From Chloroflexota bacterium (GTDB lineage: Bacteria; Chloroflexota; UBA5177): a stretch of 64,000 nucleotides of DNA. Both the position numbers and the translations under genes were made by a program. The notes under the pieces are model-generated. The model did not search any database. It was given only the letters and a program-made list of their open reading frames with translations, and was not told the origin of the DNA. Numbering within the stretch: the first letter of the stretch is position 1; each line of letters opens with the position of its first letter. The DNA lies in the NCBI GenBank assembly GCA_035295425.1, contig DATGJB010000149.1:8509-72508 (forward strand), given 5' to 3'. Positions 1 through 64,000 of the stretch are shown here, piece by piece.

Positions 1-126
1 AGCCTCCGGCCTGCTGCCCTGCGGCAGTGCCGTGGGGCAATCGAGCTGAGAGGCAGGGTGTGGATTGGCACCATTCCCGGGGCTGTGATACCGTTTAGAA
101 GAGCACATCGAAAAGGAGGCGCACCC

Positions 127-204
127 ATGGGAGTCAGCTTCACCACGTTTGCATCGGGCATCGATGCATTGAGTGATTCCATGACTTATGGGTGCGCCGG
201 CTAA
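127..204 (+). CDS. Candidate 25-aa small ORF (MGVSFTTFASGIDALSDSMTYGCAG), either a leader peptide or a small-peptide precursor
   Basis: ATG at 127 follows AAAAGGAGG (111-119) with a 7-nt spacer, and TAA lies at 202-204. The frame is also open back to nt 1, so this could be the 3' end of a longer gene. Hand count of G/C at codon position 3 is 16/25, lower than in neighbouring genes. Confidence 0.3.
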   Translation: MGVSFTTFASGIDALSDSMTYGCAG

Positions 205-436
205 CAGCAGCTCTCAGTCCTGACGGACGACTCCCAGCGGACCATTCGGGTTTCCGGATGATCCGACGGCCGAGATGACGCGCTAGGGCGCGAAACGTTC
301 TCCTCCACTGCGGTGGTGGCGCACCCGTCACCAACCATTCACGCAGTCGAAGGAGCCATTTCATGACACGTTTCACGCGCGCCGCCCTTGCACCAAAGTT
401 CCATCTCTCGACCGATTCGTCCGAAAGGATCCACGC

Positions 437-2305
437 ATGCTTCCGTTTCCGGGCCGGCGCGGCCGGAGCGTCCTGACCAACCGGACACTCCGCCTGCTGG
501 TCACTTATCTCGCGCCGCAGCGACGGCGCGTCCTCCTGCTCGGCATCCTGCTGCTGGGCGGCATCGGCCTCCAGCTGGCCAATCCCCAGGTCGTCAGCAT
601 CTTCATCGACACTGCTCAGAAGGGAGGGCCGGACACGACCCTCACCCGGGCAGCGGTGGCGTTCCTGGTCATTGCGCTCGCGCAACAGCTCGTGGCGCTC
701 GGCAGCACCTACGTCGGCGCGATCGTGGGCTGGGAGGCAACCAACCGCCTGCGGGCCGACCTGATGCGTCACTGTCTGGGGCTCGATCTCCCGTTCCACA
801 AGGGCCACACGCCCGGCGAGCTGATCGAGCGCATTGACGGCGATGTCACGCTGCTCGCCAACTTCTTCTCCCAGTTCACCATCAACATCCTCGGCAACGC
901 GCTGCTGGTGGCCGGCATCCTGGCCATCCTGGGGCGCGACAGCATCTGGCTGGGGCTCGGGCTGACCGCCTACTGCGCCGCCACCGTCATCGCGCTGCGC
1001 GCGGTGCAGCACCGGGCCGTGGTGCGCAACGCCACCGACCGCCAGGCCAGCGCCGAGCAGTACGGCGCCATCGAGGAGCGGCTGGTCGGCACCGAAGACA
1101 TTCGCGGCGTGGGAGCGGAGTCCTGGGTGCTGTGGCGCCTGCTCGGAGTGATGCAGCGGCGGCTGCGCACCAGGCGGAGCGCCGCCCTGGCTGGAACGCT
1201 CTCCTTCTTCGCCACCAAGTTTCTCTACGTCATCGCCTACGCCATCGGTCTGGGACTGGGCGCCTTCCTCTTCGAGCGCCATCAGATCACGCTGGGCACC
1301 GCCTACCTCATCGTCTTCTACATCGGCATGCTGGCGGCGCCGCTGGACCGGATCCAGCGGCAGGTTCAGGACATGCAGGCAGCCTCCGCCGGCATCGGCC
1401 GGGTCGAAGCTCTGCTGCGTACCTCGTCCGCCCTGCCCGCGACCGGCACGGCGACGCTGCCGGCCGGCCCGCTGGCCGTTCAGGTCGACCGGGTCACGTT
1501 CGGCTACGAGCCTGGTGAGAGCGTCCTGCGCGACATCTCCTTCGCCCTCGCGCCCGGTGAGACGCTGGGCCTGCTGGGTCGAACCGGCAGTGGCAAGACA
1601 ACGCTTGGCCGCCTGATTGCGCGCCTCTACGACCCGGTCGCCGGGAGTATCAGCCTGGGTGACGGCGTGTCCGCAGCCTCCCGGTTGCGCGACCTGCCGG
1701 ACGCCGAGCTGCGCCGCCGCGTCGCGGTAGTCACGCAGGACGTGCAGTTCTTCCGGGCGACGGTTCGCGACAATCTCACGCTGTTCCGGTGCGGTGCGGC
1801 GGATGCCGTCCGCGACGCCGAGATTCTCGCCGTCCTGCATGAGCTCGATCTGGGCGAGTGGTACCGCACGCTCCCCGCCGGGCTCGACACCGTGCTCGGC
1901 CCCGGCGGCGGGCTCTCCGCCGGGCAGGCACAGCTACTGGCATTTGCCCGTATCTTCCTGCGCGATCGGGAGGAGCCGGCCCGCCGGCCGGGACTCGTCA
2001 TCCTCGACGAAGCAACCTCGCGGCTCGATCCCGCCACCGAGCGCGCGGTCGAGCGCGCGGTCGACCGCCTGCTGGCCGGGCGGACCGGCATCGTCATCGC
2101 GCACCGGCTGCGGACGGTGGGGCGCCTCGATCGCATCATGATCCTCGAGAGCGGACGGATCGTCGAACAGGGCCGCCGCCGGGAGCTGGAGCGAAACCCC
2201 GCCTCGCGCTTTAGCGCCCTGCTCCGCGTCGGCCTGGAGAGCGAGGACCGGCTGCCTGCCGGGCGCCTCCACGACGGCGAACGATTGCAGGAGGTGCCGG
2301 CGTGA
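437..2305 (+). CDS. ABC exporter, fused permease and ATPase (half-transporter, subunit 1)
   Basis: N-terminal 6-TM-like region. Walker A is GRTGSGKTT, the signature is non-canonical LSAGQ, Walker B is LVILDEATS with the catalytic Glu, and the H-loop is AHR. GAAAGGA lies 7 nt upstream of the ATG. Confidence 0.9.
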   Translation: MLPFPGRRGRSVLTNRTLRLLVTYLAPQRRRVLLLGILLLGGIGLQLANPQVVSIFIDTAQKGGPDTTLTRAAVAFLVIALAQQLVALGSTYVGAIVGWEATNRLRADLMRHCLGLDLPFHKGHTPGELIERIDGDVTLLANFFSQFTINILGNALLVAGILAILGRDSIWLGLGLTAYCAATVIALRAVQHRAVVRNATDRQASAEQYGAIEERLVGTEDIRGVGAESWVLWRLLGVMQRRLRTRRSAALAGTLSFFATKFLYVIAYAIGLGLGAFLFERHQITLGTAYLIVFYIGMLAAPLDRIQRQVQDMQAASAGIGRVEALLRTSSALPATGTATLPAGPLAVQVDRVTFGYEPGESVLRDISFALAPGETLGLLGRTGSGKTTLGRLIARLYDPVAGSISLGDGVSAASRLRDLPDAELRRRVAVVTQDVQFFRATVRDNLTLFRCGAADAVRDAEILAVLHELDLGEWYRTLPAGLDTVLGPGGGLSAGQAQLLAFARIFLRDREEPARRPGLVILDEATSRLDPATERAVERAVDRLLAGRTGIVIAHRLRTVGRLDRIMILESGRIVEQGRRRELERNPASRFSALLRVGLESEDRLPAGRLHDGERLQEVPA

Positions 2306-4128
2306 ATGCGGCGGAGCACCTGAGAACCTGGCCGTTCAACGTCCGGCTGATGCGCTACGCTCCCCGATCCTTTGGCGTGTGCGGCTTCTTCACCTTCCTG
2401 CTGGTCGGGGGAGAGATCGTTCCCGGTCTCATCGTGCAGGGCGTGTTCGACCGGCTCACCGGCCACCAGACGGCGGGCTTTGGCATCGCCACGCTGGTTG
2501 CGCTCTTCGTGGCGCTCGAGGTGGCACGCTTTGCCACCAGCTTCGGCCACGATTGGGGCTACGTAACGTTTGTCCTCACCGGCGGCGCGCTGTTGCGCCG
2601 CAACATCCTGGCGGCCATCCTCAACCGTCCCGGCGCCGTCCCGCTGCCGGTTTCGCCAGGCGCCGCCGTCAACCGCTTCCGGGACGACGTGGACGAAACC
2701 TCCGATTTCCCCACCTGGTTCCCGCAGGAACTGGGGCTCTGGACAGGGACGGCCGTAGCGATCGTCATCATGGCCCGCATCAACCTCACCATCACGCTGT
2801 TTGTCTTCCTCCCGCTGGCCGCGGCGCTGGCGGCGGGACGGCTGGCCTGGGACCGGCTCCGGGAGTACATCGCCCGGGAAGATCAGGCGACCGACGAGGT
2901 CACCGGGTTTCTGGCCGAGGCATTCGCCGCGGTGCAGACCGTCAAACTGGCCGGCGCCGGCAACGATCTGGTCGATCACTTCGGCGCGCTCAATCACGCG
3001 CGTCAGCGCTGGGCCGTGCGCTGGCACGTTCTCTACCAGGCGGTCGACCTGATGACCGGGGCCGCCGTCGCCTTCGGGATCGGGATCGTGCTGTTGCTGG
3101 CCGGGCACGCCATGGCGCGGCACACCTTCAGCGTCGGCGATTTCGCGTTGTTCGTCTACTTCCTGCAGTTCGCCACGTCGGCTGCCACCGACTTCGGCAA
3201 TTTCCTGGGCGACTACGCGAACCAGAGCGTTTCCATCGTTCGCATGGAGGAGCTGGTGCAGCCCGAGCCACCGCGGGCGCTGCTCGAGTTTCATCCGGTT
3301 CGGCCGGTCGAGGCTGCCCCCGGTGCCTTCGGTGCGGCCGAGGCAGCCGGCCCTCGCCTCGACACACTGGAGGTGCACGACCTCTGCTTCGCTTACGCCG
3401 GCAACGGCAACACGCCCGGGCCGAACCGCGGCATCCAACACGTCGATCTGCGCCTGCGCGCCGGAACGCTCACCATCGTGACCGGCCGGGTGGGATCGGG
3501 CAAGACGACGCTGCTCCGCGCCGTCCTGGGCCTGCTCCCGGCCGAGGGTGGAGAGATCCGCTGGAACGATCATCCGGTCGCCGACCGGGCGGACTTCTTC
3601 CGGCCGCCGCGCGCCGCCTACGTATCCCAGGTACCTCGGTTGTTCAGCGAGACGCTGCGCGACAACATCCTGATGGGCTGGCCGGCGGCGGGGCCCGAGC
3701 TGGACGAGGCGATCCGGCTCTCCGTGCTGGAAGACGACCTGCCGGAGCTGAGCGACGGCCTGGAGACGCTCGTCGGGCCGCGCGGCGTGCGGCTGTCCGG
3801 TGGTCAGATCCAGCGCGCCGCAACCGCCCGCGCCTTCGTGCGCAAGCCGCAGCTGCTGGTGCTGGACGACCTCTCCAGCGCGCTCGACGTCGAGACTGAG
3901 CGGCTGCTGTGGGACCGGCTGCTGGCGCAACCCGACCTCACCATTCTGGCCGTTTCCCACCGCCGCGAGGCGCTGGCCCGTGCCGATCAGATCGTCGTGC
4001 TGCGAGACGGCGCGGTGGCGGCCCGCGGCAGCGTGACCGAGCTGCTGGCCACCTCCGACGAGCTGCGCCGCCTCTGGGCGGCGGAGGCGAGGGCCGGGGA
4101 GGAAGGAGGCGTGGAATGCGCTACCTGA
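2302..4128 (+). CDS. ABC exporter, fused permease and ATPase (half-transporter, subunit 2)
   Basis: GTG start overlaps the upstream TGA (GTGA at 2302-2305), with AGGAGG 7 nt upstream. Walker A is GRVGSGKTT, the signature is canonical LSGGQ, Walker B is LLVLDDLSS (Asp replaces the catalytic Glu), and the H-loop is SHR. Confidence 0.9.
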   Translation: MNAAEHLRTWPFNVRLMRYAPRSFGVCGFFTFLLVGGEIVPGLIVQGVFDRLTGHQTAGFGIATLVALFVALEVARFATSFGHDWGYVTFVLTGGALLRRNILAAILNRPGAVPLPVSPGAAVNRFRDDVDETSDFPTWFPQELGLWTGTAVAIVIMARINLTITLFVFLPLAAALAAGRLAWDRLREYIAREDQATDEVTGFLAEAFAAVQTVKLAGAGNDLVDHFGALNHARQRWAVRWHVLYQAVDLMTGAAVAFGIGIVLLLAGHAMARHTFSVGDFALFVYFLQFATSAATDFGNFLGDYANQSVSIVRMEELVQPEPPRALLEFHPVRPVEAAPGAFGAAEAAGPRLDTLEVHDLCFAYAGNGNTPGPNRGIQHVDLRLRAGTLTIVTGRVGSGKTTLLRAVLGLLPAEGGEIRWNDHPVADRADFFRPPRAAYVSQVPRLFSETLRDNILMGWPAAGPELDEAIRLSVLEDDLPELSDGLETLVGPRGVRLSGGQIQRAATARAFVRKPQLLVLDDLSSALDVETERLLWDRLLAQPDLTILAVSHRREALARADQIVVLRDGAVAARGSVTELLATSDELRRLWAAEARAGEEGGVECAT

Positions 4129-6101
4129 ACCTGGGAATCCTGGCGCACGTCGACGCCGGGAAGACGACCCTCACCGAGCGCCTGCTCTACACCGCCGGCG
4201 TGATCGACCGGCCGGGGAGCGTCGATCGCGGCACGACCCAGACCGATTTCCTGCCGCTGGAGCGGCAGCGCGGCATCACCATCAGGTCCGCGGTGGTATC
4301 GTTCGCCATCGGCGACCTCACCGTCAACCTGATCGACACGCCGGGCCATCCCGACTTCATCGCCGAGGTGGAACGGGTGCTGAGCGTGCTGGACGGCGCC
4401 GTGCTCGTGATCTCGGCGGTGGAGGGCGTGCAGGCGCAGACGCGAGTCCTGCTGCGGACGTTGCGGCGGCTCCGCATTCCTACCTTGATTTTCGTCAACA
4501 AGATCGATCGTTCCGGCGCCGCGCCCGACCGCGTGCTGTGCGATGTCGCGGAACGGCTGACGGCGAATATCGTCGCAATGGGTGAAGCAAGCAATCCGGG
4601 TGACCGCAGCGCCGGGTTCAACGCATTCGGCGGCGCCGACGCCGCATTCTTCACCCGTCTGGTCGACCTCCTGGCCGCCAACGACGATGCGCTGCTGGCC
4701 CACTATCTTGAGGACGAAGGCGGCATCTGCTACCACCGGCTGCGGAAGGAGCTCGCAGTCCAGACGGCGCGGCCGCTGGTGCACCCCGTGTACTTCGGCT
4801 CCGCGGTGACAGGAGCGGGCGTGCCCGAGCTCATGGACGGCATCGCGGAGCTGCTGCCGGCCACTGCCGGCGACTCCAACGGTCCGCTCTCCGGCGCCGT
4901 CTTCAAGATCGAGCGGGGTCCTGCCGGGGAGAAGGTCGCTCTGGTCCGTCTCTTCTCCGGCACGCTCCGAACCCGCGACCGGCTCCGCTTCGGCCGGGAG
5001 CAGGAGGGAAAAGTCACGGCGCTCAGCGTCTTCGAAGGCGGACCCGCCGTCCCGGGCGAGGTGCTCGCCGCCGGCCGGATCGGCAGGTTGTGGGGGCTTC
5101 CCGGGATTCAGATCGGCGACCGGATCGGCGTCGCCACGAACGGCGCGGACACCGTCACCGCCGGCGACCCCTACTTCGCGCCCCCCACTCTGGAGACGGC
5201 GGTCCTTCCCTGCTGTGCCGCCGACAAGGCGGCGCTGCACCTTGCGCTGGCACAGCTGGCCGAGCAGGATCCGCTGATCAACCTGCGGCAGGACGACCGG
5301 CGAGGTGAGATGTACGTCTCGCTCTACGGCGAGGTCCAGAAGGAAGTCATCGAGGCAACGCTGGCGCAGGAGTACGGACTTGCCGTCCACTTCCGCGAGA
5401 CCTCCGTGATCTGCATCGAGCGACCCACTGGCAGCGGCGAGGCGGTCGAGTGGCTTGGCAAGAACGGCAATCCTTTCCTCGCTACCATCGGACTGCGCGT
5501 CGAGCCGGCACCGGAGGGAACCGGTGTGGAGTTTCGACTGGACGTTGAGCTGGTGACGGTCCCGCTTTACATCTTCAAGTCCGTCGAGGAGTTCCAGCGG
5601 GCCATGGAGGACACGGTGCGGATCACGCTCCAGCAGGGGCTCTACGGCTGGCAGGTCGCCGACTGCAGGGTGACCATGACGGCAAGCGGCTACGCCTCAC
5701 CGGCGAGCGGGGCCCGAGACTTCCGGCGGCTGACGCCACTGGTGTTGATGGCCGCGCTGCAGCAGGCGACCACCCGGGTCGCCGAGCCCATCCACCGCTT
5801 CCACCTCGAGATCCCGGCCAGCGCGTACGGCACCACGATGCCGGTGCTGGCCCGGCTGGGCGCCGCCGTGCAGTCATCGACGCTCGCCGGGCCGTCGTGT
5901 CTGCTGGAGGGCGAGATCCCGGCGACGCGGCTGCCGGACCTGCAGCACCAGCTGCCGGCGGCAAGCCGCGGCGAGGGCGTGCTGGAATACAGCTTCGGCC
6001 ACTACCGGCCGGTCGAGGGATCGCCACCGACCCGTCCGCGCTCGGACCTCAACCCGCTCAACCGCAAGGAGTACCTGCTCCACGTCGTGCGCCATGTGTA
6101 G
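4116..6101 (+). CDS. Ribosomal-protection-type translational GTPase (Tet(M)/Tet(O)/OtrA-like, EF-G fold)
   Basis: The N-terminus MRYLNLGILAHVDAGKTTLTERLLY...ERQRGITI...DTPGH...NKID closely matches the Tet(M)/OtrA G-domain as I remember it. Length is 661 aa. GGAAGGAGG precedes the ATG. The first 13 nt overlap the end of the upstream ABC gene. The longer ORF from 3909 is an Arg/Gly-rich artefactual extension. Confidence 0.85.
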   Translation: MRYLNLGILAHVDAGKTTLTERLLYTAGVIDRPGSVDRGTTQTDFLPLERQRGITIRSAVVSFAIGDLTVNLIDTPGHPDFIAEVERVLSVLDGAVLVISAVEGVQAQTRVLLRTLRRLRIPTLIFVNKIDRSGAAPDRVLCDVAERLTANIVAMGEASNPGDRSAGFNAFGGADAAFFTRLVDLLAANDDALLAHYLEDEGGICYHRLRKELAVQTARPLVHPVYFGSAVTGAGVPELMDGIAELLPATAGDSNGPLSGAVFKIERGPAGEKVALVRLFSGTLRTRDRLRFGREQEGKVTALSVFEGGPAVPGEVLAAGRIGRLWGLPGIQIGDRIGVATNGADTVTAGDPYFAPPTLETAVLPCCAADKAALHLALAQLAEQDPLINLRQDDRRGEMYVSLYGEVQKEVIEATLAQEYGLAVHFRETSVICIERPTGSGEAVEWLGKNGNPFLATIGLRVEPAPEGTGVEFRLDVELVTVPLYIFKSVEEFQRAMEDTVRITLQQGLYGWQVADCRVTMTASGYASPASGARDFRRLTPLVLMAALQQATTRVAEPIHRFHLEIPASAYGTTMPVLARLGAAVQSSTLAGPSCLLEGEIPATRLPDLQHQLPAASRGEGVLEYSFGHYRPVEGSPPTRPRSDLNPLNRKEYLLHVVRHV

Positions 6102-6241
6102 TGGTATGCCGTCCAACCGGCCCGGCCACCGCACCCACGCAACCGATCCCATGCCGCCCGGATAGCCCGGTCCTTCCGTGTACAAGTCACAGGACAGGGT
6201 GCGGCATCCGCGCACATCGCTCGCATTGAGTACGTTGTACT

Positions 6242-8701
6242 GTGACCGATATCGCACCGCCCTCGGGGCAGCTCGATCCGATCGCGAGCTGCCCCATCCA
6301 CCTGACCTCCGACGAGATGGCGGGCCGGACGTTCCTCCTCGGCAACGAGGGCGGCTTCGTCCTCTACCTGCCGGTCCGCCAGAACATCCGCGACCGCACG
6401 CTCCAGCCCACCAAGTGGTTCGGCGCATCGGGCTTCGGCCGCGCCTACCTCGAAGACAATCTGGTCTGGCTGGCGCGCGACGGGGATGCGATCAGGCTCG
6501 ATCGCAGCAATCAGACCGGCTTCACGCTCTACATGGACCACGCCGTCCGTGCTTTCTCGATCGACGGGCTCACCGTCACCCAGACGTTCTTCATGCCCAA
6601 CCGGATCGACGCCTTCGCCATGACGATCGAGCTCGAGGGAGATGATCCGGCCGGACTCACCGTCGCCATCGAGCCGGAATACGATATGCGCTACTACCAG
6701 GCGCTGAATGAGACGTTCGACGGCTACGCGGCCGAGGTCGTCAAGCGCCGTGGACGGCCCTGTCTGCGTGTGACCAATCGCGTGAGGGGCCCGACCGCGG
6801 AGGTCGGAGAGCTCCGCTTCTACTCGCTGGTCGGGGCCGACGGCCCCATCTCCGTCACATTGCTCCCCACGGAAGAGCGGCTGCGTCCCAAGACCTACCT
6901 GACCGACGAGAAGCGGCACAAGCTGATCGAGCGCGCCTATGTCGAAACTCACGAGCAGGTGCCGGACGAAGCGCCGATCTGGGACCAGTTCGAAACAACC
7001 GCCTATGCTCCCGCCCGCATCAGCGGGCCCGTGCCGCTGACGCTGGTGTACACGTTCGGCGACCGTCCGCGCGAGGCGACCCAGGCGCTCTACCGCTGTA
7101 TCGGCCGCCTGCCTGAGCTGCGCCGGCGCAAGCACGCCGAGACCGTCAAACGGGTGGCGCAGGGTGACCTGGTGACGGGCGTGCGTGAGGTCGACGTCGC
7201 CTACCGGCACGTGCTGATCGAGTTCAACAACTGCCTGGTGGCACGCAACGTCCGGTTTCACGGAGACAGCGGCGAGCATGACCACTTCAACGCCATCTTC
7301 GCCGGTAACAAGTACTTTCTCGACGCCTGGAAGCGGGACGAGAACATCTCCCTGATCGCCCTGCTGGTCACCGGCGACTACGGGACGGTGCGCGATATTC
7401 TGCGCGATACCTGGTCCTACCAGGACCGGCGCACCGGCCGCCTTCCCCACATCATCCGGCTGGGCGAGCCGCTGGTCTACTACTCCAGCGACGGAACGCT
7501 CTGGGCGCTGGTTCGCCTCGACGACTACACGCGCCGCAGCGGAGATACCGCGCTGCTCGACGAGAAGTACCCGATGGTCGAGCGTTTCTTCACGGCGAGT
7601 CTCGACTTCGTCAAGCGCGGGCTGCTGCCGTCCGGTGGAATCATCGACAAGTCATACCTCTGGGAAACCTGGGAGGACACGCCCTACACGCCGCGCGACG
7701 GCTACCCGGTTGAGATCGAGCTGCTCTGGCTGACCGCGCTGCAGCGGTTCCTGCCCACTATCGCGGACCGCAACCCGGAGCTGGCCAGGTGCCTGGGAGA
7801 CACGCTGGCCGAGGGACTCGAAACGTTCAGATCTTTCGAGCTGGGAGACCACCTCGCCGACAGCCTGAGCTACCACTGGGAGCCGCGCGACCTGCTGACC
7901 CCGAACGGCTACATCGCCTTCGGTCTCGACTTTCCGCTGCCATCCGAGCTGGCGCGCACCATGGTGCTGCTGGCCCGGGAGCAGCTGGCGGGCGAGGTCG
8001 GAGTGCGCAGTCTGGCGCCGCGCGATTGGCCGAAGGTCCTCTCCGCCGCCTTCCTCGACGACCCCCGAAACATCCGCAACCACCACATGGCAAGCGTGGG
8101 CCTCTACAACTACCATCGCGGCATCGAGTGGCTCTGGCTCAACCAGTTCATGGTCGCGGGCGAGCTGGCGCATGGCGACGCAGAGCACGCCTACCGGCTC
8201 TACCTGCGCGGCCAGGTCGACGCCGCGCAGGCCAGGGCAGGCGTGGGTGGCCTGGGGGAGCTCTATGACCTCCACGGCCCTCTCGGCGCCGACTTCCAGG
8301 CCTGGAGCATGGCTTCGCTCATCTCCGGGCTGCACCGCTTCGCCGGCGTTGCAATCGATGCCATACAAAGGAAGGTGACCGTCCGGCCCTCCCCACCCGC
8401 CGACTGGCAGGAGCTGACCACCCGCAACCTCGCCGGCAAGACGCGCTTCGACGTGCGCTGCCGCCGCGACGGTGAGCACCGCCAGGAAGTGATCGTCGAG
8501 CCGGTCGACCGGGTGCCAAGCGGCTATAGCCTGCGCGTCGGCGTGCGGCTACCGAAATCGGGTGCGGTCCACGCCTCGATCAACGGCCAGGAGATACCGG
8601 CCGAGTCCATCCAGGTTTCAGGCGGTGACACCGGCAGTCCACGGGAGGCCTGGATCGAGACGCCGTTCCGCAGCAAAGCCACGTTGCTCTTTGAGATCTA
8701 G
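6242..8701 (+). CDS. Amylo-alpha-1,6-glucosidase / glycogen-debranching-enzyme-like (alpha/alpha)6-barrel protein
   Basis: 819-aa ORF. The C-terminal half resembles a GDE_C-type six-hairpin glycosidase (FAGNKYFLDAWKRDENISL, GVRSLAPRDW, IEWLWLNQF). The start (GTG 6242) is uncertain, and ATG 6317 is an alternative. Confidence 0.75.
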   Translation: MTDIAPPSGQLDPIASCPIHLTSDEMAGRTFLLGNEGGFVLYLPVRQNIRDRTLQPTKWFGASGFGRAYLEDNLVWLARDGDAIRLDRSNQTGFTLYMDHAVRAFSIDGLTVTQTFFMPNRIDAFAMTIELEGDDPAGLTVAIEPEYDMRYYQALNETFDGYAAEVVKRRGRPCLRVTNRVRGPTAEVGELRFYSLVGADGPISVTLLPTEERLRPKTYLTDEKRHKLIERAYVETHEQVPDEAPIWDQFETTAYAPARISGPVPLTLVYTFGDRPREATQALYRCIGRLPELRRRKHAETVKRVAQGDLVTGVREVDVAYRHVLIEFNNCLVARNVRFHGDSGEHDHFNAIFAGNKYFLDAWKRDENISLIALLVTGDYGTVRDILRDTWSYQDRRTGRLPHIIRLGEPLVYYSSDGTLWALVRLDDYTRRSGDTALLDEKYPMVERFFTASLDFVKRGLLPSGGIIDKSYLWETWEDTPYTPRDGYPVEIELLWLTALQRFLPTIADRNPELARCLGDTLAEGLETFRSFELGDHLADSLSYHWEPRDLLTPNGYIAFGLDFPLPSELARTMVLLAREQLAGEVGVRSLAPRDWPKVLSAAFLDDPRNIRNHHMASVGLYNYHRGIEWLWLNQFMVAGELAHGDAEHAYRLYLRGQVDAAQARAGVGGLGELYDLHGPLGADFQAWSMASLISGLHRFAGVAIDAIQRKVTVRPSPPADWQELTTRNLAGKTRFDVRCRRDGEHRQEVIVEPVDRVPSGYSLRVGVRLPKSGAVHASINGQEIPAESIQVSGGDTGSPREAWIETPFRSKATLLFEI

Positions 8702-9861
8702 TTAAGTCCAACCGGGACGAGTCTGAAGTGCGTCGGACACACACCGTTCGAACCGCTGCATGGCTTATCCATCTCCACCAGCGCGGCGTCTCCTCCCGCC
8801 TCGACCGTCCAGTTGGGAACGAAGCCGGCTGCGTCCGGTCCCACCGCAATGATGCGTCGCCGGCCGGTCAGAGCATCGTAGACCTGCACGTTCCCTTTCG
8901 GGTAGGGCGTCGGATAGTCGGGAGCGAACACGACGTACCTGCCGCCGACCACCCGTGGCAGCTGCGACGACGAGCGCTTCACAGCCACCCGCCGGCCGGT
9001 AGCGAGATTGGCGACGACAATGCCATGAGCGTGTCCAGGGGTGAGACTCCCATGCTCCCATGCGACGATGTTCCCGGAGATCACCGGCGCGAAGTTCGAC
9101 TGCCCGGGAGGAGTCAGGGCACGGACGCGACCCGTTGCGAGATTCTTCACGAAGATTTGGGAGCCTGGGTTGCTCCCCGGCTCTCTCACAAAGATCAGGT
9201 GGTTGCCTGCGATCTCTGGGTCACCATCGAAGTAGTCGATGCCCGATCCCCCGGCGAGGAGCAGGCCCCGTCGACCCGTGGCGAGGGTAAATGACCGGAT
9301 CACCGACATCGTCCGTCCGCGTAACCGCGTCCAACTCTGCCAGACGACCGTCCTACCATCGGTGTTGGCGCCGAGGAAGCGGCTCGGCAATCCCTCCATC
9401 TTTGGGGAATCGAGGAGGATGGCTCGCCCGGTGTCGACGTTCCGGGTGTAGAGCTGCCACTTGTCGTACGGCCTTTCGGAGTCGTACACGAGCCAGCCGG
9501 CGACAAGGGCATACACCACAAGCTGCGCACCGCGGGGACCGTCGAAGAGCACGCGTGGCTCTGACACGGTGATAGAGGTCGAGCGCCGCTGGTAGTCGCG
9601 TATGTACATCCGCACGTCGAACTTGGTAAAGGGCGGTCGACCGCAGCTCACGCAGACCGGACGGTGAAACCGTGGCACGGCTGCCCCGTAGACCACGTGC
9701 CGATCGTCCAGGACAGGACCGCTCCAGGCGACGTTACCCCTCGGAATCGTGAACGTTGCATGGGGTCCGGAGGGTATTGAAACATGCGCCGAGCGTACCG
9801 GATGCGCCTGGAATGCGAGGTAGGCGACCAGCATCACCCCCGCCCACTGGGCTCGAGGCAT
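8698..9861 (-). CDS. Hypothetical secreted protein, beta-propeller-like
   Basis: ATG 9861 follows GAGGAGG with a 6-nt spacer. The N-terminus has a hydrophobic signal-like segment (AGVMLVAYLAFQA). Recurrent ...ATGR...V(A/V)W... segments suggest blades. No family was recognised. Confidence 0.6.
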   Translation of the reverse strand: MPRAQWAGVMLVAYLAFQAHPVRSAHVSIPSGPHATFTIPRGNVAWSGPVLDDRHVVYGAAVPRFHRPVCVSCGRPPFTKFDVRMYIRDYQRRSTSITVSEPRVLFDGPRGAQLVVYALVAGWLVYDSERPYDKWQLYTRNVDTGRAILLDSPKMEGLPSRFLGANTDGRTVVWQSWTRLRGRTMSVIRSFTLATGRRGLLLAGGSGIDYFDGDPEIAGNHLIFVREPGSNPGSQIFVKNLATGRVRALTPPGQSNFAPVISGNIVAWEHGSLTPGHAHGIVVANLATGRRVAVKRSSSQLPRVVGGRYVVFAPDYPTPYPKGNVQVYDALTGRRRIIAVGPDAAGFVPNWTVEAGGDAALVEMDKPCSGSNGVCPTHFRLVPVGLN

Positions 9862-10060
9862 CGTGACCTCCTCGACACGCACCGCTTTCACGCGCATGCC
9901 CCCGTCATCAAGTACAACGCAGCGAAAGGCGGTTCGTTACGCCCCGGGAGCATGTATACAGGTTGCCCGAGGAGGCGGGAGCCGGCTATCGAAAGGGCTC
10001 CGGCTATGCTGAGCGATAATGTCGAGGCCGCTCGGGGAGAGGCGGCGGGAGAACGATCGG

Positions 10061-12346
10061 ATGTTTGCGCGCTGGGGACATTTCGTGTATCGACGCCGTC
10101 GCCTGGTTCTCAGCGCGGCGCTGCCGTTCCTGGTTCTCGCCCTGCTGGGCTTTCGGGTCGGGGTTGCGCCAAACTTCAACGCGCAGCCACCGGTTGAGGC
10201 GGGACGCGCCCTCACCCTGATCGACCGCGAGCTGCCCAAGCTCGGCAACTCCTTCGTGCTGATCTTCACCAGCCGCACCCGGCAGGCGAGCGACCCGGGT
10301 TTCCGCGCCGCGATGCTCGCCGCGCTCGGTCCGCTGGCGCGCGATCCGATCGTCGACTCGGTCGAGACACCGTACAACACCACGGCCGGCGTCGCGCGCG
10401 GTCTCATCTCGACCGACGGTCACCGCGCGCTGGCCCTCGTCTCGGTCAAGGGAAGCAACCGCCAGGCAATCGACGCCTATGCGGCGCTGCGGCGGCAGGT
10501 CCACTCCGCCACCCTCCAGATCGCCACCACCGGCGGCCTGGCCATCTACCACGACTTCAATACCTACCTCAACGGCGACCTGGCACGCACCTCCGGCGCC
10601 ATTCTGCCCATCGCGTTGATCCTGCTCCTCGTCGTCTTCGGGACGGTCGTCGCCGCTGTGCTGCCGCTCGGCGTGGCGGCGCTGGCGTTGATCGCGGGGA
10701 TCAGTGGGGTCTACCTTCTGGGTTTGGTAACCGACATCACGCAGTACGCCACGAACCTCATCGCCCTGATAGGCCTCGGCGTGGCGATCGACTACTCGCT
10801 CTTCATCGTCAGTCGTTTTCGCCACGAGCTGCTGGCCGGCAGGAGTGTGGAGGAAAGCGTCACCATCGCCGTCGCCACTGCCGGGCGCGCCGTTGCCTTC
10901 TCGGGACTGACGGTGGCGATCGGCATCTCCGGCATGTTCTTCTACCAGGGCGTCTATCTGGCCACCATGGGACTGGCCGGGGCGGCCGGCATCTTGTTGG
11001 CGGTTCTCTGCGCGCTGACCTTCCTGCCGGCGTTGCTCGCGGTGCTCGGGCCGCGTGTCAACCGCTGGCGCGTACCCCTGGTGGGCACGGGTAGCGGCGA
11101 GACCGGCTTCTGGCACAGCCTTGCCTTCTGGGTGATGCAACGGCCGGTCTTCGCCCTGATTCCAACTCTCGGCTTCCTCCTCCTGGTCGGCAGTCCGGTT
11201 GTCGCCATCACCCTCGCCAACTCCGATATTCGCTCCCTCCCGCCGCAGGCGCCCTCACGCCAGACAAATGACGTGCTGGCGCGCAGCTTCCCGGGCGAGG
11301 GCCAGAACACTATCGCGGTCGTTCTCTACTATCCGGACGGACGGCCACTCGCCCCGCGCCGGACCGCCTACCTTTACGATCTGACACGGCGCATCGAACG
11401 GCTTCCCGAGGTGCGGCGGGTCAGGAGCCTGCTGGACGCGATCCCCGGCGCATCACGCGCCGCGGCCACGACGCTCCTCGGCGAGCCCGCCGGGAACCAG
11501 CCGCCGGCGCTCCGGCAGGCGATCTACCAGTACGCCGGCACGCACATCGTCGAGCTTGACGTGGAGGCGCACGCGACCGTCCAGAGCGACGCGGCCCGCA
11601 CCCTCGTCCGCACCATTCGATCGCTCCCCTCACCGCCCAGCGGGCAGCATCTGGTCACCGGGGATACCGCGCTCGACATCGACAACATCAGCTACGTCGA
11701 GTCCCGCACCCCCGCCGCGGTCGCTTACATCGTGCTCGTCACCTACGTCGTCCTCTTCCTGCTGGTGGGCTCGCTGGTTCTACCGTTGAAGGCAGTGGTG
11801 ATGAACCTGCTCTCGATTTCCGCCTCGTTCGGCGCGCTGGTTTGGATCTTCCAGCAGGGTCACCTCCGCACGCAGCTGAATTTCACGCCGCAGCCGATCG
11901 ATCCGACGACCATGGTCCTCCTATTCTGCATCGTCTTCGGGCTGTCGATGGACTACGAGGTCTTCTTGCTCACCCGCATCCAGGAGCAGTACCGGAAGGG
12001 GATGGACACGCGTACCGCGGTAGCAGTTGGTCTGGCCCGATCCGGCCGCCTGATCACCGGAGCAGCGGCGATCATGGTCGGCGTTTTCCTGGCCTTCGGT
12101 GGGCTCGCCAATACGGTCATCATCAAGGAGATCGGTCTGGGACTGGCGATCGCGGTGGCGATGGACGCCACGATCGTGCGCGGCGTCGTCGTCCCGGCGC
12201 TCATGCGCCTCCTGGGGCAGATCAACTGGTGGGCGCCCGGTCCGCTGGCACGCGCCTACAGCCGGCTCGGCCTCGCCGAGCAGACCGAGGCGGCGGCGGA
12301 GCCGGCACGGTCTGCGGTCCGGGAAGAGCAGGCGATTATGTCGTGA
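10061..12346 (+). CDS. MMPL family (RND superfamily) membrane transporter
   Basis: The N-terminus MFARWGHFVYRRRRLV is typical of MmpL proteins. There are two 6-TM blocks, and AIDYSLFIVSRFRHEL and MDYEVFLLTRIQE motifs are present. GGGAGA lies 8 nt upstream of ATG 10061. Confidence 0.9.
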   Translation: MFARWGHFVYRRRRLVLSAALPFLVLALLGFRVGVAPNFNAQPPVEAGRALTLIDRELPKLGNSFVLIFTSRTRQASDPGFRAAMLAALGPLARDPIVDSVETPYNTTAGVARGLISTDGHRALALVSVKGSNRQAIDAYAALRRQVHSATLQIATTGGLAIYHDFNTYLNGDLARTSGAILPIALILLLVVFGTVVAAVLPLGVAALALIAGISGVYLLGLVTDITQYATNLIALIGLGVAIDYSLFIVSRFRHELLAGRSVEESVTIAVATAGRAVAFSGLTVAIGISGMFFYQGVYLATMGLAGAAGILLAVLCALTFLPALLAVLGPRVNRWRVPLVGTGSGETGFWHSLAFWVMQRPVFALIPTLGFLLLVGSPVVAITLANSDIRSLPPQAPSRQTNDVLARSFPGEGQNTIAVVLYYPDGRPLAPRRTAYLYDLTRRIERLPEVRRVRSLLDAIPGASRAAATTLLGEPAGNQPPALRQAIYQYAGTHIVELDVEAHATVQSDAARTLVRTIRSLPSPPSGQHLVTGDTALDIDNISYVESRTPAAVAYIVLVTYVVLFLLVGSLVLPLKAVVMNLLSISASFGALVWIFQQGHLRTQLNFTPQPIDPTTMVLLFCIVFGLSMDYEVFLLTRIQEQYRKGMDTRTAVAVGLARSGRLITGAAAIMVGVFLAFGGLANTVIIKEIGLGLAIAVAMDATIVRGVVVPALMRLLGQINWWAPGPLARAYSRLGLAEQTEAAAEPARSAVREEQAIMS

Positions 12347-12437
12347 GGGGCGCGACCACGCTGGGCCTGACTCCCTGACGTGCAGAATGGATCGGGGCAG
12401 CAAACGTCATGGATAGACGACGGGACGAGGTGCAGTG

Positions 12438-14357
12438 TCAGGCGGGTCCCAGCGCTGCCATCTCCTCGGCGTCGAGACCGTAGAGGGCGCAGACTGCCCG
12501 GTCGATACGCCGGTCGAGCGCCCGATCGCAGCCTCCAGTCCGCAGCATCTCCGCCGCCAGCGCTTCCAGCGCCGGCCAGCCTGGATCGTGCTCGGCCGGC
12601 AGCGGCACGGGGAGCGCCTGCATCCTCCCGACTTTGACTTGAGGCAGAACCCGCCCCTCCTCGCCTGCCAGGAGCCGGTAGAGGGCGGTCAGCAGCTGCG
12701 AGTTCAGACAGGCGAGGAGCGGCAGCAGCGAGGCATCGGCTTCGCGGGTGATCGCGATCACGCTGCGCCCCATCGCCATCCGGGAGCGGTCCAGGGTGGC
12801 GACGATGCGGTCTGCCGTCTGGCGGAAGACGACCTTCTCCGGCAGCTCGAACACCGCCTGCCCGTACGAGAGCGTCTCGCCGGGGGCAAGGTACCGCGCC
12901 GGCTCGTGGCGCAGCCAGCCACTGCACCCGATCGCCGTGTAGCGATCGAAGTCCCGGCCGCGATAACGCGGCCGGTCGAGGGGGCTCTCGGCTTCGTCGC
13001 CACCGTAGAGAACACGCCGGCCGGCCGACGCCCGGTTGTAGTTGATGCCGACGTCGCGTACCCGATAGAGATGGGCGAGATCGCCCAACGCCGGGTGAGA
13101 CGCCTGCAGCCGGCGCAGGAGCCGGAGCACGGGAGATGAGCCGACCAGGAAGCCCTCCCGGCCAGAGACGAGTACGGTCGGCGCAACACCTGTCGATTCT
13201 CCCCCCTCCAGCCCGCCCATTCGCTCGTAGCGAGGAACGGCCGGACCGGGCCTGGGCCCGAAGACCAGAGCGCAGGCCGGTGCTGCGGCCCCCGGAAACA
13301 GGCGGTCGCCCAGATGCGCAACATAGTAGGGGTCGAACCGCGCGAGCATGAAGTGGCGGATGTCGGCGTGTGTCTCCTGGGCGAGCATGGCCTGGGGCAG
13401 GACCATGCCGACGGCGCCGTCGGACCGCCGAGCGCCAATGGCCAGGAAGATCTTGAAGGAGTCAAAGCTGCCGAGCGTCTGAATGCCGGCACGCCGCCGC
13501 AGCTCGGCATGCTGCTCGGCGGGATACCGGGCGCCCCACGGAGGATTGCCGACGACCAGGTCGAACCGCCTCCATGGCCGCGGACGCAAGGCAAGCGCAT
13601 CGGCGCAGCGCAGATGGCGCGCCAGGATTTCGGGACGGGCGCCGGTCTCGAGACAGAGTGCGAGGATGGCCAGCCGAACGGCAACGGGATCAAGATCGAC
13701 GCCGTACACGCAGCGCTCTGCGATTACCGCCTCCGGTTGGTCGGACGCTCCGGCCAGAGTACGAACCGCTTCCAGCAGGAAGACGCCGCTCCCCATGGCA
13801 GGATCGAAGACGGTTGGTCCGACATCCGGGGGCACCACCGGGCGTGGAGGCAGGGCCTCAATGGTGCGCTCGACTACCAGTCGAGCCAGGGAACGTGGCG
13901 TGTAGTAGCAGCCATCCGCCTTGCGACGGTCGTTGCCCGGATCGAGGAGCATCCGGCCGGCTTCGAGCCGCGGCTGGCAGGAAAGCACCGCTTCGTAGAT
14001 ACCGGCAATCGCGTCGTACGGGGAAGCGGGACTACCGACAATGGAGGCGGCCAGCTCGCGCTCGCGCCCGGCCAGGATCGGCGGTCTCGGCGCGCTGCAC
14101 CGGCGGAAGTCGACGGTAGCGGACTGGAGCCCGGTGCGGCTCGCCTCACACCCCGACTCTGCGATGAGCTCGGCGCCGGCCGTGACCAGCCGGAGAACGG
14201 ATTGCCGGCAGGCCAGGGTGGGATCGAGTGCCGAGCCTTTGGCGTGCCGGGCAACGAAATCGGTCCCAATCTCCTCGACGGCAGCCCGGATTGCCGCGAC
14301 AGCTGCCGGCTGCCGTCCAGTGCGTGGTATCGGAGCGAGCTCAGTGCTCGATGGCAA
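12438..14357 (-). CDS. N6-adenine DNA methyltransferase, Eco57I/TaqI-like (gamma class), with C-terminal target-recognition region
   Basis: Motif I is FDPAMGSGVFL and motif IV is VVGNPPWG, in gamma-class order. CYYTP lies upstream. I recognised no nuclease motif. Confidence 0.85.
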   Translation of the reverse strand: MPSSTELAPIPRTGRQPAAVAAIRAAVEEIGTDFVARHAKGSALDPTLACRQSVLRLVTAGAELIAESGCEASRTGLQSATVDFRRCSAPRPPILAGRERELAASIVGSPASPYDAIAGIYEAVLSCQPRLEAGRMLLDPGNDRRKADGCYYTPRSLARLVVERTIEALPPRPVVPPDVGPTVFDPAMGSGVFLLEAVRTLAGASDQPEAVIAERCVYGVDLDPVAVRLAILALCLETGARPEILARHLRCADALALRPRPWRRFDLVVGNPPWGARYPAEQHAELRRRAGIQTLGSFDSFKIFLAIGARRSDGAVGMVLPQAMLAQETHADIRHFMLARFDPYYVAHLGDRLFPGAAAPACALVFGPRPGPAVPRYERMGGLEGGESTGVAPTVLVSGREGFLVGSSPVLRLLRRLQASHPALGDLAHLYRVRDVGINYNRASAGRRVLYGGDEAESPLDRPRYRGRDFDRYTAIGCSGWLRHEPARYLAPGETLSYGQAVFELPEKVVFRQTADRIVATLDRSRMAMGRSVIAITREADASLLPLLACLNSQLLTALYRLLAGEEGRVLPQVKVGRMQALPVPLPAEHDPGWPALEALAAEMLRTGGCDRALDRRIDRAVCALYGLDAEEMAALGPA

Positions 14358-14610
14358 CCAGACGAGCGACGCGTCGCTCGAACTCGGTCAGGTCGATCTT
14401 GCCTTCGACGTACAGGTTCTGCAGCCGCTCGATCGGGCTCTGGGCAACCGCCGGCACTCGCTTCTGATGCAGCCACGGCCGGCTCATGAAGTACAGCGGA
14501 ATCCCGACGAGGCAGGCCATCGCCAGGAGGGCCAGTGCCGAGAGAACGACGAAGGCCACCAGCGAGATGACCATCATCAGGGCGAAGAAGAGAATGAGCA
14601 ACCGGAACAT
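14341..14610 (-). CDS. Small two-TM membrane protein with C-terminal SHOCT domain
   Basis: The 89-aa product runs MFRLLILFFALMMVISLVAFVVLSALALLAMACLVGIPLYF... and ends in a SHOCT-like IERLQNLYVEGKIDLTEFERRVARLV. GAGG lies 9 nt upstream. The 3' end overlaps the methyltransferase start by 17 nt. The upstream 136 codons of the listed ORF look non-coding. Confidence 0.7.
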   Translation of the reverse strand: MFRLLILFFALMMVISLVAFVVLSALALLAMACLVGIPLYFMSRPWLHQKRVPAVAQSPIERLQNLYVEGKIDLTEFERRVARLVAIEH

Positions 14611-14947
14611 TGTCACTGCCTCGACCAAAGAACCCAGGGAGATCTCTCCCCTAAGCGTAGCGCTTTGCAGCGCATTCTGTACACCCCGTGAGGCCCTTTC
14701 CAAGCGGCAGCAGCGTCGGTCAGTGAGCCGCATACCTGTCCACCACCGGGCCCAGAACCGGCGCCGCCAGCAGCCCGGTTCAGAGCGCCACGCCGGCAAG
14801 ATCGAGTGCCGGAGAGCGCAGCGGCAGTGGAGCAACCCCACGACTGCCTCCTGGCGCGTGGTCCGCGCCGAGACATGGCGGCCAGCGCCCATCAGTCGCA
14901 TCGGCAACGCCTTGGTAGCAGTCCCACCGGGGTATACCGACATCGGT

Positions 14948-15478
14948 CTATGCGCCGGACGGCGCGCCCTTCGCCTCTTCACCGGCAATGATCTGGTTGC
15001 ATAGCTCGACGCACTCATTGCAAATGTAGACGCCTCCCGGGCCGGCGATCAGGCGGCGAATCTGCTCTTGGTCCTTTCCACAGAAGGAGCAACGGTACGG
15101 TGCCTCGTCCCTGGTCATCGATGTGTCCTTTCCGAGTATCTCCCACCACTCCTCGGCGCTGGGATAGTGGGCCAGTATCTGGCGGCAGGCCTCGAGCTGT
15201 TCGGTGAGACGCTTCCGGTGACGGCACAGAGAGTCCTCGATACGGTCGCGGTTCTCCGCGTGGAGCATCACCCGGATCTCGGGCAGCGGCATCTGGAGCA
15301 AGCGAAGCAGCCGGATCTGTTCGGCGACCCGGATCTGCTCACGGCTGTAGTAGCGGTAGCCGGAGTCGACGTCGACCAGTGCCGGCGGCAAGAGCCCCAT
15401 CCGGTCGTAGACACGCAGCGCCTTGACGGTGAGCCCAGTCTGTTCCGCGAACCGCCCAATCGGCATCAGGTCAGCCAT
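14948..15478 (-). CDS. MerR-family HTH regulator fused to a C-terminal ClpX-type C4 zinc finger
   Basis: The N-terminal [26 protein letters not shown]...YRYY is a MerR HTH. The C-terminal [37 protein letters not shown] matches the ClpX N-terminal zinc-binding domain (CSFCGK...LIAGP...YICxECVxLC). Confidence 0.85.
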
Positions 15479-15497
15479 CGTCGTTTCCCTGGTTCCT

Positions 15498-15528
15498 ACG
15501 CTAAAGCCTGCCCTTGGGTACGAGTCAA
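15498..15528 (-). promoter_or_regulatory. Candidate MerR-type promoter with 19-nt spacer
   Basis: On the minus strand, TTGACT (15528-15523) is followed by a 19-nt spacer and then TAGCGT (15503-15498), about 20 nt upstream of the MerR-like ATG. A CCTTG-N9-CAAGG dyad (15512-15530) overlaps the -35 element and spacer. Confidence 0.3.
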
Positions 15529-15803
15529 GGATCTGACCATGTCGATAGAATTCAATGGGGATACAGCGATAGGCCAGGTCAGGGATCAACTTCTTCCTAT
15601 CTCGAGTGCGGGACTGGCAGCAGTTGCACAGTGGGCCCGCTGCCGGCGCATGTCGCGGGATGACCGGGTGTGGGAAGCGATCTCGAGCCTCGCGGGTCTC
15701 AGCTCGGGACTCCTGTCGTCGCAGAGGCGGTGCCTCGACGAGCGCCCCGATCGGACCAGGCGACGGGCCGATCTGTTCCGGTCAGCAAGCGGATAATGTC
15801 ATC

Positions 15804-16205
15804 ATGACCAGCAGATTCACCGAGCTTGCCATCGACAGTCACCAGCCGCGCCGGCTTGCCGAGTTCTGGTGTGCGGTTCTCGGCTATGAGGTCATCGACG
15901 AGGACGACGACATCATCGAGATCGCCTCCCGGCGTCCCGGCCCAGGGGCGATGCGGGCCGGGCCGGTGCCGCCGACGCTGGTGTTCGTCACAGTGCCGGA
16001 AGGCAAGACGGTGAAGAATCGGGTGCACATCGACGTCAATCCCATCGACTGTAGTCAGGATCAAGAGGTCGAAAGGATTCTGGCACTCGGCGCCCGGCGG
16101 GTCGATATCGGCCAGGGCGAGCAGAGCTGGGTCGTCATGGCCGATCCCGAGGGCAACGAGTTCTGCGTGCTGCGCAGCCTCCACACCAATGACGAAGGGG
16201 CATAA
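15804..16205 (+). CDS. VOC / glyoxalase-like domain protein
   Basis: The 133-aa product has a typical layout: ELAIDSHQPRRLAEFWCAVLGYEV ... KNRVHIDV ... WVVMADPEGNEFCV. Confidence 0.75.
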   Translation: MTSRFTELAIDSHQPRRLAEFWCAVLGYEVIDEDDDIIEIASRRPGPGAMRAGPVPPTLVFVTVPEGKTVKNRVHIDVNPIDCSQDQEVERILALGARRVDIGQGEQSWVVMADPEGNEFCVLRSLHTNDEGA

Positions 16206-16444
16206 CCGGTCGAGGTCAAGCGGCACGAGCCGGCGCAGTACGGAGGATGTGCGCACGTTGCACCGGTGAGAAGGGAGGGCTCAGATTCTCGATCCTATCT
16301 GAATGCGCTGCGGCATGAGGGAAGCAGTCCCAACGGCGACTTCACACTGGCACGGATTCTGCGACACGTCGCCTCGTGATATATTCCCATGCGGCGATCG
16401 CACGGCCGGCGCCCCCGGCTGCCCAACACGGGCCTTTCCCGCCC

Positions 16445-17323
16445 TCAGTCCTGGCTGAATGCTCCCTGCCAGGCGCGTGCCAGCCCTTCACGGCTGGTCG
16501 TAACGACGCGATCGAGGTCGCCCTTCCACAGCGAGTCGGGCACATCGCCGGAGAAGATCTCGACCACATACGGTCCGCGGTACCCGGCTTGGTGAACGGC
16601 ACGCAGCAGCGGCGAGAGCGGGATCTCGCCCTCGCCGACGACGAGGCGATCCTGAAAGGAGCGCGGTGTGCGCCAATCGCTCAGCTGGACCACGAAGATG
16701 CGGTCGCCGCAGGCACGGATTGCCGTTTCCAGGTCGGCGTTTTGCCAGATGTTCCAGGAATCGAGGCAGATGCCGAAGTTCGGCCGGTCGACCGCCTCCA
16801 CCACCTGCATTCCCTGCCGCAGCGTCCAGATCGCCGACTCGACATTCATGATCGTGGCGTTGAGCGGCTCAAGCGCCACCCGCGCGCCCCGCTCGCCCGC
16901 GAAATCGGCCAGGTCCCGATACTTCGTCGCGGCAGTAGCCAGAACCTCCTGCATGTTCCCGCCGGGTGGGTTCCCGGTGTTAGTCACGAACGGCAGTCCG
17001 GATGCCAGTTCGCCAAAGCGCTCGATTGTCTCCCGAAACCGCGCCAGACGCGCTGGAATATCCCTGGGCTCCGGCTGCGACTGGCTGGGGAAAAGCGTCC
17101 TCACCACCGGTTGCACGGAGCTGATGCTCAGACCGTGGGTGGCGATGACGTCGAGCTGGCGGCGGGTACGGGCCGGATCGGTTTCGGGCTCCAGCTTGAA
17201 CTCGCAGACCTCGATTGCCTCGACGCCGAGGCGGGTGTAGCGCTCGACATCCTGCTCGAAGCTCCAGGGCCAGGTAGTGAACTCGCTGACGCCGAAGGCA
17301 TAGGGTGGAGGGCTGGACGGCAT
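16445..17323 (-). CDS. Sugar phosphate isomerase/epimerase (xylose-isomerase-like TIM barrel)
   Basis: The 292-aa product has AP_endonuc_2-like features (GVEAIEV, HGLSISSVQP, VALEPLN, FGICLDSWN). Confidence 0.8.
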   Translation of the reverse strand: MPSSPPPYAFGVSEFTTWPWSFEQDVERYTRLGVEAIEVCEFKLEPETDPARTRRQLDVIATHGLSISSVQPVVRTLFPSQSQPEPRDIPARLARFRETIERFGELASGLPFVTNTGNPPGGNMQEVLATAATKYRDLADFAGERGARVALEPLNATIMNVESAIWTLRQGMQVVEAVDRPNFGICLDSWNIWQNADLETAIRACGDRIFVVQLSDWRTPRSFQDRLVVGEGEIPLSPLLRAVHQAGYRGPYVVEIFSGDVPDSLWKGDLDRVVTTSREGLARAWQGAFSQD

Positions 17324-17478
17324 GGGGAGATGTCCTTTCAGAAACGGAGAGGTCTCTTCACCATATCGCGTCGTGAGATGAAATGAGCTGTTCGCGGCCG
17401 ATCGTGGAATCCTGTGCGGCGAATGGTGCCGCGCCGGATCCTTTGAGACACGGTGAGTGAGGCCAACGGGAGGAGATC

Positions 17479-18579
17479 ATGCAGAGAACGGATGCGCCAA
17501 CCATCGACCGGATCGATGTCTCCGTCTACCGGATACCAACCGAGACCCCGGAGGCGGACGGCACGTTCACCTGGGACGCCACCACCATGGTTCTGGTAGA
17601 AGCACGGGGCGGCGGCGAGTGCGGCATCGGCTATACGTATGCGGACGAAGGAACCGGTCAGCTGATCGTCGATACGCTGGCCGAGGTCGTCCGGGGGCGA
17701 AACGCCATGGACGTACCCGCCGCCTGGGCGGCGATGGTCCACATCATTCGCAATCTCGGCCGGCCCGGTGTCAGCTCGATGGGAATCGCCGCGGTGGATG
17801 TCGCGCTCTGGGACCTCAAGGCACGCCTGCTCGGACTGCCGCTGGTGACGCTCCTCGGGGCCGCCCACGACGCGGCGCCCGTGTACGGCAGTGGTGGCTT
17901 CACCACCTATTCGCTCGACCGGTTGCAGGCCCAGCTCGCCGGCTGGGTCGAGGGCGGCATCCCACGCGTCAAGATGAAGATCGGCACGCAACCCGCCGAT
18001 GATCTGAGTCGGGTGCGGGCAGCCCGGGAGGCGATCGGCCCCAACGCCGAGCTCTACGTCGACGCCAATGGCGCCTACAGCCGGAAGCAGGCGCTGGCCC
18101 AGGCCGAAGCTTTCAGGGAGTGCGGCGTGGTGTGGTTCGAGGAGCCGGTCTCCTCCGACGATCTCGAGGGGCTGAATCTGATCCGGAATCGGGCGCCGGC
18201 CGGTATGAACATCGCGGCCGGAGAGTACGGCTACGATCTCTGGTACTTCCGCCGCATGCTGGAGGCAGGTGCGGTCGATGTGCTCCAGGCGGATGCCTCG
18301 CGCTGCGCCGGCATCACCGGCTTCCTGCGGGTCGGGCCACTCACCGAGTCGCGCAGTATGAATCTCTCGGCGCACTGTGCCCCTTCGCTCCACGTTGCCG
18401 CCTGCTGCGCCACCCAGAATATTCATCCCATGGAGTACTTCTTCGACCACGCCAGGATCGAGCACATGTTCTTCGACGGCGCCCTGACACCGGTCAACGG
18501 TGCGCTCCGGCCCAACCGCACGCGTCCCGGCCTTGGACTGGAATTCAAGCGGGCCGACGCCGGGCGATTTGCGGTATGA
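17479..18579 (+). CDS. Enolase-superfamily enzyme (mandelate racemase / muconate lactonizing family)
   Basis: A KxK motif (RVKMKIG), metal-ligand contexts YVDANGAY, FEEP and AAGEY, and LQADASRCAGIT with a downstream SAHC are present. Confidence 0.85.
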   Translation: MQRTDAPTIDRIDVSVYRIPTETPEADGTFTWDATTMVLVEARGGGECGIGYTYADEGTGQLIVDTLAEVVRGRNAMDVPAAWAAMVHIIRNLGRPGVSSMGIAAVDVALWDLKARLLGLPLVTLLGAAHDAAPVYGSGGFTTYSLDRLQAQLAGWVEGGIPRVKMKIGTQPADDLSRVRAAREAIGPNAELYVDANGAYSRKQALAQAEAFRECGVVWFEEPVSSDDLEGLNLIRNRAPAGMNIAAGEYGYDLWYFRRMLEAGAVDVLQADASRCAGITGFLRVGPLTESRSMNLSAHCAPSLHVAACCATQNIHPMEYFFDHARIEHMFFDGALTPVNGALRPNRTRPGLGLEFKRADAGRFAV

Positions 18580-19790
18580 GCGGTCGAACCGCGGCAGGGG
18601 GTGAGCGGTTGGAGCGGATCGCGCGGACCCTCGGCGATGAGCGGCTCGACGCCCTGATCTGCACCCTCCCCGAGAACGTGCTGCTGCTGAGCGGCTACTG
18701 GCCGGTGGTGGGGACCGCGCTCGCGGTCGCAACCCCGGGCGGACGCGTTGCCGTCCTGGCTCCCGAAGACGAGCGGGACCTTGCCCATGGCGGCTGGGCG
18801 ACGGAGGTGCGCACATACACTCCCGGCTCGCTGGAAAGTCTTGCCGGCCCGGAGGATACGGTCCGCGAGCCACTGACGGCGTTGCTTGCCGATCTGGGAG
18901 TCGCCTCCGGACGGCTCGGTTGGGAGGATGGAGCCTTCTACCAGGGGGCATCGTACGCTGCCATGTATCTTTTTGGCAGCGGTGTTCCGGCCCTCCTCTC
19001 CGGCACGGCGCCACGCGGAACGCTCGTCCCCGGCATGCCCGCGATCAGCCGGCTGCGATCGTCGCTGACGCCGTACGAGGTGGACCGGGTCCGGCTGGGC
19101 TGTGCCATTGCCGGCGAAGCGTTCGTCGCAGCGACCGGTACGATTCGTCCCGGCCGCAGCGAAGCCGAGGTGGCGGTCGCCATCGCCGGCCCATTGGAGG
19201 TCCGTGGCTTGAATCACCCGGCGGTACGGCGCACCCGAGCCTTCGCCTGGTGTATGTCCGGCCCCCACTCGGCTCTGGCTGGTGCAGCCTACGCCCGCAC
19301 GCGGGATCGCCGGCTCCAGGAAGGCGACCTCGTGCTGGTGCACTGCAATACCTACATAGACGGCTACTGGACCGACATCACCCGGACCTACTGCCTTGGA
19401 CAACCGGACGAGCGGCAGCAGGCGATGTACGATGCGATCGCCGACGCGAGGGATGCCGCGCTGGCCGAGATCGCGCCGGATGCCCGCGCCGCCGACGTCG
19501 ACGCGGCGGCGCGGCGGGTGCTTGCCGGCCGGGGCTTCGGAGATTACTTCACGCATGGCATCGGGCACAGCGTCGGCTTTTCGGTAATCAGTGCCGACTT
19601 CCCGCCGCGACTGCACCCTGCCTCACCCGACCGGCTCGCGGTCGGCATGACCTTCAATATCGAGCCGGCCATCTACATCCAGGGGTATGGCGGCATTCGA
19701 CACTGCGACGTGGTCACGGTGCACGAGGACGGTCCGGAGGTGCTGACCGGGTTCCAGAGTGGCCTGGAAGAGCTGGCGATCGCGGTGTGA
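18576..19790 (+). CDS. M24-family metallopeptidase (Xaa-Pro dipeptidase/creatinase-like)
   Basis: The ATG overlaps the upstream TGA (ATGA at 18576-18579). The N-terminus is creatinase-like. The pita-bread motifs DGYWTDITRT, HGIGHSVG and FNIEPAIY are present. Confidence 0.85.
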   Translation: MSGRTAAGGERLERIARTLGDERLDALICTLPENVLLLSGYWPVVGTALAVATPGGRVAVLAPEDERDLAHGGWATEVRTYTPGSLESLAGPEDTVREPLTALLADLGVASGRLGWEDGAFYQGASYAAMYLFGSGVPALLSGTAPRGTLVPGMPAISRLRSSLTPYEVDRVRLGCAIAGEAFVAATGTIRPGRSEAEVAVAIAGPLEVRGLNHPAVRRTRAFAWCMSGPHSALAGAAYARTRDRRLQEGDLVLVHCNTYIDGYWTDITRTYCLGQPDERQQAMYDAIADARDAALAEIAPDARAADVDAAARRVLAGRGFGDYFTHGIGHSVGFSVISADFPPRLHPASPDRLAVGMTFNIEPAIYIQGYGGIRHCDVVTVHEDGPEVLTGFQSGLEELAIAV

Positions 19791-19938
19791 GGGCGCGGTT
19801 GGATTGGTCTGTGGCAGGCTGACCGTCGGAGCGGCCATTGACAATTCCTGTCACAGTGGTGGGCCGACAACCGTTCTCTCAATAGAGAATGGAAGCAAAC
19901 GAAGGGGTGGCGATCGTGCCGGCGACCTGGAGGATGAG

Positions 19939-22251
19939 ATGCGTGCTGTCCTGAGGCTCCTGGTCATGCTGGGTCTGGTGGCAGGTACGTTGCTGTCCGC
20001 GCCGGCTGCTCCGCCCACTGCCGCGGCGCAGGGCTACTTCCTTGCCGCCTGGGGCGCCGGCGCCGCCGGTCCGCTCGGCACCACGGCCTGCTGCGCCACC
20101 CGCGCTAGCCCGACGGGCGTCCCGGTACCCGGCCTTATCGCGGCAGTCGCCGCGGCCAACGGCGGCGTCGTCGCGGTACGGCCTGACGGTACCGTCGCTA
20201 CCTGGGGACCGTACCTTCCTCCGCCGTATATCCCATCGCTGCTGCCCCAGCAGGTGCCGGGGCTGATCAACGTCGTCGCTGTCGCCGCGGGATCGCAGTT
20301 CGTTCTGGCACTGACCGGCAGCGGGACCGTCTGGTCGTGGGGCACCGGAGCACTGGGCCGGCCGGCGACGACCGCGGCCGACGCGATGGCACCTGCCCCG
20401 ATTCCCGGTCTGTCCCACGTCGTCCAGATCGCCGCCGGTGGCAACAATGCGCTGGCTATCACGCGCGATGGCACCCTCTACTCCTGGGGAGACAATTGGA
20501 CCGGCGAGATCGGCGACGGTACGCGCACCGATCGGCCCACGCCGGTTCTCGTGACCGGGCTCTCTCACGTCATCTCGGCCGCCACGTCGGGCCAGAATGC
20601 CGTCGCGGTGACTCGCGGTGGCGCCGTGTGGGCCTGGGGCGACGACGCCGCAGGCGCTCCCTCCCGCCCCGGCATCATCCAGAGTACGGTACCGGTGCCG
20701 GTGCCGAACGTGCCGCAGGCCACCCAGGTCGTGGCCGGGTTCAGCACTGGGTTGGCCCTTGCCCAGGACGGCAGCGTCTGGGCCTGGGGAGAAAACTCGG
20801 GCGACGCTCTCGCCACCGGGCATCCCTCACACGATCCGAACGGCAGCCCACCCGCCCCGGTTACGGGTCTCCACGACGTCACCGCCCTGGCGAGCGGACT
20901 GAACCGCTATATGGCGATCGAGCAGGACGGCTCGGTCTGGACCTGGGCGGGAGGACTGGGTGGTCCCGCGCGACAGCCAGGCCTCCAGGGAGCGGCCGCC
21001 GTAGCGGCCAGCCCGACCCAGTGGCTGGCACTCGTCGCCGAGCCGCCGCCGGATATTCCCACGCCGTCACCAGGTCCGTGCACCTCGACAGTCAGGGGCA
21101 GTCTGGTACTCAGCTTCTATCCCTCGGCGCTTCTGGTCGACCAGCCGACCGGCCACGTCTTCGTGCTCGACGGCGGCGGCGAGCAGTCACCTGATCCGGC
21201 CTCGCGAGTCTGCACTGCCAGTCTCACCATGCTCGACGGTCGAACCGGCCGCGTTCTCAGCACCGTCCTCCTGGGCAAGGGTTCCCCCTCCTTCGGCCTG
21301 TCGCCGATGGCGGTGCCCGACGCCGGATGGCTGACGCAGGAAGACGGGCACATCGTCGTGGCCTATCAGCCTTCCCTGCCCAGCCAGGACACGGCGGGCG
21401 GTGTCTCCATCGTCGACGCCGCCACCGGCAAGCTCCTCCGCTCGGTCCAGGTCGGCTATCAGCTGTACGGCGTGGCGGCGGACACCGCGACCCACCGCGT
21501 GTTCGCCACCCTTCTGGCCGATCCCGGGACCCACAGCCAGGCTGCCACGGTGGCCAGCCTGGCCGTGGTCGACGGCAGCGGAGGTATCCAGACCCAGACC
21601 ATACCGCAGGTCGGGACACCGGTGGTCAACAGCGGAGCCGGACGTCTCTTCGTCCTAGCCGACACCGCGAGCCTCGCCTTCGACACGCGATCCGGGGCCA
21701 TGATCCGTACTGTCTCGTACACCGGCGGCAGCCTGAGTGGCGTCGGCCTGGTGGGGCGATCCGGACGCCTCTTCGTGGCCTACGGCGTCTCGCCACACTG
21801 CTGCGGGCCGAGCCTGCAGCTGCTCAACGCCCGGAACGGGAAGCGTATCTCCCAGCTGGGAACTGCCGGCCAGTACGGACCGCTGGTGGTGGACGAGCCG
21901 GTGGGCCGCGTGCTGGTTGCACAGTATGGCCTCTCCACGCCGATCCGTGGTGTGACCGAGGTACGCGACGCCACGACTGGACGTATCGTCAAGCGCTTGC
22001 CCTTCCTCATCGGACCATCCACCATTAACGCCCGCAACGGCCGGGTCTACGCCATCACCGGGCCCGACACCGTGTCAGTCCTCGATCCGCGCACGTGGCG
22101 CGTGGTGGCGCGCTACCATCCGGGTGGGACACTCGCCGCGATCGCCCTGGACCAGTCCACCAACCGCGCTTTCGTCCTCTCTCGCTCCGGCCAGGGCGTC
22201 GCCGGCTCGCAGACGGTTCACGCGTTTTGCGTGGCCCGCCGCTGTCCCTGA
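19939..22251 (+). CDS. Secreted protein with an N-terminal RCC1-like repeat propeller and a C-terminal YVTN-like beta-propeller region
   Basis: The signal peptide is MRAVLRLLVMLGLVAGTLLSAPAAPPTAAAQG. The first half has repeated V.AG..H.LAL..DG.V..WG units. The second half has recurrent ...R.FV....... blades. Confidence 0.8.
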   Translation: MRAVLRLLVMLGLVAGTLLSAPAAPPTAAAQGYFLAAWGAGAAGPLGTTACCATRASPTGVPVPGLIAAVAAANGGVVAVRPDGTVATWGPYLPPPYIPSLLPQQVPGLINVVAVAAGSQFVLALTGSGTVWSWGTGALGRPATTAADAMAPAPIPGLSHVVQIAAGGNNALAITRDGTLYSWGDNWTGEIGDGTRTDRPTPVLVTGLSHVISAATSGQNAVAVTRGGAVWAWGDDAAGAPSRPGIIQSTVPVPVPNVPQATQVVAGFSTGLALAQDGSVWAWGENSGDALATGHPSHDPNGSPPAPVTGLHDVTALASGLNRYMAIEQDGSVWTWAGGLGGPARQPGLQGAAAVAASPTQWLALVAEPPPDIPTPSPGPCTSTVRGSLVLSFYPSALLVDQPTGHVFVLDGGGEQSPDPASRVCTASLTMLDGRTGRVLSTVLLGKGSPSFGLSPMAVPDAGWLTQEDGHIVVAYQPSLPSQDTAGGVSIVDAATGKLLRSVQVGYQLYGVAADTATHRVFATLLADPGTHSQAATVASLAVVDGSGGIQTQTIPQVGTPVVNSGAGRLFVLADTASLAFDTRSGAMIRTVSYTGGSLSGVGLVGRSGRLFVAYGVSPHCCGPSLQLLNARNGKRISQLGTAGQYGPLVVDEPVGRVLVAQYGLSTPIRGVTEVRDATTGRIVKRLPFLIGPSTINARNGRVYAITGPDTVSVLDPRTWRVVARYHPGGTLAAIALDQSTNRAFVLSRSGQGVAGSQTVHAFCVARRCP

Positions 22252-22490
22252 GGCAACAGATCCAGCGCCGCCAGCTTGGTTTCGATTCACTCGACGTCCT
22301 TCTGCGCGCCGAGGCGCCGTTACCACCGCCAGGGCTTCCTCGAACTGCGCTCGAATGGGGGTTCGCCGGCTGCAGCGCCATTCATAAACGCCGGCGCGAC
22401 GAGGATCCGCGCTCCGGTGTACGGACTCGGCATAGCCTCCGATCGCCGTCGCCCGTCTTCAAGCGGGTGCCTGGCGGCGGTGTGGAATGC

Positions 22491-23243
22491 CTACGCGACG
22501 GCTCTCTGATCGTCCGCGACATCCACGCGAGTCATCGCCAGGTAGGCAACGCAAACGACGATCAAGGCTGTCAGGACCAGCGCGACCTTCGCGTCACCGA
22601 GACCCAGACCTCCAAGGATCGGCTTGCCGAGCCAATCCGCCACCGAGGCGCCCAGCGGGCGCGTCACCACGTAGGCGAACCAGAAGGCGGCAACCTCGTT
22701 CATGCCGAGTCGCCAGTAGCCGATACCCGGCAGCGCGAACAGGATGGCAAAGAGGATGACCGAGGGGAAGTAGCCGAGGCCGAGGCTTGCCGCTGTCAGG
22801 TCACCGGCAGCGGTGCCGAGTGCAAAGGTCGCGATCACCGTCGCCCAGTAGAACAGCTCCCGGCGTCCGGCGTAGATGGTGTGGATGGAAAGCGTTTTCT
22901 CGCTCCAATACCAGACGGCGAAGACAATCGCGAGGCACGTCGCGAAGAACGCCGTCGACACGGCATAGGGGACGCCCAGTACGACATGGGCCACGTCGGC
23001 CGCCATGGTGCCGAAGACGGCGACCATGACCACGGCGAACCAGTAGATCCAGGCCCGATAACGGCGCGCCGCCAGCTGCAAGGCGAGCGCCACCACCAGT
23101 CCAACGCACCCGAACACCACCGCGACGTACTTGTCGATATGGAAGACAAGATAGTCCGACGTCGACTCTCCCATCGCCGTGGACAGGAGTTTGACGATCC
23201 AGAAGTAGACCGTTATCTCGGGGACCTTGAGGATCGCGCGCAT
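22491..23243 (-). CDS. Polytopic membrane protein of unknown function
   Basis: The 250-aa product (MRAILKVPEITVYFWIVKLLSTAMGESTSDYL...) has multiple hydrophobic helices. It resembles the uncharacterised membrane-anchored protein family (COG4705-like) from memory. Confidence 0.65.
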   Translation of the reverse strand: MRAILKVPEITVYFWIVKLLSTAMGESTSDYLVFHIDKYVAVVFGCVGLVVALALQLAARRYRAWIYWFAVVMVAVFGTMAADVAHVVLGVPYAVSTAFFATCLAIVFAVWYWSEKTLSIHTIYAGRRELFYWATVIATFALGTAAGDLTAASLGLGYFPSVILFAILFALPGIGYWRLGMNEVAAFWFAYVVTRPLGASVADWLGKPILGGLGLGDAKVALVLTALIVVCVAYLAMTRVDVADDQRAVA

Positions 23244-23419
23244 GGCACGGCTCGACGGCCTCGTGACTAACCGGCGCGTGTACATCTGCCTACTACGCAC
23301 CGCGGCTTTCCCTGACGCCGGCTACCATCGGATCATGCCTTGCCCACTCACGCAGCACATCTTCATGATAGGTCGGGCGCGCCCCATTCAATAGCGACCG
23401 GCGGGGAGCACGGCCGACC

Positions 23420-25228
23420 TCAACGGAGCACCGGCACACCCCGCTGGTGGGTGCCGGGCGGCGAGAGATCGCGCCGGACCGGCGGGGCCTGAGCGGAGCC
23501 TGGTTTCCGGGCGAGGATACTGTCACGCTCGGCGATCAGGTAGTCGGCGATCCGCGCGGCGTTGGCCTGGATGGTCAAACCGGGATTGGCGGAGCCCTGC
23601 GTCGGGAAGGTGCTGCCGTCGCAGCAGAAGAGATTCGGGATATCGTGGGTACGGCCGAAGCGGTCCACCACCGATTCCCGCGGATCGTCGCCCATGCGTG
23701 CCCCGCCGATGAGATGAGCGTAACGCGGCTCCTGGACTACCTCCTCGGCGCCGGCTGCCCAGAGAATCTCCGCGACCTTTTTCCGGCCAAAGTCGATCAG
23801 CTTGCGGTCGTTCTCCCGCAGGTTGTAGGTGATCTTCGCCACCGGCAGACCGCAGCGATCCTTCACTTCCGCCAGCTCGACCCGGTTGTCGGGCCAGGGG
23901 AGCAGCTCGCCGAGCAGGCCAAGCGCCGCCCAGTGGTTGTAGTCCATCATCACCCGCCGCATGCCCCAGCCCCAGGCGCCTTTGGCAACTATCATCTGCT
24001 TGGCGAAAGCAATGGGCAGCGGGCCCACTGTCTGCACCGCGAAACCGCGGGCGAAGTCCCGTCGCGGGTCGGTCTCATAGAACTCCTCGGTCAGAGCGTG
24101 AGCAGGTGGCGCCTTGTACATCCGCACCAGCTCGGAAAAGCGCCCCAGCACGACGTTCCCTGCCTGCACCATCAGATAGCGGCCGACTGTGCCGCTTGAG
24201 TTCGCCAGCCCGTTCTCGTGCCCGGGGCAGGCGGAGTTGAGGAGGAGGCGAGGCGTCTCGATGGCGTACCCACAGGCCAGCACAACCCTGGCCCGTTGCT
24301 CGCGCGGCTGGAGATCCGGCGCGGCGCCAGCCTGGTCGGCGTGGGCGCCATCGGGGCCCACACAGTCGCCGTGATAGTTCGATCGATCTAGCCGGAAGTA
24401 GGTAACACCAGAGACCAATCCATCCTTTCCCAGGTTGATGCGGCCGACCATGCAGTTGTCGCGGATCTCGGCGCCGTGCCGGACGGCATCCGGAACGTGG
24501 GAAACCAGCGTGCTCTGCTTGGCGCCGACCTTACAGCCCTGAATGCAGAAACCGCGGTAGATACAATGCTGCCGGTCGCCAAAGGCCCCGGAAGCGATGG
24601 CAACCGGACCACCGGCCGAGACGCCAATCCCGAGCGCGGTACAGCCTTTGATCAGGACGTCGCCCACGCCGCCCATCGGGTGGGGCCCGTAAGGATAACC
24701 GTGTGGATCACCCCATGGGTAGTGGGCAGGTCCCGCCACCGGCATCTCTCGCTCCAGCATCTCGTAATACGGCTTCAGGTCCCGGTAGCTGATCGGCCAG
24801 TCGGCTCCGACACCGTCCTCCGAGTAGACGCGGAAGTCGGAGGGGTGGAAGCGCGGCGCAAACGAGGCCCAGTGCACCGAGCCGCCACCTACCCCCCGGC
24901 CGCTATTGTTGGCGCCGAGCGCGATCGGGTTCTCACCCCCGGTGATCCGCAGCTCGGTCCAGTAGAGCCGGTGTGACCCGGCCTCATCGCTCACCCAGTC
25001 ACGCTCGGTGTCCCAGAAGGGACCGGCATCGAAGGCGACCACACTGAAGCCGGCTCGGGCCAGCCGTTGGGCCAGCACACCGCCCGCCGACCCGACGCCC
25101 ACGATGCAGAAGTCCACCTCCTCGTCGTCCCGGTAGCGACGCATGGGATAGTCGATGGTCTGAATCGGCCCAAGCATGTGAGAGCGCGTCGAGGAACCGC
25201 CAAAAGCCCCGAGAAGCGGTGTTCTCAT
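23420..25228 (-). CDS. GMC-family FAD-dependent oxidoreductase (large flavoprotein subunit)
   Basis: A Rossmann motif, DFCIVGVGSAGGVLAQRLARAG, is present, and the C-terminus is GMC-like (HLIGGARMG, FPTQGSANP). The start is uncertain: ATGs lie at 25315, 25228, 25177 and 25144, and none has a clear SD. Confidence 0.85.
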   Translation of the reverse strand: MRTPLLGAFGGSSTRSHMLGPIQTIDYPMRRYRDDEEVDFCIVGVGSAGGVLAQRLARAGFSVVAFDAGPFWDTERDWVSDEAGSHRLYWTELRITGGENPIALGANNSGRGVGGGSVHWASFAPRFHPSDFRVYSEDGVGADWPISYRDLKPYYEMLEREMPVAGPAHYPWGDPHGYPYGPHPMGGVGDVLIKGCTALGIGVSAGGPVAIASGAFGDRQHCIYRGFCIQGCKVGAKQSTLVSHVPDAVRHGAEIRDNCMVGRINLGKDGLVSGVTYFRLDRSNYHGDCVGPDGAHADQAGAAPDLQPREQRARVVLACGYAIETPRLLLNSACPGHENGLANSSGTVGRYLMVQAGNVVLGRFSELVRMYKAPPAHALTEEFYETDPRRDFARGFAVQTVGPLPIAFAKQMIVAKGAWGWGMRRVMMDYNHWAALGLLGELLPWPDNRVELAEVKDRCGLPVAKITYNLRENDRKLIDFGRKKVAEILWAAGAEEVVQEPRYAHLIGGARMGDDPRESVVDRFGRTHDIPNLFCCDGSTFPTQGSANPGLTIQANAARIADYLIAERDSILARKPGSAQAPPVRRDLSPPGTHQRGVPVLR

Positions 25229-25415
25229 GGAACGCGAGCCGTCTGCCGAGTTGGGAAGGTAGCCGGGGACGATCCGCTGCGGCGGGTACCTGGCTGGTGC
25301 CTGGCGTGGAGACATCGTTGGCGGGGGAAGATCGGGCTGAAGCCCTCTGCTACGGGGAGGTGGGCGGGGGCGGGGGCGCGACGTGTAGGGGTGGAGCAGG
25401 GAAAGAGATATCGCG

Positions 25416-26177
25416 TCAATGTGTGCCCTCCTGACCGGCCGGAGCGCGGTGCGGGTGACGGCCACCCAGCGGCTGGTAGCGATCCGAGCGAGACGATGGC
25501 GGGGCTGCCCACTCGTACCGTCGCTCGTTCACCTCCCATGGCTCCGGCTGACCGTTCTCCAGCCGGAAGTAGCCGCGCGGATAGGCCGGCCCTCCGAAAC
25601 CGATCTCATCCCAGGCGTAGGGATGCGCGTAGTAGGCGTCGACCACATCCGACGCCAGGAGGATCCAGAAGCGGTCGGCGGGCATCTGCTTCCAGATCTC
25701 CTCCCCACCACACGGCTCGTCTTCATGGATGGTCCAGAGCACGTCATCCTGCTCTGACGGTCCCAGGTCGACGAACGGCAGGTGGTGCATGGTCCGGGCA
25801 ATCTGGTCGATCGCCTTTAGACCCAGATGGTAGGCATCGCCGTCGGACGGCATGTCGTCGTAGCGGTAGCCGTCGGTGCGTCCGCTGTAGAGACGTTCGT
25901 CGATGACGTTGACGATTGGAATGCGGTGGTCCGGATCGCGGTCGTCCTGGGGGAGGATACGCGCGGCGACGGCGCTGAGGAGCTCAACCTCCTCCGGCTC
26001 GAAGAACCGGATTGGCGGGACCTTGTAGAGACGCGCCTCGATGACCGCCCGAGTCGCCTCATCCCAGAATGCCTGCTGATCCATGGTCGAGAAGCCGGGG
26101 TAGTAGCCGGGCTGGGCGCGCGATGGGATGGTCTGCCCCGTGGCAGGATCGATCGGAAGGTTGGTGGAGTCAGTCAT
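25416..26177 (-). CDS. Gluconate 2-dehydrogenase subunit-3-family protein (small partner of GMC dehydrogenases)
   Basis: The 253-aa product carries FFEPEEVELLSAVAARILPQDD and DAYYAHPYAWDEIGFGGPAYPRGY, typical of this family. No twin-arginine signal is visible. AAGGA SD overlaps the upstream stop. Confidence 0.8.
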   Translation of the reverse strand: MTDSTNLPIDPATGQTIPSRAQPGYYPGFSTMDQQAFWDEATRAVIEARLYKVPPIRFFEPEEVELLSAVAARILPQDDRDPDHRIPIVNVIDERLYSGRTDGYRYDDMPSDGDAYHLGLKAIDQIARTMHHLPFVDLGPSEQDDVLWTIHEDEPCGGEEIWKQMPADRFWILLASDVVDAYYAHPYAWDEIGFGGPAYPRGYFRLENGQPEPWEVNERRYEWAAPPSSRSDRYQPLGGRHPHRAPAGQEGTH

Positions 26178-26187
26178 GGAGCGTCCT

Positions 26188-27180
26188 TCAATCCGCCCTC
26201 CGCAGCAGGCTTGCCAGAGCTCCCATGGCGCCGCTCGCCGCCAGCAGCAGCGGCACGAACAGCGGCGGGCCGTAGAGTGCGTTGTAGAGCGGCAGCTTCC
26301 TTCCCCCTGGTCGCCGCAGCGCTCCCCGCACGTGGTAGAAGAATCCGAGTCCGCCGTCCAGCAGCGCCAGCAGCGAGCTCAGCGGAAGCAGGGTATGGGC
26401 GATCCGCCGGCTCCACAGCGTGCCGGCGCCGGCGATGCACAGCAGCGGCCCGAGCACCACCGGACTCCACTGCTCGACCGGGTAGGTGAAATTGTTCTTG
26501 TAGTGCGAGTAGAGCGCCTCCAGACCACTGAGGAGGGCGGCAAAGCCGGCCGCGACTGCCAGGTTCTTCTGGAACCGTCCCTCCCGGATCCGGTGCTCGA
26601 GTACGATTCCCTCGTGGCCCACGCGCCGGGGACGGAGCCCGGACAGGCCGCCACGTGGCAGGTCCAGCGGCATCCGGGCGGTGGGATCGTCCTCGCGTCG
26701 CAGCAGCGAGGCGATCACGCCGAGGTAGCCGTTCAGCGCCAGGAGAAGCGGGGCGAAGAGCGGCGGTCCCATGATGACGTTCATTACCGGCACCCGCCAT
26801 CCACCCGGCTTGCGCGCGACACCGCGCACGTGGAAGTAGAATCCGAGCACGCCATCCACCAGCAGGAGCAGCGAGGCGACCGGCAGCAGAACGCGCGCCG
26901 CCCACCGGTTCAGGGCCGCCCCCACGCCGGCCACGGCGAGCGCCGCGCTGAGAAAGACCGGCGTGTACATGACCTGCTGGCTGTAGCTGCCCCGGTAGTG
27001 CTCGAGAGTGACCTCGAGTCCCCCCAGCAGGCTGGCGAAGGCGGTGACCAGCGCCAGGCTGCGCTGGAAGCGCCCCTCACGGATATGCTGCTCGACGACG
27101 ATCCCCTCGTGCGTGACCGCGCGCGGTAGCAGACCGCGCAGCGCGGAAGGAATCGGCCGCCGCTCGATGGTGTCGATCAT
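26188..27180 (-). CDS. Uncharacterised integral membrane protein, internal tandem duplication of a 4-TM module
   Basis: The 330-aa product has two halves, aa 17-162 and 182-330, that align along their length (HEGIV.E..IREGRFQ...GLE....HY...LGF..HVRG...PGG...GPPLF.PLLLA...ASLLRR.D). The ATG shares one nt with the upstream stop (TGATG). Confidence 0.75.
   Translation of the reverse strand: MIDTIERRPIPSALRGLLPRAVTHEGIVVEQHIREGRFQRSLALVTAFASLLGGLEVTLEHYRGSYSQQVMYTPVFLSAALAVAGVGAALNRWAARVLLPVASLLLLVDGVLGFYFHVRGVARKPGGWRVPVMNVIMGPPLFAPLLLALNGYLGVIASLLRREDDPTARMPLDLPRGGLSGLRPRRVGHEGIVLEHRIREGRFQKNLAVAAGFAALLSGLEALYSHYKNNFTYPVEQWSPVVLGPLLCIAGAGTLWSRRIAHTLLPLSSLLALLDGGLGFFYHVRGALRRPGGRKLPLYNALYGPPLFVPLLLAASGAMGALASLLRRAD
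26191..27132 (-). repeat. Intragenic tandem duplication (two ~147-aa modules: 26695-27132 and 26191-26637)
   Basis: Found by hand alignment of the two protein halves. The duplication is conserved at protein level, not as a near-identical DNA repeat. Confidence 0.8.
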
Positions 27181-28976
27181 CAGATCAGCTGGTCGATCTT
27201 GTCCCGGAAGGCGGTAAGCGCGATCCGCGCCCCGTCCGGCTGTCCCTTCACCAGCGCCTCGGCGAAGTGTTTGACCTGCTTGGCACTGACCTTTGGCGGC
27301 ATCGGCGGCTCGTTCGGATCGACCACCGCCTCGAGTACCGCCGGTCCGGGCACGGCCAGGAACCGGCGCATGGTCTCCTCGATCTCGTCGGGACGCTCCA
27401 CACAGAAGCCCTCCGCCCCGGCGGCGCGCGCCCAGGCGGCGAAGTCGGCGCTCTGGAGCTCGACGCCGTACTCCGGGTTACCGAGAAAGACGATCTGTTC
27501 CCATTTGATCTGGCCCAGCACGTTGTTCTTGATGATGATGACCTTGATCGGCAGCCGGTACTTCACGGCGGTGAGCACCTCACCCATGAGCATGGTGAAG
27601 CCGCCATCGCCGACGAAAGCGATCACCTGCCGGTCGGGAAAGGCTACCTGCGCGCCAACCGCATAAGGAAGGCCGGGGGCCATCGTCGCCAGATTGCCGG
27701 AGAGGCTGAACTTCTGTCCGCGCTTGAGCCGGAAGTTCCGCCCGATCCAGATGGTGTTGGTCCCGCTGTCGCCGCAGATGATGGCATCAGGCGCCACCAG
27801 CTTTTCCAGGGTGTGGGCGACGACCTCCGGCTTCATCGGCACGTCGGTCCGCGTCCCCTCGGCGTCGAGTTGGGCGTTCCAGGCTTTCATCCCTTCCTGG
27901 GCTTTCTCCAGAAAGGCACGGTCCGCCTTGCGCTGCAGCAGGGGCAGCAGTGCCCGCATGGTCGCTCCCGCGTCGCCGACCAGTCCGACCTCAATGGGGA
28001 AGCGCAGCCCCAGACGTGTCTCGTCGACATCGATCTGCACGCCGCGCGCCTGCGACGGCTTGGGGAGGTAGGCGACGTACGGGAAGGAGGTCCCAACCAT
28101 GAGAACTGTGTCGCACTCCTCCAGCGCCTCCTCGCTCGGCCGGGTCCCGAGCAGACCAATCCCGCCCGTAGTGAACGGGCTGTCGTCGGGCACAACGCCC
28201 TTGCCCAGCAGCGGCTTCACGATCGGGGCGGCCAGTAGATCAGCCGCCTGCTCGAGCTCATCGCCCGCGTCCAGCGCGCCATGACCGGCGACGATCGCTA
28301 CCTTGGTCCCGGCATTGAGAACGTCGGCGGCGGCGCGCAGCAGCTCCGGCGTGGGTATCGGCGCCACCTTTGGCAGCCCATTGCGCGAGCTGTAGAAGCC
28401 GGCCGGAGGCTGGTCGATCTGATTCGGCGTACGCGGCGGGCCGCCCATTGCCTTGTAGAAACCGCTCTTCGCCTCCATCGTCTGGTAGTCGATGGCGAGG
28501 TTGATATGCGCCACCGTGCGCTTCGAAAGCGCGGTGCGGCAGGCGGTGTTCACCAGATTGAACACGTCGCTCGCTCCTTGCACCGCCTGGTTGAACGCCG
28601 CCACATCCTTGTAGAGCGAGAGGAGATCCACCTCCTGCTGGTAGCTGAGACCGAGCAGATCGCTCTCCTGCTGGCCGGTGAGCGCCAGCACCGGCGCGCC
28701 GTCCAGCTTGGCGTCGTACAGCCCGTTCAGGAGATGAATAGCGCCCGGGCCGCTGGTAGCGAGGCAGACCCCGAGCCGTCCGGTGAACTTCGCGTACGAG
28801 CACGCGGCGAAAGCGGCCGCTTCCTCGTGGCGCACCTGGATGAAGCGGACCCGATCCTGGTGGGTTCGCAACGCCTCCATGATGCCGTTGATGCCATCTC
28901 CAGGAATCCCGAAGATGGTGTCCACGCCCCACTCCGCCAGCGTTTCGATGAGTACATCCGATACGGTCTTCGCCAT
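27180..28976 (-). CDS. Thiamine-diphosphate enzyme, pyruvate oxidase / pyruvate dehydrogenase (quinone) PoxB-like
   Basis: The N-terminus is MAKTVSDVLIETLAEWGVDTIFGIPGDGINGIMEAL. The TPP motif GDGGFTMLMGE...IIKNN is present. AAAGGAGA SD lies upstream. Confidence 0.88.
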   Translation of the reverse strand: MAKTVSDVLIETLAEWGVDTIFGIPGDGINGIMEALRTHQDRVRFIQVRHEEAAAFAACSYAKFTGRLGVCLATSGPGAIHLLNGLYDAKLDGAPVLALTGQQESDLLGLSYQQEVDLLSLYKDVAAFNQAVQGASDVFNLVNTACRTALSKRTVAHINLAIDYQTMEAKSGFYKAMGGPPRTPNQIDQPPAGFYSSRNGLPKVAPIPTPELLRAAADVLNAGTKVAIVAGHGALDAGDELEQAADLLAAPIVKPLLGKGVVPDDSPFTTGGIGLLGTRPSEEALEECDTVLMVGTSFPYVAYLPKPSQARGVQIDVDETRLGLRFPIEVGLVGDAGATMRALLPLLQRKADRAFLEKAQEGMKAWNAQLDAEGTRTDVPMKPEVVAHTLEKLVAPDAIICGDSGTNTIWIGRNFRLKRGQKFSLSGNLATMAPGLPYAVGAQVAFPDRQVIAFVGDGGFTMLMGEVLTAVKYRLPIKVIIIKNNVLGQIKWEQIVFLGNPEYGVELQSADFAAWARAAGAEGFCVERPDEIEETMRRFLAVPGPAVLEAVVDPNEPPMPPKVSAKQVKHFAEALVKGQPDGARIALTAFRDKIDQLI

Positions 28977-28993
28977 GTTCGGTCTCCTTTGAT

Positions 28994-30391
28994 TCAGTGA
29001 TGACGGGCGCCGTGCGACGGCGGGACTGTGCGCTGTGGCTCGCCCGGACGACGGCTCTCGCCGGAAACGCCCGGCAGGTCGGCGATCTCTCGTCCGCCCA
29101 CGGCGTCGAGTGCCCAGTCGAGGCCGATCCGGATCCGGTTGGACAGGCGGGGCAGTTTTGACAGGTAGATCGCTCGCCACATGAGCCAGGCAGGCATGCC
29201 CGAGAAGCGCCGGCCGTGAATACTGGCAACCGCGGCCCGCCTGCCGACCATGGCCAGCTCTCCAATCGGGTGGTAGACGAACGGCTGCGGCTGCCTTCCA
29301 TTCAAGGTAGCAACGATGTTGCGTGCCACCTGTTTTCCCTCGCGCGTCGCATTCTGCGCGGTCGGGGCGTAGGTTCCCTTCCCCCGCGGCTCGGGCACCT
29401 CGGCGCAGTCTCCCAGCGCCCACACCCCGGCGTGACCCGGCACCGCGCAGCCGGCATCCACGACGATGGCGTGATGCCGGCCAAGCTTGAAACCGCTCTG
29501 GGCGACAACCGGATTGGGCTGGACGCCTCCCGCCCACACCAGCGTCCGCGCCGCCACACGCATGACCGCCCGCGCGGACGAGTGATCGTCTCCGTGCGCA
29601 GCGTCGCCGCGCTCCAGCTCGACGTTGTCCGGGCCGGCGCTGGCCACGCGGGTACCCAGCATAACCTCAACGCCCCGCCGCTCCAGTTCGCGCTGGGCGT
29701 AGGAGGCAAGCCTCTCGTCGAGCTCCGGCAACAGCCGTGGCCCCGGCTGCACGATGATGGTGCGCACGTCCTCGGCCTGCACCGCGGAGAACTGCGGCCG
29801 GAGACCGCGTACCAGATCATTGAGCGCCGCCATGGTCTCGACACCGGAGAACCCACCACCGCCGACGACGAAGGTGAGGAGCTGTCGGCGCACGGCGGGA
29901 TCGGGCTCCTCGTCGGCACGCTCCAGCAGGGCGATCGCCCGATGACGAATCGCCTCCGCCTCCGTCACCGACTTGATGGTCAGGGCGTTGTCCTGGAGAC
30001 CGGGGATATGGTGGAAGTTCGTGATTGACCCGAGCGCGATCACCAGCTGATCGGCCTGGAGGGTGCGCTCGGCGGGAGGGATGCTCTGCGCGCCGTCGCC
30101 GACCTCGATGCTCACCGACCTGCTGGCGGCGTCGATCCTGGTAATGCGTCCTTGCTCGAAGCGCACGCGTGGCGATAGAGAGCGTATCGCTGCGACGACA
30201 CTCCCTGGATCGACATCGCCACCGACAACCTCGGTCAGCATGGGCGTGAAGAGCGAGAAGTTGTTCCGGTCAACCAGCGTGATATCGCACCGCCGCTCCC
30301 GCGGCAGCAGTCGTATCAACTCCTGCGCGACGCTCATGCCGGCGAAACCGCCGCCGAGAATGAGAATTCGTGGGTATGACGCCGTCGCCAT
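28994..30391 (-). CDS. Type II NADH:quinone oxidoreductase (NDH-2) family flavoprotein
   Basis: Two dinucleotide-binding motifs are present, ILILGGGFAGM and VVGGGGFSGVE. The length of 465 aa is typical. Confidence 0.88.
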   Translation of the reverse strand: MATASYPRILILGGGFAGMSVAQELIRLLPRERRCDITLVDRNNFSLFTPMLTEVVGGDVDPGSVVAAIRSLSPRVRFEQGRITRIDAASRSVSIEVGDGAQSIPPAERTLQADQLVIALGSITNFHHIPGLQDNALTIKSVTEAEAIRHRAIALLERADEEPDPAVRRQLLTFVVGGGGFSGVETMAALNDLVRGLRPQFSAVQAEDVRTIIVQPGPRLLPELDERLASYAQRELERRGVEVMLGTRVASAGPDNVELERGDAAHGDDHSSARAVMRVAARTLVWAGGVQPNPVVAQSGFKLGRHHAIVVDAGCAVPGHAGVWALGDCAEVPEPRGKGTYAPTAQNATREGKQVARNIVATLNGRQPQPFVYHPIGELAMVGRRAAVASIHGRRFSGMPAWLMWRAIYLSKLPRLSNRIRIGLDWALDAVGGREIADLPGVSGESRRPGEPQRTVPPSHGARHH

Positions 30392-30392
30392 G

Positions 30393-32831
30393 CTATGTCA
30401 CCTGCGTGAGCTCGAGGATGCAGAATCCGCGCCGCTCGATGACGACGGGGACGCCGCGATTGAGCTCGGAGCCGGAGAGCGGGGTGTCGCCGTCGATCCA
30501 CTGGCCCAGCAGGCTGTTGTAAATCCGCATCCGATACGATCCCTCGAGGTTGCCCTGGACACGTAGGGACGTGTTGGCCGTGCGCTGCGCGGTGTTCCCG
30601 GCAAATAGCAGCAGATCCGGCCCCTGCCGCAACCCGATCGCGCAGATCGCCTCGCCGGTGACGTGCACCCGGTCGGTGATGTCTTCTTCGTAGGTTGAGG
30701 TCGGGATCGAGTCACGTGGGAAGAAGAAGCTCGTGTAGAGGGCGAGCTCGGGCACCCGTGCCGTCAGCCAGGTCAGGCGACGGCCCCGGTACGGGAGGTT
30801 CTGCACCGCCAGCCATTTCCAGTCGGGAGCCAGACGGGGCGAGAGGGTGAGCGCGTCACCCGAGTGGCTCAGACCGGCCACTCCCTCGATGGCCGCCCAT
30901 AGATAACGGGGCGGAAACCAGGGAGAGAGCATCATCCCCTGGTTGACGAGCGTCTCCCCATTGAGCCACTCCGAGAACTGTCCGGGCACCGTGTTGTTCC
31001 GGCGTGGGTCGGTGGAGTAGTTCCGGAACGACGTACTGAGCGCATGGGCCATGAACTGCTGGTCGTACTTGGCGGCGGCGAACGCGTACCAGAAGGAGAC
31101 CGCGACCCACACACCGCCCAGCAGGCCCCAGCCGCCACTGGGGGTATACATCGGCGAATCGCGGGGAGTGGTGCGGATCCCGCCGGCCGTCCAGAAGTCC
31201 TCCTCGCTGAGCCGGCTGATGATCCTTGCCGCCGTCTGGTCGTCCGCAACTCCGAACATCACTGGAAAGACCAGGTCCGAGGTCACGTCGCTCCGCGGAT
31301 TGCCGTCCAGATCGATGTGGAGGTAGTACAACCCGTTCTCCGGATTCTTCAGATGGGTGTTGATGGCGTCTTTCAGGGCCGCGACCTCGGCCGCGAGCTC
31401 GCGGCTCTCGTCGTGCTTCTCGAGCACGCGCGCCATGTGCGCCACCGTCTGCAGAGCGCCGTAGCATTCCGAGTTCACCTCGGTCGTGGCGCCGGAGAGC
31501 CGGTAGTTCGGGATGACGTTGCGCCAGCCGATGATCCCCCAATCCTGCGTCCCGGTCGCGGTACACCAGACCAGCCCCTGCGCGTTGCGCTGCGACAGGA
31601 TGTAGCGCGCCGCCTTGAGCGCCGCGGGGTAGACCTCGCGCAGGAAGTCGATGTCACCGGTCGCGTTGTAGTGGTGCCAGAGCGCCATGATGATGAGCGG
31701 GGTGTTGTCGTTGATGTTGAGTCCGTAGTCCTCGGTCTTTCCGGTCCGGATGTCGTAGTACTCGACGATCATGCCGCTCTTCTCCTGGAGCCGCACATAA
31801 GCTTTCAACGCTTCGCGGGCAAACTCCGGATTGAGATAGTCCGCGCCGAAGCCGAACCAGGCGGTATCCCGGCCGACGCTGTTGTTGGAACGCGTGGGGT
31901 CGTTCACGAAGCACCACCCGGTGGGCGCCTTCGATTCGACCCGCAGCATGTTGGCCTTGGCCCAGAGGACGCCGCGGTTCACGCTGGTATCCGGCGTGAG
32001 CACGACCGACCGTCCCAGCAGATCGTGGTAATGCGCCTTGGTCCGGCGCAGCGCTTCATCGGCGTCCGGGCAGCCACAGTAATTCCGCACTGCCCCTTTA
32101 CGCCCGTCGCCGAAGCTCAGCAGGTAGGTGAGGCGCGCCCGCTCGCCCGGCGCGATGCGATTCCGGTGCTCCAGGACTCCGAGCGGATCTTCGGGCGCGA
32201 CCGTCCTCCCGGAGAGCGGACCCGGCTGCCGGTCGAGCACTGACTTGCCGTAGTCGAGGGTGGTCTCAAAGGCGCACGGCTTCTCCGAGCACCCGAAGAC
32301 GCGCGCCAGACTGGGCCGTGACCTGTTCCAGGCAATCAGTGCCCCCAGCCGCCGGTCGTAGGCTGCCACCACGTCGTGGTCGGTGAACCCACGGAGCACC
32401 ACATAGGCGTAGGTGATGACCTCTACCGGAGCCTCGCCCTCGTTTCGGAGCTCAAGCACCTGGTAGACGCCGGGCGGATCGACCGAACCGTCCTCGTGGA
32501 CCGGGCCGCTCAGCACAAAGATGTCCTCGTGCACGTCAATGTGGTTGGAGAGCGCGTAGACATGCTCCTGGTGCTCGGGATGGATGATGAATGTACCCGG
32601 ATTCTCCTGCGCCAGGTACATGCCGGTCACCGCGTCATAGTGCCGCAGGATCACCGTCCCGAAGAGCGTCTCGCCGCTATCGATGCTGTAGACCTTCTCG
32701 ATCGCCCCATTGGCCTTGACGATCGCCACGGCTTTCGGGCCGCCCAGCGTGCTCCCCACCGCCAGATCGGTGTCGGCCACCTCATAGATCGCCACCCGGC
32801 CGCTGTGGCCGACGCCCTTGGCAATGTCCAT
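30393..32831 (-). CDS. Six-hairpin glycosidase-like protein (glycogen-debranching / amylo-alpha-1,6-glucosidase-like)
   Basis: The 812-aa product runs from ATG 32831, with GAGG upstream. It has an (alpha/alpha)6-like core (GADYLNPEFAREALKAYVRLQEKSGMIVEYYD, NDNTPLIIMALWHHYNATGD, WGLLGGVWVAVSFWYA). The stop lies 1 nt from the NDH-2 ATG. Confidence 0.75.
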   Translation of the reverse strand: MDIAKGVGHSGRVAIYEVADTDLAVGSTLGGPKAVAIVKANGAIEKVYSIDSGETLFGTVILRHYDAVTGMYLAQENPGTFIIHPEHQEHVYALSNHIDVHEDIFVLSGPVHEDGSVDPPGVYQVLELRNEGEAPVEVITYAYVVLRGFTDHDVVAAYDRRLGALIAWNRSRPSLARVFGCSEKPCAFETTLDYGKSVLDRQPGPLSGRTVAPEDPLGVLEHRNRIAPGERARLTYLLSFGDGRKGAVRNYCGCPDADEALRRTKAHYHDLLGRSVVLTPDTSVNRGVLWAKANMLRVESKAPTGWCFVNDPTRSNNSVGRDTAWFGFGADYLNPEFAREALKAYVRLQEKSGMIVEYYDIRTGKTEDYGLNINDNTPLIIMALWHHYNATGDIDFLREVYPAALKAARYILSQRNAQGLVWCTATGTQDWGIIGWRNVIPNYRLSGATTEVNSECYGALQTVAHMARVLEKHDESRELAAEVAALKDAINTHLKNPENGLYYLHIDLDGNPRSDVTSDLVFPVMFGVADDQTAARIISRLSEEDFWTAGGIRTTPRDSPMYTPSGGWGLLGGVWVAVSFWYAFAAAKYDQQFMAHALSTSFRNYSTDPRRNNTVPGQFSEWLNGETLVNQGMMLSPWFPPRYLWAAIEGVAGLSHSGDALTLSPRLAPDWKWLAVQNLPYRGRRLTWLTARVPELALYTSFFFPRDSIPTSTYEEDITDRVHVTGEAICAIGLRQGPDLLLFAGNTAQRTANTSLRVQGNLEGSYRMRIYNSLLGQWIDGDTPLSGSELNRGVPVVIERRGFCILELTQVT

Positions 32832-33124
32832 ATATTCTTCGCGCCTCGCCTCGTACTGTGAAGAACGCGCCCAGCAGCCGGCTCGAATGGCACGCGAGCC
32901 ATCTCGCTCTCCCAATCCTGCCTCAGCAAGAATAGTGCCAATGCAATGATATCGTGTGGCGATATAATACGCCGAAGAACGGTTCGTCCCGGGACAGGGC
33001 TGCCGCTTCCTGGCTTCGAGGCAAAGCGATGGGGCCAACTCGACAGCAGACGTCGAAGTACCAGCCGCACTCCCGGCGAGGAAGCGAACCCGGCGCGTCC
33101 TCTTCGAGCAGCTACGCTGGCAGT

Positions 33125-33661
33125 GTGAAACGTGTCCTGCTCACCGGGATGTCGGGAACGGGCAAGTCCACGCTGATTCGCGAGCTGACGGTCCGTGGAT
33201 ACAGGGCGATCGATGCCGATTCGGACGAGTGGTCCGAGTGGGTCACCGTCGATAGTGACGCCGATCCGTTCGATCCGATCCCCGGACCGGGCTCCGTATG
33301 GCGGAACCGCGATTGGCTCTGGAGCGAAGACCGCATGCGGCGCCTTCTAGCAATCGACGATATCGACTTACTGTTCGTCGCCGGCACCGCCTCAAACCAA
33401 GGGAAGTTCCACCAACTCTTCGACCACATCGTGTTGCTAACCGCGCCAGCGAGTGTACTCGTCGAACGGCTGGCTACCCGGACCAGCAATTCCTACGGCA
33501 AGCATCCCGAGGAGCTGGCCCGGGTTCTCCAGCACCTGCAGACGGTCGAACCGCTCTTACGGCGAGCCGCGACGCTGGAGATCGATACCACCGCCTCGGT
33601 CGGTGAGACGCTGGAGATGATTCTGAAGGCAGTCGGACCGCAGGAGGGACGGTCCGGCTAA
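33125..33661 (+). CDS. P-loop NTPase / AAA-family kinase-like protein
   Basis: The product starts VKRVLLTGMSGTGKSTLIRELTVRGYRAIDADS (Walker A). GTG 33125 gives a family-typical N-terminus, and ATG 33029 is an alternative start. Confidence 0.7.
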   Translation: MKRVLLTGMSGTGKSTLIRELTVRGYRAIDADSDEWSEWVTVDSDADPFDPIPGPGSVWRNRDWLWSEDRMRRLLAIDDIDLLFVAGTASNQGKFHQLFDHIVLLTAPASVLVERLATRTSNSYGKHPEELARVLQHLQTVEPLLRRAATLEIDTTASVGETLEMILKAVGPQEGRSG

Positions 33662-33671
33662 CGGCACCCGC

Positions 33672-34610
33672 TTATCGTCTCGCCTGCTGCACGCGATCGG
33701 GTGGCAGAACGGCATGAGCTCCAACCGTTCCACCGTTCACCACCTGCGTCACCCGCAGGTCGACCGCAAGGCTGCACAGTGCCATGGCCTCCGCTGACAG
33801 TAGATCGAAGGCCGACCCCACATGTCGGAGCATGGCGCGCAGGGCGATCACCGCGGCATCATCCAGCGACCGGCCGAATCCCAGCGTGACGTAGCCGGCG
33901 GGAGTTACCGCCTCCGGACCGTCGAGAGGAAGCTGCTCGCGCAGGCTGAACCGCAGCTCGACCCGCTCCATGCCGCACTCCAAAGCGGTCTGCCCCACCT
34001 CGCCGTCGCCCTGCGCGGCATGGCCGTCGCCCACCGAGAAGATGGCGCCCTCCACCTCGACCGGCAGCAGCACCGTCGAGCCGGCCACCAGCTCTCGGCA
34101 GTCCATGTTGCCGCCGACGCGGCGGGGCGGCGTCGTCGAATGCCGGCCCGGCTCGGCGGGCGCATTTCCCATCACACCCATGAACGGCCGCAAGGCAAGA
34201 CGCAGGCCGGTATGGCGCTCGGTCGCCCAGCCGTCCGACCCGATGTCCCAACCGAGGCCCGCTTCCTCGGTGAGATCCAGGTTGTAGCGCGGGTTATAGG
34301 GCCGGGGCCCGGCCCAGGTCCATCCCCACCGGGTGGGCCGAAGGTCCACGATCTCGATTGCCAGCGCGTCGCCCGGTCTGGCTCCCCGAACGGCAATGGG
34401 ACCGCTCAACGCATGCCCCTGTTCGTGCTCAGGGTCTGCCTCGATCTCGCGCGGGATCCCACCGAACTTCTCGCCCGGTCCGCCCCAGCCGGCGTCCAGC
34501 GTCCGGTAGACGACCGAGTCGCCGGGATCAATCGTCAGCACCGGCGGAATATCGCGGTCGAAGCAGTCCCGCAGGTTGGGCCGGCTGAGCTCGAGGTGGT
34601 GCGTGACCAT
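33672..34610 (-). CDS. Acetamidase/formamidase-family amidohydrolase
   Basis: The 312-aa product runs from MVTHHLELSRPNL and carries FmdA/AmdA-like segments (TIDPGDSVVYRTLDAGWG, GGNMDCRELVAGSTVLLPV, FSVGDGHAAQGDGEV). Confidence 0.82.
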   Translation of the reverse strand: MVTHHLELSRPNLRDCFDRDIPPVLTIDPGDSVVYRTLDAGWGGPGEKFGGIPREIEADPEHEQGHALSGPIAVRGARPGDALAIEIVDLRPTRWGWTWAGPRPYNPRYNLDLTEEAGLGWDIGSDGWATERHTGLRLALRPFMGVMGNAPAEPGRHSTTPPRRVGGNMDCRELVAGSTVLLPVEVEGAIFSVGDGHAAQGDGEVGQTALECGMERVELRFSLREQLPLDGPEAVTPAGYVTLGFGRSLDDAAVIALRAMLRHVGSAFDLLSAEAMALCSLAVDLRVTQVVNGGTVGAHAVLPPDRVQQARR

Positions 34611-34840
34611 CACTGCGAGCGTACAGGATGCCCGGCCGGGAGCAGGAAGACGGTGGCGCCGGACTTCGCGGCTGGCGGCTGCGAATCGGCGGCGTCCCAA
34701 CCTCCGCTAGCGTGAGTCAGGTGAGGGTGGGGTGAGCACGATGCGCAGCGGGCCGATCCTTCCTTCCGATTTCTCGGCACCGAGGATCGCCAGGTGTGCC
34801 GCGGTGGAGGACCGGAATCGTAAACCGGCTGCGTTAGCTC

Positions 34841-34870
34841 TTGACAACTTCGGTCGCCTCCGTACAGAAT
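34841..34870 (+). promoter_or_regulatory. Candidate sigma70-type promoter of the SARP-family regulator
   Basis: A perfect TTGACA (34841-34846) is followed by an 18-nt spacer and CAGAAT (34865-34870), about 30 nt upstream of ATG 34901. Confidence 0.4.
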
Positions 34871-34900
34871 TGTCACGAGGGAAGTGCGAGGGGAGAGCGC

Positions 34901-37900
34901 ATGCCCAGGCAGCCGGCACCCCATGGAGAAGAAGCTTTCGTCAGCTCAGCGGCCGGACTGACGATCCGGCTCCTCGGGGGCTTCGAGGTTCGCGTGGGGC
35001 AGCAGCTCGTGCCGGAGTCAGCGTGGCGGCTGAACAAAGCACGTAGCCTGCTCAAGCTGCTGGCGCTGGCGCCCGCACACCGGCTGCCTCGCGACAGCGT
35101 CATCGACCAGCTCTGGCCGGATCTGGACCCGGGTCCGGCAAGCAACAATCTGCACCAGACGTTGCATGGCCTGCGCCGTGCCCTGTCCACTCCCGATGGG
35201 TCCCCTCGAGTACGGCTGCAACACGGTATCATCGAGCTCGCTTTGCCTGGGCCGCTGCTGGTCGACGTCGCGGAGTTCGAGGCCGCCGCGGCCCGGGCCC
35301 GACACTCCGACGAGCCTGCCGCGTACCACGCCGCGATCGACCTCTATGCCGGCGATCTGCTGCCCGACGATCTCTACGAAGACTGGGCCGCCGGCCGCCG
35401 CGAGGCGCTGCGCCAGACATACCTGGGGCTGCTGCTCGGCCTGGCGCGTCGCCACGAGGCACGTGGTGAGCTCCGGCAGGCGATGGAGGCACTGCGGCGC
35501 GCGGTGGAATGCGAGCCGTCCCTGGAAGAGGCACACGCCCAGCTCATGCGTCTCTATGCCGCCACCGGTCAGCGGGGACGGGCGCTCCGCCAGTACGAAC
35601 AGCTCCGGGAGGTGCTGACCACCGAGCTGAACGTCGAGCCGGATGACAGTAGCCGGCAGCTGCACGGGCGGATTCTCACCGGCGGCAGTGCGGACCCGCC
35701 GGACCCGGCGGCGCCAGGACGCCATGCACCGATCCACAATCTCCCCATCGCCCTGACGAGCTTCGTGGGGCGAGAGAGCGAGATCGCGCGGGTGGCGGAA
35801 ACCCTGCAGACCGCACGGCTCGTGACGCTGGCCGGCATCGGCGGCGCCGGCAAGACGCGGTTGGCGCTCCGCGCCGGTTGGGACCGCTTGAGTCACTATC
35901 GTGACGGTGTGTGGCGGGTGGGCCTCGCCGCGTTGTCCCGGGGAGAGCTGGTGCCCGAAACCATCCGCACCGCGCTCCAGCTCGCCGAGCAGCCGGGGCG
36001 AAGCTCGCTCGACACGCTACGCGAGCACCTGCGCAGCCGCCACCTCCTGCTCATTCTCGACAACTGCGAGCATCTCACCGCGGCGTGCGCCGAGCTCGCT
36101 ATCTCGCTCCTGCACTCCTGTGCCGAGCTGCAGATCCTGGCCACAAGCCGGGCGCGCCTCGGCGTGCCCGGTGAGGTGACGATCCTCGTCTCGCCGCTCT
36201 CGACACCGCCCGCATCCGAGAAGGTGCTCGACGATCTGGCCCGCTACGAATCGGTCCGGCTCTTCGTCGAGCGGGCTCGTTCCCGGCGGCCGGACTTCGT
36301 GCTGGCGGCAGAGAATGCCGTTCCCGTGGCGCAAATCTGCCGCACGGTGGACGGTATTCCGCTCGCAGTGGAGCTCGCCGCGGCACGAGCGGGCGTGCTG
36401 CCCGTCCACCAGATTGCCGATCGACTGGTCGGTGCAATCGACCTCCTCGTGACGGACGACCGGGTTGAAGCACGCCACCAGACGTTGCGCGCCGCCCTCG
36501 ACTGGAGCTACCAGCTGCTCAATCCTGACGAACGGTGCCTCTTGCGCCACCTCGCCGTTTTCGAGGGTGGCTGGTCGCTCGAGGCCGCCGAGAACGTGTG
36601 TGACGGCGAAAACGACCAGCGAGTCCTCGACCTGCTGAGCGGACTGGTGGACAAGTCGCTGGTGGTTGTCGCGGGGACGGTCGGTGATATCGTGCGCTAC
36701 CGCTTCCTGGAGCCGGTGAGACAGTATGCGGTGCAACGGCTCGCGGCGACCGGCGAGACGGCTCACCTCCAAAGGCGACATGCCGCCTGGTTTGCGACCC
36801 TGACCGAGCAGGCGGCGCCGCACTTGCAGCAGCCGGAGATGCGCGGCTGGCTCGATCGGTTGGAAGCCGACCACGACAACCTGCGAGCCGCCATGCAATG
36901 GTCGCTCACCGAAGCCGAGCCGGGGGTGGGCCTGCGCATAGCCGGCGCCGGCTGGCGGTTCTGGTTCGCCCGCGGCCATCTGACCGAAGTGCGCGCCTAC
37001 CTGGACCGTTGCCTGCACCTGGCCAGAGCAGGACGTGGCGTGGCAGCACCGGTGCTTGCCCTGGCCCGGAACGCCGCCGGAGCCTGCGCCTACTTTCAGA
37101 GCGACCTGGAGGAAGCAACGAAACACTACGAATCGGCGCTGGCGCTCTACCGGGAGCTGAACGATGAAGCGGGGATGGCGCGGGTTCTCTCCAATCTGGG
37201 GCTGATCAGGAAAGACCGCCGCGAGAGCGAACGCGCCACCGAGCTACTGGAGGAAGCGCTGGAGCTGCAAACCCGACACGACAACCGGGCTGGAATGGCA
37301 AGCACCCTGGGAAATCTGGGAATCCTCGCCCAGGAGACCGGCGACTATGAGCGGGCGCGCGCGCTCCACGAGCGCGCCCTGGCGCTCGCCCGCGAGACCG
37401 GATTGCAGCAGGTCGTCCTTACCTCCATCAATAATCTCGGCGCTATCGCCGTGGAACAGGAGCAACTTCCACGGGCGCGAGAGATCCTCCTGGAAGGGCT
37501 CGATCTGGCGGCAACGCTGGGCGTGCAGCGAAGCTGGATGGCGGCGGCCACGAACCTCGCGAACATAGCACGCAAGCAGGGGAACTTCGACGAGGCTCTG
37601 GGTCGCTATCGAAGCAGCCTCAAGGCTGCGCGGAAGTTGGATTCGCAGCTGTCGATCGCCCTCAACCTCGAGGGGATTGCGGCGGCCTTTGCCGCCCGTC
37701 ACCTCCTGCAAGGCGCGGTGTACCTGTTTGCCGCAGCCGACCGGCTGCGGCGTGCTAGCGGCATCCCTCCCATCCCGATCGAGCAGAGCGAATACGATGC
37801 ATTGCTGGGTCTAGCCCACACGCGGCTAGGCGACGAGTTCGTTTCCGCCTGGAACGCCGGCCAGCGGGTGGCGATTGATGAAGTCATCGCGTTCGCTTCG

Positions 37901-37942
37901 GATGAGCCGGCGGCCGGCAGCCTGGCGCCCCGATCGGACTGA
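34901..37942 (+). CDS. SARP/AfsR-type regulator: OmpR-like winged helix + BTAD + NB-ARC (STAND) ATPase + TPR array
   Basis: LTIRLLGGFEVRV...DQLWPDL is the wHTH. The BTAD segment is DLYAGDLLPDDLYEDWA...LMRLYAATGQRGRALRQYEQL. The P-loop is GIGGAGKTRLA, and the Walker B-like motif is LLILDNCEHL. C-terminal TPR-like repeats include SNLGLI, GNLGIL and NNLGAI. GAGGGGAG SD is present. Confidence 0.9.
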   Translation: MPRQPAPHGEEAFVSSAAGLTIRLLGGFEVRVGQQLVPESAWRLNKARSLLKLLALAPAHRLPRDSVIDQLWPDLDPGPASNNLHQTLHGLRRALSTPDGSPRVRLQHGIIELALPGPLLVDVAEFEAAAARARHSDEPAAYHAAIDLYAGDLLPDDLYEDWAAGRREALRQTYLGLLLGLARRHEARGELRQAMEALRRAVECEPSLEEAHAQLMRLYAATGQRGRALRQYEQLREVLTTELNVEPDDSSRQLHGRILTGGSADPPDPAAPGRHAPIHNLPIALTSFVGRESEIARVAETLQTARLVTLAGIGGAGKTRLALRAGWDRLSHYRDGVWRVGLAALSRGELVPETIRTALQLAEQPGRSSLDTLREHLRSRHLLLILDNCEHLTAACAELAISLLHSCAELQILATSRARLGVPGEVTILVSPLSTPPASEKVLDDLARYESVRLFVERARSRRPDFVLAAENAVPVAQICRTVDGIPLAVELAAARAGVLPVHQIADRLVGAIDLLVTDDRVEARHQTLRAALDWSYQLLNPDERCLLRHLAVFEGGWSLEAAENVCDGENDQRVLDLLSGLVDKSLVVVAGTVGDIVRYRFLEPVRQYAVQRLAATGETAHLQRRHAAWFATLTEQAAPHLQQPEMRGWLDRLEADHDNLRAAMQWSLTEAEPGVGLRIAGAGWRFWFARGHLTEVRAYLDRCLHLARAGRGVAAPVLALARNAAGACAYFQSDLEEATKHYESALALYRELNDEAGMARVLSNLGLIRKDRRESERATELLEEALELQTRHDNRAGMASTLGNLGILAQETGDYERARALHERALALARETGLQQVVLTSINNLGAIAVEQEQLPRAREILLEGLDLAATLGVQRSWMAAATNLANIARKQGNFDEALGRYRSSLKAARKLDSQLSIALNLEGIAAAFAARHLLQGAVYLFAAADRLRRASGIPPIPIEQSEYDALLGLAHTRLGDEFVSAWNAGQRVAIDEVIAFASDEPAAGSLAPRSD

Positions 37943-38060
37943 GCGATCTTGCTAAGAATCGGTTAAGTGCGCCCTCGTACGCTGCTGGTGAGCTACCGGC
38001 CATGGAGCCGGAAGCCTGTGCCGGTTCGGCCAGCAGGCCACCACGAACTGCGGAAGGACC

Positions 38061-38240
38061 ATGCTGACATTCCAGGGCGCCTACCTGATTCGCTGCTGGC
38101 GGCGTGACCGAACGATCTGCCGGATCGAGATCACGCACGTCGCGACGGGAGAACGCGTCCTGGTCCAATCCACGGCAGCGGCAGTGACCTGGATCGGCGA
38201 ACACCAACCGTCAGAGGCCGCGGCGAGCGAAAGGAGGTAG
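38061..38240 (+). CDS. Small hypothetical protein, 59 aa (MLTFQGAYLIRCWRRDRTICRIEITHVATGERVLVQSTAAAVTWIGEHQPSEAAASERR)
   Basis: The ORF is below the 60-aa cutoff of the ORF track. GGAAGGA lies just upstream of the ATG, with a short spacer. Hand count of G/C at codon position 3 is 46/59, like bona fide genes here. It sits between the regulator and the repeat protein. Confidence 0.5.
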   Translation: MLTFQGAYLIRCWRRDRTICRIEITHVATGERVLVQSTAAAVTWIGEHQPSEAAASERR

Positions 38241-38245
38241 GCGTT

Positions 38246-38434
38246 ATGCCTCCAAGACGGCGCCATGACGCGATCACCTGGGGTACCAACAGAAGCCACC
38301 GGTCAGGAAGACGCGGCAGTATGACGTCGGGGACCCTGACTGCTGCCAACAGCCGGCCAGGAAAGGAAGACGGCGATGTACCCGGATACGGACACCTCCA
38401 GATGACTGCGTTCATGAAAGGAGATACTCGATGA
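38246..38434 (+). CDS. Possible 62-aa Arg/Gly-rich ORF, translationally coupled to the repeat-protein gene
   Basis: AAAGGAGG (38230-38237) lies 8 nt upstream of the ATG. The stop overlaps the next ATG (ATGA at 38431-38434). However, position-3 G/C is only 37/62 and the sequence is low-complexity. Confidence 0.25.
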   Translation: MPPRRRHDAITWGTNRSHRSGRRGSMTSGTLTAANSRPGKEDGDVPGYGHLQMTAFMKGDTR

Positions 38435-40161
38435 CATCGCTTCAGTCACTACGGAACACGCTCACGTCTCGGGGGGAAGGCCGGAGGCGGGGAGTAACCG
38501 CGGCCCTGGCAGCGGCACTGCTGATGGCGACACCCATCCAGGCGCACGCGGCACAGCCCTCGTCGCAGCAGTACTGTGCCAGCTCAGGGGCTGCCCAGTA
38601 CGACACCTGTTATGGCTCGTATGCGCTCTATGCTGAACAGAACGGAGGCAACGACAACTCAGCGTTCGGGGCCTTCGCGCTGAACAACAACACCACCGGC
38701 ACATACAACACAGCGGTGGGAGTGTACGCACTCGTTGCCAACTCAACCGGACGTTACAACACTGCAACCGGAGCCGGGGCACTCGAGAGCAGTACCGGCA
38801 ACAACAATACGGCCGACGGCGCCAGTTCGCTGCTGAACAACACGAGCGGTGGCGGAAATTCGGCGGCCGGCTACCTTGCGCTGGGCAGCAACACCAGCGG
38901 CAGCTACAACTCGGCAGTCGGCAACTTTTCCCTGTTCTACAACACCACGGGGGGCAATAACTCGGCAGTCGGCAATTTCGCCCTCTACAACAACACCACT
39001 GCCAACAACAACACGGCGATCGGCAACTCGGCGCTTTACGGCAATTCCATCGGCACCGACAACACGGCAACCGGCAACACCGCCTTGCAAGCCAACTCCA
39101 CGGGCAACTACAACACCGCCGGCGGCGACCACGCGCTCTACTCCAACACCACGGGGTCTTCCAACACCGCGACCGGCAGTGGAGCCCTCCTCTCCAACAC
39201 CACGGGCGCGAACAATACCGCGAGTGGCTTTCAGGCGCTCTACGGCAATCAATGCGGCACCTGCAACGGGAGCAGCAACACAGCGTCGGGCTACCAGGCG
39301 CTCTACTCCCTCGACACCGGCAACGACGACACCGCCTACGGGGCGAGCGCGCTGGGAAGTAACACGGCGGGCAGCTACAACACCGCGACCGGTGACCACG
39401 CACTGTTCTCGAACACGACCGGCAACGACAACACGGCAGCGGGGAGCGGAGCCCTTCTCGCCAACACCACGGGGTATAACAATGCCGCCTCCGGCTTCCA
39501 GGCGCTCTACAGCACCACGACGGGATTCGACAATACCGCCGATGGCTTCAGCGCCCTGTATGGCAACACCACGGGGCACGAGAACGTCGCCGATGGGACC
39601 AACGCTCTTCTGCACAGCAGCACGGGCTACTACGATACCGCGGTTGGCACCAACTCCCTGATTAACAACACCACGGGCTACCAGAACACCGCCGTCGGGG
39701 ATACGGCCCTCTACTCCAACACCACCGGCAACAACAACACCGTGCTGGGCTTCGAGGCGGGCGCCAATGGCTCGAATGCCAACACCACCGGTTCAAACAA
39801 CACCTTCATCGGCTACTACTCAGGTGCGGCCACTTCCACGCAGCTGACCAATGCCACCGCGATTGGCGCCAATGCCGCGGTGGGCGAGAGCAACGCCCTG
39901 GTGCTGGGCGGCACCGGCAGCAATGCGGTGAACGTGGGCATCGGCACGCAGACCCCGGCCAGTCTCTTCCAGGTTGGTCAAGCCGGAACCACCTACGGCG
40001 CCTACCTCCAGTTCCCGCTGGTGACGAATACCTCAGCGCCGCCGGCGAGCGACTGCAACTCGACGAGCTACGTCGGCCGGCTCGTCCTCCAGCTGGGCGC
40101 CAGGAACAAGGTGACCTTCTGGGCGTGCACGTCGAACGGGACGTGGCTGGCGGTGCGCTAG
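38431..40161 (+). CDS. Secreted repeat protein with ~23 tandem 17-residue N/T/G-rich repeats (predicted beta-solenoid, adhesin- or tail-fibre-like) plus a two-Cys C-terminal domain
   Basis: The signal peptide contains an RRRG motif and an AHA-AQ cleavage-like site. The repeat consensus is NTA.G..AL..NTTG.. AAAGGAGA SD lies upstream. Confidence 0.85.
   Translation: MTSLQSLRNTLTSRGEGRRRGVTAALAAALLMATPIQAHAAQPSSQQYCASSGAAQYDTCYGSYALYAEQNGGNDNSAFGAFALNNNTTGTYNTAVGVYALVANSTGRYNTATGAGALESSTGNNNTADGASSLLNNTSGGGNSAAGYLALGSNTSGSYNSAVGNFSLFYNTTGGNNSAVGNFALYNNTTANNNTAIGNSALYGNSIGTDNTATGNTALQANSTGNYNTAGGDHALYSNTTGSSNTATGSGALLSNTTGANNTASGFQALYGNQCGTCNGSSNTASGYQALYSLDTGNDDTAYGASALGSNTAGSYNTATGDHALFSNTTGNDNTAAGSGALLANTTGYNNAASGFQALYSTTTGFDNTADGFSALYGNTTGHENVADGTNALLHSSTGYYDTAVGTNSLINNTTGYQNTAVGDTALYSNTTGNNNTVLGFEAGANGSNANTTGSNNTFIGYYSGAATSTQLTNATAIGANAAVGESNALVLGGTGSNAVNVGIGTQTPASLFQVGQAGTTYGAYLQFPLVTNTSAPPASDCNSTSYVGRLVLQLGARNKVTFWACTSNGTWLAVR
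38602..39816 (+). repeat. Tandem coding repeat, 51-nt (17-codon) period, ~23 diverged copies
   Basis: Units were delimited by hand from aa 58 to about 462. Most are 17 aa, one is 16, one is 18, and two are 21 (one carries the insertion QCGTCNG). The copies are diverged at DNA level. Confidence 0.85.
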
Positions 40162-40180
40162 CCAGACGCGTCAAGTGCAA

Positions 40181-40218
40181 GCGGGAGGTGCGAGCGCCGT
40201 TACGCTCGCACCTCCCGC
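40181..40218 (+). terminator. Perfect 16-bp GC-rich hairpin downstream of the repeat-protein gene (terminator-like, no U tract)
   Basis: GCGGGAGGTGCGAGCG, loop CCGTTA, then CGCTCGCACCTCCCGC. It begins 20 nt after the TAG at 40159-40161. Confidence 0.6.
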
Positions 40219-40316
40219 CCGGCGACCTGTGTACCATCACGGGAGGCGGTCCAGATCAAACCAGCCGCTTCGGAGCGCTGTGCCGACCGGAGGACCAGCC
40301 GCAGGGAATCTCTCGG

Positions 40317-40322
40317 TACAAT
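40317..40322 (+). promoter_or_regulatory. Candidate -10 box (TACAAT) upstream of pcrA-like gene
   Basis: TACAAT lies in the intergenic region 43 nt upstream of the proposed TTG start. No convincing -35 element was found. Confidence 0.25.
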
Positions 40323-40364
40323 GTTCCGCATTCGCGGAGCATCCTCCCGAGTTCCGGAGCCCCT

Positions 40365-42611
40365 TTGACTGCCAACGATCAGCTGTTCATCGCGCCGTCC
40401 CGCGCATCTAATCGCCCGCAGAGTCAGGTGGGGCGGATCCTCGATCCCCTCAACCCGGCGCAGCTCGACGCCGTCACGCACGGCGACGGTCCGATGCTGG
40501 TGCTGGCCGGAGCGGGAAGTGGCAAGACCCGCGTCCTGACGCACCGCATCGCCTACCTCATCGACGTCAAAGGTGTGGACCCGCACAACATCATGGCGGT
40601 GACCTTCACCAACAAGGCGGCGGGGGAAATGAAGGAACGGGTGATCGCCCTCGCCGGCCGGCCCGGCGAGTGGGTAACGATCGGAACCTTCCACGCCTTC
40701 TGCGTGCGCCTGCTGCGGCGCGAGTCGGACTACTTCCATCGCCCGAACTTCACGATCTACGACACCGCCGATCAGCTGGCCCTGGTCAAGCAGGCGATGG
40801 ACATTGCCGAGGTACCGGAGAGCCGCGCCCGCCCTCAGGCGGTCCTGGGCGCCATCTCCGACGCCAAAAACGAGCTGATCGGCCCGAGCCAGTACCAGCC
40901 CAACTCCTACTTCGAGGAGCTCGTGCGGCGCGTCTATCCGGTCTACCAGGATCTGCTCCGCCAGAACTCGGCCTTCGACTTCGACGACCTCATCATGGAG
41001 ACGGTCACCTACCTGCGAGAACATTCCGACCGTCTCGACCACTACGCCACCCGCTACCAGTACATCCTGGTCGACGAGTACCAGGACACGAACCATACCC
41101 AGTACGTGCTCGTCAACATGCTGGCCTCAAAACACCGCAACCTGTTCGTGGTCGGCGATGACGACCAGTCGGTGTACTCCTGGCGGGGCGCCGACATCCG
41201 CAACATCCTGGAGTTCGAGCGCGATTATCCGGATGTGCGTGAGATCAAGCTCGAGCAAAACTACCGCTCCACCCAGAACATCCTCGACGCCGCCAACGGA
41301 GTAATCGCTCAAAACTACGGCCGCAAGCCGAAACGCCTCTGGACCGAGAAGGACACCGGTCCCTCCATCCGGCTCTTCCACGCCTACGACGAGGAGCAGG
41401 AGGCAAGGTTCGTCGCCGACGAGATCGACCGGCTGGTGCAGGCGGGTGAGGTAGCGGCCAGCGACTGCGCGGTGATGTACCGGATGAACGCGCAGTCCCG
41501 CGCCCTGGAAGAGGCGTTCATCAGGGCGAACATTCCTTATATCCTGGTCGGCGCGACGCGCTTCTACGAGCGGCGCGAGATCAAAGATGTGGTGGCGTTC
41601 CTGCGTCTCATCGTCAATCCGAACGACGGCGTCACCCTGCGCCGCGTCATCAACGTGCCGCCGCGCAAGATCGGCGCCACCACGGTGCAGGCGCTCCGCC
41701 GCTGGGCGGAGGTGAATGGGGTCCCGTTGATGGCCGCCGTCGAGCGGGCCGCCGACGTGCCGGGGCTAACGCCGGCAGCGAGGAACGCCCTGGCCCAATT
41801 CGCCGCGATGATCGCCGAGCTGCGGGGCGAGGCGCAGCAGCTGAACGTCCTCGACCTGCTCGACCTGGTCCTCCGCCGCGCCGGATACGAGTCGTTCGTT
41901 CGTGACGGCAGCGACGAGGGTGAGGAGCGCTGGAGCAACATCCTCGAGCTGCGCACCGTCGCCCAGGACTACGCAGCCGAGCCGCCGCTGGAGGGACTCC
42001 GCTCCTTCCTGGAGAACGTCTCGCTGCTCGGCGAGACCGATGTGCTGACGGAGGCCCGCCCGCATGTGCCGCTGATGACACTCCATGCCGCCAAGGGACT
42101 GGAGTTCAGCACCGTCTTCCTGGTCGGCATGGAGGAGAATCTCTTTCCACACAGTAGAAGCCTGGAGAGTATCGAGCAGATGGAGGAGGAGCGGCGGCTC
42201 TGCTACGTCGGCATTACCCGCGCCAAGGAGCGGCTCTACCTCATCCACGCCGCGCGGCGTATGTTCCACGGCAACACCCTGGTCAACCCGCCGTCGCGCT
42301 TCCTGGCCGACATTCCGGAGCGCCTCTGGGATGAGAGCGGCGTGAACCCGCGGAGCTACCTGCGCCGCGAATTCACACCCGTGTCATCCGGCATCAATCT
42401 TCTCGACGAACCGGTGCCGGCGGCTCGCGGGCCGGTGACGCAACGCTTCGGCGTCGGCGAGCGCGTGCGCCACAAGCACTTCGGTACCGGCGTCATCCTC
42501 TCCAGCACGCTGACCGCCGACGACGAGGAGGTCGAGGTCGAGTTCGCCTCGCCGAAGGGGCCGGTGCGGAAGAAGCTGTTGGTGAGCTACGCTGCTCTGG
42601 AGGCCCTGTAG
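40365..42611 (+). CDS. pcrA: ATP-dependent DNA helicase PcrA/UvrD (SF1)
   Basis: LNPAQLDAVTHGDGPMLVLAGAGSGKT is motif I and VDEYQDTN is motif II. VGDDDQSVYSWRGA, QNYRST and TLHAAKGLEF are also present. The start is uncertain: TTG 40365 has GGAG 7 nt upstream, and GTG 40428 is an alternative. The listed start at 40125 overlaps the upstream gene and terminator. Confidence 0.88.
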   Translation: MTANDQLFIAPSRASNRPQSQVGRILDPLNPAQLDAVTHGDGPMLVLAGAGSGKTRVLTHRIAYLIDVKGVDPHNIMAVTFTNKAAGEMKERVIALAGRPGEWVTIGTFHAFCVRLLRRESDYFHRPNFTIYDTADQLALVKQAMDIAEVPESRARPQAVLGAISDAKNELIGPSQYQPNSYFEELVRRVYPVYQDLLRQNSAFDFDDLIMETVTYLREHSDRLDHYATRYQYILVDEYQDTNHTQYVLVNMLASKHRNLFVVGDDDQSVYSWRGADIRNILEFERDYPDVREIKLEQNYRSTQNILDAANGVIAQNYGRKPKRLWTEKDTGPSIRLFHAYDEEQEARFVADEIDRLVQAGEVAASDCAVMYRMNAQSRALEEAFIRANIPYILVGATRFYERREIKDVVAFLRLIVNPNDGVTLRRVINVPPRKIGATTVQALRRWAEVNGVPLMAAVERAADVPGLTPAARNALAQFAAMIAELRGEAQQLNVLDLLDLVLRRAGYESFVRDGSDEGEERWSNILELRTVAQDYAAEPPLEGLRSFLENVSLLGETDVLTEARPHVPLMTLHAAKGLEFSTVFLVGMEENLFPHSRSLESIEQMEEERRLCYVGITRAKERLYLIHAARRMFHGNTLVNPPSRFLADIPERLWDESGVNPRSYLRREFTPVSSGINLLDEPVPAARGPVTQRFGVGERVRHKHFGTGVILSSTLTADDEEVEVEFASPKGPVRKKLLVSYAALEAL

Positions 42612-42614
42612 CCC

Positions 42615-43385
42615 ATGGAGGAACGCGCTCGCCGTCCGATCGTGGGCGGCAACTGGAAGATGAACACCAACCTGCCCGGCGCCGTCGATCTGGCGCAGGC
42701 TCTGGTACGCCACCTGGGCGAGACAACCGCCGTCGACGTGGTGCTCTGCCCGCCTTTCCCGAATCTGGAGGCAGTGCGTCGGGCGATCGACGCCAGCGCC
42801 CTCCAGCTGGGGGCGCAGGATGTCTTCTGGGAGGACAGAGGCGCATTCACGGGCGAGGTCTCGGCGCCAATGCTACGCGCGGTCGGCTGCGACTGGGTGA
42901 TCGTCGGGCACTCCGAGAGGCGGCGCATCCTCGGCGAGTCAAGCGAGGTGGTCAATCGCAAGCTCAGGGCAGTGCTGCGCAATGGCCTGCAGGCAATCCT
43001 CGCGGTGGGCGAGACACGGGACGAGCGGCAGGCCGGCCGGACCGAGCAGGTGCTGGAGGAGCAGCTGCGCGAGTCGCTCGACGGCGTGACCGCTGATGAG
43101 ATGGCCCGCGTCGTCCTCGCCTACGAGCCGGTCTGGGCGATCGGCACCGGCGATACCGCAACACCTCAGCAGGCCGGCGAGGCGCACGCCTTCGTTCGGT
43201 CCGTGCTCAGCGCGCTGGTCGGCGACGCTGTGGCAGCCACAACTCGCATCCAGTACGGCGGCAGCGTGACGGCCGCGAACGCGGCGGAGCTGATGGCGCA
43301 GTCCGGCATCGACGGCGCGCTGGTCGGCGGCGCCAGCCTCAAGCCGGACGACTTCGCGGCGATCGTACAGGCAGCGGCCACGTAG
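42615..43385 (+). CDS. tpiA: Triosephosphate isomerase
   Basis: GGNWKMN, VGHSERR, AYEPVWAIGTG and YGGSV motifs are present. The ATG lies 3 nt after the pcrA-like stop. Confidence 0.95.
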   Translation: MEERARRPIVGGNWKMNTNLPGAVDLAQALVRHLGETTAVDVVLCPPFPNLEAVRRAIDASALQLGAQDVFWEDRGAFTGEVSAPMLRAVGCDWVIVGHSERRRILGESSEVVNRKLRAVLRNGLQAILAVGETRDERQAGRTEQVLEEQLRESLDGVTADEMARVVLAYEPVWAIGTGDTATPQQAGEAHAFVRSVLSALVGDAVAATTRIQYGGSVTAANAAELMAQSGIDGALVGGASLKPDDFAAIVQAAAT

Positions 43386-43398
43386 CCGCGCGACAGCA

Positions 43399-44016
43399 GT
43401 GCGCCCCGGTCCCGCGCGCCCTTCACTCGTCGGGGTAACGCTCCTCGCCTGGTGCCTCACGGCGTGCGGCTCACCCACGGCGACACGTCCCACGCCGGCT
43501 CCGCCACTCGCCATCACGCCGGTGCTCGGGCCCTCGGCCACCGCTCGCCTGCCCGGACGTCTCTCCTTCCGGCATCCGGTCGGCTGGAAGCTCTCCCGCT
43601 ATCGATTGACTTCCGGCTTCTCGACCGTGCTGGCCTATCTCAGCACCGCGCGGCTGCACCCGCCGTGCGTCGGTACGGCGACCAGCGAAACCTGCGGGCT
43701 TCCGCTGAAGACGCTGCCGGCCGGCGGCGTCCTCATTCTCTGGTCGGCGAGCGGCTCCCTGTCTCCGAATGCGCCACCGGTTCCGGGGCCCGGCACCCCG
43801 ACCACCGTTGGCGGCCGGGCCGCCCGCGTGCAGGTGGCTTCCCCACCACGGGCCCCCTGCGGCAGCCTGCATGCCGACGCTTCTATCGAGGTCACCATCG
43901 CCGGCTCGCACCGGCAAGACTGGTACGAGGTTGATGCCTGCATCCGCAGTCCTCACATCCGGCAGAGTGAAGCGCAGGTGCTTGGCATGCTGCGCACCGT
44001 GACATTCGCGCCCTGA
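43399..44016 (+). CDS. Hypothetical lipoprotein
   Basis: GTG start. The N-terminus VGVTLLAWCLTAC carries a lipobox-like LTAC. No family was recognised. Confidence 0.55.
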   Translation: MRPGPARPSLVGVTLLAWCLTACGSPTATRPTPAPPLAITPVLGPSATARLPGRLSFRHPVGWKLSRYRLTSGFSTVLAYLSTARLHPPCVGTATSETCGLPLKTLPAGGVLILWSASGSLSPNAPPVPGPGTPTTVGGRAARVQVASPPRAPCGSLHADASIEVTIAGSHRQDWYEVDACIRSPHIRQSEAQVLGMLRTVTFAP

Positions 44017-44290
44017 GCGTGGACTGCCCCAGGGACCGAGCCCGGCTCCGGCGCCGCCTGGCACTTTCCCACTGCCCTGACCGCCATCGCCAATCTCTGG
44101 CGGGAGTGCCCCAGGACCGAGCCGCCAGCACTGGGATTCTCCACCGCTACCAGGCATACGGCGTCCCGGCCCGCGCGCCGGAAGGACCGCAGAATCTGGT
44201 GTATCAGGTGACCTCACGGTCATTCGGGGTCAGGCAGTGAGCCAGGTCGCCTGCGGTCCGACCGCTCCGGTAGGCACGGGTCCACCGGTA

Positions 44291-45181
44291 TCACGAGCGC
44301 GCTGCAGCGATCATCTCCATCAGTTCTTCAGTGGTGGACACGTTCAGCCCGTGAGCACGTCCGAATCGGACGATCGGCCCGCCGATCGCATCGAGCTCCG
44401 GCTCGCGGCCGGCCGCGATGTCCTTCTGCATGGAGCTCCTCATCTCGTCGGGTGCGGCCAGCAGCAGGTGCAAAATGGCAGTTCGATCCAGTCGGGCGCC
44501 GACCACTTCGGCGACGGCGCAGGCTTCGTCCAGGCACGCCTCGAGTCGTACCCGCCATTCCGGGGCCGCCCGCACCCCACCAAGCGGCTCGCCTTGCGCG
44601 CTGGTCGTGAGCGCCAGCGGCGCCAGGAACACCAGCTTGCCCCAGAGCAGTGATGTCTCGTCTTCCACCACCTCGCAGTCCAGGCCGGCCGATCGCAGCT
44701 CGCCGGCCAGTTCGTCGACGCGCGGCACCGCCGGTCCCGTGGCGGCGAGCCGCACTGCGGCGAAGGGCGAGACCTGGCGAATCCGGCCGGGTGCGACACG
44801 CTCCGACTCCACGCGGATTGTGCCCCCTACCACATGCTCGGGGTCGTAGCGCGACCTGAGCAACGTCATGTGATCCACGCCATTCATCAGCGGCACGACG
44901 AGTGCATCGCCGATTCGATTGGCTGGAGTCGCAGAGATCGCAGCGTGCAGCTGGGTTGCCTTGACCGTGATCCAGAGCGCGTCCACCGGCTGGTTGAGCT
45001 CGGTGGCGAGCGTCACAGGCGCTTCAAAATCGCCAAGCACCCGACTGCTGACACGGATCTTCGCGGGATACGCCGCCAGCGTTTCGGCGCGCAGGATCAG
45101 CGTGACGGGCCGGCCATCGCGTGCCAGCGCTCCCGCGAGGAAGCCACCCACACCACCGGCTCCGAGGACTGCATGGATCAT
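44291..45181 (-). CDS. panE: 2-dehydropantoate 2-reductase (ApbA/PanE family)
   Basis: The N-terminus is MIHAVLGAGGVGGFLAGALARDGRPV (GxGxxG). The C-terminal SSMQKDIAAGREPELDAIGG matches the family. Confidence 0.75.
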   Translation of the reverse strand: MIHAVLGAGGVGGFLAGALARDGRPVTLILRAETLAAYPAKIRVSSRVLGDFEAPVTLATELNQPVDALWITVKATQLHAAISATPANRIGDALVVPLMNGVDHMTLLRSRYDPEHVVGGTIRVESERVAPGRIRQVSPFAAVRLAATGPAVPRVDELAGELRSAGLDCEVVEDETSLLWGKLVFLAPLALTTSAQGEPLGGVRAAPEWRVRLEACLDEACAVAEVVGARLDRTAILHLLLAAPDEMRSSMQKDIAAGREPELDAIGGPIVRFGRAHGLNVSTTEELMEMIAAARS

Positions 45182-45194
45182 GCTCCGATTCCCT

Positions 45195-45404
45195 TCACGC
45201 CGGCATCGGGAGCTCGTGCGGCTCGACCCATGCGGTTCGGGCCGCCGGGCTCAGCATCTTCTCCCGCTGCCGGTGTGGAAACGGCAGCTCTTTGTCGAGC
45301 AGCCGGGGAAACGCCACGAGGAAGCGCTCGAAGTCGTCGATATCGGATCGTACGCTCACCATACACGCCACCACCCGCAGCAGGGCACCGGGGCATTCTC
45401 TCAT
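45195..45404 (-). CDS. Possible small ORF (69 aa, MRECPGALLRVVACMVSVRSDIDDFERFLVAFPRLLDKELPFPHRQREKMLSPAARTAWVEPHELPMPA) upstream of panE
   Basis: It lies in a 420-nt gap. Position-3 G/C is high (56/69 by hand), but it shares wobble positions with the open plus-strand frame, so composition cannot assign the strand. The minus-strand peptide looks more protein-like. Confidence 0.3.
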   Translation of the reverse strand: MRECPGALLRVVACMVSVRSDIDDFERFLVAFPRLLDKELPFPHRQREKMLSPAARTAWVEPHELPMPA

Positions 45405-45600
45405 GATGTTTCCCCACCGCCGCCGCGCACCGCGTTCGCCACGCCAAGAGCGCCGGCGACTATCCCAGCTTCGACGCTCTCTCCATCCTGCCGCAGATTG
45501 GGGCGACGCCGCAGCCGGCGGAGTGTTCCCCCGGCTCGTATCTCTCATTGAGCCTGTACCGAGCGGGGAACGCGCGGCCCAATGGGTGGAGGCGGTGACG

Positions 45601-47433
45601 ATGGACACAATCGACCCGGTACCGCACGACCGGCGGGAGCGGCTCCGCGCCCTGCGGCGCGCGCTGCGGTCACTGCCTGCCATCCTGTGGGACATGGACC
45701 GGCGCCACACCGCGCTCCTGCTCGCCGTCCAGGCGTTCCAGGCGCTGGCTCCGCTCGCGCAGCTGTGGGTGGCCAAGCTCATCGTCGACCGCCTGGTGGC
45801 GGCGCTTCACCAGCCGCATCCGCTGGACCAGGCACGCTCCATTCTCCTCCTGGTGGCGATCGAGCTGGCGATCGCGCTCGCCGGCGTCGTCGCTCGCGAA
45901 GTCGTGGCATTCCAGCGGCAGGTTCTCGCCGAGCGGTTGATCGGCCACGTCACCACGCGCATCATCGCCCACACCCAGACGCTCGATCTCGAGACCCTGG
46001 AGCGTCCCGCCTTCTACGATCACCTGCGGCGCATCGAGGAGGGCGCCTTCTACCGGCCCGCTGCCCTGCTGTTTCAGCTACTCGCAGTCCTGCAGGGTGC
46101 GGTTACCCTGGTGGTCACCGCCGTGCTGCTGGCTCGTCTGCAACCGCTTATCCTGCCGCTCCTGCTCCTCGCCGGCCTCCCCTATGCGATGGTGCAGTCG
46201 GGCGCCGCCGTGGCGCTCTTCACCCTGTCGACCGGCCAGACCTCGGAGACGCGCCGCGCCCGGTACTTCTCCCATCTGCTTACAACCGACAGTGGGGCCA
46301 GGGAGATTCGGGTGTTCGGCCTGGGCGATTACCTGCTCGGCCGGTACCGGGCGATACTTCAGATGCACGAGCGCCGCACCGCCCGCCTGGCCCGGCAGCG
46401 GGCGCTGCGCAGCATTGTGTCGGCAGTCCTGCCGGCGACTGCATACGCCGGAATCCTTGCCCTGCTGGCGCTCCAGGTCCTGCGCCGTGCCGTTACGGTG
46501 GGCGATGTGACCCTCTATCTGGGCCTGGTCCTGCGCAGCCAGGACGTTCTGCAGCAGATGATGATCGGCCTCTCCAGCATTGTCGAGAACAGCCTGTTTC
46601 TCGCGGACTACACGGCGTTTCTCGCACTCCAACCAGGAATGCGCGAGCCGGCGCAGGGGTGGGCGCCTCCTTCTCCGATCGAGCGAGGGCTCCGCTTCGA
46701 GAACGTCAGCTACCGCTATCGGGGCGCGGCGCGGGATGCCCTGAGCGGCGTGACGCTTGAGATCAAGCCGGGTGAGACCGTGGCGATCGTCGGCGAGAAC
46801 GGCGCCGGCAAGACGACCCTGGTGAAGATGCTGACCCGGCTCTACGAACCCGACGGCGGGAGAATCACGGTTGACGGCTACGATCTCCGCGACCTCGACG
46901 CCGGGGCCTGGAGACGGCAGATTGCCGTCATCTTCCAGGACTTCATCCACTACTACCTGACCGCGGCGGAGAACATCGGCTTCGGACAGATCGAGGCGCT
47001 CGACGACCAGGGCCGCATCCGTGCCGCGGCGCGTCAGGGAGGGGCGGAAGAGGTGATCGAGCGGCTCCCCGGCGGGTATGGGTCCATGCTCGGCCGGTGG
47101 TTCGATCAGGGGGTACAGCTTTCCGGTGGCGAGTGGCAGCGCATCGCCCTGGCGCGCGCCTTCATGCGGGATGCGCCGATTCTGGTGCTGGACGAGCCGA
47201 CGGCGTCACTCGACGCCCGCGCCGAGTCGCAGATCTTCTGTGACTTTCGGGAGCACAGCAGAGGCCGAACCGTCCTGCTCATCTCCCACCGCTTCTCCAC
47301 GGTGCGCGTCGCGGACCGCATCTACGTGCTGGAGGACGGGGGGATTGTCGAGTCCGGCCACCACGACGACCTGATGCGGGCCGGCGGCAGGTACGCCGAG
47401 CTCTTCCAGCTGCAGGCCGCCGGCTATCGCTGA
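45601..47433 (+). CDS. ABC exporter, fused permease and ATPase (homodimer type)
   Basis: GGAGG SD precedes ATG 45601. Walker A is GENGAGKTT, the signature is LSGGEWQRI, Walker B is ILVLDEPTA and the H-loop is SHR. The upstream part of the listed ORF (from 45121) is Ser/Arg-rich junk. Confidence 0.9.
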   Translation: MDTIDPVPHDRRERLRALRRALRSLPAILWDMDRRHTALLLAVQAFQALAPLAQLWVAKLIVDRLVAALHQPHPLDQARSILLLVAIELAIALAGVVAREVVAFQRQVLAERLIGHVTTRIIAHTQTLDLETLERPAFYDHLRRIEEGAFYRPAALLFQLLAVLQGAVTLVVTAVLLARLQPLILPLLLLAGLPYAMVQSGAAVALFTLSTGQTSETRRARYFSHLLTTDSGAREIRVFGLGDYLLGRYRAILQMHERRTARLARQRALRSIVSAVLPATAYAGILALLALQVLRRAVTVGDVTLYLGLVLRSQDVLQQMMIGLSSIVENSLFLADYTAFLALQPGMREPAQGWAPPSPIERGLRFENVSYRYRGAARDALSGVTLEIKPGETVAIVGENGAGKTTLVKMLTRLYEPDGGRITVDGYDLRDLDAGAWRRQIAVIFQDFIHYYLTAAENIGFGQIEALDDQGRIRAAARQGGAEEVIERLPGGYGSMLGRWFDQGVQLSGGEWQRIALARAFMRDAPILVLDEPTASLDARAESQIFCDFREHSRGRTVLLISHRFSTVRVADRIYVLEDGGIVESGHHDDLMRAGGRYAELFQLQAAGYR

Positions 47434-47450
47434 CGGGACGGCCGCCGACC

Positions 47451-49091
47451 CTACCCGCCGGCTCCCGGCCCGCGCACGATCCGGCCCGGCGTCGCGCCGG
47501 TATGCACGCCGCCGGCCAGCACCCGGCGGCCGTTGACCCAGACGTCGCGAATGCCCACCGAGAGGCGGTGCGAGTCCTCGAACGTTGCGCGATCGCCGAC
47601 GGTCGCTGGATCGAAGATCACCACGTCGGCGTGACAGCCGGCACGGAGCGTCCCGCGGTCGCGCAGGCCGAGCCGATTCGCTACCGCCGAGGTCATCTTC
47701 CGGATTGCGTCCTCCAGCGTGAGAATCCGCTCCTCACGCACGTACCGTCCTAGCACGCGCGGATAGGTGCCGTAGGCACGCGGGTGAGTCGGGCCTCTAG
47801 GCTCGGCCCAGGCGGGGTCGACGCCGCCGGCGTCGGTCGAGATCTTGATCCAGGGCAGCTGCAGCTGCTGCCGCAGGTTGGCCTCGTCGATACCGAAGTA
47901 GATGGTGAAGATGCGCTGGCCCTCGCCGGCCAGTAGATCGATCGCCGCGTCGATCCAGTCCTGCCCCCGCTGCTCGGCGATCTCGGCCAGGCGCCGGCCG
48001 GCATACTGGCGATTCTCCGGCAGCTCGAAGCCGACCGGCATGATCTCCTCCGGCCCGGTACCGTTGCCCATCGCCTCCCAACCGCCGGAGGGATGGAGCA
48101 CCTCCTCCCGGATGCGCGCCCGCATCGCTGGGTCGCGCAGATTTTCGTAGAACCTACCGCCCGCGGCGGCCCAGGGCGGAAAAATCGATGATAGCCCGGT
48201 GCCTGAGCCGACGTAGGGATACATATCGGCAGTCACGTCGATACCCGATTGGCGGGCACGGTCGATGCGCTCGATCACCGCCGGCATCTTGTGCCAGTTG
48301 GCCTTCCCGGATGCTTTGAGGTGGTAGATCTCGATCGGCAGCCCGGCGCGTCGCCCGATCTCGATCGCCTCTGCCACCCCCTCCAGCAGCGCGTCGGCCT
48401 CGGAGCGCAGGTGGGTGATGTAGATGCCGCCATAACGCGCCACGATTCGGCACATCTCGACGATCTCATCGGTGGAGGCATAGGCGTCGGGCGGGTAGAT
48501 CAAGGCGTAGGAAACGCCGAAGGCGCCATCCTCCATCGCCGCCTCCATCACGCCGCGCATCGTGTCCAGCTCGGCCGGCGACGACGGTCCCATGTCCATG
48601 CCGCGCCCATACTCGCGCAGCGTTCCGCCTCCCAGGAACGAGCCGATATTCGGCGCGACGCCGCGCTCCACCATCGCCTCCAGCCATTGGCCGAAGCGAG
48701 TCCAGCCCCGTGCCCGTTCGCTCCACTCCGACAGGTCGATCTCTGCGCGCGATGCATCCAGGATCGTGCCCCGCCGGCCTCCGGCCGGTGCCGGTGTCCA
48801 GGCCTCACCCATGACCTCCGTGGTGACGCCCTGCGTGATCTTGGACAGACAGCGGGAGTCGATCATCAGCGGTCTGATGGAATGGCTCTGGATGTCGATG
48901 AAGCCGGGACACACCACCATGCCGGTGGCATCGACCTCCTCACCGGCCTGGCCCTGGGAGATGCGGCCAGGGGGAACGACCGCGGCGATGCGGTCGCCGG
49001 CGAGAGCGACGTCGCCGCAGAACCACGGGTTCCCGCTGCCGTCTACCACGCGGCCACCACGGATCAGAACGTCGAGCGCAAGCGGTGCCAT
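47451..49091 (-). CDS. D-aminoacylase / N-acyl-D-amino-acid deacylase-like amidohydrolase
   Basis: The N-terminus is MAPLALDVLIRGGRVVDGSGNPWFCGDVALAGDRIAAV...PGFIDIQSHS, and the 546-aa length is typical of the family. Confidence 0.82.
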   Translation of the reverse strand: MAPLALDVLIRGGRVVDGSGNPWFCGDVALAGDRIAAVVPPGRISQGQAGEEVDATGMVVCPGFIDIQSHSIRPLMIDSRCLSKITQGVTTEVMGEAWTPAPAGGRRGTILDASRAEIDLSEWSERARGWTRFGQWLEAMVERGVAPNIGSFLGGGTLREYGRGMDMGPSSPAELDTMRGVMEAAMEDGAFGVSYALIYPPDAYASTDEIVEMCRIVARYGGIYITHLRSEADALLEGVAEAIEIGRRAGLPIEIYHLKASGKANWHKMPAVIERIDRARQSGIDVTADMYPYVGSGTGLSSIFPPWAAAGGRFYENLRDPAMRARIREEVLHPSGGWEAMGNGTGPEEIMPVGFELPENRQYAGRRLAEIAEQRGQDWIDAAIDLLAGEGQRIFTIYFGIDEANLRQQLQLPWIKISTDAGGVDPAWAEPRGPTHPRAYGTYPRVLGRYVREERILTLEDAIRKMTSAVANRLGLRDRGTLRAGCHADVVIFDPATVGDRATFEDSHRLSVGIRDVWVNGRRVLAGGVHTGATPGRIVRGPGAGG

Positions 49092-49092
49092 C

Positions 49093-49905
49093 TCACGGCT
49101 CCTGACAGTGCGCCGGGAGGCCGGCATGCACCGCCTCACCGTACGCGGAATAGTCAATTGTCGTCGATTGGTCGACGCGCACTCGGCCCCGTTGAAACCG
49201 CGAATGAAATACCTCGCGGCGCAGCGTGCCATCCCGCCGGCTGACCAGCTCAAAGGCGACGTACGGTTCGCGCTGCGTGCCGGCCTGCCGCGTGCCGGTG
49301 ACCCGTACCTGCCAGACCGGCTGGCCGCCGGCGGTAGCGGCGCCCAGATTGAGCACTGCGCCGATCTGGTCGGAACGAAGCGCGATGAGCGCCGGAGGAG
49401 CCTGGGCGGCAACCCGAAATCCGCCTGCACACACCCAGAAACCAGACTGCGGCATCCGGGCGCCATGATCGCCAACCGCGACCACCTGCTGTGTCGCGCT
49501 GAAAACCATCTGCCGCCTGCCATGACGCATCTCGCTGAGCTGTTCGGAGACGGTGAGGCGCAGGATCCGGTGGCGGAACGAGACGTCACCCACCTCCCTG
49601 GTGACATCAATGCCACCGGCAGAATCACGCTGCTCGCTCCGGTAGACCTCGTGGAAGCTGCCCCGGGCCAGCGTGGCGGCGGTCGCTCGCTGGAGCAGGA
49701 TGCTCCCGGAGGGCGCGGTCGCCGCGTCGAGTGGGACGGCGCCGCGGTCACACAGAGCGGCCGGCAGCCACGCCATGAGGCAGGCCAGCCGCCACAGGCG
49801 CCGGCTGGTGCGACGCTTCCTCGCGCCGGTCCGGAAGCTATAGCTGTAGCACGTGCCCTCGGATCTCCTCCAGGCGAGCCGGCCGCCCGCCGCCGGGCGC
49901 CTCAC
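49093..49905 (-). CDS. Hypothetical protein (basic N-terminus plus hydrophobic anchor)
   Basis: It fills the gap between two minus-strand genes. Its start forms a GTGA overlap with the upstream stop, and its stop lies 1 nt from the downstream ATG. No family was recognised, and a long shadow ORF lies on the opposite strand. Confidence 0.45.
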   Translation of the reverse strand: MRRPAAGGRLAWRRSEGTCYSYSFRTGARKRRTSRRLWRLACLMAWLPAALCDRGAVPLDAATAPSGSILLQRATAATLARGSFHEVYRSEQRDSAGGIDVTREVGDVSFRHRILRLTVSEQLSEMRHGRRQMVFSATQQVVAVGDHGARMPQSGFWVCAGGFRVAAQAPPALIALRSDQIGAVLNLGAATAGGQPVWQVRVTGTRQAGTQREPYVAFELVSRRDGTLRREVFHSRFQRGRVRVDQSTTIDYSAYGEAVHAGLPAHCQEP

Positions 49906-50930
49906 GAAGGACCGGCGGCCGTCATCTCACCTGCCGCTGTACGGTACGCCTGGTCGATCGACGCCGCCAGGGTGGCGCGCTCCTCTGCGGACACAAACGC
50001 GGCGCGCGCAGCGTAGATGCCGATCCGGCGCAGATCGTCGATGCCGAAGCCCAGCTCATCCACCAGCAGCCGGCACTCGCGCTCGATGTCGGTGAAGAAC
50101 GGGAGCGGATCGTCGGAGCTCACCGTCACCGGGACCCCGAGGTCGTAGAGCAGCCGGATCGGATGCGAGGGGAGGTCCGTGACCGTCGCGGTGCGAACGT
50201 TACTGGTCGGACAGATCTCGAGCGTCACATCGCCCTGCTCGAGACGGCTCAGCAGCTCCGGATCCTCGACCGACCGGATGCCGTGTCCGATACGCCTCGC
50301 ACCGAGCACGTCGAGGGCTTCCCACACGCTCTCCGGTCCCAGCGCCTCCCCGGCGTGGGCCCGCAGACCAAGCCCGCACTCCGCTGCCAGCCGGTAGGCG
50401 GGGAGAAATTCAGCGGGCGGTCCGGACGCCTCGTCGCCGTGCAGATCGATGCCGGCGATGCCAATCCCCCGGTCGCGGGCCTGGGCCGCGAGCTCGACAC
50501 GGTAGACCGCGAGCTCCACCGGCAGTGTCCGCATCAGACCGGCGATGAAGCCGATCCGGATCGGAAACCGAAGCTCGGCCCGCCGCCGTTCCTCCTCGAG
50601 CGCCTCCACCACCGGCCAGAAACGCGTGTCGTCGCCGACCACGGTAACCGGCGGCTCGAAGCTGATCTCGGTGTAGATCGCTCGCCGGGCCGCCTGGTCC
50701 TCGAAGCACTCCCGCGCCACCCGCGCGTACTCGTCGGGCCGGAACGGTGTGCGGGGCGTGAGCTGGGCCATGAACCCGGCGAAGTCGGTGAACGTATAGT
50801 AGTGACGCTCCCACCCCACCTCGAGCGGGCCCGTCCGGCCGAGACGCACCTGCGACATCTCGCGGACCGTCTCCGGGCGCAGCGCGCCCTCCAGGTGCAG
50901 GTGGAGCTCGATCTTCGGCAGCGGCGACAC
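49902..50930 (-). CDS. add: Adenosine deaminase
   Basis: KIELHLHLEGALRP, HAGE and VTVSSDDP motifs are present. Confidence 0.9.
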   Translation of the reverse strand: MSPLPKIELHLHLEGALRPETVREMSQVRLGRTGPLEVGWERHYYTFTDFAGFMAQLTPRTPFRPDEYARVARECFEDQAARRAIYTEISFEPPVTVVGDDTRFWPVVEALEEERRRAELRFPIRIGFIAGLMRTLPVELAVYRVELAAQARDRGIGIAGIDLHGDEASGPPAEFLPAYRLAAECGLGLRAHAGEALGPESVWEALDVLGARRIGHGIRSVEDPELLSRLEQGDVTLEICPTSNVRTATVTDLPSHPIRLLYDLGVPVTVSSDDPLPFFTDIERECRLLVDELGFGIDDLRRIGIYAARAAFVSAEERATLAASIDQAYRTAAGEMTAAGPS

Positions 50931-51112
50931 CCACTCGCTGGCAGTGGTGATGGTACCTATAGCCTGGATGGTTGCGCTCCCGTATCGGCGGTGAGGTCAA
51001 AGGGGACCGGCTCGAGGCCGCCGGTTGACGGCGAAACCAGCGGCCCGGGATGATGAGATTGTATCGACGTACCGTCAAGGCGGCAAGGCCGGTCCACCTG
51101 CCGAAGGTCCCC

Positions 51113-51141
51113 TTGACGGATAGGTACTTCTCCGCTATCGT
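51113..51141 (+). promoter_or_regulatory. Candidate sigma70-type promoter of the metallophosphoesterase gene
   Basis: TTGACG (51113-51118) is followed by a 17-nt spacer and TATCGT (51136-51141), about 45 nt upstream of ATG 51187. Confidence 0.4.
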
Positions 51142-51186
51142 GGGCCCAGCTACCGGGGAGGAAAGACTCACAGGAGAAGGTCGTCC

Positions 51187-53031
51187 ATGGGGCGTGTGCT
51201 CTGCATCGCCGTCGCCGCGCTACTGCTGCTGGCCGTTACCGGACCGGTTCAACATCCTCATCCGACGTTCGCATCCGGCAAGCCACCGATCGCCTATCCC
51301 GGCCGCAAGGGCGGCCCGACGCCAACCTCGACTCGCCCACCGTCGCCGACCAGCACACCCGGCGGAGCGCAGGGGGATATCACCATCGCGGCGGCGGGCG
51401 ACATCGCATGCACGCCGGGCGCACCTGTCACCTCGACCACCTGTCACCAGCAGCAGACCTCGAATCTGTTGCTGGCCGGACAGTACGCTGCAGTGCTGGC
51501 GCTGGGCGACACGCAGTACAACTCCGGAACGCTGGTCGAGTTCCAGGGCTCATACGATCCCACCTGGGGCCGCGTGAAGTCGAGCACCTATCCCGAGGCC
51601 GGCAACCACGAGTACAACACGCCGGGCGCATCCGGCTACTTCGCCTACTTCGGCTCGATTGCCGGCGATCCGAGCAAGGGATACTACTCCTTCAATCTGG
51701 GAGCCTGGCACATCATCGCCGTCAACAGCAACTGCGCGCAGCTCTCCGGCGGCTGTGCCGCCGGGAGCCCGGAAGAGCAGTGGTTGCGATCCGACCTGCA
51801 AGCGCACCCCGGCGTCTGCACCCTCGCCTTCTGGCACCATCCGCGCTGGTCATCCGGCGATGAGGGCGACAAGGCCTACATGCAGCCGATCTGGCAGGAT
51901 CTGTACACTTACCACGCCGCGCTGGCGCTCACCGGCCACGACCACGACTACGAGCGCTTCGCACCGCAGGACGCGAACGGCCAGCTCGACACCGCGAACG
52001 GCGTACGTGAGTTCGTGGTGGGCACCGGCGGCTTCGACCATGGCCTCCTGTACCGCCAGCCGGAGCCGAATACCCAGGTACGCGACGACACCACTTTCGG
52101 AGTCCTGCAGCTGACGCTGCACCAGTCCGGCTACGACTGGCAGTTCGTGCCGGAAGCCGGCGGCACCTTCACCGACTCCGGCAGCGGCGCCTGTCCCGGC
52201 GTGAAATCGCCAACTCCAACGCCGACCGCCACGGCCACGGCCACGGCAACCATTACCCCGACTCCGACGCAGACACCCACGCCATCCCCCACGGCGACAG
52301 TTGTGCCGACCGCGAGCACCACGGTCACGCCAACCGTCACCCCGATTCCGACCATGACGCCTACCAGCAGCGCAACTCCGACTCCCAGTCCCACGCCGAG
52401 CGGTCCGCCGCTCGCCGGCGGGACGCTCGTCGGGCAGGACTCGTTCGCGGGACGAAGTGTGAGCGGCGGCTGGGGAACGGCCAGCGACGGGCTCCCCTGG
52501 ACGCTTCAGTCCGGAACCAGCAGCATGCTCTCGGTGGGCGGGAATGAGGGACGAATCACCGGCAACCCGTCGAGCAGCTACCAGACGCTGACGCTCGGGA
52601 CCGCGACGCCGGTCAACGCCGAGGTGGTGGCACGTTACAGCACCGGCAGCTTCAAGGACGATGTCGGCAGGTTGCTGCTGCGCTACAGCGATTCGTCAGA
52701 CTTCTACGCGGCCGGCCTGGGCTCGCCCGCCGGAACCATCGAGCTCCAGGTGACGAAGACGGCAGGCGGCATATCGTCGCAGCTCTGCTCCATCCCCTTC
52801 TCGACCACCAACAACACCTTCTACTGGGAGCGAGTGCGGGTGCAAAACCAGGGCCCGAGCGCGACCATCTCGGTGAAAGCGTGGGCCGACGGCACGGCCG
52901 AGCCCTCCAGCTGGCAGCTGAGCTGCACCGACGGCAGCCCGTTACCTGCCGGACTGACCGGCGTCAATGCCTGGGACGGTGGGGTGAGCTGGTCGCTCGA
53001 CACCTTCTCGGCCGGTGACCTGGGCGGCTGA
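51187..53031 (+). CDS. Secreted calcineurin-like metallophosphoesterase with Pro/Thr linker and C-terminal jelly-roll/lectin-like domain
   Basis: The signal peptide is MGRVLCIAVAALLLLAV. GDIAC, GDTQYN, GNHEY and GHDHDYER motifs are present. AGGAGAAGG SD lies upstream. Confidence 0.85.
   Translation: MGRVLCIAVAALLLLAVTGPVQHPHPTFASGKPPIAYPGRKGGPTPTSTRPPSPTSTPGGAQGDITIAAAGDIACTPGAPVTSTTCHQQQTSNLLLAGQYAAVLALGDTQYNSGTLVEFQGSYDPTWGRVKSSTYPEAGNHEYNTPGASGYFAYFGSIAGDPSKGYYSFNLGAWHIIAVNSNCAQLSGGCAAGSPEEQWLRSDLQAHPGVCTLAFWHHPRWSSGDEGDKAYMQPIWQDLYTYHAALALTGHDHDYERFAPQDANGQLDTANGVREFVVGTGGFDHGLLYRQPEPNTQVRDDTTFGVLQLTLHQSGYDWQFVPEAGGTFTDSGSGACPGVKSPTPTPTATATATATITPTPTQTPTPSPTATVVPTASTTVTPTVTPIPTMTPTSSATPTPSPTPSGPPLAGGTLVGQDSFAGRSVSGGWGTASDGLPWTLQSGTSSMLSVGGNEGRITGNPSSSYQTLTLGTATPVNAEVVARYSTGSFKDDVGRLLLRYSDSSDFYAAGLGSPAGTIELQVTKTAGGISSQLCSIPFSTTNNTFYWERVRVQNQGPSATISVKAWADGTAEPSSWQLSCTDGSPLPAGLTGVNAWDGGVSWSLDTFSAGDLGG
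52210..52401 (+). repeat. Low-complexity Pro/Thr/Ala linker (PTPTPTATATATATITPTPTQTPTPSPT...)
   Basis: Read directly from the translation. It separates the phosphoesterase domain from the C-terminal domain. Confidence 0.9.
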
Positions 53032-53347
53032 GCCACCACCGCCGCCTTCGTCCGCCCTTCCTTCCGCAGGCGAGTCCTTCCGGCACTCCCTCGAACCGCT
53101 CCTACCGTCGTGGGCGCAACTGTGCGCTCCGCCTGGGCCCATCTCCCCGGAGAGCGTGCCACCGGCGGCGGACTCACGAGTGCGGGATCTGGGCTTCGTC
53201 GAGAGGAGACCGGATGCTCTCCACCACGCGGCGAAGTCGCGCGTGAGCGCGGCGAAGATACGCTCCGGGCCGGAGTCGAGCCGTACCCCGCCATTCCGAT
53301 CGCCGAAGCGCGAGCCCCGTGGAACGCATGGGGGACGATCCCGGCGC

Positions 53348-53353
53348 TACAAT
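53348..53353 (+). promoter_or_regulatory. Candidate -10 box (TACAAT)
   Basis: TACAAT lies in the intergenic region 55 nt upstream of ATG 53408. No clear -35 element was found. Confidence 0.25.
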
Positions 53354-53407
53354 GGCAGCATTCATGCGGATATCCGGTGTCTCCGGCACCGGCGGAAGGA
53401 GTGGTCG

Positions 53408-54061
53408 ATGAACCCGTCACATCTTCTCTCATCTCAGCGCCGGGTCCGCTCCGCTCTCGCGCTGCTGGCACTGACCGCCTCGGTGGGAGCGCTCCCCGTG
53501 GCCGTGCCGGCCCACGCCGCGGCGCCGCGTGCTTCTCTGTCATCGCTGGCACTGTCCGGCTCCGACGTGCAGCACGCCTTCGGCAGTGGATTCAAGACCT
53601 ACAACTACACAACAACAGGCTCTGCCGGCACGACCTCCGGGTACACGTTTCGCCAGATCGGCCTGGCCGCCTGGTACGAGCGCGCCTTCATCAAGAACAT
53701 CGCGAGCCTGGTGAATGGAACCGCGGCCTCCGGCACGTACTCGGTCGGCAGCGTGATCTACCGGTTCAAGTCAACCTCCTACGCCGACGCCGCCGTGCGG
53801 TATGCGCTCAAACACAAGATCTGGAGCCAGAAGGGGTACAAATATCAGGTCACACGAACAGGCGGCGTGGGCAGCATCGCGGTGACTATCACCTCGACCG
53901 AGACGTTCAACGCGTACAAGATCCATGTCCTCGGGATCGGCTTCGAGCGCGGCGCCTATGTCGCGGCGGTCTTTGTCTTTGGCTTTGGCGCAACTGCCAG
54001 CGTTTCGACGACCACCTCTCTGGCGCGGCTCGTCGACGCGCGCATCAAGGCGCACGGGTAA
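53408..54061 (+). CDS. Hypothetical secreted protein
   Basis: GGAAGGAG SD is present. The signal peptide reads ...ALALLALTASVGALPVAVPAHAAAP. No family was recognised. Confidence 0.6.
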   Translation: MNPSHLLSSQRRVRSALALLALTASVGALPVAVPAHAAAPRASLSSLALSGSDVQHAFGSGFKTYNYTTTGSAGTTSGYTFRQIGLAAWYERAFIKNIASLVNGTAASGTYSVGSVIYRFKSTSYADAAVRYALKHKIWSQKGYKYQVTRTGGVGSIAVTITSTETFNAYKIHVLGIGFERGAYVAAVFVFGFGATASVSTTTSLARLVDARIKAHG

Positions 54062-54294
54062 AGCAACCAGGTCCGGGAGCTCGACCGGACCGTCCCTGTG
54101 CCGGCGTTAACCGCCCCATGACCGAGCGCGGAGGCCATCTCCCGCTGCTGCGGCCCAGGCGGGAACCAGGACGGCCGGCGGCTGCTCCCGGTACCGGCGA
54201 ACTACACCCTCGTCGCCTACCATGAGAGCTCGGACAAGGCTCGTGAATCAGCGGAGGGGGACGCCGGCGTCTCCTCCGCGCGTTTGTACGATCA

Positions 54295-54324
54295 TTGGGT
54301 AAAATGTCAAATACCTGATACAAT
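54295..54324 (+). promoter_or_regulatory. Candidate promoter positioned for a leaderless helicase mRNA
   Basis: TTGGGT (54295-54300) is followed by an 18-nt spacer and TACAAT (54319-54324). The GTG start codon (54331) begins 7 nt after the -10 element. There is no SD, and the local sequence is AT-rich. Confidence 0.4.
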
Positions 54325-54330
54325 AGATCT

Positions 54331-56694
54331 GTGACAGAGAACCAGATACCAACGCCGGTTGAGCCGGCGTTTTCTCATTTCTTCAGCTTTCCCTTCGACG
54401 ACTTCCAGATCGAGGCGATCGGTCACATCCGCGACGGCCGCTCCGTCATGGTGGCGGCGCCGACCAGCTCGGGAAAGACGGTGGTGGCGGAGTACGCGCT
54501 GTGGAATGCGCTGCAGCACGGCTCGCGCGCCATCTACACGACGCCCATCAAGGCGCTTTCGAACCAGAAGCGGCGCGACCTCGAGGCACTCTTCCCGGGG
54601 CAGATCGGTCTGCTTACCGGGGACCGCAGCGAGAACCCGGATGCCCCGATCGTCGTCATGACGACCGAGGTGCTCCGCAACATGCTGGTGGAGGATCCGG
54701 ACAGCCTGAGCTGGGTCACTTGCGTGGTCTTCGACGAGGTGCATTACCTGGCCGATACAGATCGCGGGACGGTCTGGGAGGAGGCGATCATCACCTGCCC
54801 GCAGCAGGTGCAGCTGGTCTGCCTCTCCGCTACCATTGCCAACGCCGAGGAGATCGCCGCCTGGATCGGCGAGGTTCACCGCGATATCGCGCTGGTCCGG
54901 CACGACGAGCGGCCGGTGCCGCTCGAGCACTTCTACTACACCCAGGGCAAGCTCCATCTGGTCCGCGATCAGTGGGGCGAGCGGCGCGCCATGTTTGTCC
55001 GCGAGGGCCGCTCCGTGACGCCCTATCCCGCTCCGGTGGTGCGGGCACTCGACGAGACCGGACTGCTGCCGGCGATCTGGTTCGCCTTCTCCCGGCAGGC
55101 GGTCGAGGATGCGGCCGGCGCCTGCGCGCGAGCCGCTCCCGCGCTCTCGCCGGGGCAGCGTCACCGCATCGACTCCGCTATCGCCTGGACGCTCGATACC
55201 CTGCCGGCGGAGGACCGTAACCTGCCGCAGCTCACGCTCCTGATGCATCTGCTGCGGCGCGGTGTCGGCTTCCACCACGCCGGCCTCCTGCCCCCGCTCA
55301 AGGAACTGGTGGAGCGGCTCTTTACCGAGGGCCTGCTCTCGGTCGTCGCCGCCACCGACACGCTCGCGGTAGGGATCAACATGCCGGCCCGCACCGTCGT
55401 CATCAGCAGCCTCTCCCGGCCGCTGGGCGGCATCCTCACCCCCAACGACTTTAGCCAGCTGACCGGCCGCGCCGGCCGCCGCGGCATCGACCAGATGGGC
55501 GCGGTGGTCATGCTGCCCTCACGCTTCCACTCCTTCGAGGAGGCGTACCGGGAAGTCTGCGCGCCCCTCCAGCCGGTGCTCAGCGCCTTTCGCCTCCGCT
55601 ACAGCACGCTGCTCTCCGTGATGGAGGGACCGCGCGGGCACGCCGAGCGGCGTCTGGATCAGCTGGTCCGCTCCAGCCTCCGCCAGTTCCAGATGAAGGC
55701 GGCGGCGAGGCGAGGCGAGGCCCGCATCGAGCAGCTGCGCGCCCAGCTTGCCGAGCTCGGCCACGGCGCCGGGGAAGACGACCTGGACGAGTACCTGGGC
55801 CTGCAGAGCCGGCTCTCGGAAGCGGAGAAGGAGCAGAAGCGGGCGCGGCGTGCCCGCGCTCGCAGCCCGAAGAACCCTCAGCTGACCCGGCGCTACGAGC
55901 GGGCCAGAGAGGAGCGCGAACGCCTGTCACTGGCGCTGCGCCGCCATCCTCGCCACGGAGTCGCGGCGGAGACCGAGCGCTACGACCCGGAGCGGCTGGC
56001 GCTGCTGCGCCAGATCAACAAGCTGAAGGCGCGCGTGCAAAACGCCGAGGCGGAGTGCGACCAGGACGCCGCCGAGACGGCGGAAGCGGTGCGCTCGGTG
56101 CTGACGGCGCTGGGCTACATCGCGAAGCGTGGCATGACACGCAAGGCCTGGGGATTGCGCGAGATCGTGGCGCCCTCCGGCATCGTCCTGAGCGAGCTCT
56201 ACGAGCGCGGCGCCTTCGACAATCTTGATGCCGCCGAGCTGGCCGAGGTCGTCAGCTGGTTTGCCTGCGACGCGCGCCGCCGTGACAATAGCTACCGGCT
56301 GCCTCGCCGCCTGAACCAGCTGCGCCGCCGGGCGATCGAGACGTTTCGGTCGATCGCGGCACTCGAGGAGGCGGAGAGGATCGAGCTGGCCCAGGGACCA
56401 AGCGACTGGTTCTACGGCGTGGCACTCGATTGGTGCCACGGCGCCTCCATCGAGGATATCACCGCGCGCGTCGATCTCGGCGAGGGCGACGTCGTCAACC
56501 TCCTGAACAAGACTGTCGACCTGCTCGACCAGATGGAAGGCATGCTGGCCCGCTACCGCGATGACCGGCTGCTCGACATCGCACGGCAGGGCCGGACGCG
56601 GCTGGTCCGCGGCCTGGTGGCCATGGTGCGATCCGGCGATAGGGAGATCGCGCGCGAGACGGCGTCGTCGCCGATCGCCGCAATCGGACCGTAG
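54331..56694 (+). CDS. Ski2-like DEAD/DEAH-box helicase (HelY-like, SF2)
   Basis: Motif I is AAPTSSGKT and motif II is DEVHYL. SAT, HHAGLLP and TDTLAVGINMPA are present. The C-terminal DSHCT-like segment is WCHGASIEDI...GDVVNLLNKTVDLLDQM. Confidence 0.9.
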   Translation: MTENQIPTPVEPAFSHFFSFPFDDFQIEAIGHIRDGRSVMVAAPTSSGKTVVAEYALWNALQHGSRAIYTTPIKALSNQKRRDLEALFPGQIGLLTGDRSENPDAPIVVMTTEVLRNMLVEDPDSLSWVTCVVFDEVHYLADTDRGTVWEEAIITCPQQVQLVCLSATIANAEEIAAWIGEVHRDIALVRHDERPVPLEHFYYTQGKLHLVRDQWGERRAMFVREGRSVTPYPAPVVRALDETGLLPAIWFAFSRQAVEDAAGACARAAPALSPGQRHRIDSAIAWTLDTLPAEDRNLPQLTLLMHLLRRGVGFHHAGLLPPLKELVERLFTEGLLSVVAATDTLAVGINMPARTVVISSLSRPLGGILTPNDFSQLTGRAGRRGIDQMGAVVMLPSRFHSFEEAYREVCAPLQPVLSAFRLRYSTLLSVMEGPRGHAERRLDQLVRSSLRQFQMKAAARRGEARIEQLRAQLAELGHGAGEDDLDEYLGLQSRLSEAEKEQKRARRARARSPKNPQLTRRYERAREERERLSLALRRHPRHGVAAETERYDPERLALLRQINKLKARVQNAEAECDQDAAETAEAVRSVLTALGYIAKRGMTRKAWGLREIVAPSGIVLSELYERGAFDNLDAAELAEVVSWFACDARRRDNSYRLPRRLNQLRRRAIETFRSIAALEEAERIELAQGPSDWFYGVALDWCHGASIEDITARVDLGEGDVVNLLNKTVDLLDQMEGMLARYRDDRLLDIARQGRTRLVRGLVAMVRSGDREIARETASSPIAAIGP

Positions 56695-56721
56695 CTCCCG
56701 GCAGACACGGGAACTCTTGCA

Positions 56722-57138
56722 CTACCTCGCTGCGGGCAAGACCGTGAGCGTCCCCTCGCCGCGTGCGACCACGTCAAAATGCCGCCGGTCGGTCGTCAGT
56801 ACGCGGCCGCCATGCCGTTCGGCCGCGGCAACTACCGCTGCATCGGGCAGGTCCAGACCAAGATCCTCATAGCGTGTGAGCAGCGCTGAGATTCGGGCCA
56901 GATCGTTCTCGCCGCAGTCGAGGGCATACTGGCCACTGTGAATGTCTGTTAGAACGCTCGTAAGAATCGCGAGCGCCCTTCGGCTGCGTGCTGCGATGAG
57001 CCAGGCGATCTCGGTAAGGGTAACCGCCGGAATGAACCAGGGTCCCACGTCATCCTCGAGAACGCCGCGTGCCGCCGCGTGACAGGGGTCCGACCGGTTG
57101 GTAACCGCCCAGAAACCAGAGGTATCGAGGGTGATCAC
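56722..57138 (-). CDS. vapC: PIN-domain ribonuclease toxin (VapC family)
   Basis: The 138-aa product has acidic residues in the expected contexts: ITLDTSG, TLTEIAW and VLTTDRRHF. The GTG start forms a GTGA overlap with the upstream stop. Confidence 0.85.
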   Translation of the reverse strand: MITLDTSGFWAVTNRSDPCHAAARGVLEDDVGPWFIPAVTLTEIAWLIAARSRRALAILTSVLTDIHSGQYALDCGENDLARISALLTRYEDLGLDLPDAAVVAAAERHGGRVLTTDRRHFDVVARGEGTLTVLPAAR

Positions 57139-57389
57139 TCCGGTTTCCAGTGCGCTCGCATGTATTCCTCGGTTTGGTCACTGGGTAGGTCTGGATCATC
57201 GATCGCACCCAGGCTGCAGGGCTGGGGGCGTGGCCCTGCGGCCGGGTCGCGCAGCTGCTCAACTGCAGAAAGCGGAACGAGCCGCTGCCGCTTGTCAAGA
57301 GGATTGGAGAAGGTCGGTATGGCGCCTTGGCGCACCAGCCGGTAGAGTGTCATCCGGCTGATGCCGAGTCGCCTTGCGGCCTCCGTCAT
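57135..57389 (-). CDS. HTH (excisionase/MerR-like HTH_17) antitoxin partner of VapC
   Basis: MTEAARRLGISRMTLYRLVRQGAIPTF is the HTH. ATG 57389 has GGAG 8 nt upstream and is preferred over ATG 57407. Confidence 0.72.
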   Translation of the reverse strand: MTEAARRLGISRMTLYRLVRQGAIPTFSNPLDKRQRLVPLSAVEQLRDPAAGPRPQPCSLGAIDDPDLPSDQTEEYMRAHWKPE

Positions 57390-57522
57390 TGTGATCGCTC
57401 CATGCATGCCTCAGTGTAAAAGATACGTCTAAACCCGTCCATACAGGTATCGCCCAACTTAGCGGCGGGTGGGATTGAGTCCAGGCAGGAGCGCTGAGCT
57501 ATAGTCTCGCGGGGAGACTCCG

Positions 57523-58308
57523 ATGGAGACAGGGACCGGAACGCGCCCGCGTGAGATCACCATCACGCCGCTGGGCGAGAACATATACGGCATCGAGGCG
57601 CCCTGCGAGCCGGGGGTGGAAGTGCGGGCGATGCTGGTCTGCGGCGACAACTACTCACTGCTGCTCGATACGTTGCTCCGTCCGGCTGATCTGGACGCGG
57701 TCCGGCCGCTGGTCGAGAGCAGAAACCGGCCGCTGCTCATCGTCAACTCGCACGCCGATTGGGACCACTGGTGGGGGAATGCCGCCTTCCCCGATGCCCC
57801 GGTGATCGCCCATCGCCTGACCCGCGAGCGACAGCTGCGCGAGGGAAGGCGATCGCTCGCTGCGCAGCGCCGCAAGGATCCGGAGACCTTCGCCGACGTC
57901 GTTCTGCGACCGGCCACGATCGCCTTCGACGGGCGGCTCGAGCTCGAGCTGGGCGGTCTGCGCGTCGAGCTGCTGCCCGTACCCGGCCACACCGCCGACT
58001 GCATCGTGGCGCTGCTTCCCGACCGCCGCCTCCTCTTTGCCGGCGACGCGGCGGAGAACCCGATCCCGCTGCTCAACGATGGCGTCATCGGCGACTGGCC
58101 GGACCGGCTGGCCGGGCTGGCCGAACGCGTCAGCGCGGTCGTCCCGGCCCACGGCGCCGTCGCCGGACCCGACCTGCTGAGCCGCAACGCCCGCTACCTT
58201 CGCGACCTCACCGAACGGCCGCAGACGCCGGTTCCGGAGCTGGCCGGCGCCACCGCCTTCTACCGGCGTGCCCACCGCCGCAACCTGCGAGCGGCGGCAC
58301 GATCCTGA
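57523..58308 (+). CDS. MBL-fold metallo-hydrolase
   Basis: LLLDTLL...IVNSHADWDHWWGN is a variant of HxHxDH, and a downstream PVPGHTADC is present. GGGGAGA SD lies upstream. Confidence 0.8.
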   Translation: METGTGTRPREITITPLGENIYGIEAPCEPGVEVRAMLVCGDNYSLLLDTLLRPADLDAVRPLVESRNRPLLIVNSHADWDHWWGNAAFPDAPVIAHRLTRERQLREGRRSLAAQRRKDPETFADVVLRPATIAFDGRLELELGGLRVELLPVPGHTADCIVALLPDRRLLFAGDAAENPIPLLNDGVIGDWPDRLAGLAERVSAVVPAHGAVAGPDLLSRNARYLRDLTERPQTPVPELAGATAFYRRAHRRNLRAAARS

Positions 58309-58515
58309 GCTGACCTCGTGCCGGCAGTGACGTCACTGCGCGGCGACCAGAGCGCCCATTTCGCCCGCGACGCCCCGCATTGCGCGATCGGCGTGCGCCT
58401 GAAGGACCAGACGGACCACATCCCGCACTGAGACGAAGTCGATCGACCAGGCGCCGCTCTCGGGAAGACGTCCGCTATCCTGGCTGCGTAGGACATCCCT
58501 CCCACGAGCAGCCCG

Positions 58516-59766
58516 ATGGATCGGCCTCCCGATCAGTCCGCCCCCATCCCTCTCTGGCGTAACCGCGACTACATGATCCTGCTCAGCGGGCAGACGATCT
58601 CCTACGTCGGCTCCTTCGCCTCGCAGATCGCCTTCCCCCTGCTGGTGCTCTCCATCACCCACTCGTCGCTGCAGGCCGGTCTGGCCGGTGGCCTGGAGCG
58701 GGTACCGTTTCTCCTCCTCACCCTGCCGGCCGGCGCGATGGTCGATCGCTGGAACCGCAAGCTGGTGATGATTCTCTGCGACACGGTGCGCGCCCTGGCG
58801 TTCGCCGCCATCCCGCTCGCCGGGGCCACGGGACGGCTCGGCATGCCGCTGCTGTACGGAGTGGCCCTGGTCGAGGGTGTGGCTTTCGCCTTCTTCAATC
58901 TCTGCCAGGTATCGGCGCTGCCGCGGGTGGTGCCGCCGGAGCAGCTCCCCACGGCTACCGCTCGCAACCAGGCCGGCTTCGGCGCCGCCGTCTTCGCCGG
59001 TCCGCCGCTCGCCGGATTGCTCTTCGCGCTACAACGCACCCTGCCGTTCCTCGCCGACGCCGTCTCCTACGCCATCTCGACGATCTCGCTGCTGTTTATC
59101 AAGACCTCGTTCGAGGGCGACCGCTCCGCGCCGCGCCGGCCAATTCTTCCCGAGATCAGGGAAGGGATCTCCTGGCTCTGGCAGCAGCCGCTGATCCGCT
59201 TCATGGCGTTTCTCACCGGCGGCATCAACCTCCTCGACGCCAGCTGGGCGCTGGTCTTGATCGTCCTGGCGCAGCGAGCTTTCCATGCATCTTCCGGCGC
59301 CATCGGCCTGGTACTGGGGGTGAGCGCAGTGGGCGAGATCGCAGGCTCGTTCTTCGGCGGCTGGATACAGAAGCGCCTGAGCTTCGGCCGGGCCATTGCC
59401 ACCTCCTGCTGGGGCTTCGCCATCGGCTGGACTGCGATTGCCGCCGCGCCCAACCTGCCCGTGGTCGTCCTCCTGGTTGCCGTGGCCGGCTTCTCCCTTC
59501 CCACCTACGATGTCGTGCAGGTCAGCTACCGGCTGGCGCTCATCCCCGACGAGCTGCAGGGGCGGGTAAACAGCGTCTTTCGTCTCATCGCCGCCGGCAC
59601 CATGCCGGTTGGCCAGGTCCTGGTCGGCGCGCTGCTGCAGTGGAGCGGTCCGCGCGCCACGATCCTCTGCGTCGGGGCCGGTCTCGGCTTGCTCTCCCTG
59701 ACCGCCACGCTGAATCCGCAGATCCGCCACGCCCCACCCATCGAGCAGGCAGTGGCGATGAGCTGA
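58516..59766 (+). CDS. MFS transporter (EntS/DHA3-like)
   Basis: About 12 hydrophobic helices are visible. The N-terminus is WRNRDYMILLSGQTISYVGSF, and a GAMVDRWNRK loop motif is present. Confidence 0.88.
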   Translation: MDRPPDQSAPIPLWRNRDYMILLSGQTISYVGSFASQIAFPLLVLSITHSSLQAGLAGGLERVPFLLLTLPAGAMVDRWNRKLVMILCDTVRALAFAAIPLAGATGRLGMPLLYGVALVEGVAFAFFNLCQVSALPRVVPPEQLPTATARNQAGFGAAVFAGPPLAGLLFALQRTLPFLADAVSYAISTISLLFIKTSFEGDRSAPRRPILPEIREGISWLWQQPLIRFMAFLTGGINLLDASWALVLIVLAQRAFHASSGAIGLVLGVSAVGEIAGSFFGGWIQKRLSFGRAIATSCWGFAIGWTAIAAAPNLPVVVLLVAVAGFSLPTYDVVQVSYRLALIPDELQGRVNSVFRLIAAGTMPVGQVLVGALLQWSGPRATILCVGAGLGLLSLTATLNPQIRHAPPIEQAVAMS

Positions 59767-59906
59767 CGGTCTGTCCAGAAAGCTGTGCGCGATGGGCGGC
59801 GCATCGGCAACCCTGGCTACCCTTCCGCGCACGCCCAGCTGCAATTCACCGTTATCGGTGGACAGGCCGTAGCATCGGGTGAACCGAGCGCAGAAGGGAG
59901 ACTGGA

Positions 59907-60878
59907 ATGATCGAGCGGAGTGGTGCTGTCAGCGAGTACCTCGATTACTCTGGCCGCGAGGACCGCTTGAGCGGCGGAGTGACGATGGTCCCGATCGATA
60001 CGCCGCGGGGAACCTTCCGCGTCTGGACGAAGCGAATCGGGAACAACCCGCGGCTGAGAGTCCTGCTGCTGCACGGCGGCCCGGGGTCGACTCATGAGTA
60101 TCTCGAGGCATTCGACAGTTATTTCCCCGCGGCCGGCATCGAGTATTACTACTACGACCAGCTGGGCTCCTTCTACAGCGACCGGCCGGACGAGCCGGAG
60201 CTCTGGGAGATCCCGCGCTTCGTGGACGAGGTGGAGCAGGTGCGACGCGCGCTCGGGCTGGGTCGTGAGTGCTTCTACCTGTACGGCCACTCGTGGGGCG
60301 GCATTCTGGCGATGGAGTACGCCCTCGCCCACCAGGAGCAGCTGAAGGGCCTGATCATCTCCAACATGATGGCGAGCGCCCCCGCGTATGGCGAGTACGC
60401 GCGCGATGTGCTCATGCCGGAGATCGAGCCGGCGGTGCTCGACGAGATTCAGCGGTACGAGGCCGCCGGTGATTACGAGAATCCACGCTTCATGAAGCTC
60501 TTGCAGGAGCATCACTACGTCAATCACGTGCTGAGGCTGCCTTCCGAGCACTGGCCGGACCCGGTCAACCGCGGGTTCGCCCATATCAATCCGAGCATCT
60601 ACATCCCCCTGCAAGGCCCGAGCGAGCTGGGTATGAGCGGCAAGCTGGAGCGATGGGACCGCACGGCCGATCTGCATGAGATCACGGTGCCGGCGCTGGT
60701 GATCGGAGCGCGTTACGACACCATGGATCCGAAGCACATGGAAGGGATGGCGTCGTCCCTCCCCAACGGCCGCTACCTCTACTGCCCGCAGGGAAGCCAC
60801 CTGGCCATGTACGACGATCAGGAAGTCTACTTCGACGGGCTGATCCGCTTCATCAAGGATGTGGACGCGGGGCGCTAG
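59907..60878 (+). CDS. Proline iminopeptidase-family alpha/beta hydrolase
   Basis: LLLHGGPGSTHEY, a GHSWGG nucleophile elbow and a C-terminal GSHLAMYDD are present. GAAGGGAG SD lies upstream. Confidence 0.88.
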   Translation: MIERSGAVSEYLDYSGREDRLSGGVTMVPIDTPRGTFRVWTKRIGNNPRLRVLLLHGGPGSTHEYLEAFDSYFPAAGIEYYYYDQLGSFYSDRPDEPELWEIPRFVDEVEQVRRALGLGRECFYLYGHSWGGILAMEYALAHQEQLKGLIISNMMASAPAYGEYARDVLMPEIEPAVLDEIQRYEAAGDYENPRFMKLLQEHHYVNHVLRLPSEHWPDPVNRGFAHINPSIYIPLQGPSELGMSGKLERWDRTADLHEITVPALVIGARYDTMDPKHMEGMASSLPNGRYLYCPQGSHLAMYDDQEVYFDGLIRFIKDVDAGR

Positions 60879-61038
60879 TAAGTCGCTTGTATGGGGAGTT
60901 GCTTTTTCCGTCACCATGCGCCTGGGGACCGCGTTCACCGCCGATGACCTGACCTGGCAAAGTTGGTAGGCTCACAGTTCCACCTCCTACTCTCGGCGAG
61001 GGAGAGCGACGACGAAGGCATCAGACGTTCCGCGAGCA

Positions 61039-61860
61039 GTGGCTGCGGGTATAGCTACAGGCGCAGCGCTTAACCTGCGGGTCGATGAGGCGATTGTTCT
61101 TCACGACTCGAACCGACTCGCGGTGCGCCTGCTGCCGTGTGAGGTTCTTGCTCGGATCGCGCCTCTGACGCATCGTGCTAGCGCCGAGTTCGAGGTCGAG
61201 ATCGCACGGCGGCTCGCCGAAACCGATAGCCCGGTGGCTGAGCTCGAGCCTCGGGTGGATCCGCGCGTCTACGTGCGCGACAGCTTCGCGGTCACGCTAT
61301 GGACCTACCACGAGTCTGTGCCGTCCCGAGACATCGCGCCATCCGACTATGCCCGGGCGCTCGAGGGGCTTCATGCCGGCATGCGGCAGATCGATGTGAC
61401 TGCGCCGCACTTCACGGACCGAATCCAGGAGGCGCAGTGGCTGGTTGGCAACCGCGCCCGTACCCCAGAGCTGGCTGACGCCGACCGGGAGCTTCTCAGT
61501 GAGACGTTGAGAAGCCTGAGGGGCACTATCGGTGAGCGCCCTGCCGATGAGCAGCTGCTGCACGGCGAGCCGCATCCGGGGAACCTGCTCAGGACGAAGA
61601 AGGGGCTGCTGTTTGTAGACCTCGAGACGTGTTGTCGCGGACCCATCGAGTTCGACATCGCTCACGCACCGGATGACGTCAGCGAGCACTATCCGGCGGT
61701 GAATCACGACCTGCTTCGCGAGTGCCGGATCCTTGTGCTTGCGATGATCGCAACGTGGCGCTGGGATCGAGCCGACCAACTCCCGAACGGTCGCCAACTG
61801 GGTACAGAGTGGCTTAGCCAGATCCGAGCAGCGCTCGATCGCGGCGGACCCGCTGCCTGA
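61039..61860 (+). CDS. Aminoglycoside-phosphotransferase-family (APH/ChoK-like) kinase
   Basis: A Brenner-like [10 protein letters not shown] motif and FVDLET are present. The start is GTG. The substrate is unknown. Confidence 0.78.
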
Positions 61861-61871
61861 AGGACGAGCTC

Positions 61872-62264
61872 TTGGCCATCCTGGCAACCCTACCCGAGCC
61901 GGACATCCCCCCACCCCGGGAGAATCGACGGTGCCGGCAGCGCTGGCAAGAGGAACTGACCATCCGCATCACCCTCCCCCAAGACCTCCCGCCGCGGCGG
62001 TCGCTGCTCGTCTGGGATAACCTCACCGGCCACTACACCGTCGACCTTATCTCGTGGCTCTTCGACCACGGGATCATGCCCCTCTTCACCCCACTGGGCG
62101 GCTCCCACGTGAACATGGCGGAATCGATTCAGCGCATCCTCAAGCGACGCGCACTGGACGGCCAGCGTCCCAAGACGCCGGAGGAGATCATCGAGTGGTT
62201 GGAGGCCACAGCGGACGGCTGGAACCGACAGCCGACGCCGTTTGAGTGGGGTGGCAAGCGATAG
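61872..62264 (+). pseudogene. Truncated IS630-family DDE transposase (C-terminal ~110 aa only)
   Basis: [51 protein letters not shown] matches the DDE_3 C-terminal region. The N-terminal HTH and the first catalytic Asp region are absent. It begins 11 nt after the APH-like stop. Confidence 0.7.
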
Positions 62265-62414
62265 GCGCGACGCGAGCGAGCAAGACGTCATGCCGTGGGA
62301 GGCTCAGGTGCCTACGCCCAACGGCCACTCCCGTGACGACGGCCAGCATGAAGCGATGGTGACGACCAACACAAGCGACCAGCCAGAGGTTTGCTGCCGG
62401 TTTCCTGTGTCCCG

Positions 62415-62744
62415 TCAGGCGTGCTGCGAGGAATCGAAGAGCGCCGGCGACTCGCGGGTCAGGCGGACCGCCCGGGCGACGTGCGCCGCGTTGCGGGTGA
62501 GCGCCGGTACGCGCTCGACAATGCGGGATGGAATGAGGAACCAGCGGCCCGATACGAGCGGCAGCGTGCCCTCGGCGGTGCCGGCGTAGACCTCTCCCGG
62601 CGTGGCCGAGTTGACGTAGTAGGTATCGGGCAGCGTGAACTCGCCGGGAACGCATGGATTGAGACTCGCCAGGTCCTCGACAACCACACCGCGGTCGCAC
62701 AGCCAGCGGAGTGATTGAAGCGCTTCGACGTCGTCTATCTGCAT
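62415..62744 (-). CDS. Hypothetical protein, 109 aa
   Basis: ATG 62744 has GAGGAA 4 nt upstream. The upstream part of the listed 245-aa ORF overlaps the cNMP-binding gene out of frame and was discarded. No family was recognised. Confidence 0.5.
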   Translation of the reverse strand: MQIDDVEALQSLRWLCDRGVVVEDLASLNPCVPGEFTLPDTYYVNSATPGEVYAGTAEGTLPLVSGRWFLIPSRIVERVPALTRNAAHVARAVRLTRESPALFDSSQHA

Positions 62745-62797
62745 GGTTTCCTCAGAGCGGGCACGAGGGTTGCGGCCCGGTTTCACATGAAACGGAG

Positions 62798-63232
62798 CTA
62801 GGAGAGCAGCGCCGCCCGGGCGTCCGCCTCCCGCAGCCAGTCCACCACCACCGGCAGGATGGCAAGCGCGACCTCCGGGTAGGTCCGGATCTCGGCCAGG
62901 AACTGGCCCTTGTCGAGCAGCACGGCGGTTGTCGGCTCGACCGCCGTCACCGTTGCCGATCGCGGGCGATCGTCCAGCAGCGACAGCTCGCCAAACGTCT
63001 CGCCCGGCCCCATCTGCCGGATCTCCACCTCGCCGTGCGGCGAGGATTTGGTGACCTTCACCCGCCCCGACTGGATGCAGTACAACCCCATCCCCATCTG
63101 GCCTTCCGACACGATCGCCTGGCCCGGCTCGTACGATCGCGTCATCGCCCATCGCGACATCGACTTGATCTGCTTCGGCTCCAGGGCACGAAACAGCGGT
63201 ACCCTACGCAGCGTAGCTTCAGCGTCGTCCAC
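62798..63232 (-). CDS. Stand-alone cyclic-nucleotide-binding domain protein
   Basis: VPLFRALEPKQI...FGELSLLDDRPRSATVTAVEPT is the canonical cNMP-binding cassette. At 144 aa there is no output domain. Confidence 0.85.
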   Translation of the reverse strand: MDDAEATLRRVPLFRALEPKQIKSMSRWAMTRSYEPGQAIVSEGQMGMGLYCIQSGRVKVTKSSPHGEVEIRQMGPGETFGELSLLDDRPRSATVTAVEPTTAVLLDKGQFLAEIRTYPEVALAILPVVVDWLREADARAALLS

Positions 63233-63351
63233 TCACGCCTCCCGCCTCTCCGATATTGCGGTCCCGATGGGCGAATCATAGGCGCTGTCGCCGGATTTGG
63301 TCAAGCGGCCACCTGTTATGGTGATGCGCGCCCCACCAGGAGGAGACCATC

Positions 63352-64000
63352 GTGATCGATCCAGCCGCAGTTCGCCCTCGGTTCCCCGCGCTTCAGATGG
63401 AGCAGGACGGCCAGCCCGTCCTGTTCTTCGACAACCCTGCCGGTACGCAGGTACCTCAGCCTACCATCGACGGTTACGCGCGATACCTGCGCTGCGCCAA
63501 CGCCAACGTCGGGGGCACATTTCTCACCAGCCGCGAGACCGATCGCCTGATCGAGGAAGCGCGCCATGCCGCCGCCGATTTTCTGAACGGTTCGCCCGGT
63601 GAGATCGTATTTGGCCCGAATATGACCACGCTCACCTTCAGCCTCAGCCGCGCCATCGGCCGCACTCTCCGGCCCGGTGACGAGATCGTCACCACCCGCC
63701 TCGAGCACGATGCCAACGTCGCTCCCTGGCTCGCTCTCGAGGAGCGCGGCGTGACCGTTCGCTTTATCGCGGTTGACCCGGTCACGATGACGCTCGACCT
63801 CGACAGCGTCCGGCGCGCGATCACCGATCGCACCCGGCTGCTGGCGGTCGGGCTGGCGTCGAACGCCTTCGGCACCGTCAATGACGTGTCGCGGCTGACC
63901 GAGCTGGCGCACGAACGGGGCGCGTTGGTATTCGTCGACGCCGTCGCCTTCGCCCCCCACGGACCGATCGACGTTCGACAACTCGGCTGCGACGTACTGG
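63352..64000 (+). CDS. Class V aminotransferase / cysteine desulfurase-like protein (3' end outside window)
   Basis: My own translation from GTG 63352, with AGGAGG 8 nt upstream, reads VIDPAAVRPRFPALQ...FFDNPAGTQVPQPTIDGY...IVFGPNMTTLTFSLSRAIG...RLEHDANVAPW...ASNAFGTVNDV...GALVFVDAVAFAPHGPIDV. The frame is open to the window end. Confidence 0.82.
   Translation, partial: MIDPAAVRPRFPALQMEQDGQPVLFFDNPAGTQVPQPTIDGYARYLRCANANVGGTFLTSRETDRLIEEARHAAADFLNGSPGEIVFGPNMTTLTFSLSRAIGRTLRPGDEIVTTRLEHDANVAPWLALEERGVTVRFIAVDPVTMTLDLDSVRRAITDRTRLLAVGLASNAFGTVNDVSRLTELAHERGALVFVDAVAFAPHGPIDVRQLGCDVL

Follow-up and report, generated by a model that had tools for sequence, protein, structure and literature searches.

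In the classical enzymes the 3Fe-4S cluster is the electron exit to the cytochrome c subunit (PMC9727119). That subunit is a triheme protein. The related AceDH alpha-beta enzyme has a separately encoded soluble cytochrome as its acceptor, which shows that enzymes of this class can do without a dedicated membrane subunit. At the locus analyzed here, the slot of the cytochrome c gene is occupied by the gene of an uncharacterized transmembrane (TM) protein. The arrangement occurs in thousands of soil bacteria and has apparently never been studied; we found no prior description of such a dehydrogenase with this type of subunit in the literature that was searched. The locus lies in a 64-kb stretch of DNA (the window), where the sequence and the Pfam and NCBIfam searches placed six ORFs on the minus strand between 23420 and 32831. 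These and the neighboring features used below are:

32832..32953, no strand: divergent intergenic region, 122 nt, upstream of gene 1
30393..32831, minus strand: gene 1, 812 aa, six-hairpin (alpha/alpha)6 glycosidase-like protein
28994..30391, minus strand: gene 2, 465 aa, type II NADH dehydrogenase (NDH-2)
27180..28976, minus strand: gene 3, 598 aa, TPP/FAD enzyme of the pyruvate oxidase / PoxB (pyruvate:quinone oxidoreductase) group
26188..27180, minus strand: gene 4 (TM8), 330 aa, membrane protein with two homologous four-helix repeats
25416..26177, minus strand: gene 5, 253 aa, Gluconate_2-dh3-family small subunit
25229..25415, minus strand: non-coding gap, 187 nt, between the small-subunit and GMC genes
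23420..25228, minus strand: gene 6, 602 aa, GMC flavoprotein, catalytic subunit
18576-19790, plus strand: M24 gene, creatinase/prolidase-like (Pfam, from public gene calls)
17479-18579, plus strand: MR_MLE gene, enolase-superfamily, sugar-acid-dehydratase-like (Pfam, from public gene calls)

The order and domains of the six genes agreed with the preliminary description in ORF coordinates, Pfam and NCBIfam, and the tight junctions it had listed could be read directly from the sequence. Genes 1 and 2 are separated by a 1-nt gap (TAG-c-ATG) and genes 2 and 3 by a 17-nt gap with the Shine-Dalgarno (SD) sequence AGGAGA; the stop of gene 3 and the start of TM8 overlap by 1 nt (cTGATG), and the 10-nt gap between TM8 and the small-subunit gene carries the SD sequence GGACG. 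The six genes would thus be transcribed as one unit and co-translated. The 122-nt divergent region, which is adjoined by an AAA_18 gene in the opposite orientation, is likely the operon promoter region. The one sigma-70-like match between 22300 and 33700 falls within it, on the minus strand at 32862-32834, and is weak evidence since ~0.9 matches are expected by chance.

The last junction is the widest point of the operon. It had been envisaged that the gap before the GMC gene might carry a promoter and a terminator of its own; neither a promoter-like nor a terminator-like site was found in 25229..25415, and an Rfam search of the gap gave no match. Its length follows from the GMC start at 25228, which we judge to be right because 138 orthologs share the N-terminus MRTPLLGAF...HMLGPIQ, beginning with residue 1; the shorter gene model in the public annotation (start 25177) is probably wrong. 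The resulting 187 nt are unusually long for the TM8/small-subunit/GMC family: measured from the small-subunit stop, the GMC FAD motif lies 301 nt away here, against a median of 145 nt over 151 loci (5-95% range 107-308 nt).

Comparison with other genomes showed that the conserved unit is the triad of TM8, Gluconate_2-dh3 small subunit and GMC flavoprotein, rather than the six genes. The synteny that had been predicted for the membrane protein with GMC/Gluconate_2-dh3 pairs was seen almost without exception. Among GTDB species-representative genomes, the small-subunit gene directly follows TM8 in 75 of 76 loci and a GMC gene comes after it in 65/65; these loci are from Chloroflexota and Acidobacteriota. 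When metagenomes were searched from the small subunit, TM8 lay upstream in 54 of 57 loci (one of the 54 corrected by eye) and GMC downstream in 53/54. The association spans Chloroflexota, Acidobacteriota and Actinomycetota, and with well over 100 independent loci showing this gene order it is far from chance. Identity between phyla is similarly high for all three proteins (TM8 55-80%, small subunit 55-75%, GMC 66-90%). A 41%-identical TM8 homolog occupies the same slot in locus L086, and in Actinomycetota the slot is filled by a single-repeat 4-TM homolog (TM4); stop and start codons overlap along the series TPP-TM4-small subunit-GMC-MR_MLE in loci L178 and L087. Three loci are exceptional, with no TM gene upstream of the small-subunit/GMC pair in L145 and L160 and a relic of it in L108, and a single locus (L059) has TM8 without the small-subunit or GMC gene.

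The earlier proposal of a six-gene module therefore stands for the triad core and falls for the glycosidase and NDH-2 as conserved members, since both are rare near the triad and represent lineage-specific additions. Among 80 GTDB loci only 2 have the glycosidase next to the triad, and among 32 long metagenome loci 8 do; a 70%-identical ortholog of gene 1 sits directly upstream of TM8 in L002/L005. Gene 1 itself has an MGH1-like glycoside hydrolase domain at residues 330-604 (PF22422, 78.8 bits; PF17389, 41 bits), an N-terminal domain without known family, a weak GH65 C-terminal match and no more than weak similarity to PDB entries (7vma, 1.5e-6; 1v7v). NDH-2 was found close to the triad in one locus besides the window, and the order NDH2-TPP-TM8 seen here also occurs in L058; gene 2 matched Pyr_redox_2 (159 bits) and NDH2_C (36.2 bits, cut-off 27.7), its best solved relative being the Caldalkalibacillus thermarum enzyme (4nwz, E 1.5e-47).

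Other genes accompany the triad far more widely. Of 44 loci whose upstream sequence extends for at least 7 kb, 37 have a homolog of the PoxB-like TPP enzyme. In the window this protein has the Pfam domains TPP_enzyme_N/M/C and matches E. coli PoxB (3ey9) over its full length as best solved relative (E 8e-100). The NCBIfam scores of the TPP, MR_MLE and GMC proteins are all under equivalog cut-offs: gene 3 reached 636 bits with PRK08273 (cut-off 724) and 577 bits with pyruvate oxidase, and the MR_MLE protein 187 bits with L-talarate/galactarate dehydratase and 127 bits with arabinonate dehydratase, both below cut-off. MR_MLE homologs occur in 55/82 loci, with a median identity of 74%, and in Actinomycetota they share an operon with the triad. 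Further recurrent partners are an M24-like gene (138 bits with a PepQ-like family for the copy in the window), a glucose-1-dehydrogenase-like SDR and a GH15 gene that resembles trehalase TreH. The conserved catabolic set thus comprises the triad, the PoxB-like TPP/FAD enzyme and the enolase-superfamily dehydratase, often with a GH15/MGH1-like glycosidase and SDRs. This set points to a route leading from glucoside via sugar and sugar acid to 2-keto acid, which would feed electrons to the quinone pool directly at two steps. In the window the MR_MLE and M24 genes lie ~4 kb downstream of the triad on the opposite strand (17479-19790). The recurrent partners beyond the six genes (MR_MLE, M24-like, SDR and GH15) were absent from the preliminary description.

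We then considered what the two soluble members of the triad share with solved enzymes. Gene 6 has the Pfam domains GMC_oxred_N/C, the FAD motif DFCIVGVGSAGG and the Cys motif HCIYRGFCIQGC, a C-x5-C-x3-C motif of the 3Fe-4S type that is invariant in 73 GMC orthologs and aligns to CCGNNNCMPIC of its best solved relatives, the fructose dehydrogenase large subunit (7w2j/8k6k) and the Burkholderia cepacia FAD-GDH alpha subunit (6a2u/8hdd), both at E ~1e-49. Gene 5 matches PF13618 (Gluconate_2-dh3, E 4.7e-24) and begins with a conserved hydrophilic motif, LP(V/I)D..TGQP..PRAQPGYYPGFST. No Tat signal (RR-hydrophobic) was present in the N-terminal region of this protein or of ~80 orthologs, so what had been noted for one small subunit holds as a family trait. 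In the periplasmic B. cepacia enzyme alpha-Cys213 forms an alpha-gamma disulfide, whereas the equivalent residue here is Ile. Both traits fit a cytoplasmic location and are consistent with the earlier view that the complex faces the cytoplasm, an orientation that we infer. No CxxCH was found in ORFs of at least 80 aa across the window, which confirms that no c-type cytochrome gene lies there.

TM8 is the product of an internal duplication, with repeats at about residues 20-165 and 185-330 that are 53% identical (E 2e-42), and its AlphaFold2 model has eight long helices (pLDDT 72, pTM 0.70). It gave no match in Pfam or NCBIfam even at E 10 and none among PDB sequences, and Foldseek returned nothing better than E 0.07 and no PDB fold match; judged by these searches, TM8 is outside known transporter and anchor families. 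Its more than 3457 homologs are all named hypothetical, and the duplicated and single-repeat forms are homologous to each other (hhalign probability 100%, E 1e-40). In both repeats the first helix ends with E-x4-H-x-R/K-G/N, and H-x-R-G...PGG...N...GPP surrounds the third. The invariant polar or charged residues in and beside the helices are E56, E60, D109, H117, E221, H226 and H283, together with the nearly invariant H61 (at least 90% conserved). One face of the protein holds 24 K+R, against 11 on the face with the most conserved motifs, all four His included. This bias would put the conserved His face outside, away from a cytoplasmic 3Fe-4S cluster, so that the His are perhaps off the electron path or the topology call is wrong. 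The four conserved His may be haem b ligands or part of a quinone/proton site.

We consider it reasonably probable that the products of genes 4-6 form a three-subunit dehydrogenase that is bound to the membrane and faces the cytoplasm, with TM8 as its quinone-side subunit. For its assembly, orientation, substrate, quinone reduction and pathway we propose the following. The FAD of the GMC subunit would oxidize a hydroxyl of a sugar, sugar acid or small hydroxy-ketone and pass the electrons to the 3Fe-4S cluster of the same subunit, while the Tat-less small subunit would be a structural partner kept in the cytoplasm. The TM protein, with eight helices here and four in Actinomycetota, where it presumably dimerizes, would replace the triheme cytochrome c, tether the complex to the inner membrane face and provide, or help form, the menaquinone reduction site.

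A version of this explanation with the opposite topology, which we regard as rather unlikely, makes the TM protein a b-type cytochrome and a direct functional stand-in for cytochrome c. One haem per repeat would sit between two His, one ending the first helix and the other the third, and the Arg of H-x-R-G would hold the propionates; with the alpha-gamma pair docked on the His face, electrons would run from FAD through 3Fe-4S and haem b to menaquinone. Congruently, the four His occupy equivalent positions in both repeats and are conserved in distant and single-repeat relatives, and the first and third helices could face each other across a four-helix bundle, although the secondary-structure output gives helix order only. 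The His face also has the largest invariant block (EH.RGSY, MY.P, H.RG..RKPGGWR, N..MGPP.FAP), which would suit docking. However, the K+R bias and a long charged N-terminal tail put that face outside, Pfam, PDB sequence and Foldseek searches gave no likeness to known haem-binding membrane families, and two haems at equal depth have no obvious purpose.

It is unlikely, in our view, that the TM protein has no role beyond passive anchoring, scaffolding or assembly, with the 3Fe-4S cluster reducing menaquinone directly at the membrane surface or passing electrons to another carrier encoded elsewhere. The few alpha-gamma loci without a TM gene, the soluble acceptor of AceDH and a cytochrome b gene added at one actinobacterial locus point in this direction, as does the fact that PoxB and NDH-2, whose types this operon also encodes, are peripheral proteins that reduce quinone without an integral subunit. 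The actinobacterial locus is that of Phycicoccus, where the GMC gene overlaps at its end with a QcrB-like cytochrome b gene; this could mean that the TM protein alone is not the quinone-reactive part, which also counts against the explanation that we favor. Nevertheless, the conservation of TM8 between phyla and its invariant Glu, Asp, His, Arg and Asn exceed the needs of an anchor, the duplication retained the same polar residues in each half, and the single-repeat and duplicated forms share their motifs over a large evolutionary distance.

More doubtful is a four-protein unit in which the PoxB-like TPP enzyme and the GMC/small-subunit pair would both dock on the TM protein at the quinone side. 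The TPP and TM genes overlap by their stop and start codons here and in the Acidimicrobiales locus L178, a translational coupling that Actinomycetota share, and Acidobacteriota, Thermomicrobiales and Actinomycetota all have loci in which TPP comes immediately before the TM gene, besides its frequency among the loci. Yet most Ktedonobacteria have one or two genes between TPP and TM, some loci have no TPP nearby, and E. coli PoxB reaches ubiquinone without a protein partner. Finally, a small transporter for a pathway substrate or product, a 4-TM unit that dimerizes or duplicates (SMR/DMT-type) and is merely co-transcribed, is highly improbable: the 4-TM and fused 8-TM architectures recall small-transporter evolution, catabolic operons commonly include transporter genes and the top Foldseek matches of the 8-TM model are transporters (TM-scores ~0.2), but there is no transporter-family match, every Foldseek match is insignificant, the gene nearly always precedes that of the small subunit directly, in many cases with stop and start codons overlapping, whatever the other genes of the locus, and the 3Fe-4S-bearing dehydrogenase would be left without a conserved electron acceptor.

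The three-subunit dehydrogenase that we favor would follow the logic of complex II, in which electrons move from flavin through a 3Fe-4S cluster to quinone in a membrane anchor; the same order is proposed for the triad.

The ORF calling recovered six minus-strand ORFs between 32831 and 23420 of the window, which belongs to a metagenome contig (ENA ERZ27279680, ~67% G+C) with its nearest relatives in the Chloroflexota. The Pfam and NCBIfam assignments listed here agree with the six domain descriptions given in the preliminary description:

Gene 1, minus strand, 812 aa: MGH1-like six-hairpin glycosidase (Pfam/NCBIfam)
Gene 2, minus strand, 465 aa: NDH-2, Pyr_redox_2 plus NDH2_C (Pfam/NCBIfam)
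Gene 3, minus strand, 598 aa: TPP enzyme (Pfam/NCBIfam)
Gene 4, minus strand, 330 aa: duplicated eight-helix membrane protein, hereafter TM8 (no family match)
Gene 5, minus strand, 253 aa: Gluconate_2-dh3 protein, the small subunit (Pfam/NCBIfam)
Gene 6, minus strand, 602 aa: GMC oxidoreductase (Pfam/NCBIfam)

Neighboring genes of the operon are read in differing frames, and the tight junctions that had been taken to argue for co-translation are all present: a TAG-c-ATG, a 17-nt gap with an AGGAGA, an overlapping cTGATG and a 10-nt gap with a GGACG. The GMC gene starts at 25228 (602 aa), with an MRTPLLGAF...HMLGPIQ N-terminus that is kept in 138 orthologs; by this conservation the public gene call, which starts at 25177 (585 aa), is probably wrong. 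The confirmed start sets the distance between the small-subunit and GMC genes at 187 nt, a gap in which a promoter and terminator of its own would have separated the GMC gene from the rest of the operon. It contains neither a promoter-like nor a terminator-like site and an Rfam search of it returned no match, so a regulatory element at this position was rejected.

The first three genes were compared with families of known function. Gene 1 encodes an (alpha/alpha)6 domain (PF22422, 78.8 bits against a cut-off of 27) and scores far below the cut-off of all the NCBIfam equivalogs. The gene 2 product carries PF07992 (159 bits) and the NDH-2 C-terminal membrane-binding domain PF22366 (36.2 bits, cut-off 27.7), its closest solved relative is the bacterial NDH-2 4nwz (E 1.5e-47), and its sequence has the features expected of a type II NADH dehydrogenase. 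Gene 3 has the TPP_enzyme_N, M and C domains and is similar over its full length to E. coli PoxB (3ey9, E 8e-100). Its scores of 338 bits for PoxB and 293 bits for POX, against at most 211 bits for the acetolactate synthases, place the predicted enzyme in the pyruvate oxidase/PoxB group and not among the acetolactate synthases. Since it falls below every NCBIfam equivalog cut-off (636 against 724 for PRK08273, the best model, and 451 against 792 bits for the ubiquinone-dependent pyruvate dehydrogenase, NF006591), its 2-keto-acid substrate is not established. The known PoxB and NDH-2 enzymes, which genes 3 and 2 resemble, are flavoenzymes bound peripherally to the membrane, whose quinone they reduce.

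The last two genes encode a catalytic pair. The GMC protein shows GMC_oxred_N (54.8 bits) and GMC_oxred_C (81.9 bits) domains and the FAD motif DFCIVGVGSAGG, and its nearest solved relatives are the catalytic subunits of 7w2j, 6a2u and 8hdd (E ~1e-49). Its Cys motif HCIYRGFCIQGC and the CCGNNNCMPIC of these relatives share one C-x5-C-x3-C spacing when aligned; the motif does not vary among 73 GMC orthologs, and from it we infer a bound 3Fe-4S cluster. The small subunit matches PF13618 (E 4.7e-24, 85.7 bits, cut-off 23.4) and adjoins the GMC protein in nearly all loci; searches with its sequence find none of the solved structures of fructose dehydrogenase (FDH) or FAD-dependent glucose dehydrogenase (FAD-GDH). 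Two absences pointed out in the preliminary description proved correct. No Tat signal (an RR followed by a hydrophobic stretch) occurs in the small subunit of the window or in ~80 orthologs, all with hydrophilic N-termini, making this a trait common to the group. Similarly, no CxxCH motif is found in any ORF of at least 80 aa across the whole window, in line with the claim that it holds no cytochrome c gene, and none appears among the gene calls of related loci.

The membrane protein encoded by gene 4 is an internal duplication with halves that are 53% identical (E 2e-42). Its AlphaFold2 model (pLDDT 72, pTM 0.70) displays eight long helices; each repeat is preceded by a short beta-hairpin and has a short helix in the loop leading to its last helix. 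Homologues are abundant (>3457 matches among the scored candidates, 677 clusters at 50% identity), and their source names are all "hypothetical protein", with "small basic protein" as the one exception. The Actinomycetota have >3000 members of a single-repeat form, hereafter TM4, which is ~160 aa long with four helices; its homology to the duplicated form is clear (hhalign probability 100%, E 1e-40). In both repeats, as well as in distant members, the first helix ends in a conserved E-x4-H-x-R/K-G and the third is followed by a conserved H-x-R-G...PGG...N..GPP..AP; sequence comparison outlines conserved His pairs in TM8. At default thresholds neither Pfam nor NCBIfam returned a family for TM8, and relaxing the search to E values up to 10 with 21 members gave scattered noise only. 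A PDB profile search stayed above E 1, and Foldseek searches against the PDB gave a best E of 0.07 with a TM-score of ~0.2 for the eight-helix model and, for the four-helix model, a best E of 0.63 to a generic four-helix membrane bundle. There was no significant profile or fold match to cytochrome b, NrfD, SdhC/D, DoxX or transporters. Judged by these sequence and model searches, the protein is outside every described family and is an uncharacterised family at the centre of the architecture.

Other readings of this family were discarded. A likeness to the heme A synthase CtaA, suggested by the His numbering, was unsupported and was dropped, and the long Arg-rich N-terminal extensions of some homologues look like over-extended ORF calls. 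Natural fusions of TM8 with the small subunit could have given a clue to the topology, but the one candidate, the 533-aa library protein P0126, is a frameshifted read-through, its final TM8 helix being read in another frame. This protein calls for caution in automated domain-architecture surveys of the family.

We then compared the surroundings of TM8 across genomes. In a set of eighty loci, one genome per species, from Ktedonobacteria, Thermomicrobiales, other Chloroflexota, Acidobacteriaceae and Terriglobia, the small-subunit gene directly follows TM8 in 75 of the 76 loci in which the contig allows the comparison, and the GMC gene is in turn present in 65 of 65. A single locus of the survey (L059) has TM8 and neither a small-subunit nor a GMC gene after it. 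The reverse search, with the small subunit as query, returned eighty metagenome loci and placed TM8 directly upstream in 54 of 57 (a script count of 53, to which we added L104, a locus flagged by the overlap threshold that does have TM8) and the GMC gene downstream in 53 of 54. Of the three exceptions among the 57, two (L145, L160) carry the small-subunit and GMC genes but lack TM8, and the third (L108) retains only a C-terminal TM8 relic (…PPIFTPLLFAATSFL). The association reaches a 41%-identical TM8 homologue (L086) and the single-repeat homologues of the Actinomycetota, where the gene order is TPP, TM4, small subunit, GMC, (ASRT), MR_MLE with overlaps of 1–4 nt. The synteny that the preliminary description had made its touchstone is thus clearly conserved. 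In two of the actinobacterial loci the GMC and MR_MLE genes flank a gene for a 123-aa ASRT-family protein (PF07100; L087, 10806–11177; L172, 10793–11164), with start and stop codons that overlap. The triad, that is TM8 or TM4 with the small subunit and the GMC protein, is encoded in the cultured strains Dictyobacter aurantiacus, Ktedonobacter robiniae and Phycicoccus ginsengisoli. In the last of these a gene for a 571-aa QcrB-like cytochrome b (L171, 12800–14515) overlaps the GMC stop codon after TM4, small subunit and GMC, perhaps as a connection to the quinone/cytochrome chain that is specific to this lineage. A QcrB-like gene adjoins the triad in no other of 179 loci, and a cytochrome b as a general partner was rejected.

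Outside the triad, conservation is uneven. The preliminary description had stacked all six genes into one quinone-linked module; its core is supported and the stack is indeed present in the window, but the six-gene set is not the conserved unit, with the glycosidase beside the triad in 2 of 80 genome loci and 8 of 32 long metagenome loci and a close NDH-2 elsewhere in one locus only (L058). The PoxB-like TPP gene is found in 37 of the 44 loci having enough upstream sequence. An enolase-superfamily (MR_MLE) gene, with a median identity of 74%, is present in 55 of 82, and its best NCBIfam similarities, all below cut-off, are to sugar-acid dehydratases. Further recurrent partners are an M24 creatinase/prolidase-like gene, SDRs, a GH15 trehalase-like gene and, in the Ktedonobacteria, a YdiJ-like FAD/CCG fusion. 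Because the GMC, TPP and MR_MLE matches all lie below the NCBIfam equivalog cut-offs, we claim no substrate from them. In the window the MR_MLE and M24 genes are located at 17479–19790, on the other strand from the operon, and this pair recurs with the triad in other phyla. The remaining features of the region are:

6242–8701, plus strand: GDE_C (amylo-alpha-1,6-glucosidase type) six-hairpin glycosidase-like gene, 819-aa ORF
12438–14357, minus strand: type IIG/IIS-like restriction-modification protein ORF with N6_Mtase, Eco57I and TaqI_C domains
Within 16445–19790, minus strand: AP_endonuc_2 (sugar epimerase/isomerase-like TIM barrel) gene beside the plus-strand MR_MLE and M24 genes
22491–23300, minus strand: DUF347 four-repeat membrane protein gene, 119 nt downstream of the GMC gene
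32954–33661: AAA_18 kinase-like gene between the operon and the BTAD regulator
33672–34700: formamidase-like gene between the operon and the BTAD regulator
34841–37942, plus strand: BTAD / NB-ARC (STAND) / TPR regulator, AfsR/SARP-like, ~2 kb upstream of the operon

The AP_endonuc_2 gene accompanies the triad only occasionally (4 of 32 long metagenome loci), and the DUF347 gene, which is beside the triad in no other locus, is probably not part of the system. The GDE_C gene lies ~15 kb downstream of the GMC end of the operon and hints at glycogen or alpha-glucan metabolism in the region. The AT skew is strong (0.27) at 38001–40000, where G+C also reaches its minimum for the window (0.63). This stretch coincides with a 576-aa ORF (38431–40161) lacking a Pfam match, and another such ORF is located at 51187–53031.

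We consider it rather probable that the triad forms a cytoplasm-facing three-subunit enzyme with an FAD to 3Fe-4S to menaquinone path that runs via the membrane protein. A substrate would be oxidised at the FAD of the GMC protein, the electrons would move from the FAD to the 3Fe-4S cluster and from there, following the logic of complex II, to menaquinone at or in the membrane protein. That TM8 or TM4 is a true subunit is argued by its fixed place before the small-subunit gene and their translational coupling, by a cross-phylum conservation that equals that of its two partners, by the invariant polar residues within its helices, and by the need of a 3Fe-4S dehydrogenase for an acceptor when no other conserved candidate is nearby. 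Against this proposal stand the few loci that have no TM gene and the one actinobacterium that adds a QcrB-like cytochrome b gene. How the conserved His would take part depends on the topology. All four lie on one membrane face of TM8, and the K+R count (24 vs. 11), together with a long charged N-tail, puts the opposite face in the cytoplasm. On one reading the outer face carries the His/HxRG site, which would then not belong to the direct electron path and might be likened to the heme of E. coli complex II, which is dispensable for catalysis. On the other reading this topology call is wrong and the conserved His would be heme b ligands that face the 3Fe-4S cluster.

The neighbors of the triad include a glycosidase or trehalase-like GH15 gene, a glucose-1-dehydrogenase-like SDR, the sugar-acid-dehydratase-like MR_MLE and the PoxB-like enzyme, with the ASRT-family gene added in the Actinomycetota. 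Taken together they point to a possible route from glucoside to sugar, sugar acid and 2-keto acid that would resemble a non-phosphorylative Entner-Doudoroff scheme with quinone-linked steps. More tentatively, and with slightly more doubt than confidence, we propose that the 4-TM/8-TM protein is the first of a new class of membrane subunits that react with quinone and possibly bind heme b; that with the Tat-less small subunit and the 3Fe-4S GMC protein it makes up an unrecognised cytoplasm-facing respiratory dehydrogenase of complex II logic, widespread in Chloroflexota, Acidobacteriota and Actinomycetota; and that this enzyme is the core of an undescribed, directly quinone-linked pathway of sugar or sugar-acid oxidation together with the PoxB-like enzyme and the enolase-superfamily dehydratase. 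Thousands of proteins from three of the most abundant soil phyla belong to this membrane protein family, which has neither annotation, Pfam model nor structural relative. If the proposal is true, it would define a new kind of electron entry into the respiratory quinone pool, give a function to a large family of hypothetical proteins, and reveal a conserved, unstudied catabolic module (PoxB-like enzyme, triad dehydrogenase, enolase-superfamily dehydratase and trehalase-like glycosidase) that may matter in the burning of storage and environmental sugars by soil bacteria.

Finally, we compared the triad with known systems. Full-text literature searches surfaced only the classical enzymes and one preprint on the dehydrogenase AceDH, and no description of the triad arrangement; a preprint on clofazimine resistance that mentions a GMC oxidoreductase and a MarR gene was set aside, the genes being unlinked. 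Complex II passes electrons from a cytoplasm-facing flavoprotein to a terminal 3Fe-4S cluster and on to quinone at a small helical anchor, with or without a bis-His heme b. The likeness to the triad is a functional analogy only, with no sequence or fold relationship found: the triad would have a single Fe-S cluster within the flavoprotein and an anchor built of four-helix repeats, whereas complex II has a separate three-cluster subunit. The NrfD/PsrC-type anchors, likewise compared as a functional analogy, have about eight helices in two four-helix bundles, take electrons directly from an Fe-S cluster and pass them to menaquinone heme-free, and they face periplasmic Fe-S subunits. Neither the Pfam NrfD family nor PsrC-type structures were recovered for TM8, leaving membership in this group unsupported.

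The acetol dehydrogenase AceDH (GmcA/GmcB) of Methylacidiphilum fumariolicum SolV, reported in a June 2026 preprint (bioRxiv 10.64898/2026.06.11.731722), is related: like the triad it pairs a GMC protein with a small partner (GmcB) and has no dedicated cytochrome c subunit, and the Fe-S motifs are locally near (GFCFQGC in AceDH, GFCIQGC in the triad). AceDH has a Tat signal on the small subunit, a soluble periplasmic cytochrome as acceptor and no membrane subunit described, and its C-x2-C-x2-C-x3-C, an Asp and a Met of the small subunit bind a [Cu-4Fe-4S] cluster (10.64898/2026.06.11.731722). By manual motif alignment, the triad GMC protein holds only the equivalents of Cys187, Cys193 and Cys197, with the Cu-bridging Cys190 replaced by Arg and Asp188 by Ile. 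An AceDH-type [Cu-4Fe-4S] class was rejected on this four-Cys plus Asp motif, and the missing Cu-ligating Cys and Asp make 3Fe-4S the better assignment.

Also among the nearest known systems are FDH of Gluconobacter japonicus (7w2j) and FAD-GDH of Burkholderia cepacia (6a2u, 8hdd), in the same heterotrimeric class as the sorbitol, gluconate and 2-ketogluconate dehydrogenases. Membrane-bound FAD dehydrogenase complexes of this kind, acting on fructose, glucose, sorbitol or gluconate, are textbook examples of periplasmic enzymes in Proteobacteria and workhorses of direct-electron-transfer biosensors. Like FDH and FAD-GDH, the triad combines a GMC protein bearing FAD and a C-x5-C-x3-C motif of equal spacing, an adjacent Gluconate_2-dh3 small subunit and a third, membrane-associated subunit gene in the operon. 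The solved catalytic subunits share little sequence identity with the triad GMC protein, in which Ile replaces the Cys that forms the alpha-gamma disulfide of the periplasmic enzyme. In the classical enzymes the small subunit is a Tat hitch-hiker exported to the periplasm, and the 3Fe-4S cluster takes the FAD electrons and passes them to the third heme of the cytochrome c subunit (PMC9727119). FDH and FAD-GDH are periplasmic complexes with a Tat signal and a triheme cytochrome c as third subunit, whereas the triad has no Tat signal and in place of the cytochrome a polytopic eight-helix protein of an undescribed family. With three features of the class present and two absent (Tat signal and cytochrome c), the triad is a variant architecture and not a strict member. 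The comparison points to a large, cytoplasm-facing sister group of the FAD dehydrogenase complexes in which the cytochrome c subunit has been swapped for a membrane protein.
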